From the NCBI GenBank assembly GCA_964016885.1, contig OZ024741.1:39928001-39992000 (forward strand): a stretch of DNA of 64,000 bases, read 5' to 3'. Shown in pieces: positions 1-64,000 of this stretch (its first letter is position 1; every line of letters starts with the position of its first letter). The stretch is from Eledone cirrhosa (Eukaryota). Made by a program: the position numbers and the translations under genes. The notes under the pieces are model-generated. The model made no database searches and was not told the DNA's origin. It saw only the letters and a list, made by a program, of their open reading frames with translations.

Positions 1-339
1 GCCTATGTTAGCTATGCTACAGAATCCCCATCCTACCTGATTCATATCGGGTGGGTAGCGATATAATAACAATTTGTTGACTGCCAAGACATAAGAGTGG
101 TGGGTCACCTAACCAGTGGAAGGCAACCCTTCCACAAAAAGCGGAGTAACAGTCTTTCCAATGTGGTTATACGAGGACTTGGACATGGTGCGATGGTCCA
201 GAGCCCCATGACATGGGTTTGCCTCTCTCGGTGCTGGGCCGCAAGTCTACTGATTTCTCCGGGTTGACATTGTTCCTGCTACCACCTTTCGTTTCGTGGT
301 TTAAAACTATTCAGGGACAGAAAAGATGAGAAAGGACAT

Positions 340-560
340 CCTTGGCGGACCAAGCGCTTGATACGAAACGATACCGAGAGATGGCTGTTTCCTTACAGAA
401 TTGGGAATTTTCCCGTTCTGCAGCCATTCGCGGAGGATGCCAGTCAAAATGTTGCTGAACAAATCTGGCATATAATAGTACGTCGAGAAGACCAGCCAAA
501 CTGGAGGATCTGCGTCTCACGCAATCACTCATCGTATTCTCTATCTTAGCTGCCGTTATC
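340..560 (+). pseudogene. Highly degenerate RTE-clade RT C-terminal fragment (tentative)
   Basis: Translations LIRNDTERW and ELGIFPFCSHSRRM loosely resemble RTE LLYGCETW / LEVFDNxCLRRI; frameshifted. Confidence 0.3.
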
Positions 561-604
561 CGACTTTCACAGCGTCTAGCAGCTCCGACTCCAACTCGCA
601 ATAA

Positions 605-795
605 TAATAATTGTTTCTACTTTTGGCACAAAGCCAGCAATTATCCCAGTGTATTACTGGTACTTTATTTTATCGACCCCGTAAGGATGAAAGGCAAAGT
701 TAATCTCGGCGGGATTTGAACTTAGACTGTAAAGGGACGTAACTATGCTGGAAAGCATGGGGTCCGACCCTCTGCCAATACTGCCAATCTACCTA
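605..795 (-). mobile_element. tRNA-derived SINE with MetaSINE/MESC-like core (family S)
   Basis: Reverse complement of the recurring consensus TGGCAGTATCGG (A box)...GTTCAAATCCCGCCGAGGTTAACTTTGCCTTTCATCCTTACGGGGTCGATAAAATAAAGTACCAG...GGCCTTGTGCCAAAAGTAGAAACAATTATT; a degenerate copy follows at about 1065-1245. Confidence 0.85.
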
Positions 796-799
796 ATAA

Positions 800-1000
800 T
801 AATTTCTTTTATTTGTCACAAGGGCGCTGAACGTAGAGAACATTGAAAAGATAATATGCCGCTTAACATGAAATGTTAGTGTGGAAAAAAGGAGTATACA
901 TAGTATACATGACGATGATAATTCTCTTGATGCTGGAGAATGTCCAAATAGAGACGTTAACTGGATCCGTCCGAGATGTGACGGCTTACGGTAATTCCGT
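800..1000 (-). mobile_element. Old Tx1-like LINE 3'-end remnant
   Basis: TTTCTTTTATTTGTCACAAGGGC resembles the 3' termini of the Tx1 copies at 32140 and 35240. Confidence 0.4.
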
Positions 1001-1660
1001 CTATGTAGAGTTTATTTGGAATAGACAATGCGCACCAACGGGAGCACTAACAAGCCACATCATTGCATCTACTTTTGGCATTAGGCCACCAATTTGAAGG
1101 GAAATAGAATGTCAATTAAATTAACCTTAGTGTATTACTGGTACTATATGTTATTGATCGCAAAGCTAACGACGTGACGTAAAGAGCTGGAATAACCTTA
1201 AATTATTTCCCCTGACGTTCTAATTATTCCATCAATCCCCACCCTAAACGACAACAAAAACAACAATAATAATAATCATTCTCAGCATTATCGTCTTTAA
1301 TATGGCTCTTCTTCTTCTTCTTCTTCTCCCTGTGTTCCTTTGGCCTGGGTGTCAGGAAGTCTAGTACTGTCCATTGTGTCCTACCAAAGCCTGCATTCCC
1401 TTAGCCATTCGAAGACAAAAGACGTCTATAGGTTCTTAATCTCTTGCCAGCCGTTTCATTTAAATCCTGGTTTATAATTTCAAACCACAATATTTTCCCA
1501 CTAGACGTCATGTGTGTCTCTTCATGTCGCTGCTAGCATTGTCTAAATATATTTGTACTTATTTAAAAGTCTTTTGTGTGTTCTGTTTGTATTGTGTGAA
1601 TGTCTTGTGGTGTATCTGTGTGCGTGAGTATGTGTGTCTGTTTGTGTGTTTGTCCGTATA

Positions 1661-1664
<4 letters not shown>

Positions 1665-1691
<27 letters not shown>

Positions 1692-1702
1692 GCGTGTGTC
1701 TG

Positions 1703-1757
<55 letters not shown>

Positions 1758-1862
1758 ATGTATATATATATATAAATAAATAAATATATATATATTCATT
1801 TATTTGTATATATATTTATAAATACATATATAAAAAAAAGTATACATACGTACATATAAATG

Positions 1863-1939
<77 letters not shown>

Positions 1940-2001
1940 TTCTATACACATATATATCGATATGTACACGTATACGAAGATATCTAAATATACATGTATG
2001 C

Positions 2002-2038
<37 letters not shown>

Positions 2039-2125
2039 AGTGTGTGTGTGTGTGTGCCCCTTGTCTGTGTATTTGTCAATGTCTATGTTTGTATATCTGT
2101 GTACGTATCTGTATGTGTGTGTAGT
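1665..2125. repeat. (TA)n/(TG)n microsatellite block, representative of dozens across the window
   Basis: Seen directly; similar tracts at 4353-4590, 6125-6195, 6415-6570, 13515-14070, 27035-27185, 57700-58312 and many more. Confidence 0.98.
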
Positions 2126-2255
2126 GGAGTGTGTTTGTTAGTATGATTCTGTATGGTGTTTCAATATATGAGGGAGGCAATATGTCTGTAGCAGACTGCA
2201 ATAGTTTGCTATAGTGTGTCAACAACTATGTAACCACAACATTTGTTGTTGCACC

Positions 2256-2348
<93 letters not shown>

Positions 2349-2376
2349 TGTGGTGGTAGTAGTTGCGGTGGTGATG

Positions 2377-2423
<47 letters not shown>

Positions 2424-2455
2424 GGTGGTGGTGGTGGTAGTGGTAGTAGTAGTAA

Positions 2456-2522
<67 letters not shown>

Positions 2523-2526
2523 GGTG

Positions 2527-2576
<50 letters not shown>

Positions 2577-2595
2577 GGTGGTGGTGGTGGTGGTA
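2256..2595. repeat. (AGT)n/(GGT)n trinucleotide microsatellite
   Basis: Seen directly; explains the poly-S/T/V ORFs. Confidence 0.97.
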
Positions 2596-2831
2596 ATGTT
2601 CAAAGTAGTGATGTCTGGCTGTCTGTTTAAGAACTTTTTTTTATTACTGTACCCTGGCCCTATGTTAACCCTTTAGCAAATAAACCGGCCGCATCCGGCC
2701 AGAATTCTCTTCCCTCTTTCTGTTCAAACCAACCATAACCAACCGTTCTTACTGTTAAGGTATTGTTTTCAAAATAAATAACATCAAAATCTTATAGATT
2801 GGATATTATGTGAGATTATTATGTAAAGTAA

Positions 2832-3066
2832 AGGGTGGTGGATTGGCAGTATCAGTGGAGGGTCGGACGCCATGCTAGGGCGGTGGATTGGCAGTATCGG
2901 TGGAGGGTCGGACGCCATGCTTTCCACCATAGTTACGTCGCTTTATGATCTCAGTTCAAATCCCGTCGAGGTTGACTTTGCCTTTCATCCTTACGGGGTC
3001 GATAAAATAAAGTATCAGTAATGCACTGGGTAATTGATGGCCTTGTGCCTAAAATAGAAACAATTA
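2832..3066 (+). mobile_element. Family S SINE with tandemly duplicated tRNA head
   Basis: GGTGGATTGGCAGTATC...GGTCGGACGCCATGCT occurs twice, then B box GTTCAAATC and core. Confidence 0.85.
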
Positions 3067-3231
3067 TGTAAAGTAAAGCCTTTATCGTGAAAATATAATA
3101 GTATATATAGAGTAATATAAATGTTAAAGGGCTAACCAATATTCTAGATAGATGAACATGCTGCACGACCCCTTCTCTTCGCATTCGTTTTCACTGTTTT
3201 TCTTGTTGACATACACACACATACACGCACG

Positions 3232-3321
<90 letters not shown>

Positions 3322-3350
3322 TATATATATATATATATGTATATATATAT

Positions 3351-3568
3351 TATAGATAACAAGGAATCAGTGATGCATCAAATCACAATTTATTAACATA
3401 TTACATATGTTTCTCCGACGATCAGCTCAAGGCAGGGTCTATTATAGATCGAACCTGATTCTGCATTCGATCTAAAATAGATCCTGCCTTGAGGTGTTCG
3501 TCGGAGAAACATATGTAATATGTTAATAAATTGTGTTTTAATGCATCACTGATTCCTCGTTATCTATA
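3351..3568. repeat. Fold-back palindrome (about 100-bp arms), PLE 3'-end-like
   Basis: TATAGATAACAAGGAATCAGTGATGCAT... is the near reverse complement of ...ATGCATCACTGATTCCTCGTTATCTATA; a related single arm lies at about 50120-50235. Confidence 0.92.
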
Positions 3569-3667
3569 AATATATACTCTGCTCCGTGTGAGCATCTAGT
3601 ACTCATACGGCATACCACCTACAGACGCATTTATTGCAACCGTACAACAACTATACACACACACACA

Positions 3668-3716
<49 letters not shown>

Positions 3717-3977
3717 ACACAGACACACACACATATATATATATAGTATTCAATTATTTGGTTTATATAAAAACTATAAATATATAATAGCTCTGCATGA
3801 CCCTCATTGCATTGAGCCAAATAACACCCTGTAAATCAGTATACTTACTCTTATTAATATTATCATATATATGTATATATGGTAAAGTATCTGTTAGTTA
3901 ATCACCGACACTATTACATGCAGGATAGAGCAAGTAATGACGTATAGATGTTGGTATGTTTACCCCGGTGTATAGTT

Positions 3978-4172
3978 ATAATAATTGTTTCTACATTTGG
4001 CACAAGGTCAGCAATTACCCCAGTACATTACTGATACTTATTTTATCGAAACTCGTAAGGATGAAAGGAAAATTAACCGCGGGGGGATTTGAAATCATAA
4101 AGCATAAAGGAGCGTAATTCTATGCTACAAAGCATAGAGTCCGACCCTCTAGCGATACTGCCTGCAATTCAA
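3978..4172 (-). mobile_element. Family S SINE
   Basis: Reverse complement of the SINE consensus. Confidence 0.85.
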
Positions 4173-4184
4173 CAAGTTAGAATT

Positions 4185-4353
4185 TCGACAGCTAACAGCT
4201 AAATCCGAACGCGCTCGAATCCAGTTTTCGAAACGGCCAGAGCTCAGCCGACGGAGTCCTGATTCTTTTCCTATTACCCAGTCGACTACCCTAAGTATCG
4301 AGTACTCTGATGCGTTATGGTCCACATGGTTCCTTACCACACTTTCTTTGTTA
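4185..4353 (+). mobile_element. Non-coding repeat family Q (PLE pLTR-like 3' end)
   Basis: GAAACGGCC..AGCTCAGCCG...GCGTTATGGTCCACATGGTTCCTTACCAC...(TA)n; other copies at 22361-22436, 25561-25643, 42968-43142, 48931-49036. Confidence 0.75.
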
Positions 4354-4377
4354 TATATATATATAGATACTTACATA

Positions 4378-4450
<73 letters not shown>

Positions 4451-4498
4451 GTTACATACTTACTTATATATATATATATATATATATAAGTATGTAAC

Positions 4499-4564
<66 letters not shown>

Positions 4565-5736
4565 ACACGCCCTACATATATATATATATATGAACATGAA
4601 GACTGAGCTTATATTTGGAGATATGTCGTGAACTGCGCAGACGGATATTTTTACATTAGACTATTAGAATGAAGCAACTCCTCTCTGTTTTGGCTAGTGT
4701 GTATTAATATTTGAATATGAATGAAGGCGGTAATTCACATATTTCCGCTATTCTGATATGTGAATGAAGATCAGAACGTTCGCGAACTGTACTTCTGGCA
4801 TTCTTTACGTGCAATGTAATAAACTGCGTAAGCCAGTATATACATGGCAGATTAGCTGATAAGTGTTCATCCTTTGTTACTTGTTAGGACTGATTCCATG
4901 ACAGATATTTTTCCCTGATGGCCTAGAGTACACCAATCCACACATTCAATTCCTCCCATCGAATTAACTTTCAAGTTGCAACAGTGATTCTAAATCCAGT
5001 GCACTCCAGTCACTGGAGATAGGAAATGTCATTTGGTCACTTATTACTAGACATGTGTTGGGTAAAGTGTGATTAGTATCATCCTTTGAAACTGATTGGT
5101 TGATGAATGTATTACCTGTTGCGTTGCAGATTTCCGTACGAAGTAATGAAGTAATGAGTGGCTAAGAAGTTTGCTTCGCAACCATGAGGTCTTCGCAACC
5201 ATGAGGTCTTCTCCAGGCATGATATCTTAGACAAGTATTGATAACATTGTCTTGGGTGAAAACCGTACATGAAATTCAACGCTCCGGCCTCGTCATTGTA
5301 TATTTTGCCACGCCGATTCTACCAGAGGATTCCGTTAATGATACACGTGTTTGTGAAATACTCAGCTACTTGCACCATAATATACGATCAATTGTCCCTG
5401 TAATTCAAAGATCTAGTATTTTTCATGCAGATTCTGCTCGAGAATTACGTTAAGGAATCCTCAACCACTTACCTGTTAATATCACCTTAAAACTACTGAA
5501 TGCTAATCATTGTGACCGACGGAAAATCCGTCAACATCATCATCATCCTCATCATCATCATTGTCATCACCATCATCACCATCATCATCAGATAATAGGG
5601 CTAATCTGTCAAACATAGACTCATGAATGCAGATTTCATGCGGTTAGTAATGATACTGAAGTCACACCCCAGTGACTTGAAGCTGGAAATCTAGCAGAGA
5701 GAAAGAGGAAGAGAGTGGGAGATAGATACATAGAGA

Positions 5737-5851
<115 letters not shown>

Positions 5852-6111
5852 GTGATGGGATCCGGTGTCGATAGGATATTCCATTTTGATGTCTATTTGG
5901 CCATTAAGTGTCATTGACCCTGCCTTGTTTGCTGTCTGCCTTCCCACGAGAAGTGAGCATGCAAATGTCATCTCCACATAGTTGAAGAAGAATTAGTAAC
6001 AACAGCAGGTGAAGTGTTTTAACTTAGCTGATGACTGTATGAGAGCCCAATGGACTAGAGGTGATGTCTCTTAGTATATTGAGTCACACACCCACAGACC
6101 CCCCCTCCCCC

Positions 6112-6574
<463 letters not shown>

Positions 6575-6662
6575 GTAAAAAATAAACTGAAATAACAACA
6601 CAATCGGTACAGTATATGGAAGGAATATATTAGGTTAACGCTTGATATAGCAGGAAGAGGGC

Positions 6663-6696
6663 CTTAACGTTTCGGACGCTAGTCCTTCATCAGAAG
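6663..6696 (-). ncRNA. Minimal type I hammerhead ribozyme in repeat family H (6585-6790)
   Basis: ctt CTGATGA AGGAC tagc GTCC GAAAC GTT aag; family copies with the same motif at 46569-46601 and 56034-56068 (the last mutated). Confidence 0.85.
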
Positions 6697-6922
6697 AAAG
6701 AATGAGAAATAAGATAGATTGAGGGGACGGGCGAGTTGGAATTGGAAAGAATGTCTTTAGATAAAAATAATAGGTCCATTCATGTTGATATCTGTTGCAA
6801 AACTGTTGGTGCTGGCGTTTTGTGTATGATTTGTTTTTTAGAAAAGTGGATGATGGCGCGCGTCTACCTGAAATGGACAAGAAAGCGTTTTGTAAAAGAA
6901 CTATACTTGTCCACGTACGTAA

Positions 6923-6969
<47 letters not shown>

Positions 6970-6970
6970 C

Positions 6971-7044
<74 letters not shown>

Positions 7045-7477
7045 ATACGTCCGTACGAAGCTAAGAAGAAATGTGTGTGCATATATGAGTAAAAGAATGT
7101 GTGTACATGTAAGCATGTAAGTACGAATCTATGAGCAAAAGTATGTTAATATAAGGGTGTGTATGTGTGTATTCAGAGCAGTGAAGGGAAAAAGGGAGTG
7201 AACATATTTAGTCGGTCTGTATTAGTTGTAAGAGAAGATGTTAATTATCATAAGAGCGCAATAGGAATCTAGGGGTGAATGTACAAGCGCGTGTGCTAAT
7301 GGACAGGGTATTAAAGAAATTGGGGAGGTGAGGTGAGTTGAGTCTAAGAGGGGTGCCTGTCTATGCATATATAGAGATACATATATACGTAATATAATAA
7401 AACACAATACATATATATATATATAGAGAGAGAGAGAGAATTCACAAGAATCAAAGCTATGTTCAAAGCATTTATTC

Positions 7478-7522
7478 ACTTACAATTGTTTCATCCAAAC
7501 CTAGGATTGAGGTCTTCGGAGT
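7478..7522 (-). ncRNA. Hammerhead ribozyme motif (U4C variant) at a PLE 3' end
   Basis: act CCGAAGA ...GAAAC AATT GTA agt; palindromic stem III; AATAAA downstream; upstream 8040-8110 reads like a decayed GIY-YIG C-terminus. Confidence 0.7.
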
Positions 7523-8496
7523 ATTTTTCAATGCTTGTACATATAATTGACCTCCTATCCAACGCAAGAGACATACAGATACATATATATATATATTGAT
7601 GTACAGTGGAGTGACATATATTATACTATACTATATTTGTACAACAATTCAAATTTAAAATCAAAATTAAAATACATGCGGCAGATAACACAGATAATGA
7701 AAGGGGATAGTTCGATAATCAGATCTAGTAGATAGTGTATGCGTTAGTCATACATGGAGCATGCAAGTGTGTCTCATTTATATACGAGTATTGTGTGGCA
7801 AAATGTTACATGTAATGCAAGCACTTTAAGCGGGTAAGCAAGAGTATTATGGTAGTTGTAGTGGTAGGGTATTTTTTGTATAGATCAAAAAAGTATGTGT
7901 GTAGAAAAAGAAAAAGAAAAAGAAAGTTATAGTTTTCTCATCCGCCACCATTTTCACATTCAGAAAAAGGAAGTTATAGTTTTTACATCCATCACATATG
8001 TTACGTGAATTCGTATTGAATGTTTGATGTAGTAAATGATTGTAACGTATTGAGGCTCAGTGTTATTTAATCCATATTTATAGAATAGGTTCTTTCTGCT
8101 GCGAGAATTTACAGTGGTTTATTATCCGGAAGTAGGTGTGTAATTAAGGGTTACTGCGTAAGGGGAGGTAACTAGCTGATTCTCATAACTAAATTCATTG
8201 TTATAACATACATTATATGGTGCCTCAATTGAGTCCCTTATATAAAAGGTTATATATTTATATTTAATTTTAAATACAGTCTACTCTATCATAATGTATT
8301 AAAGGTATCTATAGGAAGTGGATTACTCCCTATTATATAGCGCTATAATTGCTCTGTAGAACAACTGATGTTCTTACATTGAGGTATTTATCTTACTGGT
8401 AATAAGGTAGTAATAAATTACTGACCTTCCTGTTTATAGTTTAAAATATACATAACTATAAAAAGTTTAAAATATACATAACTATAAATAGTATCC

Positions 8497-8537
<41 letters not shown>

Positions 8538-8578
8538 CAACATAAATAACAATCAAATTGTGTTTGAGGCATTTCATT

Positions 8579-8623
8579 GCTTACGATCGTTTCATCCAGA
8601 TATGAGTCTGGTCTCATTGGAGC
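8579..8623 (-). ncRNA. Hammerhead ribozyme motif, core mutated
   Basis: gct CCAATGA ga CCAGA ctcata TCTGG at GAAAC GATC GTA agc; stems I, II and III all pair. Confidence 0.7.
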
Positions 8624-9494
8624 ATATAAAAGGTTAAAACAAATATATTCCTAATCATTAGGATATCTAATAGGATACATTTTATGTGAGAAGGCTAATT
8701 GTAAGTGTTAATCGCAATACATTAAAGAGCAAGAGCAAAAGAATATTATAAGGAAATATTATATGAAAAAATAGTAATGAAATATTATAATTAAAATTTG
8801 TGTTAAAGCTTTAAATATAAGTATTATGAGGTATATGTTATATATAAGGATTATTACTTATATAAAAAATCATAACAAAAATATTATAGCAACAATATCA
8901 TATCAAAAATATTAATAATAGTAGAGTACATGCAAAATAAGTAAAAAAATTGTGTAGTAAGAGCACACATGTAAGTATTAAAAATTATAAATATCATAAG
9001 AAATATTGATTTTAGGCAAAAGGCTTTATAATGTTAATCATAATATTCATGCATCAGAATGTATTAGACATAGGTATAGAATTTTACAGTTCGAACAGAT
9101 ACAGTAAAAAAAACATATAATATAAACATATAAAGATCGTAAACTCCATATTATTGGATTATATATGGAGTATATGAAGCGAATACATGCCGAGTAGATA
9201 TAGGCGCAGGCTAACCTGGTTTGATATTCTTCTTCAAAAAAGATTTTCTTTTAGATATATCGCTCGTGTTAGCAGTGAAAAGCTGTGAAAAATCAAAGAA
9301 AACGGTCTTTTGATTTTTTGCTTTTAAATATTTTCATTTTGATCATTTTGGAGGGGGGGGGGGGGGGCAAAAATTACACACATTTATCTTTGCCCCATTA
9401 CTTTACTGATTTACTTTACTCCAATCAACAATATTTTCATATATCACGAGTTTTACAAAGTATTTGTGGTAACAGTTTTAGTTCACACAAATAT

Positions 9495-10010
<516 letters not shown>

Positions 10011-10562
10011 TCATAAAAATGTTATAAGTGTTGAAAGTAGTAAATTAAGCCATTTGAGGTTGAGAGATCATTCTTAATAATTTAAGCAGAAATGTGGTTA
10101 ACCGAGTTACCTTATTAGAAGAATAGATGAAAAATTGTTTGTGACTTTCCGTGAGTTTATAGTCGAGAGTCCAACCTAATATCATTAATATTATTATAAA
10201 CAGGAAAATATATATTTCAACATTTTAAGAAATTAAGATTAAATAATATTCAATTAAATCCACTCCGATTTTCAATTCTTATTGTGTTGAGCGGAGATTT
10301 CCCATATAAACTTATAGCTTTTAACCCGAGCACATATTACGGATCAAGAATGATGTCATGTTGAGACATTTCATGGTTTCTTATTGATTTGAAATAGATA
10401 GATTTAAAACTACGGGTACGTAGATATGTACGTATGTATGCAAGCATATAGAGGTACATATATATACACGCATGCATGCATGTATATATGAATGTGTATA
10501 TATATATATATATTTATATACATGTATATAAATGGATATATATATATATACAAATATATATA

Positions 10563-10623
<61 letters not shown>

Positions 10624-10639
10624 ATATATGTAAGTATGT

Positions 10640-11291
10640 ATACGTACATACATATATGTATACAGACGTACATTAGTATGTATATACATACATACATGAC
10701 ACATATATATATATATGTACGTATGGGTTTACCGAACATTTATTATAATGCTCGGTTTATTTGTAAACAAACAGCCCGAATTATCAGCTGTACAGTGTTC
10801 GGCAACCATCGTTGCCCTTTTGTTCAACACTGACAAAGGAACGATGAACTAGTTTCTAGCTTATTAGCTGTCATCAGCACCGTATACCTTCCTGTCAGTT
10901 GATTGAACGTTTGAAAGTATATACTTTCCTTATGCATATTAACGGCTGAGCAGCCTAATTTGCATATCCAGTGTGTTAGTCGGCCGGGCGTACAGAAAAC
11001 GATAAATGGAAAAAATGAAATTTCATTTCTCACTCTTAGTACGGCTGATACTTAAATGTAAGTATGTATACCTACATACATACATGTATACATACATACA
11101 TTAGTATGTATATACATACATACATGCACACATATATATATGTACCAATGCGTTTACCAAACATCTACTATAATGCTCGGTTCGTTTGTAAACAAACAGC
11201 CTGAATTATTAGCCGTACAGTGTACGGCAACCATCGTTGCCCTTTTGTTCAACACTGACAAAGGAACGATGAACTAGTTTCTAGCTTATTA
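10640..11291 (-). mobile_element. Non-coding HHR-containing tandem repeat, family M (retrozyme-like), locus 1
   Basis: 425-bp direct repeat (10846 vs 11271), about 1.5 units; HHR at 10842-10882. Confidence 0.85.
10842..10882 (-). ncRNA. Type I hammerhead ribozyme (family M)
   Basis: cggtg CTGATGA c AGCT aata AGCT a GAAAC TA GTT catcg. Confidence 0.85.
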
Positions 11292-11944
11292 ACGAATCTA
11301 CGAGAGAGTGGTTAAGCATTCCACAGACCCATAACATAATTCCCACGTAGAATACGCATAACACTATAACTGACAAGACTGGTCCTTTGAATTAGAGCTA
11401 CAATCCACTCAACGGTCTTCCATATAGTTACATCAACTCAGTTTCACACACAAGGAATTATATTGATTTCTTACATAAATGCAATCTTTGTACACCCATC
11501 CCACGCATCACAGGACAGGTCGCAGGCCCATCGCTAGTTTTTACGGCATAAAATGGAGACCGAAATATATATTTTTTCGAACAGGCCGCTCTACATGTTG
11601 ACCCTCTACATGTTGACCTATCCCTTATTAACCTGCACGAAGGACGATGAAGTATGTTTGTTTTTCTTACCTACACAATGCTCTTATTGGCGCCACTCAC
11701 CAATCTGTTACTTTCTCAAAACCGCGAAGTCTATGCTTTTTTGAGAGGCGGCATTTACTCTGCTCATCATAGCTACGTTACTGGGTTGTAAGAGTTTTCT
11801 TGGGAGCTACAGAAGTCAGCTATTGCTCCATCTCCCCTAGTATTCACAGCTGTTGATCCGGCGTTGCTTATTCGTCCGGCAGGAGTCCGCTTATATCGCA
11901 ACTAACCGTCATATCTGGTGGTCGTATCAATATCCACCAACAGT

Positions 11945-12243
11945 GACCCGAACAATCGTATGGATCAGTTTCAAATGGATTATCGATCGTGTAAATATAA
12001 AATGCATAGTCAACTCCGGCGGAATTAAAAATCCGAACATAAAGAGACATTATTACGTATGGCAGTATCGGAAGAGGGTCAGACGCCATGCCTTGCAGCA
12101 TATAGTTACGGCCCTTTAAGATCTGAGTTCAAACCCCGCTGAGGTTAACTTTGCCTTTCGTCCTTACGGGGTAGATAAAATAAAGTACCAGTAATACACT
12201 GGGATAATTGCTGGTCTTGTGCCAATGGTAGAAACAATTATTA
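11945..12243. mobile_element. Two oppositely oriented family S SINEs
   Basis: Degenerate minus copy at about 11945-12050; well-conserved plus copy at 12058-12243. Confidence 0.8.
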
Positions 12244-12379
12244 CGTAACGCAGGATATAGTTCTTTACTCTAGCGGATGATTTATTTCATATTTATGTTC
12301 TGCTTAGTCAGAAAGGAATGGCAGTACTTATGACCCTTTTAGGGTTTTCTGATATTGGCGAAAAGGCTGGAAGTAATCC

Positions 12380-12760
12380 TCAATCCATTGCAAGAAAGTG
12401 GATTCCTTTAAAGGCAGCCAAAGGCCAGGTGGTGGTGTTATACTGGGTAATGGAAAACATCTACCACTGAAGTAGGCTACGATAATGAACTAAACTTAGA
12501 AGGTGGAGAGCGGGTAAAAGTACTCGGCAATACCTTTCACGACTGGTTAAGTGACACCACTGACTATTTTACTATATAGAACTCTTTAGTGTGTGATGGC
12601 CTATAGTTTCTGGATCTATTGAAGTATTGAAGGGACTTTATCGATGAGGCACCATGTTATTAAAATACATTCATGTTACAACCTTTCCATATGAATGGGA
12701 CAAGATTTCAGTTATATAAATATTGTCAATAACAGGGGCTTCAAGTACAAGACCTTTCAT
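12380..12760 (+). pseudogene. Possible decayed Tc1-like transposase fragment
   Basis: GGCCAGGTGGTGGTGTTATACTGGG resembles xGGGGVMxW; no continuous frame. Confidence 0.25.
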
Positions 12761-13516
12761 AACTATACTGTGACATTATGTCTGATTTAAGTCACCGCCT
12801 AATATCTTTAATCAAGAATTCAGAAGGATTTTGTAATAAAAGTAAATATCTCATTAAGTCTGTGTTTTTAGGCCGATAAATTGATATAATTGTTGGAATG
12901 TTGGGAAAAATACTTCAAAGTTCCTGGGCCATTTCTTTCTGAGTTTAAACGTTTCCTTTCTTCCTTCCGAGATAGAGAAAAGGAAATCCCAGTCAAGTAC
13001 TGAGATTGATATAATCGACTTTCTTCTGCCTTAATATTGCTGGACTGATGCTTAAATTATGAACCAGTATTAACTAGGTAATTGAAACATAACTTAATAC
13101 AAGTTCATACATAAAATTATGATGAACTGTTTTTAGATAAACATAAACATTTTAACAACAAGCACATTTGTATCCTAGAATCTAAGGGCGTTTCCGGAGA
13201 TTTAGTATCAGAGGGGTTAAACACGTGTCCTTGTGCCTTAGAAATCAATATCTTGTAAGACGATGCCATTCACTTGATCATTAGTTATCACGGGATATAT
13301 TTACGCCCTAGCAAATGTTTCTTAGATGCGGGGGTGTATTGACAGCATTTGTTTTCAAGCCGGCGTTCTGGTTTGTGAATGTAAAAGATTTATTATCATA
13401 ATCATTGTTAGTATTATTATTTTCATTTATTCATTCTTAACTTTTGGTGTGGGTATACTCATATATACTCGTATATCATGACAGTCTCTTATTGTTTGCG
13501 CTTACAGTCGAGAATA

Positions 13517-13558
<42 letters not shown>

Positions 13559-13954
13559 TGTGTGTGTATGTGTATGTGTATGTATGTATATATGTATATA
13601 TGTATATGTATATATGTATATGTATTTGTATATATATATATATATATATACATATATACATATATATGTATATATATATGCATGTATATATGTATATATA
13701 CACAAACACACAAACACACACACACACACATATATATGTGTATATATATATATATACGGATATATGTATTTATGCACACACACATGCATGCAAATATATA
13801 CATATATATATATATGTGTATATATATGCGCGTATATATCTATATATACACAAACACACAAGACACACACACATATATATATGTATATATATATATACGT
13901 ATATATGTATTTACGCACACACACATGCATGTTTAATATATATATATATTTATA

Positions 13955-13998
<44 letters not shown>

Positions 13999-14387
13999 CA
14001 TACATACATGTAAATTTATATTTACATATATATATATACATACATATTTACATGTATATATACATGCAGACAGAATAACACATACATATGGTGGTGGTGT
14101 TTGTTGTTTATGTAAGAGGAGGTGTGACTAGTTTATATGGAAAGGCAATTTCTGTATTTCTCTTTCACATTTTATACCTTTGATAATTTGAGGGAAATCT
14201 TAGAGTTTTTTTTTTTCTCCAGGGTCTGTCTATTTAAATTACATTTGAATATGTTTAATAGTGTATCAATGAGACCACACCCCTAAGCAGATGGCTAAAT
14301 GAGATTTAAATGTATGTATACATGTATATGTGTATGTGTGAGTGTGTGTGTGTGCATAATCACACACGCATACTTACACACACGCAC

Positions 14388-14444
<57 letters not shown>

Positions 14445-14610
14445 AAGTGAAAGTGAAAGAGAGAGAGAAAGAGGGAGTGAAAGTCTGCCGTTGTGAGACC
14501 GGGGAGACCACTAATTATGTGAGTACTCAATGCACGGGGAGATGCAGAGTATGTATAGCGATATGTAAAATCCGGGCCGCGGCAGGAAACGGTTTTGGTT
14601 TGTATGTACA

Positions 14611-14663
14611 CCCTCGAAAGGCTTGCTGAACACAAGCCGAAACCACTTGGTGCCGTGGTAGGG
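14611..14663 (+). ncRNA. Hammerhead-like motif with fully paired stems II and III
   Basis: ccc TCGAAA GGCTTG ctgaaca CAAGCC GAAA CCAC ttggtgcc GTGG TA ggg. Confidence 0.65.
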
Positions 14664-14769
14664 ATTTTACATATATCTATATCTATCTCGCTCGTTCTCT
14701 CTCTATATATATTTACATTTATTTATTTACATACATATATGCGTACACACATACGTGCATGCTTTTGAT

Positions 14770-14858
<89 letters not shown>

Positions 14859-15024
14859 CGCGTGCATGTAAATCTATATGTGTAAAAATCTTGGTGGGTG
14901 TATATCTAATGTTATTTGAAATTGTGTTCATGTATCATTGATGAATGTTTGAACATTCATTAGACTTAATCTTCAATCACAACAGGATGAAATAATATAT
15001 CGTTAATATAACATACTATTAGTG

Positions 15025-15058
<34 letters not shown>

Positions 15059-15070
15059 TACCATAAATCA

Positions 15071-15114
<44 letters not shown>

Positions 15115-15232
15115 TAAACGGAATAGAAAATGCTGACAAATTGTTCACAGTTGAAAAAAGGTTTAATTAGGAATAAAAGAGTATTAGTGATTGTATGGGT
15201 TAGTATTCAGTTGTGGTTTTAAGTTTTTAAGT

Positions 15233-15269
15233 TTTTACCGGTTGCGCATTTCTAAATGCTTTTCAAAAA
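15233..15269 (-). ncRNA. Hammerhead motif, U3-A8 variant, degenerate GAAA
   Basis: ttt TTGAAAA GCATTT ag AAATGC GCAAC CG GTA aaa. Confidence 0.55.
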
Positions 15270-15359
15270 TAATTTTGAGATAGAGTGTCCGTGTTGTTTG
15301 CTCTGATCTGATTAGTTTTGGGAATTCTACCTGTTTTTATGTTAAAAAAGTGGCTCCAA

Positions 15360-15591
15360 TTTGCAAAATTTCTTGTGGTCAAAACAATTTTGATTGGTCG
15401 GTAGAGGTCATGTGAATGTAAAATATTGATTTTGCGCCAAGACTGTGTTTATGTTTAAAAAGTGGCTGCAGCAAAAATTCTTGTGGTCAAAACAATTTTG
15501 ATTGGTCGGTAGAGGTCATGTGAATAAAAAATTGGTTTTGCGCCAAGATTGAGAAATGACTCTTTCACAACATATGTGTGTGTGTGTGTGT

Positions 15592-15623
<32 letters not shown>

Positions 15624-15697
15624 AGTAGTAGTAGTAGTAAGGTGTTCGATGTTGTGATAATGGTTAGCAGCGATGTGTGTCAAATGGCTATTAAGAT

Positions 15698-15752
<55 letters not shown>

Positions 15753-15919
15753 GTGTGTGTGTGTGTGTGTGTAATTCGTGGTGGCAGGGATGGTCAGTAA
15801 GAATGTGTTTGAAAGCAATGGGGGGTATTTTAGCATGTCAAAAGATATTTTTCAGCTTTTGTCTTATACGGAGAAGTGCGTGTGTGTGTGTATATATAAG
15901 TCTCTTTGTATGTTGATGT

Positions 15920-15995
<76 letters not shown>

Positions 15996-16190
15996 ATAGC
16001 AGAGTAATTCGTGGTGGCAGGGATGGTCAGTAAGAATGTGTCTGAAAGCAATGGAGGGTATTTTAGCATGTCAAAAGATATTTTTCAGCTTTTGTCTTAT
16101 ACGGAGAAGTGCGTGTGTGTGTGTGTGTATATATAAGTCTCTTTGTATGTTGATGTACGCGTGTGTATGTGTGTGTGTATATATATATAT
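15360..16190. repeat. Two local tandem duplications (about 108-bp and 233-bp units)
   Basis: CTTGTGGTCAAAACAATTTTGATTGGTCGGTAGAGGTCATGTGAAT twice; GTAATTCGTGGTGGCAGGGATGGTCAGTAAGAATGTG at 15771 and 16004. Confidence 0.9.
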
Positions 16191-16352
16191 GTGTGGGGGG
16201 GGGGGGGGCAGTATTTTTCCCCCTGGTAAAATGGTGTACATTATTCGATTTTTTCAGTAAAATCGGTTCTCTTAATAGAACATCAAAAATCTTAACAATA
16301 AAAGGTGTGAAATGATATTCACTATATATATATACACATACATATATTCACT

Positions 16353-16389
<37 letters not shown>

Positions 16390-16529
16390 TACATATATAT
16401 ATGCACATATATTTTTTTGTGTTGCACCATAGAGCATGTGTGTTTACGTATGTCATTGTGTTTATATGTGGGTAGAGATGTGTGCTGATGTAGGTATGTA
16501 TGTTGACGTGTGTATGTTATGGGTTCGTC

Positions 16530-17492
16530 TTAGGGAGAAGTGTTTAGACGGGGTCCGTATTTGTTAATGAAGTAAGATTCCTTGCTGATGCGCTGGGTCT
16601 GGGTGGCATTATCTTTAAATTTGTAGAGGGGAAAGATTCTGAAGTTGGGATGATTTTGGGCGGCACAGGTATCAATGTGTTCACTCAGTGGTATTTTCCT
16701 GTATTCCCGTATTTTGATTTGGGATCTATGGACAGTCATGCGTTGGCGGAGGCTGTTTTTGGTCTGGCCTATGTATTGTTCTCGACAACCTGAACAAGTT
16801 AATACATATATTAAATTTTCCGATGCACATGTGAAATTGTGTTTTACTATAAAACGTTGTCCATCTTTGAAATAGAATTCCGAACCCTCTATTAGGTTGA
16901 TGAAAATGCCACAGTTGGGTCTATCGCATTTTTTTACTGTGGGTTTCGTTGTTGTTGTTGGCAGTACTTTGGCATGTGTTAAGATGTTTTTCATTGATTT
17001 GGATTGTCTTTTGCTCTTTATGATATCGTGTGTTCGTAGAATTTGGTTCATTCTATGGTCCTTTTTCAATACAGGGATGTTCTGGAGGATGGTGTCAAAG
17101 GCCTCATTGTTGAGGGGGTTGTGTGTGGAGATGTATGGAAGAGCTTTTAGTTTTGGTTGATTTACTTTAGGGTGTCTAAGGTCCTGGGTACTGAGTTTTA
17201 GGGCACGTTGGATTCCATTGTCAATTAGTGATGCAGGGTAGTCCCTGCCTATGAGTGTGTCCTTTAGTTCTTGTAGCCGTAAGTAGCAGATGTTTTTATT
17301 GGAGACTATAGTACAGATTCTCTTGGCTAAGTTGTAGGGAATATTAATTTGAACGTGTCTAGGGTGGCAAGAGTTGAAGGGGAGATATTGCTTGGAGTCT
17401 GTGGGCTTGTAGTATATGTCTGTTTCTATTTTTTTGTTATGGATCTTAATGAGGATGTCGAGGAAGGGGAGTTGTTGATGGCTGTATTCCAT
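16530..17492 (-). CDS. PLE RT thumb + GIY-YIG endonuclease
   Basis: 320-aa ORF: LPFLD, SCHP, Cys linker, LIY...YIGQT, ends PRLN. Confidence 0.9.
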   Translation of the reverse strand: MEYSHQQLPFLDILIKIHNKKIETDIYYKPTDSKQYLPFNSCHPRHVQINIPYNLAKRICTIVSNKNICYLRLQELKDTLIGRDYPASLIDNGIQRALKLSTQDLRHPKVNQPKLKALPYISTHNPLNNEAFDTILQNIPVLKKDHRMNQILRTHDIIKSKRQSKSMKNILTHAKVLPTTTTKPTVKKCDRPNCGIFINLIEGSEFYFKDGQRFIVKHNFTCASENLIYVLTCSGCREQYIGQTKNSLRQRMTVHRSQIKIREYRKIPLSEHIDTCAAQNHPNFRIFPLYKFKDNATQTQRISKESYFINKYGPRLNTSP

Positions 17493-17564
17493 CGTGAAGT
17501 TAATATTTGTGTTGAGCCCATTTATAAGGGTGTGAAATTCTTTAAGTGTTTCGATGTTTTCGTG

Positions 17565-18677
17565 TCAAAGGATGAAGCAGTCATCTAGATATCGCTTCCA
17601 GTTCCTTTCAATGTGTAAGTGGAGGGTGTTTCCAAATTTGTTTAGGACTTTAGTGTGGAGGGTGATTTCCAGGTATCCCATGACTAGGTTGGCATAAGTG
17701 GGGGCTGTTTTCGTTCCCATAGCGGTCCCAGATTTCTGCCTGTAGGGTTTGTTATTGAAAACGAAGTAATTGTTCTCCAAGATAAATTTGAGTCCCTCTA
17801 TCACGAATTCTTTTTTGATGCGTTGTGGGAGTTCATTGTGGAAATTATCCAGCCAGAATTGGATAGCTTCTATTCCTAGGTTGTGGGGGATGTTGGAGTA
17901 TAGGTTGACTACATCGAACGTCACTAGTAGGGTTTGTTCAGAAAGTGGCATATTAGGGAGGTGATTGAGCATATCTAGGTCGTCCCTTATATAGCTTTTG
18001 ATGTGCTTGAGGAAGGGCTTGAGAAGGGTATCAATGAAGTTGCTAAGACGGTGCGTTTCGCAAGCGGGGCCTGCTATTATAGGTCTTAATTTGAGATCAT
18101 TGGGTGAGGGGACATTGATGACTATGTCTGTGGCTTCCTTGCATGCCTTACTTATTGATTCGCTTTTATGTACTTTAGGGATACCGTAGAAAAGGCTGGA
18201 TTTACTTGTGAAGTCTGTGATGAAGCTGAATTCCTTGTTAGTGAGTCCTTCTTTATATTGGTTGATTAGAGTTTTTAGGTTTCTCATAATTTTCTGTTGA
18301 TTGTAGTGTTCAGCCTTTTCGTAGTATGTTTCGTTTTCCAAAGTGGAGAGCGCTAAGTTGATATAGAATTCTGTCTCCATTAGGACTACTCTACTCCCTT
18401 TATCAGCCTCTTTAATTGTAATGGTTCTGTCGGTTTTTAATCTATTTAATTCTTCCCATTCTTTCTTGTTGAGGTTTGGCTTGTGTTTTTGTCTGTGCAA
18501 GTGTTGGTAAGGGAAGTTTGTGATGTGTTCACAGAATTCGTCCAGGATTTTATTTCTACCTTTTGAAGGGGTGTAATTGCTTCTATTTCTGGCTAATGAT
18601 TCATCCTCATTGTACTGGTCGAATAGTTGTTCACTAAGTCGTAACTTTCTACAGAAGTCTGTGATGTCTTCCTTCAT
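17565..18677 (-). CDS. PLE reverse transcriptase (N-terminal part)
   Basis: 370-aa ORF with PLE RT motifs through RYLDD. Confidence 0.9.
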   Translation of the reverse strand: MKEDITDFCRKLRLSEQLFDQYNEDESLARNRSNYTPSKGRNKILDEFCEHITNFPYQHLHRQKHKPNLNKKEWEELNRLKTDRTITIKEADKGSRVVLMETEFYINLALSTLENETYYEKAEHYNQQKIMRNLKTLINQYKEGLTNKEFSFITDFTSKSSLFYGIPKVHKSESISKACKEATDIVINVPSPNDLKLRPIIAGPACETHRLSNFIDTLLKPFLKHIKSYIRDDLDMLNHLPNMPLSEQTLLVTFDVVNLYSNIPHNLGIEAIQFWLDNFHNELPQRIKKEFVIEGLKFILENNYFVFNNKPYRQKSGTAMGTKTAPTYANLVMGYLEITLHTKVLNKFGNTLHLHIERNWKRYLDDCFIL

Positions 18678-19060
18678 TTCATAGTAGTTAGGACGTAGTG
18701 GGGTCGGTGTGAATTTAAGACCTTTGGAGAGTAAGTTGATAAGGTTGGGTGTTGGTTCTGCACTAGTAAGATTGATAACTTTTATTACTATCGGTTTCTC
18801 CTCCCTGTCTTGTGTTATTTTGTTTGCCTGTATCTGTGTGCTGTGTCTAAAAAATGGTTGGGGTAGAGGGGTTGTTTGCTGATGTTAAGTGGTCTCCTGT
18901 GTTTGTTATATTCCTTGTTGTTGTAAAATGTGGTTCGGGTTGGTGGTTGTAGATTGAATGGGGTGTTCCTGTACTGCGAGTATGGGTGTGTGTTTCTATG
19001 TGCCATGTTGTATTGTGGTGTTATAATATATATATATAAACGGTGTTATAATATATATAT

Positions 19061-19637
19061 ATAAACGGAAAAAATGAAACGAAATTTCATTTCCCACTCT
19101 TAGTACGGCTGTTACTTAAATATAAGTATGTACACGTACATACATATATGTATACAGGCGTACAGTAGTATGTATATATATATACATACATGCACACATA
19201 TATATATGTATGTATGGATTCACCGAACATTTATTATAATGCTCGGTGTGTTTGTAAACACACATCCCGTATTAAGCCGTAGTGTCCAGCAACCATCGTT
19301 GCTCGTTTGTTCAACACTGACAAAGGAACGCTGTACTAGTTTCAAGCTTATTAGCTATCGTCAGCAACGTATACCTTCCTGCCAGATTGTTGAACGTATG
19401 CATATTAACGGCTGAGTAGCCCAATTTGCATATTGAGTGGGTTAATCGGCCGGGTGCACCGAAAACGATAAACGGAAAAAATGAAACGAAATTTCATTTC
19501 CCACTCTTAGTACACCGAGCATTATAATAAATGTTCTGTGAATCCATACGTACATATATATATATATGTGTGCATGTATGTATATGTATATACATACTAC
19601 TGTACGTCTGTATACATATATGTATGTACGTGTACAG
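19061..19637 (-). mobile_element. Family M locus 2: 407-bp unit + terminal direct repeat + inverted segment
   Basis: ATAAACGGAAAAAATGAAACGAAATTTCATTTC at 19061 and 19468; 19513-19637 is an inverted copy of about 19125-19248; intact HHR at 19329-19369. Confidence 0.88.
19329..19369 (-). ncRNA. Intact type I hammerhead ribozyme (family M)
   Basis: cgttg CTGACGA t AGCT aata AGCT t GAAAC TA GTA cagcg; all conserved core bases present. Confidence 0.88.
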
Positions 19638-19775
19638 CGTGTGGCTGAGTGGTTAGAGAATTGGATTCGCAATCGTAAGGTTGTGAGTTCGATTCCTGGA
19701 CCAGGCGATGCGTTATGTCCTTGAGCAAGACACTTTATTTCACGTTGCTCCTTCTACCTGGAGTTGCAACCGATA
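19638..19775 (+). mobile_element. tRNA-derived CORE-type SINE (similar to octopus OK/OR SINEs), truncated
   Basis: A box TGGCTGAGTGG, B box GAGTTCGATTCC, core TGTCCTTGAGCAAGACACTT. Confidence 0.75.
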
Positions 19776-19877
19776 GATAGTATTAGCAATTGGAAAGACC
19801 AACGGAAACATTGTTCCCTCGGTCCGATTTGACGAATGTCGATCGTTCCTATATATATATATATATATATTTATTAA

Positions 19878-20063
19878 AATCGCTGCTTTCACCCTTAACG
19901 GGATCTTCTGAAGATCCCGTTAAGGGTGAAAGCAGTGATTCTTTGCTTAAACTCTAATCTGTTATTTTAATAAATATTTGCTCTACGGTTCTTATATATT
20001 TGATATATATTTATCCTTATCGAGCCCTCTTTGGATTTTAGTCTTCAAATTTATTATTATTAC
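19878..20063 (+). repeat. PLE-like 3' end with a short fold-back centred on an HHR core (family P)
   Basis: 31-bp arms about T19909; CTGAAGA t CCC gtta aGGG t GAAAG; minus-strand family copies at 46172-46330 and 51020-51105. Confidence 0.85.
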
Positions 20064-20129
20064 TATATATATATATATATATATATATGATGGGGTGATT
20101 TATGGTAAACATAAGACCAATTAGAACAA

Positions 20130-21515
20130 GTGTGGTGGGATCGTTAAAGCGTCCGACACAATACTGTATAGTGTTTTGATCCGGCTCTTTAATTTCTTAG
20201 TTCAAATCCTGCCGAGCTCAACTTCTCATATCAGCCTTCCTTATTACTAGCCGTGTCGTTAAATTTAATTTCTTACTGAAGTACAAGGGCTGCTTTTTCT
20301 TTTTGAGATAGATAAAGTTAATTGAATCAACCCCTGTACTTGACTGCTTCTTTATTTTATTGACCCCTGAAAGAGGATAGGCAAAGTTAACCTCGGCGGA
20401 ATTTGAACTTAAAGAGCCAGAACTATTACTGTAAGGCATCTTAGGCGACAGTCAACCAATTTAGCTAATCCACCCCCAATTCTTTGCTCGGTAGGCTGGT
20501 AGAAACGTTAGAGTGTCGGGACTAACACCTTGAGGTAATTATTTCGAATCTTTACGTTCTGATTTCAAATCCCGCCAAGGTTAGCTTTGCCTTTCATCCT
20601 TACAGGGTCGATAAAGTAAAGTACCAGTAACACACTGGGGGCAATCTGATCGACTTTCCCCCTTTTTTAAATTGTTGGCCTTGCGCCTAAATCAGAAACC
20701 AATATTACATACAATATTTTTCCAAACATATGCTATCCTATTTCGTTTTCTTTTTTAACAACATAAAATTGATTCAGCAGACAACCGACTGAGGGAACTG
20801 AACAAATATCAGAAACTTTTTATTCTTAACACCTTACATATTATTTCTCAATCAACATTTATCAATGAAGTTCATTTCATATTTGTAATAATGTGAGAAT
20901 TTTACTGGGATGCATTCAGTAATTTCTTTATATAGATGACGAAAGAGGGATCAGTTAACCAGTGATTTTTATTGAATTCCTTATTTAAAATAAATGGTGG
21001 TGAATTGGAAGAATTGGTAGAGCATCAGATAAAATGTCAATGTGGTATTTGTTCTGGCTGTTTACATTCTGACTTCAAATGTTGCCGAGCTGAATTTTGC
21101 CTTTCGTCCTTGCGAGGTCGATAAAATAAAGTATTAGTCAAGTACTGGGGTTAATTTAATCAAACTTGCTCCAAATTTGCTGGCCTTGTGCTTAAATTGG
21201 AAGTCGATATTCAAAATAAAGGTATTCCGAGTCCTTTATATGCTCACATAACAAAGATAACAGTTCGGTAGGAATCAAACTCATTAGGTTTGAGTGTTCT
21301 TCTATATAATGATTTCTGATTTAGGCACAAGGCCAACAATTTTGATGGAAGGCAAATCGATTAAATCGACCCCAGTACGTTACTGATACTTTATTTTATC
21401 ACCCTGTAATGATGAAAGTTAAAGCTAACCTTGGCGGGATTTGAAACTCAGAACGTAAAGAGCCGTAACTATATACCACTAAGCGTGTTGTCCGACGTTC
21501 TGCCAATCCACCTTA
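20130..21515. mobile_element. Cluster of five family S SINEs in alternating orientation
   Basis: About 20130-20240(+), 20300-20478(-), 20490-20705(+), 20995-21210(+), 21305-21515(-). Confidence 0.8.
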
Positions 21516-21654
21516 ATAATGGAAGTAGAACATGGAGGATAGAAATGGAAAGATGGTGAGTGTGGGGAACGAATACACGACTTTAGAGTAGTTAGTACAA
21601 TACTCTCAACTTTACACTGTTCTGACTTTAGACACGAAAGAGTAGGTAAAACCT

Positions 21655-21776
<122 letters not shown>

Positions 21777-21956
21777 TTGAGTGAGAGAGGGAGACGGCGT
21801 TGGGTAGGGAGAGCTAACATGCTACAAGACCATTATTCAATTTACTTATAGAAAGTAGAATGTAGATATTATTATTGGATGCGGAGACCGACGGTGAAGC
21901 TTAAACCACCTTGATGGCAGTAAGAAAGTATACGTACATATATATATATGTATATT

Positions 21957-22040
<84 letters not shown>

Positions 22041-22043
<3 letters not shown>

Positions 22044-22292
22044 ATCCCGGGTTCAATCGGGGTAACCACAGCAAGTAAGGTACTCAATACAAAGCAGAAT
22101 ATAAATATTTAATATAGAAAGCCTTCTACAGGACTAGAGTTGTTTCATTCGGGAGAGATCATCAGAAAGCCCTGATGATTTCACCCGAATGAAACAGTTC
22201 TAGTCCTGTAGAAGCCATTTCTATATTAAATATTTATACTCTTTTATGTATTGAGTACCTTACTTGCTGTGGTTACCCCGATTGAACCCGGG

Positions 22293-22297
<5 letters not shown>
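22041..22297. repeat. Fold-back palindrome with back-to-back HHR cores
   Basis: About 125-bp arms; CTGATGA...GAAAC on + (22172-22195) and - (22142-22165), 6-nt spacer. Confidence 0.93.
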
Positions 22298-22362
<65 letters not shown>

Positions 22363-22456
22363 CGAAGGAATTGTGGTAAGGAACCAAATGGACCATAACG
22401 CACAGAGCTCTGCCGTCGGGGTTAAATATTTTCCTATGTATATATATATATATTTT

Positions 22457-22505
<49 letters not shown>

Positions 22506-22680
22506 TATATATATGAGACGTTTGTAGCACATGTAGTTATATTTTATATAAATGAACGCCCACCCAGTTTTAAATGTTGGTTATATTTCAAACATTCTCT
22601 TCAGGTAACTCAATCAAACGAAACATTCAGACAGATTCGTCTTTTATAAATTAGTCCAAGTAATTTAAGCTAATCAAAAT

Positions 22681-22683
<3 letters not shown>

Positions 22684-22755
<72 letters not shown>

Positions 22756-23308
22756 TCTCACGCATAGACACAATCATACACACAGACTCTCTGTCTCTCT
22801 TTATCTCTCTCTCCTGTGCCTCTCCGTCAGCCTGTCTCTCTCTTTGTCTTTCACATACACAAACATACAAACTTCCTCTCTCTCCCTCTCTCTCTCCTTC
22901 TTTCTCTTTCTCTTTCTGTTATGCCTCTCCCTCATCCTGTCTGTCTGTCTTTTTGTCTTTCACACACAAACCCACTCTCTCTCTCTCTCTCCCTCTCCCT
23001 CTCCCTCACTCTCTCTCTCTCTCTGTCATTCACACGCACACTTCATGTTTATATATTACACTCTTTATCTCTCTCACCCTCTCTCGCCCTTTCAATCTCT
23101 CTCTCCCTCCTTCTCTTCTTCCCTTTTACACACTCTCTCTCCGCTCTCTCGTCCTTTTCCTCCCTTTTCCTCCCTCCCTCTCTCTCTCTCACTCTATCTC
23201 TCTCTTTCTCTCTCTCTTCTCTCTCGCCTTTTCAATACCCCCCCCCCTCGCCTCTCGTTCTCTCTCTCCTTCTCTTCCTCTCTATTACCCACCCCTTCTC
23301 TCTCTCTC
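22684..23308. repeat. (CT)n and degenerate polypyrimidine tract
   Basis: Seen directly. Confidence 0.95.
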
Positions 23309-23609
23309 TGATGAAACCCAGATGTGAGTTACTGTTTCGTCCACAGTACCATTGCGACAAATCTAGCTGCAACAACGATCAGAAAGATTTTTGTTTTTTA
23401 ATTAATTACTTTATAATAAGGCGACGGTGAAGATGGTGTCGGCGGTAAAGGTGACGACGATATTGAAGATGGCGTCGGCGGAAAAGAGCCGGGTTTTACA
23501 CGAATCGCTGCGTTTACATAGCTGTTAAGACCTCCAGGATTTGATGAACGTCATATATTCCCGTTACTTATATAAGGTTTTAGCCTGCCTAAGAAACCAA
23601 TGTGTCTAT

Positions 23610-24922
23610 ATCAGAGATCTAGCAGTATTTGTTTGAGTTCTTTATGTTCTCTCTTCAAATCCAGTCGAGGTTCTCTTGGTTTTTCATCTTTCCAAAGTCG
23701 AAAAATATAATTGTTTCTACTTTTGGCACAAGGCCAGAAATTACGCCAGTTTATTACTGGTACTTTATTTTATCGACCCCGTAAGGATGAAAAGCAAAGT
23801 TAACTTCGGCGGGTTTTTAACTAAGATCATAAAGGGCCATAACTCTATGCTGCAAAGCATGGCCTCCGACCCTCTACCGATGCTGTCAATATAATACCAA
23901 GCTATTATTGGGGGTGATTCTTCTTGTAGCTTTCTCATTGGTATTAATAGCAGAAGCACTAAGGGCGGTGAATTGGCAGTATTGGTAGAGGGCTGGACAC
24001 CATGCTTTGCAGCATAGAGTTACGATCCTTTACGTTCTGAGTTCAAATACCGCCCAGGTTAACTTTGCTTTTCATCCTTACGTGGTCGATTAAATAAAGT
24101 ACCAGTAATGCACTGCGGTAATTATTGGCCTTGTGCCAAAATCAGAAAGAATCATTAATTTTCTCCTAAAGGGCGGTGGATTAGTAGTATTGGTAGAGCT
24201 TCGGACAATCGATTTAATCGACTTTCTCCTCCCACAAAATTACTGGCCTTGTGCCTATACTAGAAATCATTAATAAGTAGTAGCACTAACACAGCGTGAT
24301 TCAGAATAGAAGAGTATACGAAAGTATATATAATAAACATACATAAATCTCGCTCTGTTTCTTTAACTAATTCAGTAGACGTGTGAAAAAGCTAAATACT
24401 AGAATTTCAAGATCTTTATCCATTTTCAGGGTCACGTTATTTATATGCCTTTATATTCTGCTTCACGCTGCGTTAGTATTAGTGCGAATTAATACTATCA
24501 CGAGAAGCCTGCACTATATGCAAATAAGCATGCAAAATCTATCAGCTAATGTTGTCTAGGTATTGAGGGAGTAAACTGAAGTAAATAGAGATGGATAAAA
24601 CTCTTGAAATACTTGTGGTCTGGCGCTCTCGCGAGATCACTGACGTAGCTGAGACATGGTCACACATTGAAATACCCCCAACGAGAAAATGAATGTTTAT
24701 TATAATTAAACATAGGGCGGTGGGTTGGCAGTATCAGTAGATGGTCGGACGCCATGTTTTGCAGCATAGAGTTACGGCCCTTCAAATGCCGCCGAGGTTA
24801 ACTTTGCCTTTCATCCTTACGGGGTCGATAAAATAAAGTACCACTCATGCACTGGGGTCGATTTAATCGACTTTCTCCACCCGACAAAAATTGCTGGCCT
24901 TGTGCCTATATAAGAAACCATT
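23610..24922. mobile_element. Cluster of family S SINEs
   Basis: About 23610-23707(+), 23708-23890(-), 23960-24155(+), 24168-24275(+, internally deleted), 24712-24922(+). Confidence 0.82.
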
Positions 24923-24941
24923 ATACTTCATATATCATATA

Positions 24942-25025
<84 letters not shown>

Positions 25026-25191
25026 TCTCTCACTCGATCCCTCGCTCGCTCTCTCTCTCTATGGGAGAAATATAAGAAACAAAATGCGCGTAAGAGAAAA
25101 GTACATGGACAATTCCTGCTCATCGGCTGCCTTCCTCGCGATCGTTATAGTTTCGGATGCTTAACTCCCCTTACTAAAATTAATAGAGAGG

Positions 25192-25250
<59 letters not shown>

Positions 25251-25425
25251 TATTATATATATGTATATCATCGAACGCGAACTCCCCCAACCCTTTCTCT
25301 TTTCCACCTGCCACCCCTTCCTCTTATTTCAAGCGTCAAACTAATATATTTCTTCCATGTACTCTGCCGTTTCTTTTGTAATTTCTGTTTACCGTTACAC
25401 ACACACGCACACGCACATACCCACG

Positions 25426-25562
<137 letters not shown>

Positions 25563-25640
25563 CGAAGGATTTGTGGTAAGGAACCAGATGGACCATAACG
25601 CACCAGAGTCCAGAATTAGCCGTCGGGGTTAAACATTTTC

Positions 25641-25678
<38 letters not shown>

Positions 25679-25943
25679 CAAGTAACAAATCCTCCATTCC
25701 CATTATGCCAAACCCATGACTTCCAAATATCTGATCCACCGAAACTCAGCTGTTTCAGATCACACCAAAATCAACATACTGATTGCGGATTTGGTACGGG
25801 TGATGAGAAACGTGTCCCGCATGTGCAGCCCCAAAGAACTAGAGAGACACATACAACACTTCATCCACCGTATGCAGTTCTCTGGTTAATATCAGAGAGA
25901 TAAAATCAGAGTATATAGAGGAGCCAGAACCAAATGGGAAAAA

Positions 25944-26606
25944 ATGTTAAATAATGATATAAATGGGACCTGCCCCTTGTATAGGAGCAAATTTTGGAAT
26001 AGAATAGAAAGAACTAGGAATAAGGTTAATAGAATAAACTCATGGTATGATAGCAATAAATACCAGAGTGTAATGTTCACCAATACAACCCCTAGAGGTG
26101 AATTAGCTTTCAAATTTAGAAGGGCCCTAGATAAATTTAAACTTAATATTAACATAGTAGAAAGACCAGGTACCTCCATAAAAACACTTATTAGCAATAC
26201 ATACCCTTTTCAAAGACCTCCCTGTATAGATGAGAAATGCATAATCTGTAAACTAATCCCCCATATTAACTGTAACGCTAGAAATGCAGTATATAGCATA
26301 AGATGTACTGAAGGACAATGCAAAGATAAGAATATAGTGTACATAGGTGAGACAGCTCGTAGTATAGGAGAACGGTTAAATGAACACTGGCGAGAGCTTC
26401 AAGATAAAAAAGAATCATCAATACTCCACCAACATGCTAAAATAGAACATAAGGGCAGATTAGAGAACATAGAAATAAAAATAGAATCTACACACAGAAA
26501 AGACGCAATGTTTAGACAAATCACAGAGGCAATAAACATAAATGAACTCCAACCAAAATTAAATAGAAAACATGAATGGAATAGCAACATCACAACTTAC
26601 AATTAA
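25944..26606 (+). CDS. PLE GIY-YIG endonuclease (C-terminal fragment)
   Basis: 220-aa ORF with VY...YIGET, R..EH, H..H, E, LN motifs. Confidence 0.88.
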   Translation: MLNNDINGTCPLYRSKFWNRIERTRNKVNRINSWYDSNKYQSVMFTNTTPRGELAFKFRRALDKFKLNINIVERPGTSIKTLISNTYPFQRPPCIDEKCIICKLIPHINCNARNAVYSIRCTEGQCKDKNIVYIGETARSIGERLNEHWRELQDKKESSILHQHAKIEHKGRLENIEIKIESTHRKDAMFRQITEAININELQPKLNRKHEWNSNITTYN

Positions 26607-26792
26607 GGACAAAATGAAAACACATACACACATAGAACAAACAAACAACCAGTAACATGTAAATAAACAAATAAAAACACACACAGACACCCGGATGTAA
26701 CACATGCGCAAACTAAGCACACAACACACACAAAAACAAGATGGCGTAGGACAGAACAAAGGAGAGACACAAAACAAAGAAAAGAATCCCCA

Positions 26793-26833
26793 GTCACTGA
26801 AGAGGTCACATAATGTGACGAAAGAACTTTGAC
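26793..26833 (+). ncRNA. Type I hammerhead ribozyme in PLE 3' UTR
   Basis: gtca CTGAAGA g GTCACA taa TGTGAC GAAAG aa CTT tgac. Confidence 0.85.
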
Positions 26834-27033
26834 AATATATGAAAAACCGTGCGGTTGTGGAACCAACCAACCAACCGGAAATTTATAAATTCTTAAATTT
26901 ATAAATTTAATTTATAATAAATTGGAGTGAAAGCAACTGGTGCGTGTGTTTCTTATTGACCCTCCCAAAGTATAACAATATCGGTTTCAACACACGTTTA
27001 CAGATAAAGAATCTTACTAAACAAATTCATAAA

Positions 27034-27145
<112 letters not shown>

Positions 27146-27148
27146 GTA

Positions 27149-27187
<39 letters not shown>

Positions 27188-27353
27188 TGAAGTAAAGGTT
27201 AAATGGAAATATCCAAGAGTAAGAGAACTCAGTCCATAGGACGAGTTTAGTATAAATAATTACAACAGTGACATAAACGGACTTAAGTTTCGTTGGGTTC
27301 TGGTCCCTAACTGATTCAGCCTGTTGAGTACCTGTTTATGTCACTGTTGTAAT

Positions 27354-27392
<39 letters not shown>

Positions 27393-27559
27393 ATATTGAC
27401 TATGTGTTGGTTGTTTACCGACACCCTAGTATGCAGGTTGGAGCACTCGACGAAGTACACTGTTGGTTTATTTACTCCGGAGTAATGTAAAATAAAATAA
27501 AATGTGTAAGTCAAACATGTTAAATTTGCTTCGTTTATTATAAATTCCTGCTATATATA

Positions 27560-27596
27560 TTTCAGTGACAGCCATTATTGGCTGTCACCTCATCAG
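27560..27596 (-). ncRNA. Hammerhead core with a long perfect stem II
   Basis: CTGATGA G GTGACAGCCA ataa TGGCTGTCAC T GAAA; stem I pairing is poor. Confidence 0.7.
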
Positions 27597-27894
27597 AGAG
27601 TAAGAATTAATGTAGAAAAAACAGGTAAACATGTTGTTGTAATGTGTTCCACTCTGTTAATTCATCGATATGTCCAGCTCCTGGGTGTGTTGTTAATCCT
27701 CAGAGGAACTGGAATCATATGAGTCCAAGTGCTGCTGACTCTACACCTTCATCAAGTGTTCAGTGGTTGACAAAATAAAATATCAGTCGTGTACTGGCCC
27801 TATTTAATGGTCTGTTCTACAACCCCTACCAAACCTTTGGCAGAGTGCGCATGGTAGAAATTAATAGTGGTTTCTAATTTAGGCTTCAGGCAAG

Positions 27895-28700
27895 ACCATC
27901 ACTACTACCACAACCATAACAACGGTGACTACAGCCAAAATCAAAACAAATTTCACCCCTGCAAGCGCCATACACCCTCCATTCCCACACACATACAACC
28001 ACCCAAAAACCACCACCACCACAAAAACAATGTTGACTACTGCAAAAATCAAAATATATTTCACCACCACAAACATCTACGACAATAACACCAACACCAT
28101 CACCACCACAACTATCACATCAACAACATCAGCACCACCACACCACCACACCACAACCATACAACAATAGCAGCAGCACCACACCACAGTCATCACAACA
28201 ATAGCAGCACCACACCACAGCCATCACAACAACACCACCACCACACCACAACACCAACACCATCACAACAACAACACCATCACAACAACACCACAACCAT
28301 CACAACAACAACACCAACACACCACAAGCATACAACAACAAATACGGTGACTCAGCAAAAACCACTATAAATCTCACCACTGTAAGCGCCACTACTATCC
28401 CCACACCTAGCATAACTACAACCACAACCACCGCCGCCACTAATACCATTACCACTACCTTTATTACAATCAACACCACCACCACTACCACCACCACTAC
28501 CACCACGACCACCACGACCGCCACCATCATCACCATCACCACCACCACCACCACCAGGACCGCCGCCGCCGCCACTTCCACGACCGCCACCACCACCATC
28601 ACGACCGCCACCACCACGACCGCCACCACCACCACCACGACCACCACCACACCACCACCACCATCACGACCGCAACCACGACGACAACAACAACAAAAAC
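27895..28700. repeat. (CAC/CAA)-rich degenerate trinucleotide tract
   Basis: Seen directly. Confidence 0.92.
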
Positions 28701-30362
28701 AACAGGGACATATGCTACATATGAAATCAATAACAAGTGTTATAATAATAGAGCAAGTGTGGTGGGGGAGGGGTGTTGTCTCTAGACTGAAGAGCGTCTG
28801 AGTAGATTATAGTATTATGTGACCAGTCTATAACCCGATAGGTTTCTCGTCGAGTTTATATGTGGGGAAAACATCTGCTGTCCCCGGGTCCCCTATTTAC
28901 TGCGACCGTTATGGAGATTGTTATCCGCAATACGAGGCCCGTGAGTTGGATTAGACCTTTCAACGCATTTCCTTTACGATTTTCTGGTTTAACGCATAAC
29001 CAGACATGTCAACTCTCCCCGTCGGACAGGGAGATCTTCCACCCATTTTAGGGTAGGTGAGAGATGTCTTCTCTTGTGAAAATCGGTATAGCTTTCATTA
29101 TGTAAAATTTCCCCATTTTGCCTCAATTCTTCACGTTTTGGGGCACTTTTTTCATGCAACTCTCCGTTTGGGATTCTAGAAGTTGGCAGGCCTGGCATAA
29201 CACATTCGCCATATTGTCAAAGGGGCAGATAATTACTGCTTATTTGTCTATATTTAATTCATTTCTTATTTTGATTAACGGTAGCTTCATAAGAGAAGTG
29301 GTTGCTTCTCTGATGAAGCATGGCAAACACTGGCTTTGCTAAACGATCGGAACTATGCTGTAAGAAATTAATAAATTAACATATATAATAAGTATTCTAA
29401 TATAAATATAGAGTTCTTCCTCTCTCGTGTACAATTATAATCATTAAATCTAAACCTAACGTATACACAAACATACACAAACATATATATATATGCATAC
29501 ATACATACATACGTACGAACAGACACCAAATGCATACATGCATGTACACATACTTAATTGCATTCATACGTACATTGACGCATGCATACATACATACATA
29601 CATACATACATACATACATGCTTGCATGCATACGTACATGCGTACATATGGGTCAATTGTATAAAGGAGCAGGTGAACAAACAAAATGAGGAAAATCAAA
29701 AGGATTGCGGTCATAAACATCGAGGGATAAACGAATATATATGTGTTAATGTGTGTGTATATGCATATGTGTGTGTATATGTGTGTATGCGTGTGTATGT
29801 GTGTATATGTGTATGTGTTTATGTATATATGTGTATATGGACGTGTGTATATGTGTGTGTCTTTATAACATACAACGACAACAAAAGAGCAACAACAACA
29901 TTTCAGCCACAGCCAGAGCAACACCAAACAACAAGAAACAACAACATCAACAAATACAACAAACAAACAAACAAAAAATAACCTCCATTTTCTGGCAAGA
30001 TCATTTAATCTGATAAAAATGTCTGCCTTCGCTAGATAATCATATAATAATATTAACGAAATCTATATAACATTTTTAAAAATTAAAAGAAACATTTAGT
30101 CAACTGCCTCTGTCACCTGCTAAAAAGATATGGCGCGTACGTAATTCCTTAAGAACCTCTTAATGGTTTTGCCAATAACTCTTTTGATTTGTTATGTGTT
30201 CATTTGGGAGTAACATGACCAATAATTATCAAATCTGTTTTGATAAGGATAACTTGTTTATCAAGATTAATTTCAGTTTTCTTATTCAAAAAGGAAGCAC
30301 AAACTACTAAGAAAAAATATGTTTATATTATTTCATATTTATTTCACACAGATACACACACA

Positions 30363-30474
<112 letters not shown>

Positions 30475-30747
30475 CATATATATATGTGTGTGTGGGTGTG
30501 TGGGTGCGTGTGTGCGTGTGAGCGTGTGTGTGTGTGTACACACGATACTCAGATGTACAGATAGACGGAAATGTATGTGTATATGTAACTATGTATGTAT
30601 GTGCAGTTTTGTGTATGAGTGCATACGTGTGTTTGTGAGCAAAATATAGAGGGGAATATAATTCCAAGGGAGTGTATATAGATATAGAGTCTTACAGCTG
30701 AAACTACGTTCGTAATATCAGGACCATACTTCCTCTAAATATATTCA

Positions 30748-31895
30748 GATAATAGTTTTTGATTTAGGCACAAGGCCAACAATTTGTGGGGTGATTAAAT
30801 CGAGGCCAGTGCGTTTCTGGTACTTTATTTTATTGACCCTGAAATGATGAAAGGCAAAGCTAACCTTGGTGGGATTTGAACTCAGAATGTAATGTGCCGT
30901 GACTAAAGGCAAAGCATGTTGTCCGAAGCACTACATATACTGCCAACAAGAGGTATTAATAATTGTTTCTAGTATAGGCACAAGGCCAGCAATTACCCAG
31001 TGCATTACTGGTACTTTATTTTATCGACCCCGTAAGGATGAAAGGCAGCAAAGTTAACCTCGGCGGAATTTGAACTCAGAATGGCAAGGGGCGTAACTCC
31101 ATGCGTCAAAGCATGACGTCCGACGTATTATTAATGATTTCTAGTATAGGCACAACACCAGTAAATCGACTCAAGTGTGTGACTGGTAATTTATTTTATC
31201 GACCCCGTAAGGATGGAAGGCAAAGTTAACCTCGGCGGGATTTGAACTCAGACCGTAAAGAATCGTAACTCTATGCTGCAAAGCATGGCGTCTAATTCCA
31301 CCGATACTGCCAATTCACCGCCCTAAAGGAGGTATTAATAATGATTTATGCCAATTCACCGCCCTAAAGGAGGTATTAATAATGATTTATGCCAATTCAC
31401 CGCCCTAAAGGAGGTATTAATAATGATTTATGCCAATTCACCGCCCTAAAGGAGGTATTAATAATGATTTATGCCAATTCACCGCCCTAAAGGAGGTATT
31501 AATAATGATTTATGCCAATTCACCGCCCTAAAGGAGGTATTAATAATGATTTATGCCAATTCACCGCCCTAAAGGAGGTATTAATAATGGTTTATGCCAA
31601 TTCACCGCCCTAAAGGAGGTATTAATAATGGTTTATGGCAATCCACCGCCCTAAAGGAGGTATTAATAATGGTTTATGCCAATCCACCGCCCTAAAGGAG
31701 GTATTAATAATGGTTTATGCCAATCCACCGCCCTAAAGGAGGTATTAATAATAATTTAGTCACAAGGGCCAAGAATTTGAGGGGAGGGCAATGTGGATTA
31801 AATCGACCCCAGTGTATTACAGTTGCTTTATTTCGTCAGACTTGTAAGGATGAAAGGCAAAGCTGACCTCAGTGGGATTTGAACACAGAACAATA
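30748..31895 (-). mobile_element. Head-to-tail stack of four family S SINEs
   Basis: About 30748-30950, 30957-31130, 31130-31325, 31755-31895; GAGGTATTAATAAT repeated at about 30950 and 31329 (TSD-like). Confidence 0.85.
31309..31752. repeat. 41-bp minisatellite, about 11 units, derived from a SINE junction
   Basis: Unit GCCAATTCACCGCCCTAAAGGAGGTATTAATAATGATTTAT. Confidence 0.95.
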
Positions 31896-31988
31896 TACTC
31901 AGATATTAAAAAGCAGAAATGAGAGAGAATTCCATGTCTTTTGGAACAATTTAAATCAATGCAATTTGAGAGGAGTCCGTCTTTCTCG

Positions 31989-32057
<69 letters not shown>

Positions 32058-32137
32058 TCTCTCTCTCACTCTCTCTCTCACCCCTCTCTCTTCCCCCCTC
32101 TCTCTCTCACCCTTTCTCTCTTCCCCTCTCTTATAGA

Positions 32138-35100
32138 TAATTTTCTTTTTATTTGCCACCAGGGCATCAAAGAGTGAGACAAGTACAATGGGGCGAGTTT
32201 ACATTACAAGGCGTCCTCAATAAGGAGGAAAAGTGTGCAACCCTTCTCCTCAGGAGCACAGAGAAGGGGTGCTCCCTTGGTCTTTCCTCTTTCTCACCTA
32301 TAGTCTGATGTAGAGTGAAGGCCCATTCACACGGGCCATTCTCGCCACTTTCACCCACCTTTCATAAAAACGACTGGGGTGCAGCACCTCTCTCTCCATC
32401 CTGATCCTTCTTCCGAAATGATATCGGAAGAAACGGACCAGTTGTTGGCCAGAGAGAAAGGTGTCTGACCTCAGTCCTTTCAGACGCGTCCACCATACAA
32501 CCTCTTTCGCCATGGCTATTACGCACAGAAACACCGCCTCTCCTTCGTTTTTGAAGAGGGGAGGCGGCTTGATCGTTATAATAGACTCGGTGGTCAACCG
32601 GATCGGTCCCACCCTTGATAGCAGTTGTTCGACATAGCCCCACAGATCGGCAATGCCCCAGCAGTGTACCAATGCGTGTGCAACGGTTTCCTCGTCGCAC
32701 ACGCATCTGGGACAGATCTTTTTCGAGGAATCCCTACCCGGGCGCCCGTGTCTGTAGAGCTTTTCTCGAACGGGCTGAGCCCTTCTGTAGCACTGCCAGG
32801 CCAGGGACCTCTGGAAGTTATCCATGGGTCCCGGGCTGCATGTCCTACCGAACAGGTTGGCCAGTTCGTCTTCCTCCATGCCTAGGGCTTCTCCGAGGGC
32901 GTCGTCGCACCTGCTAACCACCAGCCCCCTATAGAATGACGAGGTGGATTCTCCACTGACAGCCGGGTCCGCCTGCCAGAGAGCCGTGAGAGCCTGGGCA
33001 CACTCGGTGTGCCAGGCGCCCAGTTTTCTCGGTCTTTGCTTGACACAGGATTGCAGCTCGGTGAGTGAGACAAGTCTGGGAAAGGCTCGCCTCACAAACG
33101 GGGCCCACACCGGTTGACCGGTGAGGAATACCTGGAGGTGCCGTAGCCTTAATGCGTCTACGTATCATTAGCCACGACATCCCCAGCCCTCCTTTCGAAG
33201 GGTGTTGACAGCAGATGGATCTCCACACCATAGGAGCCCGCTTCTTCCAAAGGAATTGGAAGAGTGCGCGCTCCATTTTGGCGAGCGTTTCCCTTGGGCA
33301 AGGCACAACGATCAGGCGGTAGTAGATGACGGACGCTATATAAGTGTTCGCCACCTCCGCCCGACCTTTCAGGGACAGTTTGCACTCGGCCCACTTCTGG
33401 GTCAGTGCAAACACCCTGTTCGTTACCTCACCCCAGTTCTTCTCCACCTGGAATTCTGGTCCAAACCAGACCCGAGCAACTTCACCGGGCCCTCCGTCCA
33501 GCGCCCGACGACGCCATCGGAGGGTATTGATCTGCCCCTCCACGTGCCGAGTTGCAGACCGATCGACTTCTCCCGGTTCAGCTTAGCCCCTGTAAACCTT
33601 TCGTACTCCTCCAGTAAGGTGCCGATCGCCCCGATTTCCGAGGCCGTCGACACCATTACTGTTACGTCGTCGGCGTAGGCCGACACCGCTTTGCGCAATC
33701 CCGGTTCCAATGGGATGCCCTGCAACAACTCCAACTTCCGCAGCAGTGGCTCTAGAGTCATTACATACAGAATGGAGGAGAGAGGGCACCCTTGTCGGAT
33801 GGACCGCGCGATTTCGAACGGCTCCGAGAGGTAGCCGTTCACCTTGACCCTAGAGCAGATGCGGCTGCTGTGCATGGCATTGATCCAGCCCCTGAAAAGG
33901 GGTCCGAAGCCTGCCGCCGCTAGCACCGCATCCAGGTAACCATGGTCAACCCTATCGAACGCCTTAGATTGATCCAAGTTGATCAGGGCCCCACCAAAGC
34001 CGGGTTCGTTCCCAACCCTCTCTATGATGTATCGCATGAGGTGGAGGTTGTCGTGGATGGACCTGGACGGGATAGCACATGTCTGCGCATCTCCCACCAG
34101 GTTGCCCACGACAAGCGCCAACCTCTTTGCTAGCACCTTGGCCAAAATCTGTAACTCTGTATTTAGCAGAGTTATGGGCCTGAAATTATTTATATCGTCC
34201 CCCTTGTTCTCGTCCTTCCTCACTAGCGTGACTACGCCCTTGGTCACAGTACAGGGAATTCTCCCGTTCTGTTGCCAGTTGCAGTAGACCGCCTCGAGGA
34301 GATCGGGGAACAAGTTCGGCATAGCTAGATATAGTTCGTATGGAAGACCATCGAGACCCGGGGATTTGCGTTTGCCGCATTGGCTCAGCACGTCCTCTAT
34401 CTCAGCGGCTGAAATCGGCTCCTCGCAGGACTTCGCCTCCCTGTCCGAGAGACGCGGCAGGCCGTCGAGGTATGGACCGAAGTCCACATCCCCAACCAGC
34501 TCTCCGCCCCTTCCGAACAATCCGACAAAGTGCTTTTGAAAAGCCTCGCACATCTGCTTAGGTTCAAGGATCACCCGTCCATCCTGGTCTCGCAAAGACC
34601 GGATAGTGGATCTGCTCCTTCTTTTGGCTTCTGTCACGCGGGCCCAGCTAACAGCTTTGGTCCCCTCGTTTCCCAGAGCACGTATTTTGCTTCGGACGAT
34701 GCAGCCTTCGTGTTTCGCGTCGAAGAACTGGCCCAGGGCCGTTCTCGACGCTAGCACTCTGGCCACGTCGCCGCTTCTAATTGCCTCTTCTATACTATCT
34801 ACCAACTCCCTTTCCTTCCTATTTCTATTTGAGGCTAACTCCTTACTAAATTCTATAGAGACTACTCTAATCTCTGTTTTGAGAGATCCCCACCACCTGC
34901 TGTTGACGATGGTGCCCGTCAACCGCTCCTTAACTAAAGTGCTAATCCGGTCCCTGTAAGCCTTACTTGCCGGTAAGGACAAGTTGAGCTTCCAGTAACC
35001 GGGTCCCTGTCTATGCGTTCTGTCAAGGTTGACCATGCAGGTCACTAACTTGTGGTCTGAATAGCCAACCATGCGCATTATTGGACAACTTAAAAAGTCC

Positions 35101-35152
35101 TTATCCTTAATTCTAACTAAGAACCTATCTACGTACGACCTAGATGATCCAC
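32138..35152 (-). mobile_element. Tx1/L1-clade LINE copy 1, 5'-truncated and frameshifted
   Basis: SYVDRF, SDH, GYWKLN, KSPGLDG, NFRPITLLN, DQSKAFD, RQGCPLS, YADD, CPRC...H; AATAAA at the 3' end. Confidence 0.95.
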
Positions 35153-35234
<82 letters not shown>

Positions 35235-35238
35235 GATA
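35153..35238. repeat. (GATA)n microsatellite separating Tx1 copies
   Basis: Seen directly; also at 37098-37111, 42904-42966, 43142-43180, 44621-44688, 44818-44937. Confidence 0.97.
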
Positions 35239-37096
35239 ACTTTCTTTTTATTTGCCACCAGGGCATCAAAAGTGGGACAAGTACAATCGGGGGAGTTTAC
35301 ATAACAAGGTGTCCTCAATAAGGAGGAGGCAATAAAGTATAAAAATAAAATACAATATAACAAAATAAATTTTATAATAAAATCCTCCATAGGGAGGAGG
35401 CGCCTTGGGAGGTCGCACACACCCCCGAAAAAAAAGTGTGCAACCCTTCTCCTCAGGAGCACAGAGAGGGGGTGCTCCCTTGATCTTTCCTCTTCCTCAC
35501 CTATAGTCTGATGTAGAGTGAAGGCCCATTCACCCGGGCCATTCTCGCCACTTTTACCCATCTTTCATAAAAACGGCTGGGGTGCAGCACCTCTCTCTCC
35601 ATCCTGATCCTTCTTCCGAAATGATATCGGAAGAAACGGACCAGTTGTTGGCCAGAGAGAAAGGTGTCTGACCTCAGTCCTTTCAGACGCGTCCACCATG
35701 CAACCTCTTTCGCGATGGCTATTACGCACAAAAACACCGCCTCTCCTTCGTTTTTGAAGAGGGGGGGGCGGCTTGATCGTTACTATAGACTCGGTGGTCA
35801 ACCGGATCGGTCCCACCCTTGACAGCAGTTGTTCGACATAGCCCCACAGATCGGCAATGCCCGAGCAGTGTACCAATGCGTGTGCAACGGTTTCCTCGTC
35901 GCACACGCATCTGGGACAGATCTTTTTCGAGGGGTCCCTAACCGGGCGCCCGTGTCTGTAGAGCCTTTCTCAAACGGGCAGAGCTCTTCGGTAGCACTGC
36001 CTGGCCAGGGACCTCTGGAAGTTATCCATGGGTCCCGGGCTGAATGTCCTACCGAACAGGTTGGCCAGTTCGTCTTCCTCCATGCCTAGGGCTTCTCCGA
36101 GGGCGTCGTCGCACCTGCTAACCACCAGCCCTCTATAGAATGACGAGGTGGATTCTCCACTGACAGCCGGGTCCGCCTGCCAGAGAGCCGTGAGCGCCTG
36201 GGCACACTCGGTGTGCCAGGCGCCCAGTTTTCTCGATCTTTGCTTGACCCAGGATTGCAGCTCGGTGAGTGAGACGAGTCTGGGAAAGGCTCGCCTCACA
36301 AACGGGGCCCACACCGGTTGACCGATGAGGAATACCTGGAGGTGCCGTAGCTTTAATACGTGTACGTATCATTAGCCACGACATCCCCAGCTCTCCTTTT
36401 GAAGGGTGTTGACAGCAGATGGATCTCCTCACTATAGGAGCCCGCTTCTTCCAAAGGAATTGGAAGAGTGCGCGCTCCATTTTGGCGAGCGTTTCCCTTG
36501 GGCAAGGCACAACGGTCAGGCGGTAGTAGATGACGGACGCTATATAAGTGTTCGCCACCTCCGCCCGACCTTTCAGGGACAGTTTGCACTCGGCCCACTT
36601 CTGGGTCAGTGCAAACACCCTGTTCGTTACCTCACCCCAGTTCTTCTCCACCTGGAGGTCTGGTTCGAACCAGACCCCGAGCAACTTCACCTGGCCCTCC
36701 GTCCAGCGCCCGACGACGCCATCGGAGGGCATCGATCTGCCCCTCCACGTGCCGAGTTGCAGACCGATCGACTTGTCCCGGTTCAGCTTAGCCCCTGTAA
36801 ACCTTTCGTACTCCTCCAGTAAGGTGCCGATCGCCCCGATTTCCGAGGCCGTCGACACCATTACTGTTACGTCGTCGGCGTAGGCCGACACCGCTTTGCG
36901 CAATCCCGGTTCCAACGGGATGCCCTGCAACAACTCCAACTTCCGCAGCAGTAGCTCTAGAGTCATTACATACAGAAGGGAGGAGAGAGGGCATCCTTGT
37001 CGGTTGGACCGCGCGATTTCGAACGGCTCCGAGAGGTAGCCGTTCACCTTGACCCTAGAGCAGATGCGGCTGCTGTGCATGGCATTGATCCAGCTC
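35239..37096 (-). mobile_element. Tx1/L1-clade LINE copy 2, 5'-truncated
   Basis: Closely similar to copy 1; RT from RQGCPLS/YADD to the CCHC finger and 3' UTR. Confidence 0.95.
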
Positions 37097-37328
37097 CTAG
37101 ATAAATAGATATATTTCTTTATTTACCATAAAGGCATAAAAAGAAGGGACAAATACAAAGGGGGAGTTTACATACAATCGAGTAAAAAGGGTGTAACATG
37201 AAAATAATCTAAAATAACCTCAATAGGGAGGGGACGTGATGGGGGTTGCACACACCCCCGAAAAAGTGTGCAATCCTTTGCCCGGGGAGCACATGGAGAA
37301 GGTGCTCCCCTCTCCTTTACTTCTTTAC

Positions 37329-40300
37329 CTACAGGATGGTATATAGAGAAGGCCCATTTACACGAGCCATTCTCGCCACTATCACCCACCGTTCATAAAA
37401 CTGCCTGTGGCCAAGCACCTCTCTCTCCATTCTTATCCTTCTTCCGAAGTGATATCGGAAGAAGTAGACCAGACTATGGCCAGAGAGGAAGTTGCCTGAC
37501 CTCAGACCTTTCAATCGTGTCCACCAAACAACCTCTTTCAACATGGCTATTACGCACAGAAAAACCGCCTTTGCTTCCTTTGTGAAGAGGGGAGGCGGTT
37601 TGATTGTCATCACGAACTCGGCGGTCAATTGAATCGGCGCCACCCGCGACAGCAGTCGTTCGGCGTAGCACCACAGATCAGCCACGCCCGGACATTGCAC
37701 CAATGCGTGCGCAACGGTTTCTTCGTGACGCACGCATCTAGGGCAAATCTTTTTTGAGGGATCCCTGCCCGGGCGCCCGTGTCTGTAGAGCCTCTCTCGA
37801 ACGGGTAGAGCCCCCCGGTAGCACTGCCAGGCCAGTGACTTCTGGAAGTTGTCCATTGGTCCTGGGCCGAAAGTCCTACCGAACAGGCTGGCCAGTTCGT
37901 CTTCTTCCATGTCCAGCGACTCTCCAAGGGTGTCATCGCCCCTGCTAGCCACCAGCCCTCTATAGAATGATGAGGTGGATTCTCCACCGATGGCCTGGCC
38001 CGCTTGCCAGACAGCCCTGAGCGCCTGAGCACACTCAGTGTGCCAGTCTCCCAGTTTTCCGGATCTTTGCTTGAACAGGACTGTAGCTCGGTGAGCGAGA
38101 CGAGTCTCGGAAAGGCTCGTTTCACGAACGGAGCCCACACCGGTTGATCAGTGAGGAATACCTGTAGGTGCAGTAGCCTTAATGCGTGCCTACGCATCAT
38201 CAACCACGGCATCCCCAGCCCCCCTTTCGAAGGTTGTTGGTAGCAGATGGATCTTCTCACCATAGGAGGGCGCTTCTTCCAAAGAAATTGGAAGTGCATG
38301 CGTTCCATGGTGATGAGTGTTTCCTTAGGGCAAGGCACGACAGTCAGGCGGTAGTAAGTGACGGACGCTATGTAAACGTTCGCCACCTCCGCCCGGCCTT
38401 TTAGGGACAGCTTACACTTGGCCCATTTCTGGGTTAGTGCAAACACCTTGTTCGTAACCTCGTTCCAGTTCTTTTCCACCTGGAGGTCCGGTCCAAACCA
38501 GACCCCAAGCAACTTTACCGGGCCCTCCGTCCAGTGTCCGACGACACCGTCGGGAGGCATCGGTCTGCCTCTCCACGTTCCGAGTTGCAGCCCGATGGAT
38601 TTTTCCCGGTTCAGTTTCGCTCCTGACAACCTTTCGTAATCCTCCAGTAAGGTACCGATCGCCTCGAACTCCGAGTCGGTCGATACCATTACTGTTACGC
38701 CATCGGCGAAGGCCGACACCGCTTTGCTCAATCCTGGTTCCAGGGGGATACCCTGCAACAACTCCAACTTCCTCAGTAAAGGCTCGAGAGTCAATACGTA
38801 CAGAAGGGAGGAGAGAGGGCATCCTTGTCGAATGGATCGTGTGATTTCGAACGGCTTCGAAAGGTAGCCGTTCACCTTGATCCTAGAACAGATGTGGTTG
38901 CTATGTAAGGCAGTGATCCAGCCTCTGAAAACAGGACCGAACCCAGCCGCCGCTAGCACCGCATCCAGGTAACCATGGTCGACCCTATTGAAGGCCTTAG
39001 ACTGATCCAAGTTGATCAGGGACCCACCGAAGCCGGGTTTGTTTCCAACACTCTCTATGATGTATCGCATGAGGTGGAGGTTATCGTGAATGGACCTGGA
39101 TGGGATAGCACATGTCTGCGCATCTCCCACCAGGCCACCCACGACAAGCGCCAACCTCTTTGCTAACACCTTGACCAAAATCTTTAACTCTGTGTTTAGC
39201 AAGGTTATGGGCCGAAAATTATTTATACTATCTCCCTTGTTCTCGTCCTTCTTCACCAGCCCTTGGCTACAGAACAAGGAATTCTCCCGTTCTGCTGCCA
39301 ATTGCAGTAGACCGCTTCGAGGAGTTCGGAGAAGAAGACCGGCATTGCTAAATAAAGTTCGTAAGGTATACCATCGAGACCTGGAGATTTGCGTCTGCTG
39401 CATTGGCTCAGCGCATCTCCGATCTCATCAGCCGAGATTGGTCCCTCGCAGGACTCTGCCTCTTCGCTCGAGAGACGCGGCAGGCCGTCGAGGTATGGAC
39501 CGAAATCCACGCCCCCGCCCGGACCCTCGCCTCCCCCGAACAATCGGGCAAAGTGCCTTTGAAAGGCCTCGCACATCTGCTTAGGCTCCCGTATCACCCG
39601 TCCATCTTCGTCTTGCAACGACCGGATGGTGGATCGATTTCCACTCTTAGCTTCTGTCACGCGGGCCCAGCCAACGGCTTTGGCCCCCTCATTACCTAGA
39701 GCACGTATTTTACTTCGAATGACGCAGCCTTCGTGCTTTGCATCGAAAAACTGGTTCAAGGCCGTCCTCGATGCCAGCACTCTGGCCACATCTTCGCTCT
39801 TGATTGCCTCTTCTAATTTACCTGTTAATTCTTTCTCGTTTCTATTCCTATCGGCAGCTAACATCTTGCTATAACTTATTGATTCTGTTCTAATCTCTCT
39901 TTTGAGAGATGCCCACCATCGGTTGTTGACGATTGCACCCGTCAACCTCTCCTTAACTAATCTGCTAATCCGGTTTCTGTAAGTCTCTTTTCCCGGTAAA
40001 GACAAATTAAGTTTCCAGTAACCGGGACCCTGTTTATGTGTTTTCTCGAGATTGACTACGCAGGTCACTAATTTGTGATCCGTGTAGCCAACCGTGCGCA
40101 TTTCTGGACAGCTTAATATGTCCCTATCCTTACTTCTAACTAAGAATCTATCTAAGTACGATCTAGATTGACCACTGTGGTTTCTCCAAGTCCAGGTAGG
40201 CACAGTTGGAAAATCTAGTCGATATCTATCGACCAAGTTAAAACGGTTGAGTAACCCCTTGAGGCTGTTACACCCCTCTCTATTAGGACATGCTCCTGCA

Positions 40301-40756
40301 TAGTCCCAACGTGCATCTAGGATGTCATTCCAATCCCCCGCTAGAAGCAGGGAACGCGACGTTCCCAGAAAAGTCTCCAAACGCTGGAAGAAGTCGGGCC
40401 GTTCAGCTCCGAAAGGGGAGTAGACGGCGACCAGTCTCAAGGCCGCACTTTCACTACTGCCAACGTCTAGCACCAACAAACGACCCTCCGGGTCCGAGTG
40501 CACAACCTGTACGGCAAGACCCAGGTGTTTTTGCAGCAGTACGACAACCCCACCCCCCACCTCCAGGTTGACAGAGAGATGCATGCACCTCAAAGTCATC
40601 GAAGGTGGGGGCCAGCTGCCGCACGACGCTGATTCGAGTCTCACAGATAACCATTACATTTATACCACATGACCTGAGGTCATTTAGAAGCTTTGCTTGC
40701 TTCCAAGTTGAGCCCAGGCCACGTCCATTCAAACATCCTACTCTTAACACATCCAT
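37329..40756 (-). pseudogene. Tx1 ORF2 (APE endonuclease + RT + C-terminal zinc finger), three frameshifts
   Basis: MDVLRVGCLNGRGL...CET; VYSP, GDWN, YLDRF, TDH; RT motifs with FADG in place of YADD; split over four ORFs. Confidence 0.92.
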
Positions 40757-40816
40757 GTGGGCGGCAGAGCCAAAGGAGAGTGTAGAGACCTACCTTTCCG
40801 CTTCCAGGGGTTCGGG

Positions 40817-42727
40817 TTACACGACTTCCATGGGGTCGGGGGTGTTGGGTGAAGGGGTGTCTTGTGGTGGTGTGGGGTCGTCAGTGTGTGGTGGGGTTGG
40901 GGTGTTTGGAGTTGTGTTGGGGAGGGGAAGGGGAGGGGGAAAGCTTTTTAGTAGGACGCGGTTTATGGGTTTGACAGAGGGTGGTCCTACGTCCTCCTTA
41001 AAATCCTTTTTTAGTTTTTGGTAGAGGTTCATTGGGATCTTTATTAATTTTAAATGTGGGTAGTTTTCTGAAGAAACAAAGTTTACACCTTCGGTTTGTA
41101 CCGAAGGATTATTGTTTATGAGTTCATTTAAGTTATTATTGTTTCTGTTGATGTAAGTATAGTGTAATGTCTTTTTTTCGGATGGTGTGAGTGTTTCGAA
41201 GAGGGAAGGGGCAGGTTTGGTTTTGTTTGTTGCTGGAGGGGTGTTTTCTGTTTTGTTGGATTGTGTTGAGATTTTGGTGGGGGTTGTTTGGCCTTGTGTG
41301 TTTTGCACATGTTTTCTTTTTTTCCTTTTAATCTGTCTGAAGGACTCCGTTTCTTCCTCCGAATTCGTTGGGTTATCTTCAGTGTTGGAGGGAAGAGATA
41401 TGTTTGCTGGTAAGGTTTCCGTGTTGGTTTTCTTTGTGGGGGAGATGGATGTCACTATGTTAGACTGTGTTGTGTGTTGTGTCTGCGGTGGTTGTGTTGT
41501 TTTATTGAGTGAGAGGTTGGGTGGGCCTGTATTTTGTTTTGGGGTAATGTGTTGTGACTGTTTGTGTTGTGGTGGTGGTGTGGTTTTACTGAGGGACGGG
41601 TTGGGTGGTACTGAGTTTTGTTGTTTGTTTATCTGTTGTGGTGGTGGTGGTGGATCTGGTGTTGGTAGCAGGGTTTTCTTTTTGTTGAGTTGGGGACAAG
41701 CGGCCTTCAGGTGCCCTCTGCCTGCACAGATATGGCAGGACGGCCTTCTCCCCTCCACGCTAATGTTTATATACCCGTGGCCCTCTAATAGGATTCTGTC
41801 GGGTATTTGGGCGATGCGTTCAGGCTTCATTTGCACTACCAGCTCTATACCTGTTCCACTGAACGCATTGCCTGTGGTTTTCCCAATGGAAATCACGTTG
41901 TCATTCACTGGATCGATGAAGCCAGCTATGAGCCAGCAGTAGTCCACATCTGGCATCATTGCATCCAGCCATATGCGTTGAGTTCTTTTACCCATATAAG
42001 ATGGATAAAAGGTAAAAATTTTCGAACGAATCGGTGACAAAGCACATTTTTTTGCCGCCGATTCGTTCTTCATGATAATTGCTAGGCTTCCATACAGTCT
42101 GTCTTTTCGTATGAAAGTGGTTTCATTAAGTACTTCTGTGAGTACTGTTTTGATATCTGCTTGAGAAGGCTGTTCAGGTTTTTTTGAAGTGTTGTTGATG
42201 GTGCGGAACTTGACCGTTCGGCTTTCAATGTCTTTGGTGAATTCTTGAGGCATTTTTACCGATAAAATACCATTCTCTCCTTCACTTATGTATTGTTTTG
42301 CGTCTGTGATTCTTCGTGCCACATCTGAAATATTTTCGGGTATATAAGTCAAAGATTTCTTTGTTGTCTGTGCAAATGAAATCTTGTCGTCTGCTTTGCT
42401 TTCTGTTATGGTGTTATTTTCAAACGTTATTTTTGTGTTTGTTGTGTCTTTGTTTGTGTTATTAGTATTGTCATGCAATTTTTCAAATTTTTTTTTTTCG
42501 TTGTTGGAATCCATGTCCAGATTTGTGTTTTCGTCATTTTTTTTTTTCTCCGCAGATTCGTCTGTTTTTATTTTAATTTTTCCTTCCTTCTCTATGACGT
42601 TAGTTGGGAAGGAAGGGGGGGGGGCTAAAGCGTGCGAGCTTACAACTCTTACCGCTGTCCCCCCACCACTATTTTCGTTCGCTACGTTTAACATTTCTGT
42701 TAAACGATTGACATTTTTTTGCCACAA
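40817..42727 (-). CDS. Tx1 ORF1 nucleic-acid-binding protein with CCHC zinc knuckle
   Basis: Open 636-codon frame; IPDRI...ISVEGRRPSCHICAGRGHLKAACP, then a P/T/Q-rich tail; true start uncertain. Confidence 0.9.
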   Translation of the reverse strand: MWQKNVNRLTEMLNVANENSGGGTAVRVVSSHALAPPPSFPTNVIEKEGKIKIKTDESAEKKKNDENTNLDMDSNNEKKKFEKLHDNTNNTNKDTTNTKITFENNTITESKADDKISFAQTTKKSLTYIPENISDVARRITDAKQYISEGENGILSVKMPQEFTKDIESRTVKFRTINNTSKKPEQPSQADIKTVLTEVLNETTFIRKDRLYGSLAIIMKNESAAKKCALSPIRSKIFTFYPSYMGKRTQRIWLDAMMPDVDYCWLIAGFIDPVNDNVISIGKTTGNAFSGTGIELVVQMKPERIAQIPDRILLEGHGYINISVEGRRPSCHICAGRGHLKAACPQLNKKKTLLPTPDPPPPPQQINKQQNSVPPNPSLSKTTPPPQHKQSQHITPKQNTGPPNLSLNKTTQPPQTQHTTQSNIVTSISPTKKTNTETLPANISLPSNTEDNPTNSEEETESFRQIKRKKRKHVQNTQGQTTPTKISTQSNKTENTPPATNKTKPAPSLFETLTPSEKKTLHYTYINRNNNNLNELINNNPSVQTEGVNFVSSENYPHLKLIKIPMNLYQKLKKDFKEDVGPPSVKPINRVLLKSFPPPLPLPNTTPNTPTPPHTDDPTPPQDTPSPNTPDPMEVV

Positions 42728-42910
42728 AATTTTTTAAAACAGGTTTTTCACCTCTAGGAAGGGTAAAGATGAGCTGACCCACCGCCTGACAGTCGTATCA
42801 AAATTAAATTTGAACTCACAAAATTTCCGCAATAAATTTGAACAAAACTTCTGCGTGAAGTGAATTACATCCACACTGTAGAACAGACGACAGCTAGATC
42901 TTCTAGATAA

Positions 42911-42967
<57 letters not shown>

Positions 42968-43179
42968 ACATATGAAAAGTGTCAGGACACCGACGGGTGA
43001 GCTTCGGATCTAGCTGTGGAAACGGCCGGAGCTCAGTCTTCGGTGTTCTGACTCTTTTCCTATTACCCACTCTACTACCCTAAGTATTGAGTACTCTAGT
43101 GCGTTATGGTCCACCTGGTATCTTACCACACCCTCTTTGTTAGATAGATAGAGATAGATAGATAGATGGATAGATAGAT

Positions 43180-44622
43180 AGTGAGATCCCCCGGTAGTTG
43201 TTGGTGTTAGAGAGATCTCCCTTCTTTGGCACTGGGACGATGTTACTGATCCTCCACTGATTCGGGGCAACTCCTTTCTCCAGTGCACCGTTACAGAACC
43301 CCAGGATGATATCATCAAAATCACACCTCTTCATCACCTCTGATGCCACTCCATCTTCTCCATGAGCCTTGCCCTCCTTGATCCTCTTCTTGGCTCTCTG
43401 AAGCTCCTCTCTGGTGAAGGGCTCTGTCTCAACATCCAGTTCCTCAAACAGCCGCCTGATCTCCCCAGTACTCTGGGCTGTGGAGGGTGGTTCTCCTAGT
43501 AGGGTCCTAAAATGGTCTAGCCATTTCCTCTTCCTATCCTCGGGCCCCGTTCCCTGGATCTGACTCGAACACCTTCTCTTCCTCCCTGTGATCTCGTTGA
43601 TGATCATCCAGCTCTCCCTACATCCAGATCTGTCAACCGCTCTCTCCACACTTCTGATCTTCTCTATCAGTGCCTCCTCTCTGACCTCAGTGTAAGCGGT
43701 ACAGAGCTCTTCCCTCATCACCTCCACAGTCTCCATCCTCTCCTCCGTAGGATCAGCATAGAATTGGTCCCTGGCAGCTTTCAGGTGTTCTCTGGCTGCA
43801 CACACTTTTGGGTTTGCAGAGCTGACGTGCTTCCATTTATTCTTTTTCCTCGGCACCAGGGTTTCACTTGCTTCCGCCACTGCATTGGTGAAGTGCCCGT
43901 ACCTCCTCGTCACACTCTCTTCAGTCCATCCAATCACTCTCTCCTCTGACTCTCCACACAGAGCACTAAACCCGTTTCTCACTTCCACTGTGAACCTCTC
44001 CTGTAGCTTATCATCTTCCTTGAAAGCTCCCCAGTCATAGATTGTTCTCCGGGGCTGAGCTTTGCTCTTTCTTAAGCTCACGCGGACCTCACTCATAACA
44101 AGCCGGTGGTCACTACCCAGTGTACTAAAATAGCTGTATGGTTCCGTGTTCAGAACACTATTCCGCCACTTTTTCCTCAACAGAATGAAATCAATCTGTG
44201 ACTTGGACAGGTGCATATCTGAGATGTAGGTCCACATCTTCCCCAGATTCTTCCTAAACCTTAGATTGGTCGCCATCAAGTTCGCCTCCAGCAGGGTGTC
44301 TCTCAGTAGTCTCTCAGTATACACTGAGGATGAAAAACTCGGAGCTGTATGGGAGCATCCCAAAAGGCAGCTCAAAAGTGACACAGAGGAGACTGAGGTT
44401 AGCTGGACATGCTCACCGACATCCAGAGTTGACATTGCACTCAGTAATCCTTTGGGAGCCCCTACATGGACACACTAGAAGAGGAAGACCAAGGTTAACG
44501 TATGTTGATGCCCTAAGGACAGACACTGGTCTGTTGGAGATGCAGGACATGGCAGCGATAATAAGGGACAGAGACCGCTGGAGAGAACTCGTCCATGGAT
44601 CTCGGGAATTTTACCCACCTTA
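43180..44622. mobile_element. RTE-clade LINE with internal inversion and (GATA)n tail
   Basis: 43180-44315 minus: SQIDFIL, SDH, KKGD...NYRGISL; 44316-44622 plus: RRLRLAGH...GRPRLTY...DRDRW, then GATA. Confidence 0.9.
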
Positions 44623-44627
44623 GATAG

Positions 44628-44937
<310 letters not shown>

Positions 44938-45204
44938 CTCTGTCCATTCCGCGTAATAGTTATAAGCGATGTGCTTTACAAAACATGATTTTCCTCATCA
45001 TATTTAACTTATATTTCAAATCTTAGGTGTGTTTTTAACTCCTTGAGATGTTTGATAAATATTTAGAGATTAAACCAACCAATTCATACACATATGTCAC
45101 AACAACAAACGGACAAACACGAAGGTATTTTTTAAAAACATCAATTGATGAAAGAGGGTGATAAGATGGGAAAACATAAAGAGAAAATATACTTCAATAA
45201 CAGC

Positions 45205-45276
<72 letters not shown>

Positions 45277-45516
45277 ATATATATATGTGTGTGTATCTAT
45301 ATATATATATATATAGATACATATAGATACAAACGTCTATAGATACATATATATATGTGTGTGTGTCTATGTGTGTGTGTGTGTCTGTGTATGTATGTAT
45401 AGAGGATTTAGGGATGTGAGCTATCGAATTCCGGATATTGTAGTGAGGGTTTTCGGAATGGAAGTTAAATGATCGTATACTTATGATGTGACAGTTTTGC
45501 ATGTTTCTAGTTTAAG

Positions 45517-45613
<97 letters not shown>

Positions 45614-45932
45614 TATATACACTTTTTGTATCCATACACACAGTCAAACACAGAGAAACACAATCATAGACAGATATATATATATATGGAAATTAAAATT
45701 TTCTCTCTTAGCAGATGGATTAATCTTAACTGTAATCTAAAATGTTGATGTTTATCTCAGGACAGAGCGGAAGTCAGTCGCAAATGGAGGAAAGTTGGGA
45801 GAGGGGCTGGAAGGAGCATAAAAAGGAAAAACTACCACCGTCATCATCATCAACAACAAATATAAGAAGAAAACAGGAACATATACCAATAATTTAAATG
45901 AAAATGTAAACATAGACCGCAACCGGAATTCC

Positions 45933-45966
45933 CTGATGATGGGAAATTTGATCTGGTTTCCGACAC
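45933..45966 (+). ncRNA. Degenerate hammerhead motif
   Basis: CTGATGA tg GGAAA...TTTCC GACAC. Confidence 0.4.
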
Positions 45967-46810
45967 ATGGTACAAATGGAATGGATTGTGGCGACCATTT
46001 TTTTCAATGAAGCCATCATGTACGCTAAAATCACCTCCATTACTGGGAATATATGTGGTTAACGTATCGCTCAGGACTTTGTTTTAACGCCCCTGAAGTC
46101 TATCTATGTGCGTGGGTGTATTTGTATATCTACGAGTATGTAAATAGGAATATATATATATATATATATATAGTAATAACAAATAATTTGAAGACTAAAA
46201 TCCAAAGAGGGCTCGAAAAGGATAAATATATATCAAATATATAAGAACCCTAGAGCAAATATTTATTAAAATAACAGATTAAAGTTTAAGCAAAAAATCG
46301 CTGCTTTCACCCTTAAAGGGATCTTCTGAAACTTAAAAAAATCAATCTGTGAAGGCGGAAGTAAATATTTCGAAAAACGTTGCAACCGAAGGAAAACAGG
46401 AAGACGGTACTTTGGTTCGTGAAGACATTCCCTGGCAATGAACGGAAAAAAGCGAAGATAATACGTCGTTATGTGGAGCGATAAAAGGTAAGAGAAATAA
46501 CAACACAATCGGTACAGTATATGGAAGGGATATATTAGGTTAACGCTTGATATAGCAGAAAGAAGGTTTTAACGTTTCGGACGCTAGTCCTTCATCAGAA
46601 GAAAGAATGAGAAATAAGATAGATTGAGGGGACGGGCGCGTTGGAATTGGAAAAAATGCCTTTAGATAAAAATAATAGGCATATTGAAGGTTCTAGGGTG
46701 GGAGTGAAAAATAGACGGGTGAGAAGATATTTTATTTTCCAAATCTATGATACCAGTGATTTCAAAGTTTCAGCGATGTTGCGATGCCGCTTCCGAACTG
46801 TTCACGCTTA

Positions 46811-46893
46811 CGAGGATCGTTTGAAAAGTTCATAGGCTGACCAAGATACTCTCATGGAATGGCCAAGTAAGGTTTATTTTTCAACATAGTCCC
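46811..46893 (+). mobile_element. Mariner-like terminal remnant
   Basis: TA|CGAGGATCGTTTGAAAAGT is a mariner-type TIR start; subterminal TTTTTCAACATAGTCCC. Confidence 0.55.
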
Positions 46894-47464
46894 TGGAAAG
46901 AAACAATGCAATTATTAATAAGAAAAGATGGAATTAAATGCATGCAAGATTTCACAGCCCTAGCATCAATCTCTCATAGTCAGCATACGCTCGTATTTCT
47001 TACTGCCACTTGCGCACTGGAGCCTGCGGTAACGGCCTTAAAGCAACGAAACAACGTATCTTCAGAGATCAGCTGATGACTTGGGACTGCCTGTGTTTCG
47101 TTTGTATTTCTGTTTTCGTCCATATTTTGTACGATTTCAGCCTCACGGACTCTTGTTTCTTACGCATATATATATATATGTGTATATGAATAAATTTAGT
47201 CCTTCATCAGTGATCTTCCAATCTTCATTGGTATTTCATCGCTTTAAAGACTATCAAACCTGGTCGAAGTGTGAGTAAGGAAAGAATTTCGCACAGGTCA
47301 AACGGGAGGAAGAAGGAGGCAAGTCCCTGAAATCGATGAACATATATATATATATATATATATGGATAGATAGATAGATAGATAGATGTGTTTCTTTATT
47401 GTTAGATAGATAGATATAGATATAGATATAGATATAGATATAGATATAGATGTGTGTGCGTGTG

Positions 47465-47555
<91 letters not shown>

Positions 47556-47772
47556 TTATGTATGTATTGTCACTTCATGTGCGATTGCGTTCAGAGACCG
47601 AAAAGGCGATTGATCTTGCCCCACAAATATAACACTATGTCAGAGGTCACAAGAAAGGTCATAATTTAGGTCACGTGAATTGAACCTGAACTATCCTGTA
47701 AGTACTTACATATAACTGGGTATAATTTCACAGCCAACATAACTTTTGTTGATGTATTTTTATACGAGGATT

Positions 47773-47863
<91 letters not shown>

Positions 47864-47957
47864 CAATAATTGAGTGCTGCGTGGTTGCATATGGGTTACA
47901 TATGAATAAAATTAGTCCTTCATCAGTGATTTTCCAACTTTCATTGGTATTTCATTG

Positions 47958-48029
<72 letters not shown>

Positions 48030-48032
<3 letters not shown>

Positions 48033-48740
48033 GGAAAAGAATGAAACGAAATTTCATTTCTCACTCTTAGTACGGCTGATACCTAAATATAAGTATGTAT
48101 ACGTACATACATATATACACATATATGGTGTATATATGGCGTATATATGGCGTACAGTAGTATGTATATGTATATATATATATGCACACACATATATATA
48201 TATATACGTATGTGTTTACCGAACATTTATTATAATGTTCGGTTTGTTTGTAAACAGACAGCCCGAATTATGCCGTACAGTGCTCGGCAAACATCGTCGC
48301 CCTTTTGTTCAACACTGACACAGGAACTATGTACTAGTTTCAAGCTTATTACCTATCGCCAGCATCGTATACCTTTCTGTCAGAATGTTTGAACGTTTGA
48401 AAGTATATACTTTCTTTATGCATATTAACGGCTGAGCAGCCTAGTTAGTCGGCCGGGCGTACCGAAAACGATAAATGAAAAGAATGAAACGAAATTTCAT
48501 TTCTCACTCTTAGTATGGCAAATTATACATCGTTCCTGTGTCAGTGTTGAACAAAAGGGCGACGATATTTGCCGAGAACTGTACGGCGTAATACAGGCTG
48601 TTTGTTTACAAACAAACCGAACATTATAATAAATGTTCGCTAAACCCATACGTACATATATATATATATGTGTGCATGTATATGTATATATATACATACT
48701 ACTGTACGTCTGTATACATATATGTATGTACATACACATA
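48030..48740 (-). mobile_element. Family M locus 3: 443-bp unit + terminal repeat + inverted segment
   Basis: ATGAAACGAAATTTCATTTCTCACTCTTAGTA at 48041 and 48484; about 48527-48740 inverted; mutated HHR at 48327-48367. Confidence 0.88.
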
Positions 48741-48759
48741 CTTATATATATATATATAT

Positions 48760-48892
48760 ACACGGACACACACATATACATACACAGACACACACACACA
48801 CACATGGACACACACGGACACACACGGACACACACATATACACACACACGGACACACACACATACGGACATACACACACATGGACACACACA

Positions 48893-48930
<38 letters not shown>

Positions 48931-49036
48931 GTATAGGAAAAGAGTCAGGACCCCAACGGCTGAGCTCCGGCCGTTTCGACAGCTATTTCTGAACGGCCGG
49001 AGCTCAGCCGTTGGGGTCCTGACTCTTTTCCTATAC

Positions 49037-49072
<36 letters not shown>

Positions 49073-49270
49073 CCATGTGTGTGTATGTCCATGTGTGTGT
49101 GTGTATATGTGTGTGTCCGTGTGTGTCCATGTGTGTGTGTGTGTGTATCTGTGTGTGTGTGCATGTGTGTGTCCGTGTGTGTGCGTGTGTGTGTGTGTGT
49201 CCGTGTGTGTTTATGTGTGTGTGTATATGTGTGTGTGTCCATGTGTGTGTGTGTCCGTGTGCGTGTATGT
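48760..49270. repeat. Large palindrome with a family Q core
   Basis: Perfect arms 48931-48975 / 48992-49036; symmetry continues through flanking CA/TG-derived repeats. Confidence 0.92.
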
Positions 49271-49381
49271 ACCTTTCTTGGCATTAAAATTTATCAAACA
49301 TTAATAACTCTTTATTTTAATTACATTCCTTTCTCGCCAACCATTTCCTTTTTCAATGACGGAAAACTGTAAAACACACAC

Positions 49382-49420
<39 letters not shown>

Positions 49421-49990
49421 ATATATATATATATTTTAAATTGTGTATGTATGTGTGTATGTATGTATGTACATATTTATGTATATATGTATGTATGTAC
49501 GTATGTATGTATGTATGTAGGTACGTAAGTATGTATATAGGTACGTAAGTATGTATATAAGATATACATTTTATATTGAGCTTTTTTTCGGAGGTGCTTT
49601 CCCTTTCACTATGGCTGAATGAAAAATAAGGGTTTTGCGACGTCAATATGGCGACAGGATGTTGCTTGTAAAAGGGTCTTAATGATAAAGGGTTGCTAAA
49701 TACTTAATAACTACTGAACCATATATCCATTGCTACTCACCGTAGAGATATTTTGGCGTTGCTAAAGTCTGGGAGGACATGTTTAAAAAATGGAAAAGAC
49801 TGGGCGAAAAGAAAATGCTGTGTGTATACGGGCAGCCTTCTTCATTCATCTTAACATATTTGACTTCCTCTCTATCTCGCTCATCCTCTCTCTCTCTCCC
49901 TCTCTCACTATCTCTCCCTCTCTCTCTCTCACTCTCTCTCTATCTCTATCTCTCTCTCTCTTTCCATTTATATTCATGGGTGCATGTATG

Positions 49991-50041
<51 letters not shown>

Positions 50042-50281
50042 GTTTCTACTTTTGGCACAAGGCCAGCAATAACCCACTACATTACTGGTACTTTATTTTA
50101 TCGACCCCGTATAATATTAATATATAAGGAAACAAAGAATCAGTGTTGCAATATATACATATCTAATTACATATTACATGTTTTTCTGTCGATCAGCTCA
50201 AGGAACGATCTGTTAATGATCGAACCTGATTGTGAAATCGGAAGCTCCTCAGATATGTTTTAACATATAGACTCGCGTCTA

Positions 50282-50448
<167 letters not shown>

Positions 50449-50539
50449 TTTAGTAAATTAATAGTTCAGGGATACAACAAACAGTGGTACAAAGAGTCTT
50501 ATTAGTTTCACGCTTTATATGGAAAAAAGGGAAAGAAAG

Positions 50540-50573
50540 TTCGACGGGTCGGGCTTTAGCCCTTCTTCAGAAA
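50540..50573 (-). ncRNA. Degenerate minimal hammerhead motif
   Basis: ttt CTGAAGA AGGGC taaa GCCC GACCC GTC gaa. Confidence 0.6.
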
Positions 50574-51103
50574 TCCAAAATTAGAGACAGGATCACAAAG
50601 GAGATACAGAAATAAATATATACATATACATTAAGTCCGAACACAATTAAACCAAACTCCATTTACTGCCCACTAGATATCAGACTGAAGCTACTAATGT
50701 AAAAATATGAGATGCCGTTACATAAGGGCCAATATATTCATACCTGTACGCAGCCTCTCACTAACGGATGTCAAATCTCTTAATATGAAAGGAGATTTTA
50801 GAGTCGGCTATTATGATTTGGAACAAGCACTCTCGCATTTGTCAACACTAAACGAAATCATTTTGACATATTGACATGTCTGATGATATCATACGAAAGA
50901 AATAGTTGTAGTCCTATAAAAATCACTTCTATATATAATAAAGATGCCTGTACTCTACCTTTCTACCGCTTTTGAATGCGGTTACTTCCCTATCCTCACC
51001 ACAACTCAGGAATAGACGTAATAATAATAAATGTGAAGACTAAAATCCAAACAGGGTTCGATAAGGATAAATATATATCAAATATATAAGAACCCTAGAG
51101 CAA

Positions 51104-51134
<31 letters not shown>

Positions 51135-51237
51135 AAACATGAGAAGAAAGAAGAATACTGCGTGGTTGCACATGGGTTACATATGATAAAAATAGTCCTT
51201 CGTCAGTGATTTGCCAACCATCATTGATATTCATCGC

Positions 51238-51285
<48 letters not shown>

Positions 51286-51323
51286 CAATATGTTGAAAAG
51301 GTAACACACCAGAGAGATATATA

Positions 51324-51464
51324 CAGTGCGCTATCAATAAAACGGGGAAAAAAAATTTACGCTTCAATTTATATTTTTAATTATCGTGTCTATAGTCTCC
51401 CTTTCATAGGTTATAGATTCCATACACTGGTGGGTTTTTTCCCTGTTTTATTGATAGCGCACTG
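51324..51464. mobile_element. Tc1/mariner-type MITE
   Basis: TA|CAGTGCGCTATCAATAAAAC...GTTTTATTGATAGCGCACTG|TA. Confidence 0.75.
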
Positions 51465-51586
51465 TATGTCTCTCTCTGGTGTGTTACCTTTTCAACATAT
51501 TGTATTTTAAAGAACTCAGGATTTCTTCTCCTTTGAGCACATTATTTACAGGGAATAGCGAGGGCCTATGCCTCCGTTAATTTATC

Positions 51587-51681
<95 letters not shown>

Positions 51682-52015
51682 CTAAACTAAATCGATTGAG
51701 ATGAATATTTCATTGAACACGAAGGCGACACGATCATTGGTTTTTCTAATTGATGACGTTAAAAGCATAACTGCAACATCCCCTCATAATAGAGCATGGC
51801 CCTGTATTTTCTAAAAACTTGGAATATTAGCTGCTATTTTTAGATTTTTAACGTACCTAGTGGGGGTATTTGCATGCTTTCTAATTGGAGGGCTAATCTC
51901 AATTAATTAAAGATGTTCAACATATTTTATTCCATATGTGAAAATATATCGTCATATATTTATATATATATATATATATGACGATATATTTTCACACACA
52001 CACACACATACACAC

Positions 52016-52106
<91 letters not shown>

Positions 52107-52199
52107 ATATAATATATATATGTATATATATATTATATATATAGACAGACACACATATATGCATACACGCAAATATTTATATATTTGTGTGCATGTATG

Positions 52200-52248
<49 letters not shown>

Positions 52249-52429
52249 ATAGACTGTCTTATGGAATTCCATACGTAAGTAGGAAATTAATGTTAATACA
52301 AAAAACAAATTGCAGAAATGAGATATTTTGCTCAAGTTTATTATTATTGTTAATATTTTTATTACTAGTATTATTATCGTTGTTGTTGTAATGTCTCCTT
52401 TATGCGATACCCTTGTGGCAAATAAAAGA

Positions 52430-53050
52430 CATCTGGTGGTGGTGTTGTTGGTGGTGATGTTGGTGGTGTTAGTGGTGGTGGTGGTGTTGTCGTTGGTGGC
52501 GTTGTTGGTGGTGTTGGTGTTGGTGTTGGTAGTGGTTGTCGTCGTCGTCGTGGTGTAGGTGGAAGAGGGTGGTAATGATGGTGATGATGGTGGTGATGGT
52601 GGTGGTGGTGGTGGTGGTTGTGGTGGTGGTAGTGATGGTGATAATGGTGGTGATGGTGGTGATGGTGGTTGTGGTGGTGGTTTTGGTGGTATTGGTGGTG
52701 TTGGTGGTGTTGGTGTTGGTGGTGTTGGTGGTGGTGGTGTTGGTGGTGTTGGTGGTGGTGGTGGTGGTGGTGGTGATGGTGGTGGTGGTGGTGTTGGTGG
52801 TGGTTTTGGTGGCGGTGGTGATGGTGATTCTGGTGGTGGTGTTGGTGGTGTTGGTGGTGTTGGTGGTGTTGGTGTTGGTAGTGTTGGTGGTGGTTTTGGT
52901 GGCGGTGGTGGTGTTGATTGTGGTGGTGTTGTTGGTCGTGGTGTCGGTGGTGTTGGTGGTGTTGGTGGTTTTGGTGACGATGGTGTCATTTTGGTGGAGG
53001 AGGTGGTGGCGATGGTGTCATTTTGGTGGCGGAGGTGAGGGCGATGGTGT
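52430..53050. repeat. (GGT/GTT/GAT)-rich degenerate trinucleotide tract
   Basis: Seen directly. Confidence 0.93.
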
Positions 53051-53241
53051 CATCAACTTCCTATTCCTTTATAAACAGGATCTGACAGGATATTAACCCT
53101 TTGAAATCAATCATTAGTTGCCTCAACAAAATTAATTAATAAACTCTATGAAGTTTGTCTTAATTGTCACACACGCTTACACACACACACACACACACAC
53201 ACGAGTGTGCACACACGTACACACACACACACACACGAGTG

Positions 53242-53276
<35 letters not shown>

Positions 53277-53532
53277 ACACAAACTCAGATATTATATATG
53301 TGCATATATAGACTGAATATATTTGCTCTTTCTAAAAAATTGTCCCGATTTTTTTCATTCTATATTTCTCTTCCATCTTATATTTCTCCTATTTTATGAC
53401 GAATGTCAATGTACGAAAGCTATAGACTCTTTTTCGACTTTATCAAGCCATTAACTAATATATTTTTCATTGTACTGTATTGTTTGCTTTGTTGTTTCCG
53501 TTTACTTTTGGCATACAGACTTGTCTGTGTGT

Positions 53533-53599
<67 letters not shown>

Positions 53600-53759
53600 T
53601 GTATGTGTGTGTGTGTTCCACGATAGTTTTGGCGAACATGTTCTTCAGTTAGTTAAACAAGTCCACTGTTTAATTGTATGAAGAGACCTAAACTCTCAGG
53701 TAAACTCCAGCGCATCAGACTGCTGAAGTAACTTTATTAAATTACTTATTGTTACTGTC

Positions 53760-54545
53760 TTACCCTCATCTGATATCTTTTTAGCCTTAACTCTCTTGCT
53801 CTGAGCCGGTGCTACAGTAAAGCCAGAGTCCTGGTGTTTCTCCAGTGCAAGGTGCATACGATAGTCCACTGCGATGATAAAAAGGTAGGGAGCCAATGTA
53901 TCTCCCTGGAGCACCCTAGCCAGTATCTCCAAGAACTCCATCATGCCGTCAGGTGTAATGACTTGGGCTCTGGTGTTGGTGTAGAGCAGTGATATCAGGT
54001 TCACTATCCTCTTGAGAATTCCATAACCCTGTAAGATCTTCATCAGGCAGTGACAGTTCACAGAATCAGAGGTCTTTTTGAAGTGAATGAAAACCATGAC
54101 AGCAGGAAGGCTCTTTGCTCTAGCTCCTAAAATTCTGGTCAGCATCAGGATGTGATTGGTGGTTGATCTTCCCTCTCTGAAGCCGTTCTGGTTGTCTATC
54201 TCATATGGTGGATGGGTGCCAAACGAGAATGTTGAGGATGGCTCTGAACATTAATCAGTATGCACTGGGAGCCTCGCAAAATCAGCTCGAAAGTGACACA
54301 GATGACACTGAGGTTAGCTGGACATGCTCATCGACATTCAGAATTGACACTGCACTCAGTGATCTCGGGGGAGCCCCTACATGAACACACATGAAGAGAG
54401 ATACCGAGAATGTCATATATTGATGCCCTAAGGACAGACACAGGTCTCTGGGAGATGCAGGACATGGCGGCAATGATGAAGAACAGAGACCGCTGGAGAG
54501 AACTTGAGCATGGATCTCAGGAAATTTACCCGCCCTAGATATAGT
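53760..54545. mobile_element. Second RTE copy with internal inversion
   Basis: 53765-54240 minus RT (QNGFREGRST, VLQGDTLAPYLF); 54255-54545 plus 3' end homologous to 44316-44622; GTTACTGT on both sides. Confidence 0.85.
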
Positions 54546-55689
54546 TACTGTAACCTCATTATCTAGCATGACTCCCTTTTGTGTTTCCTCTTTTCTTTTT
54601 AAAATGTAGTGCCTATCCGCCATTGGCTATCAAGATGATGAACCATCCACTAATATGGCAATTCCATGACTCTGCTTCCAAGACCCAACAGCCCCTCAAC
54701 GAGGGATATAGCCAACTGCTAGGGACTACTGTAAAAGAACGACTTCGTCCATCTATACTAAACATAGCCTGTAGTACCCTCACAAGCGAGAAATCTATGG
54801 AAGTGTCAGTATTTCAGAGTTGCCTGGTACCCCAACCGTCTCAGTGAAAGTTAGAGTTATGATTTTTTTTTTTGGGGGGGGGGGGGGACTGTTTAGTCAA
54901 AGATGAAAGAGGAATGACCATGGCCATTTTCAGCTAGTTGCAAGGAAGGAAGGGGGTATCTTGAAACCAGAAACCTGATCCGAATGTTTGCTATTATTAT
55001 ATTATATTTTGGGAGTAGCAATTTTTTTTTTTCTAAATTTCATTTTGTATCTTTTTAACAAGAAACATGTTTTATATTGAGGTGGAGAACGTGAAATATT
55101 TTCAAGTGTCGGGTGAGGTGAAGCAGAGTGATGTCTCTACCACCAAAAGATCTGCGTTAAACACACCCACATAGCCAGACAAACACACAAAACCAACGAG
55201 ATTAAATTACTTTTTGGGGAAACGGTCCCTAATCAGGATATTTTATATTGACAACTGCTATTAAATCAGCAACTCCAAGTAGTGTCATAAATAGGAAAGA
55301 CATAATTTCTGAAAAACTACTTGAATTGACAGTAGTAAGAAACTCTCGGGAGAGATGGACAGCAGGTCTGCAGAGAAGAAACCCCCCACACACACTCAAG
55401 CAAGTGTTTCAGTCCTTAACCTATTGAGTTGACATAAGAAGATCCCTCCATAAATTAGAGATCTAACAAATTTACATTATTAATTGCATACAACAGTCAA
55501 TTTCCACCATATTTAAAAGAAATTCTCCTTCGTTTTAAAGAATTTTAAAGAATGAAAGAATTTGCTCCACGTGTTTATTTATATACACTCATTGCCTTCT
55601 TTTATTTATCCAAGGCTACTTGAAATTGCTACTTCTATTTCTGTATATAATCACATGCATATATACATCCCACCTACCCATATACATAC

Positions 55690-55740
<51 letters not shown>

Positions 55741-55824
55741 GGAAAAATTTGAACAGGAACAAAACAGAGAGGCAGTACAACGAATGTTTATTAATTTCAC
55801 GCTCTGGAGAGTGGGGTGGTGGGG

Positions 55825-55858
55825 AACGACGTTTCGGGCATAAGCCCTTCCTCAGGTG
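55825..55858 (-). ncRNA. Minimal hammerhead ribozyme in a short insert between (TA)n tracts
   Basis: ac CTGAGGA AGGGC ttat GCCC GAAAC GTC gt; AATAAA downstream. Confidence 0.8.
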
Positions 55859-55871
55859 AGAAGTGTACTGG

Positions 55872-55948
<77 letters not shown>

Positions 55949-56164
55949 AAAAGGTAAACAGAAATAAAAACAGACTCGATACAGTATATGGAAGGACTAT
56001 TTTAGTTTAACGCTTGAAATAGCAGGAAGAGGGCCTTGATGTTTTGGACGCTAGTCCTTCATCAGAAGAAAGTATGAGAAATAAGATAGATTGAAGGGAT
56101 GGGCAGGACGAAATTGGAAAAAATGTTTTCAGAGAAAAATAACTGGTCCATACACGTTGCCACC

Positions 56165-56237
<73 letters not shown>

Positions 56238-56469
56238 TATATATAGATGAAGTAGTGGAGGGGGAACCCCAAAGGTATCGGAAGAATCTGAAATTTGAAA
56301 GTAGTAAAAAGGATAAATCCATCCCGTTTCTGGATCATGGTCCAAAACTTTAATATTTTCATCATGCCTTCCAGGTGGTTTTTTTTTTTCTGAGTGCACA
56401 TGTGGGTTGTTGGTTTTTATTTTTCTATCCCCTATTTTGAGACGCTCTTTTATTTTTTTCGGAGAGGAG

Positions 56470-57010
56470 AGGTGATGAGGTTAAATAATGTACAAGAATT
56501 GCAGGAGCTGGTGCAGTAATGTGCCAGCTCTGTATTCGGTCATCAGAAGGACGGAGGTAGGTGTAAAAGCCAAACCCACTATCTTAAATTCGGTTTTCGT
56601 GTCAACGAAAAAAGAATACGATGTCGAATACAAGCGGTCTAAATGGGATTCCACCGAAGGGCCTTTGGAATAACATTACTCAATAGAGTGTGTAGCTCTG
56701 AGATCGGAGAGCCATTCCAGGTCAAGCCGTTCTCCATATTGATAGATCACAGCTCCGATACAAAGAATATATGCTTAGAATGACTTAGGGAAGAATCGGT
56801 GGGCATATTTTACGGTAAAAAAAACAATCGACAGGAGCCCTTGGGGCAGACATTGAGTAAGATTGTTGGATAATATGCATGACTTGGCTGGTCACACTTG
56901 GGGATCCAGCCGGATCAATTAGAGACGGTTGCTTCTGACATGACCCGTTGGAAGGCGTGATTGAGGACTCTGTCCCCACGACCCTCCTAGGTGCTGCTAT
57001 TAAGTTAGAC
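56470..57010 (+). pseudogene. Decayed Rex3/Expander-like RTE 3' fragment
   Basis: Frameshifted RIAGAGAVM...KAK...RCRIQA.EMGF.RR..G..L.NRV.SSEI.E...RSQLR. Confidence 0.65.
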
Positions 57011-57125
57011 ATGGCCTGGGCCAATACTGGCCAAAACCCATCAAAGTTATCAAAGTTATATATATGCATGTGTATGTATATATATATATATATATATACA
57101 TACGTACATATTCGTATATACACAC

Positions 57126-57178
<53 letters not shown>

Positions 57179-57180
57179 CA

Positions 57181-57231
<51 letters not shown>

Positions 57232-57842
57232 CTAAAGGTCGATATGCACATTTATTTAAGACACTCCAATATTGGCTACAAGGAAAATAACAACACCAAC
57301 AACTACAACAAACATATGTAATACAACTATTCATTTTCTTATCACAGACCAAGCAGCGCCACATCCCAGAAACAATTAGGATCAACAACAGCAGCAATAT
57401 AAAAAAAACAAAATAATTTAAAGACAAAAGCCGCCATTTTCCACACAGAAAAAAGAAGCCAACTCAGCTACAACACCGAGGAGAATAGTTAGAATATGAA
57501 CCATAATAGTACTCAAGTGATTCATGCTATGATATGCTGTTGCCTGAAATACGATTCTTTGTGATTCCCTGTTAGTCTATAGTCTGAGTTACGTAAATGT
57601 TCTCCGTAGGTTTGATATGTTAAACTATGGTCAGTGTATTGTGGTTGTCACGTTTCAGAAAGTTAACGTCTGCTTACAGCAAATTGGATTGGCAACTGAT
57701 TCATCATGATATATATATACATGTATGTATATATATATATATATTTACATATGCATGTAGGTATATATATATATATATTTACATATACATGTATGTATAT
57801 ATATATATATTTATATATACATGTATGTATATCTATACATGA

Positions 57843-57940
<98 letters not shown>

Positions 57941-57941
57941 G

Positions 57942-58008
<67 letters not shown>

Positions 58009-58055
58009 ATATATATATATTTATATATACATGTATGTATATATATACATGAATG

Positions 58056-58108
<53 letters not shown>

Positions 58109-58109
58109 G

Positions 58110-58180
<71 letters not shown>

Positions 58181-58191
58181 ATGTATATACA

Positions 58192-58274
<83 letters not shown>

Positions 58275-58277
58275 ATG

Positions 58278-58313
<36 letters not shown>

Positions 58314-58314
58314 C

Positions 58315-58968
58315 TGACTTGTACTTGTGTCGACATTCACCCTGGACGGGTTTAGCCGGCTTCTTCCCTTGTCCTCACGGCATCCCGAACCATGGCAGCC
58401 CAGGCACGACGGTCCCGGGCTAGGTCACTGGAGATAGCAAGCCAGTCACGGTTCCATCGGCGCAGGCCGACCACCTGCGGACCTGAGAGTTCGGAGAGGT
58501 CCTCCTTGATCGTCGTTGCGCAGGTCTTCAGCTGCCCGCCAACGCGCTTGCGGCAGTTAGGGAGTGGAGGTGGGAGGAGTACATCACGGATCAGCTCACC
58601 CTCAGGGCGCCGGGCTGCGTGACCATACCATCTCAAGCGCCATTGCAGAAGCACTGAAGGAAGGGGTTGAAGATTCAGGCGAAGACGAAGACTGGCGGTA
58701 GGTACCCGATCAACGCGTCGGCAGCGAAGAATCCGGCGGAGACAGTCATTGTCGAAGACCACCAGCCCCCGTTGATCGACTACCCTTATACGCCATGTTT
58801 CACAGCCATGGAGGAGGATAGTGAAAACGACGGCCTGGTAGATTCGCCCTTTGGTCGCCGAGATTATCTCTCTTCTGTCCCACAGACACCGCTGGAGGCG
58901 CCCAAAAGCGGGTCTGGCAGCACCTATGTGACATTTGACCTCGGCTGCGCCCTGTCCCGTTGGAACCA
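58315..58968 (-). mobile_element. RTE-clade LINE 3' fragment
   Basis: KGRIYQAVV.TILLHGCETW, DNDCLRRIL, RLRWYGH, ARDRRAW; tail CAAGTACAAGT. Confidence 0.9.
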
Positions 58969-59934
<966 letters not shown>

Positions 59935-60028
59935 ATTGATTGACCAACGGTTAAAATACAGATGTAAATACATATACATAGTCTATCAAAGTTCTTTCGT
60001 CACACATCTGCGACATCATCAGTAGTAC

Positions 60029-60072
<44 letters not shown>

Positions 60073-60135
60073 TGAAGTAATTCCGTCGGAAAAGTCCAGG
60101 AAAAAAGAGTGCTCTATGTAGGTAACATAACTTAA

Positions 60136-60392
60136 TAGTTATGTAATAAACAACATAAGGCAATGAATTCTATTTACCAGTGGATTCTTAAAAGCAAAAA
60201 ATGTTGCTTTCAATCATCAGAATGAAAAAATCCTGGTCTATTTATTGAATTGGATTCTTAAAAAAAAACTTTTTTAAGAATCCAATTCAATAAATAGACC
60301 AGGATTTTTTCATTCTGATGATTGAAAGCAAAGTTTTTTGCTTTTAAGAAACCACTGGTAATTGGAATAATTGCCTTATGTTGTTTATTACA

Positions 60393-60399
<7 letters not shown>
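60136..60399. repeat. Fold-back palindrome, about 130-bp arms
   Basis: Symmetric about 60268; each arm carries CTGATGATTGAAAG. Confidence 0.92.
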
Positions 60400-60457
<58 letters not shown>

Positions 60458-60473
60458 ATTATTATTATTATTA

Positions 60474-61136
60474 CAGCTACATTTATCTTGCTTTATGTTC
60501 ATACGAGTTATCACCAAGTCACAACCAGTGACCTCAAGAGACAACAAGGTCCGCCATGTTCAAGAAAGAACATACATACTCACACATGCACCTTTAGGTG
60601 TTTAGACTTGTGATGTACTTATATTGACAGAATCTTCCTTAGTATATGGGCAGTTCCCATTAGTACTATCTTTTGTTTTTCTCCTATACGCGGGTTTCCT
60701 GGGATTTGCGATAAGTAATCATTAGACCCGTTAGGTATCATTCCTAGAGCGCCTACAACCACTGGTATTGTTTTAGTTCTCAATTTCCACATTTTTCCAA
60801 TTTCTATCTCCAGGTCCTTATACTTGCTCAATTTTTCAAATGTTTTTATAGATACATTCTTGTCTATTGGAACGGACATATAATTTAGCAGGCATACCCT
60901 CTTTTTAAAGTCCTTCACTATTATATCAGGTCTATTTGCATCTATTTTTCGGTCTGTTTGGATGCTAAAGTCCCACAAGATTGAGATGTGATCTTTTTCA
61001 AGTATAGGAGGTGGTTGATGCTCCCACCAATTCTTTTGATGGGGCCGGTCAAAATGCTTACACATTATCCAATGTATGTATTGTGCAGCTCTGTCATGCC
61101 TGTTTAGGTATTCGGTTGGAGCTATAGGACTGCACA
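60474..61136 (-). mobile_element. R4/Dong-type RLE retrotransposon 3' fragment in (TAA)n
   Basis: RHD, LWDF.IQTD, NRPDI, KYKDL, IPVVVGALG; (TAT)n on both sides. Confidence 0.9.
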
Positions 61137-61166
61137 TTATTATTATTATTATTATTATTGTTATTA

Positions 61167-64000
61167 CTCTTTGAGTCTCAATCATTGATGTTAATTAACT
61201 GGAAAGTTTGTTGAAATGAATATCAAGCCACTACCTGCAGCCTCAGATATTCAGGACGTATCGGAGGGTTCTTGCTGTTCCCAGCAAGCATGCCTTTTGA
61301 AGCGTTCCAAAAAGCGTGAAGGGGCCAATTTTATTTAACCATCCCTGGAAACTTTTTGAGATAGTCCCTAGTGCGCCTATGACAATCGGGATCACTTTGA
61401 CTTCATGGCAGTTCCAAATCCTTTTTACCTCCCACTTTAAGTCCTGGTATCGGTTAATTCTCTCCCTCTCCTTCTCTTGCACTCTCGTGTCGAATGGGCA
61501 GGCCACATCCACAATCAGGCACGATCTTTTTTCTTTGTTCACAACCACCAGGTCAGGTCTATTGTGTTCCAGTTTCTTGTCCGTCTGTATCCTAAAATCC
61601 CACAGCAACTTCACCTGATCGTTTTCTATCACCGCCTCTGGCTTATGCTCATACCACTTCTCAGAATGTGGTAAATTGTTTACTTTGCATAGGTGCCAGA
61701 GGATCACCCTGCCCATCACATCATGTCTCCAGCCCTTATAGTGAGTCTGGGCTAGGTGTTTACACTCGGATACAATGTGAGCCACAGTCTCCTCTCTCTC
61801 TCCACAGATCCTGCACAGTGGGCTAGCCTCCTCCTTGTAAATATGGTGTTTCAACCACTTCGTTTTGAGGGCCTGCTCCTACGCAGCCATTAACATTCCT
61901 TCTCTAGCCTTTTTAAGGTCTCCTCTTTTCAACCAGTTCCATGTCTGTGGATCTCTAAATTCAGTTTTCTCAAAGAAGGTACTATGAAGGGATTTTTCCT
62001 GAAGGCTGCTCTTTCTCCTTGCTGTTATTTCCTCCTTGGACATCCGCTGGCCTATTGTCCCCTCCTTCAGTACAGTTCTGAGCATTGGCTCCTTACTATC
62101 AGTTACGTATTTGTGTAGGTTGTTTTTCTCCATCTGAACACAGTCCTCTATGCTGATAAGACCTCTTCCACCTTCAGATCTCCTTAAGTAGAGTCTATCG
62201 ACATCACTCCTCTTGTGGAACATGTTGTAGATAGTCAATAGCTTCCTAGTCTTCCTATCCATTTCTTTTTGTTCAGCAACATTCCATCTCAGAATTCCCG
62301 CACTGTACCTAATAATAGACATAGCTCGGGAATTTACTGCACTTATGGCATTCCTACTGTTCAGATGTGACTTTAATACGCTCCTTACTCAACGAATGTA
62401 TTCAGTTCTTATCAATTCCTTCATTTTTTTGTTCTTTATGTCATCAGCCTCCAGAACGCCCAAATACTTGTATCCTTCTTCAGAGTCAATTTCCTTTATC
62501 ATCTCACCTGTTGGTACCTGGATTCCGTTACTTCTGCTCAACTTACCCCTCTTCATCACAATGACTCCACACTTACTAATACCAAATTGCATACATATAT
62601 CATTGCTGAAAATACGGACAGTGTCAACAAGCACATCCAACTCCTTCTCACTCTTCCCGAAGAGCTTAAGATCGTCCATGAAGAGGGGGTGATTGATGGT
62701 AAGCCCTCCCTTTCCCAACCTGTATCCTGCTCTCACTTTTCGCAGTACACTGGTCAGGGGAATCAGGGCAAGGACAGACAACAGAGGGGACAGACTATCT
62801 CCCTGGAAGATACCTCTCTTGATCTTCACGCTTCCCAAGGATTCTCCAGTTGATGTTAACTCTGTTTCCCAGGACTTCATACTTTTTCCCAACAACTGTC
62901 TGATGTTATCTGCCACCTTGAAGATCTCCAGGCTTTTGGTGATCCAAGAATGAGGCACCATGTCAAATGCCTTTTTGTAGTCTATCCATCCCATGGCAAG
63001 ACCAGTGTGTCTTCTCTTGCAATTCCTCATTACCATCTTATCAATAAGTAACTGGTCCTTTGTACCACGTGACTTCTTTCGGCATCCTTTCTGTTCGTCC
63101 GGTAACAAGTTGTTTGTGTGGAGGTGATGGTAGATTTCCTCAGACATAATGCTTGTCAACAGTTTCCACATTACGGACAGACATGTGATAGGTCTATAGT
63201 TGGTAACATCATTACCCTTGATTCGGTAACTTTTTCCTGTCTACAAATCTTAGGTTCATAGATCTCCGACTATCATTGTTCAATTCATCTACCACTAAGT
63301 TTAGGATATCAACCAAATCTTGCCCTAGCCCGTCAGCATTTATCTCCTCAGTGGCCGTATCTCTGTTCCAGGTATTATTTATCTCAGCATTCAGATCATT
63401 GTCTGTTTCGGGTGGTTCCTCCGTTCTCTCGACCCCTTCACCTTCATTTCCCACTGGCATACTCCACTCTCCATCTCCAAGCTAATCCCTCTGTTCAGTT
63501 CCTCCAGTTCCAGCTCGCTTATCCACCCATTAGTTCTTATTACCCGAGCCTGCCCGGCCAATTTTTGTTCATCTAATTTAAATAGACCAATCTCGTTCCA
63601 GATGTTATGCATCCGTTTCCTATAGCCTTTCTCCTTGGGGTTACTCTTCAGGTAACATTGCATAACAGTTCTATTCAATTCTTTCGTCCAGTTGGTTCTG
63701 GTCCCTTTCCTTCTTCTTCTTCCTCCGACACCAGCAGTATTTGGTTGACAGCCAGGTCCCTGCTGCTGAGCCAGGGAGCACCTGTTGGGTGAGAGTCTGT
63801 CACATGACATTCTAGTCTCCATTTCACCGTTATTCGAACTATTTAGGTTCGACATTTAAACACTCTTATCGAGGATTGGCGAATGTATGGTTACATAACC
63901 ACCGGTGATTTCATCACCTCCGGTGGTTTCGTCACTCCACGTGATTTTTGTGTGGCATTATCACGCTGTAGACGAACATAAATAAACAAACAAACAAACA
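61167..64000 (-). mobile_element. R4/Dong-type RLE retrotransposon, internally deleted at about 63.22 kb
   Basis: N-terminal WTKELN...YRKRM..IW domain; [41 protein letters not shown]; CRICG...H...C, RHD, RPD, IVIGALG; stops and frameshifts. Confidence 0.93.

What the first reader, a model, noticed from the sequence alone, without database searches (positions are those of the whole stretch)
10640..11291. Family M: candidate retrozyme with a 425-nt cleavage-site-to-cleavage-site monomer
Seen: a non-coding 425-bp direct repeat with an HHR on the minus strand. Predicted cleavage falls at 10847/10846 and the homologous site at 11272/11271; the second HHR is cut off at 11291 within stem II. Known: metazoan non-LTR retrozymes are tandem repeats of a few hundred bp with type I HHRs that yield small circular RNAs, proposed to be mobilised by PLEs. 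Inference: a cephalopod retrozyme family that may be undescribed.
Basis: partly seen in the sequence, partly recalled or inferred. Interest (0 to 1): 0.8.

Follow-up and report, generated by a model that had tools for sequence, protein, structure and literature searches.

The report
Penelope-spread hammerhead repeat in an octopod
This is one and a half copies of an abundant, non-coding 425-base repeat with a hammerhead-ribozyme motif, likely pasted around a probably octopod genome by the enzymes of Penelope-type jumping genes; it is likely a new family of a known kind (retrozyme-like), and no circular RNA from it has been shown.

Summary
A minus-strand type I hammerhead motif has its predicted cut at 10847/10846, with a half copy 425 nt away (11272/11271). 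But the locus (10625-11291) is 1.57 units with only one complete, core-adjacent-mutated ribozyme, so it likely does not release the 425-nt monomer. Two more insertions lie in the window (19061-19636, 48031-48752). They show Penelope-type (PLE) anatomy: two fixed 3' ends 51-59 nt apart (a tail), a head-to-head inverted arm, and (TA)n flanks. Four RAD-read junctions fall at the same spot as both window junctions. In 13 of 16 informative columns, the two repeats of one insertion share private variants, so each insertion was likely copied from a single-unit RNA, either a circle or a terminally redundant linear RNA. A near-complete PLE ORF abuts one copy but shares no sequence with the family. No RNA run was listed and no genome is held, so circles, cleavage and tandem arrays are untested. 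Verdict: a new, likely octopod member of a known kind (non-autonomous PLE / non-LTR retrozyme-like). The scan held no look-alike sequence; a similar inverted-arm reading was noted for a shark window.

The parts
10625..11291 (-). Insertion A: 1.57 tandem units of the ~425-bp repeat; 3' end (RNA sense) at the proximal site with no tail; 5' end 20 nt upstream of the upstream cut site
10830..10898 (-). Complete type I hammerhead motif (extended helix I with bulge, 4-bp helix II, 1-bp helix III with palindromic tetraloop); predicted cut 10847/10846; C.A at the base of helix II, U17
   Evidence: constrained fold -20.7 vs free fold -23.2 kcal/mol
11255..11291 (-). 3' half of a second hammerhead (half of helix II, GAAA, helix III, cut site 11272/11271, 3' strand of helix I); no core
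10847..11271 (-). Cut-site-to-cut-site unit, 425 nt; predicted circular fold -130.2 kcal/mol, z -5.9, 0 of 60 shuffles as low
11002..11052 (-). Internal copy of the tail segment (two adjacent predicted hairpins in copies B and C) lying between the two fixed 3' ends of the family
10497..10624 (.). (TA)n-rich tract at the 3' end of insertion A, likely the target site
19061..19513 (-). Insertion B, direct arm: one unit plus ~45 nt of terminal redundancy, ending with the tail (51-59 nt); complete hammerhead 19317-19385, predicted cut 19334/19333
19512..19636 (+). Insertion B, inverted head-to-head arm (starts 85 nt downstream of the cut site; its 3' end is cut off by a tRNA-like SINE)
48031..48519 (-). 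Insertion C, direct arm with tail (~56 nt); hammerhead core mutated (A6 changed; helices I and II each broken once)
48526..48752 (+). Insertion C, inverted arm: begins within 2 nt of the cut site, ends at the proximal site in (TA)n
16533..18884 (-). Context: near-complete PLE ORF (RT + C-terminal GIY-YIG, one in-frame stop near 17565) just downstream of insertion B; candidate type of helper, no shared sequence with the family

Best explanation
The locus is 1.57 copies of a non-coding ~425-bp repeat with one complete type I hammerhead motif, and it is likely a Penelope-made, probably inactive insertion of an abundant retrozyme-like family that was likely copied from a single-unit RNA, predicted to be a circle. 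Proposed cycle, inferred: (1) a source copy is transcribed on the strand that carries the ribozyme. (2) Where two complete ribozymes lie in tandem, they would cut as a double hammerhead (helix III is one pair plus a palindromic loop), and the monomer would be ligated. (3) A PLE reverse transcriptase/GIY-YIG protein nicks (TA)n DNA and primes cDNA inside the RNA at one of two sites 51-59 nt apart, at two adjacent hairpins. (4) One priming that runs past a full turn gives direct tandems such as A. Priming from both target strands, one at each site, gives the head-to-head form of B and C: an arm with the tail and an inverted arm without it. Shown: sequence anatomy, fixed ends, fixed inversion junction, shared private variants, abundance in DNA runs. 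Inferred: transcription, cleavage, circle, helper identity. My split for the template: re-ligated circle 0.45, linear one-unit RNA with redundant ends 0.3, uncut linear dimer from homogenised sources 0.15, other 0.1.
For: Fixed 3' ends: A (10625) and the inverted arm of C (48752) end at one unit position; the direct arms of B (19061) and C (48031) end 51-59 nt further on. Both positions are at adjacent predicted hairpins. This matches the PLE tail and inverted 5'-truncated copy (PMC8557442 passages; PMC3846280 passages) and the two internal RT start sites with both target strands extended (PMC11167929 main text). The inversion junction lies at unit position 19106 (B) and 19109 (C). Among the 15 of 278 joints shown, 5 are opposite-strand: 4 at 19106-19109 (run X23, 44-78 reads, 1-2 starts each) and 1 at 19129 (X1). 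13 of 16 informative columns join the two repeats of one insertion; about 3.5 expected, P about 6e-7 if columns are independent. Canonical helix sizes as defined in PMC4209133. The one-pair helix III with palindromic tetraloop and the U.U under helix II are as described for the two axolotl retrozyme ribozymes. Circular folds z -5.9, -7.8, -4.9. Summed contig depth in X1 is 0.68-1.34 million on the family bins against 9-128 thousand on the PLE ORF (not a copy number). In X4 (another organism) the ribozyme bin (41,921) stands well above both neighbours (3,471; 11,127).
Against: 0 of 3 window insertions has two complete ribozymes, and short reads cannot show arrays. Only 1 of the 3 window 5' ends (C inverted arm) lies at the cut site; the other two are at -20 and +85, and read-derived inverted arms start at -15, -15, -22, -42 and -66 (a size-biased sample), so the template was usually not a cut linear monomer. 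The fixed junction at 19106-19109 is explained more simply by a fixed RNA 5' end or by twin priming on a linear RNA than by a circle. The tail (51-59 nt) is longer than the 30-40 nt reported for PLEs. Shared variants could also come from gene conversion after insertion. No Rfam hammerhead match; covariation not significant. TA-rich hairpins inflate the fold z-scores. In the cited preprint only 1 of 9 predicted Xenopus dimers cleaved in vitro, and in PAc cleavage was not needed for insertion. Insertion A has (TA)n on one side only and no target duplication was seen.
Confidence: 0.68

Rival explanations
1. A mini-Penelope with a passenger ribozyme: the same PLE helper, but the template is a linear RNA of one unit plus ~45 nt of redundant ends, starting at unit position 19106-19109. 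Its single ribozyme stays uncut; tandems such as A arise by a template jump between the redundant ends. No circular RNA is needed.
For: The direct arms of B and C are exactly this length and start at this position, as do 4 of 5 opposite-strand joints shown. Arms read through the cut site. Ribozyme mutants did not affect PAc insertion in vitro.
Against: The ribozyme has canonical helices rather than the minimal PLE form. It appears to be the best-kept part in another organism (X4 depth). The whole unit folds like retrozyme circles. One X1 joint at 19129 runs past the supposed 5' end.
Confidence: 0.3
2. The repeat is only the pseudo-LTR of a coding PLE, either the one at 16533-18884 or one not in the window, and the copies are truncated stubs.
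For: Insertion B lies ~50-180 nt upstream of a PLE ORF in the same orientation. PLE copies are mostly 5'-truncated, so depth in excess of the ORF is expected. Retrozymes and pLTRs are related.
Against: In 3 of 3 insertions the sequence upstream of the ribozyme leads back to the tail, not to an ORF. No blastn hit between the unit and 16200-19060. No family sequence after the ORF's stop. Depth falls from 6,361 to 3 in X23 across 19009/19010, and is 2,765 in X1 just inside the PLE (the 19010-19113 bin is inflated by (TA)n). None of the 15 joints shown links the ORF end to the family (263 not shown). Two contigs leave the reference at 19025/19026 with 127 and 145 other letters.
Confidence: 0.12
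3. Locus A itself is an active retrozyme that releases a 425-nt monomer: its complete core cuts the upstream half-site in a double-hammerhead fold and also cuts its own site.
For: The upstream half keeps the palindromic helix III, the cut site and the 3' strand of helix I, so pairing with the downstream core is possible on paper. The active-like fold costs only 2.5 kcal/mol.
Against: Only one core is present. It has C.A under helix II and U17. The two repeats are 7.5% diverged, i.e. an old insertion. No promoter or RNA is shown.
Confidence: 0.08
4. A DNA-level repeat (local duplication, satellite or MITE-like element) with a chance or fossil hammerhead-like motif.
For: No Rfam hammerhead hit; the unit is rich in TA palindromes; no RNA data.
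Against: The descriptor gives 2 hits vs 0.00 in shuffles. Copies are dispersed, with fixed 3' ends, variable 5' ends and PLE-type inverted arms. G.U pairs fit the minus-strand RNA.
Confidence: 0.04

Closest known systems
Metazoan non-LTR retrozymes (Cervera and de la Pena 2020, PMC7229834; results and discussion read, supplement unreadable), especially mussel ~350-390 bp and axolotl 330/350 bp families
   Same: Non-coding, GC <50%, unit of a few hundred bp, canonical type I hammerhead with weak helix III, highly self-paired predicted monomer, coexists with PLEs
   Different: Here 3 dispersed insertions of 1.1-1.6 units, none with two complete ribozymes; PLE tail and inverted arms, which the sections I read do not report for retrozymes; circles untested; cephalopods not mentioned in the main text
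Vertebrate non-LTR retrozymes as PLE derivatives (Li, Clavereau, Pollet 2026, bioRxiv 10.64898/2026.07.22.740005; parts 1-3 of 5 read, supplements closed)
   Same: Retrozyme units of 51-972 bp related to pLTRs; many dispersed monomer copies
   Different: Their evidence is co-occurrence and pLTR homology in vertebrates, with no mollusc sampled; here the evidence is insertion anatomy, and no parent pLTR was found
EN+ Penelope-like elements with pLTR, tail and inverted 5' copy (PMC8557442, PMC3846280 passages; PMC11167929 main text)
   Same: Two fixed 3' ends with the tail on one arm only, head-to-head inverted arm, AT-rich/microsatellite targets, ribozyme in the repeat
   Different: No ORF; canonical rather than minimal ribozyme; tail 51-59 nt versus 30-40 nt
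Non-autonomous Chlamys elements such as MRC1 (PMC8557442 passage)
   Same: Non-coding PLE derivatives that form pLTRs and head-to-tail insertions
   Different: Green alga; most Chlamys lack canonical hammerheads

Membership tests
Non-LTR retrozyme | Canonical type I hammerhead (helix I 6 bp, helix II 4 bp, helix III 1-2 bp with palindromic loop) | tested here: met
   Copies A and B; definition from PMC4209133. No Rfam model match.
Non-LTR retrozyme | Non-coding unit of about 150-450 bp, GC below 50% | tested here: met
   407-450 bp, GC 36.7%, longest ATG ORF 37/46 aa
Non-LTR retrozyme | Tandem of at least two units, each with a complete ribozyme - at this locus | tested here: not met
   A has one complete and one half ribozyme; 0 of 3 window insertions qualify
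Non-LTR retrozyme | Such tandems elsewhere in the genome (family level) | not testable with these tools
   No genome held; short reads and contig pieces cannot span two ribozymes
Non-LTR retrozyme | Highly self-paired predicted monomer circle | tested here: met
   z -5.9, -7.8, -4.9; 0 of 60 shuffles as low in each; TA hairpins contribute
Non-LTR retrozyme | Self-cleavage and expression as linear and circular monomer RNA | not testable with these tools
   Needs bench work or RNA reads
PLE-mobilised non-autonomous element | Two fixed 3' ends with a tail on one arm | tested here: met
   2 + 2 window ends; length 51-59 nt, above the reported 30-40 nt; read-based check confounded by a restriction site
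PLE-mobilised non-autonomous element | Head-to-head inverted 5'-truncated arm | tested here: met
   2 of 3 window insertions; 5 opposite-strand joints among the 15 of 278 shown
PLE-mobilised non-autonomous element | AT-rich or microsatellite targets | tested here: met
   (TA)n at 4 of the 4 intact 3' ends; B's inverted arm is cut by a SINE
PLE-mobilised non-autonomous element | Sequence shared with the pLTR of an autonomous partner | tested here: inconclusive
   No match to the adjacent PLE region; other PLE families in the genome could not be searched
pLTR of the adjacent coding PLE (16533-18884) | The same repeat on both sides of the ORF, and multi-copy linkage to it | tested here: not met
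   Absent after the stop codon; depth collapses at the junction; no linking joint among those shown

The most novel reading that the evidence does not exclude
A very high-copy octopod retrozyme family whose insertions record the missing step of the retrozyme cycle: a Penelope enzyme priming at two internal hairpins on a ribozyme-made RNA circle, running past one turn to make tandems or priming from both DNA strands to make inverted arms. It would tie animal retrozyme circles to PLE machinery by footprint rather than by co-occurrence, and would let circle versus linear template be decided by counting insertion ends in one assembly.
Probability: 0.3. Interest if true: 0.65.

Novelty: new member of a known kind. 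Interest (0 to 1): 0.42.

Why it matters
Which retroelement copies animal retrozymes, and whether the circle is the template, is still open: a 2020 review says their repeats show no motif that points to the helper (PMC7761336 passage), and the 2026 preprint argues for PLEs from co-occurrence and pLTR homology in vertebrates. This family carries the PLE tail and inverted-arm signature on a non-coding unit with a canonical hammerhead, and the two repeats of each insertion share private variants. With probably very many copies, end positions and within-insertion identity across one assembly would test circle against linear template directly. As a family it is an expected extension to cephalopods, not a new kind of system.

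Tried and rejected
Whole-genome search: no genome held. Exact-pattern scans of the ribozyme centre in metagenome, prokaryote and viral contigs: 0 matches each. Sequencing runs: no RNA holder listed; this is no evidence on expression. Rfam: only sub-threshold miRNA-type matches to TA hairpins, rejected. Rejected artefact: 3,932 + 5,270 reads with mixed loose ends at 19082/19083 in run X23 first looked like a 37-38-nt tail end. X23 is a RAD library whose reads end at AATT sites, one lies at 19083, and the same mixed loose ends (1,479 reads) occur at an AATT inside the PLE ORF (18229-18232), so they are likely ligation chimeras and were dropped. The starts of inverted arms in X23 are size-biased and were not used to argue for clustering. 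The go-back joint 19471 to 19077 only joins spacer to tail and shows no array. The flanks of A hold no coding remnant: best tblastn E 0.28 with 120 PLE relatives; a 12-bp match to the PLE 3' UTR has E 0.27. Rejected: A as the inverted arm of a larger insertion (no family sequence on the plus strand after 11291). No target-site duplication found; the 25-bp duplication at 19017-19068 lies on one side of B only. PLE clade not tested by a tree; its linker resembles the Neptune-type cysteine motif only in part. Literature search was uninformative (swamped by one term). The scan's earlier notes had no look-alike sequence and nothing on this genome.

Full report
Observation. The minus strand carries a type I hammerhead motif: helix I 10883-10878 with 10846-10841, extended past a bulge to 10898/10830; core 10877-10871; helix II 10869-10858; GAAA; a one-pair helix III closed by a palindromic tetraloop; predicted cut 10847/10846. 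The second copy keeps only the 3' half, stops at 11291, and has its site at 11272/11271, 425 nt away. The repeated part is 10625-10866 against 11053-11291 (242 columns, 90.9%), so the element is 10625-11291, 1.57 units. A descriptor with a 6-bp helix I finds 2 sites in the window, both of this family, against 0.00 per 64 kb in 100 shuffles. Rfam has no hammerhead match, at gathering score or among the 81 and 69 matches at E<=10, and covariation among 5 copies is not significant (26 of 500 shuffles). The ribozyme call therefore rests on motif plus fold. Helix sizes fit the canonical metazoan type (PMC4209133, part 1 of 4 read), not the minimal PLE type. The weak helix III and the U.U under helix II in copies B and C match the descriptions of the two axolotl retrozyme ribozymes, which cleave better as dimers (PMC7229834). 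Copy A has C.A there and U at position 17, which from established hammerhead biochemistry (recalled) lowers activity. Copy C has a mutated core.

The family. Two further insertions lie at 19061-19636 (B) and 48031-48752 (C), 88-97% identical to other copies outside gaps. In RNA sense there are two fixed 3' ends. A and the inverted arm of C end at a proximal site, in the loop of a predicted hairpin, and run into (TA)n. The direct arms of B and C end 51-59 nt further on, at the foot of the next hairpin, again in (TA)n-like sequence. B and C each consist of one unit plus ~45 nt, joined head to head to an inverted, 5'-truncated arm. This is the tail and inverted-copy anatomy described for PLEs (PMC8557442 passages; PMC3846280 passages). 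In vitro, a Poseidon PLE starts reverse transcription at two internal sites that bound the tail, cuts AT-rich DNA and extends both strands (PMC11167929, parts 1-2 of 4). The tail here is longer than the 30-40 nt reported.

One template per insertion. Outside the variable TA tract, 16 alignment columns have a variant shared by exactly two copies; 13 join the two repeats of one insertion (5 in C, 4 in A, 4 in B) and 3 do not. About 3.5 are expected, P about 6e-7 if columns are independent. So both repeats of an insertion likely came from one unit sequence, and the three insertions from three different sources. Gene conversion after insertion is not excluded. The inverted arm of C ends at the proximal site without the tail, which fits a second priming event better than fold-back copying of the first strand (inference).

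Read evidence (DNA only). Of 24 runs listed, none was on record as RNA. I laid 4 of them on 16410-19513, which holds B's direct arm and the neighbouring PLE, at 80% likeness. In X1 the summed contig depth is 0.68-1.34 million on the five family bins against 9-128 thousand on the ORF; the tool warns this is no copy number, but it agrees with 3 insertions in 64 kb. Of 278 joints, 15 are shown. Five are opposite-strand: four in X23 at 19106-19109, the same unit positions as the junctions of B (19106) and C (19109), and one in X1 at 19129. Their inverted arms start 15-66 nt upstream of the cut site, a size-biased sample. In the window the 5' ends are at -20 (A), within 2 nt of the cut (C) and +85 (B). 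The template therefore usually ran through an intact or re-ligated ribozyme junction. Loose ends point to diverged subfamilies (23,502 and 10,975 reads in X23). In X4, a different organism, the ribozyme bin is the deepest of the family bins (41,921 against 3,471 and 11,127 beside it). I dropped an apparent tail-end pile at 19082/19083 as a RAD ligation artefact at an AATT site.

The neighbouring PLE. A minus-strand ORF at 16533-18884 has RT (PF00078, E 1e-6) and GIY-YIG (PF01541, E 7e-7) matches, both on partial frames split by one stop. Its nearest named relatives are from Argonauta hians (55%) and Octopus vulgaris (62% over 53% of the query); a Crassostrea protein is at 48%, and most of the 120 listed have no name. 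This supports an octopod host without proving it. B sits just upstream in the same orientation, but the unit has no blastn match in 16200-19060, nothing of the family follows the stop codon, depth collapses at the junction (3 against 6,361 in X23), and two contigs leave the reference at 19025/19026 with 127 and 145 other letters. B is likely an insertion into a TA tract at the PLE's 5' end. This PLE is a candidate helper only by type and position.

Mechanism. Best reading (0.68): a non-coding hammerhead repeat moved by a PLE enzyme that primes at two internal hairpins on a single-unit RNA. For the template I put a re-ligated circle at 0.45, a linear one-unit RNA with redundant ends at 0.3, an uncut dimer at 0.15 and other at 0.1. 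For the circle: canonical ribozyme, self-paired unit (z -5.9, -7.8, -4.9), arms that read through the cut site, and the 1.57-turn copy A. Against it: the fixed junction, no two-ribozyme tandem among the 3 insertions, cleavage in only 1 of 9 predicted Xenopus dimers, and ribozyme-independent insertion by PAc. Locus A itself is likely a dead end (0.08 that it releases the monomer).

Known versus new. It works like a non-LTR retrozyme or non-autonomous PLE. At this locus it fails the two-complete-ribozymes criterion, and expression is untested, so I file it as retrozyme-like and PLE-mobilised, not as a proven retrozyme. Searches for retrozyme with octopus (2 listed), octopus with hammerhead and ribozyme (7 listed), hammerhead/cephalopod/Penelope (20 of 67 listed), twin priming/Penelope/pLTR (15 listed, none with twin priming and pLTR together) and non-autonomous PLE or non-LTR retrozyme (9 listed) showed no description of such a family; most of these I saw only as listings. 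The giant squid genome paper counts 235 Rfam hammerhead-1 hits without further analysis in the passage I saw. PMC5680766 and PMC7761336 (passages) do not mention octopus. The supplement of PMC7229834, one file of PMC4209133 and the preprint's tables could not be read, and Repbase and Dfam were not available; the family may be listed there. An earlier scan note on a shark window (e1-7858806) reached a similar inverted-arm reading; it is not independent support.

Verdict.

Noticed in passing
window 16533-19017, minus strand: Near-complete PLE (RT + GIY-YIG) whose one in-frame stop is private to this copy among the reads laid; depth falls from 3' to 5' as for truncated insertions, yet only ~120 nt of 3' UTR and no ribozyme or pLTR precede the (TA)n tract. 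Contigs of run X5 match it at about 98-99%.
   Followed up: partly
window 25689-26603 and 26797, plus strand: Second, distant PLE remnant (GIY-YIG E 2e-4) followed ~200 nt later by a hammerhead-like motif; a similar motif lies at 60022 (minus).
   Followed up: partly
window 6693, 46598, 55855, 56065, 50570, minus strand: Another repeat family (6503-6787, 46482-46679, 55875-56159) with short-helix, minimal hammerhead-like motifs, likely PLE pLTR stubs; 6693 passes the descriptor with a 4-bp helix I.
   Followed up: no
window 19884-19933 and 22130-22200: Near-perfect palindromes centred on hammerhead-core words; the first belongs to a repeat that recurs at 46150-46330 (94%). They may be stump-sized inverted PLE-end insertions.
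   Followed up: no
window 32229-42733, minus strand: GC-richer non-LTR retrotransposon (APE endonuclease + RT, a 638-aa upstream frame without Pfam match) with large partial tandem duplications (32229-35153 vs 37262-40176, 83%; 32229-33893 vs 35432-37098, 97%).
   Followed up: no
window 60622-63855, minus strand: Non-LTR RT element (PF00078 E 3e-24) in several long frames.
   Followed up: no
window 605-800, 2877-3067, 12049-12243, 23707-24159, 30806-31324 and others: Abundant ~190-bp SINE-like family; a 41-bp minisatellite of 11 copies at 31308-31758 adjoins one cluster.
   Followed up: no
run X4, loose end at 19309: In another organism the hairpin just 3' of the ribozyme appears with two pairs changed on both sides (79 contigs, agreement only 0.57).
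   Followed up: no
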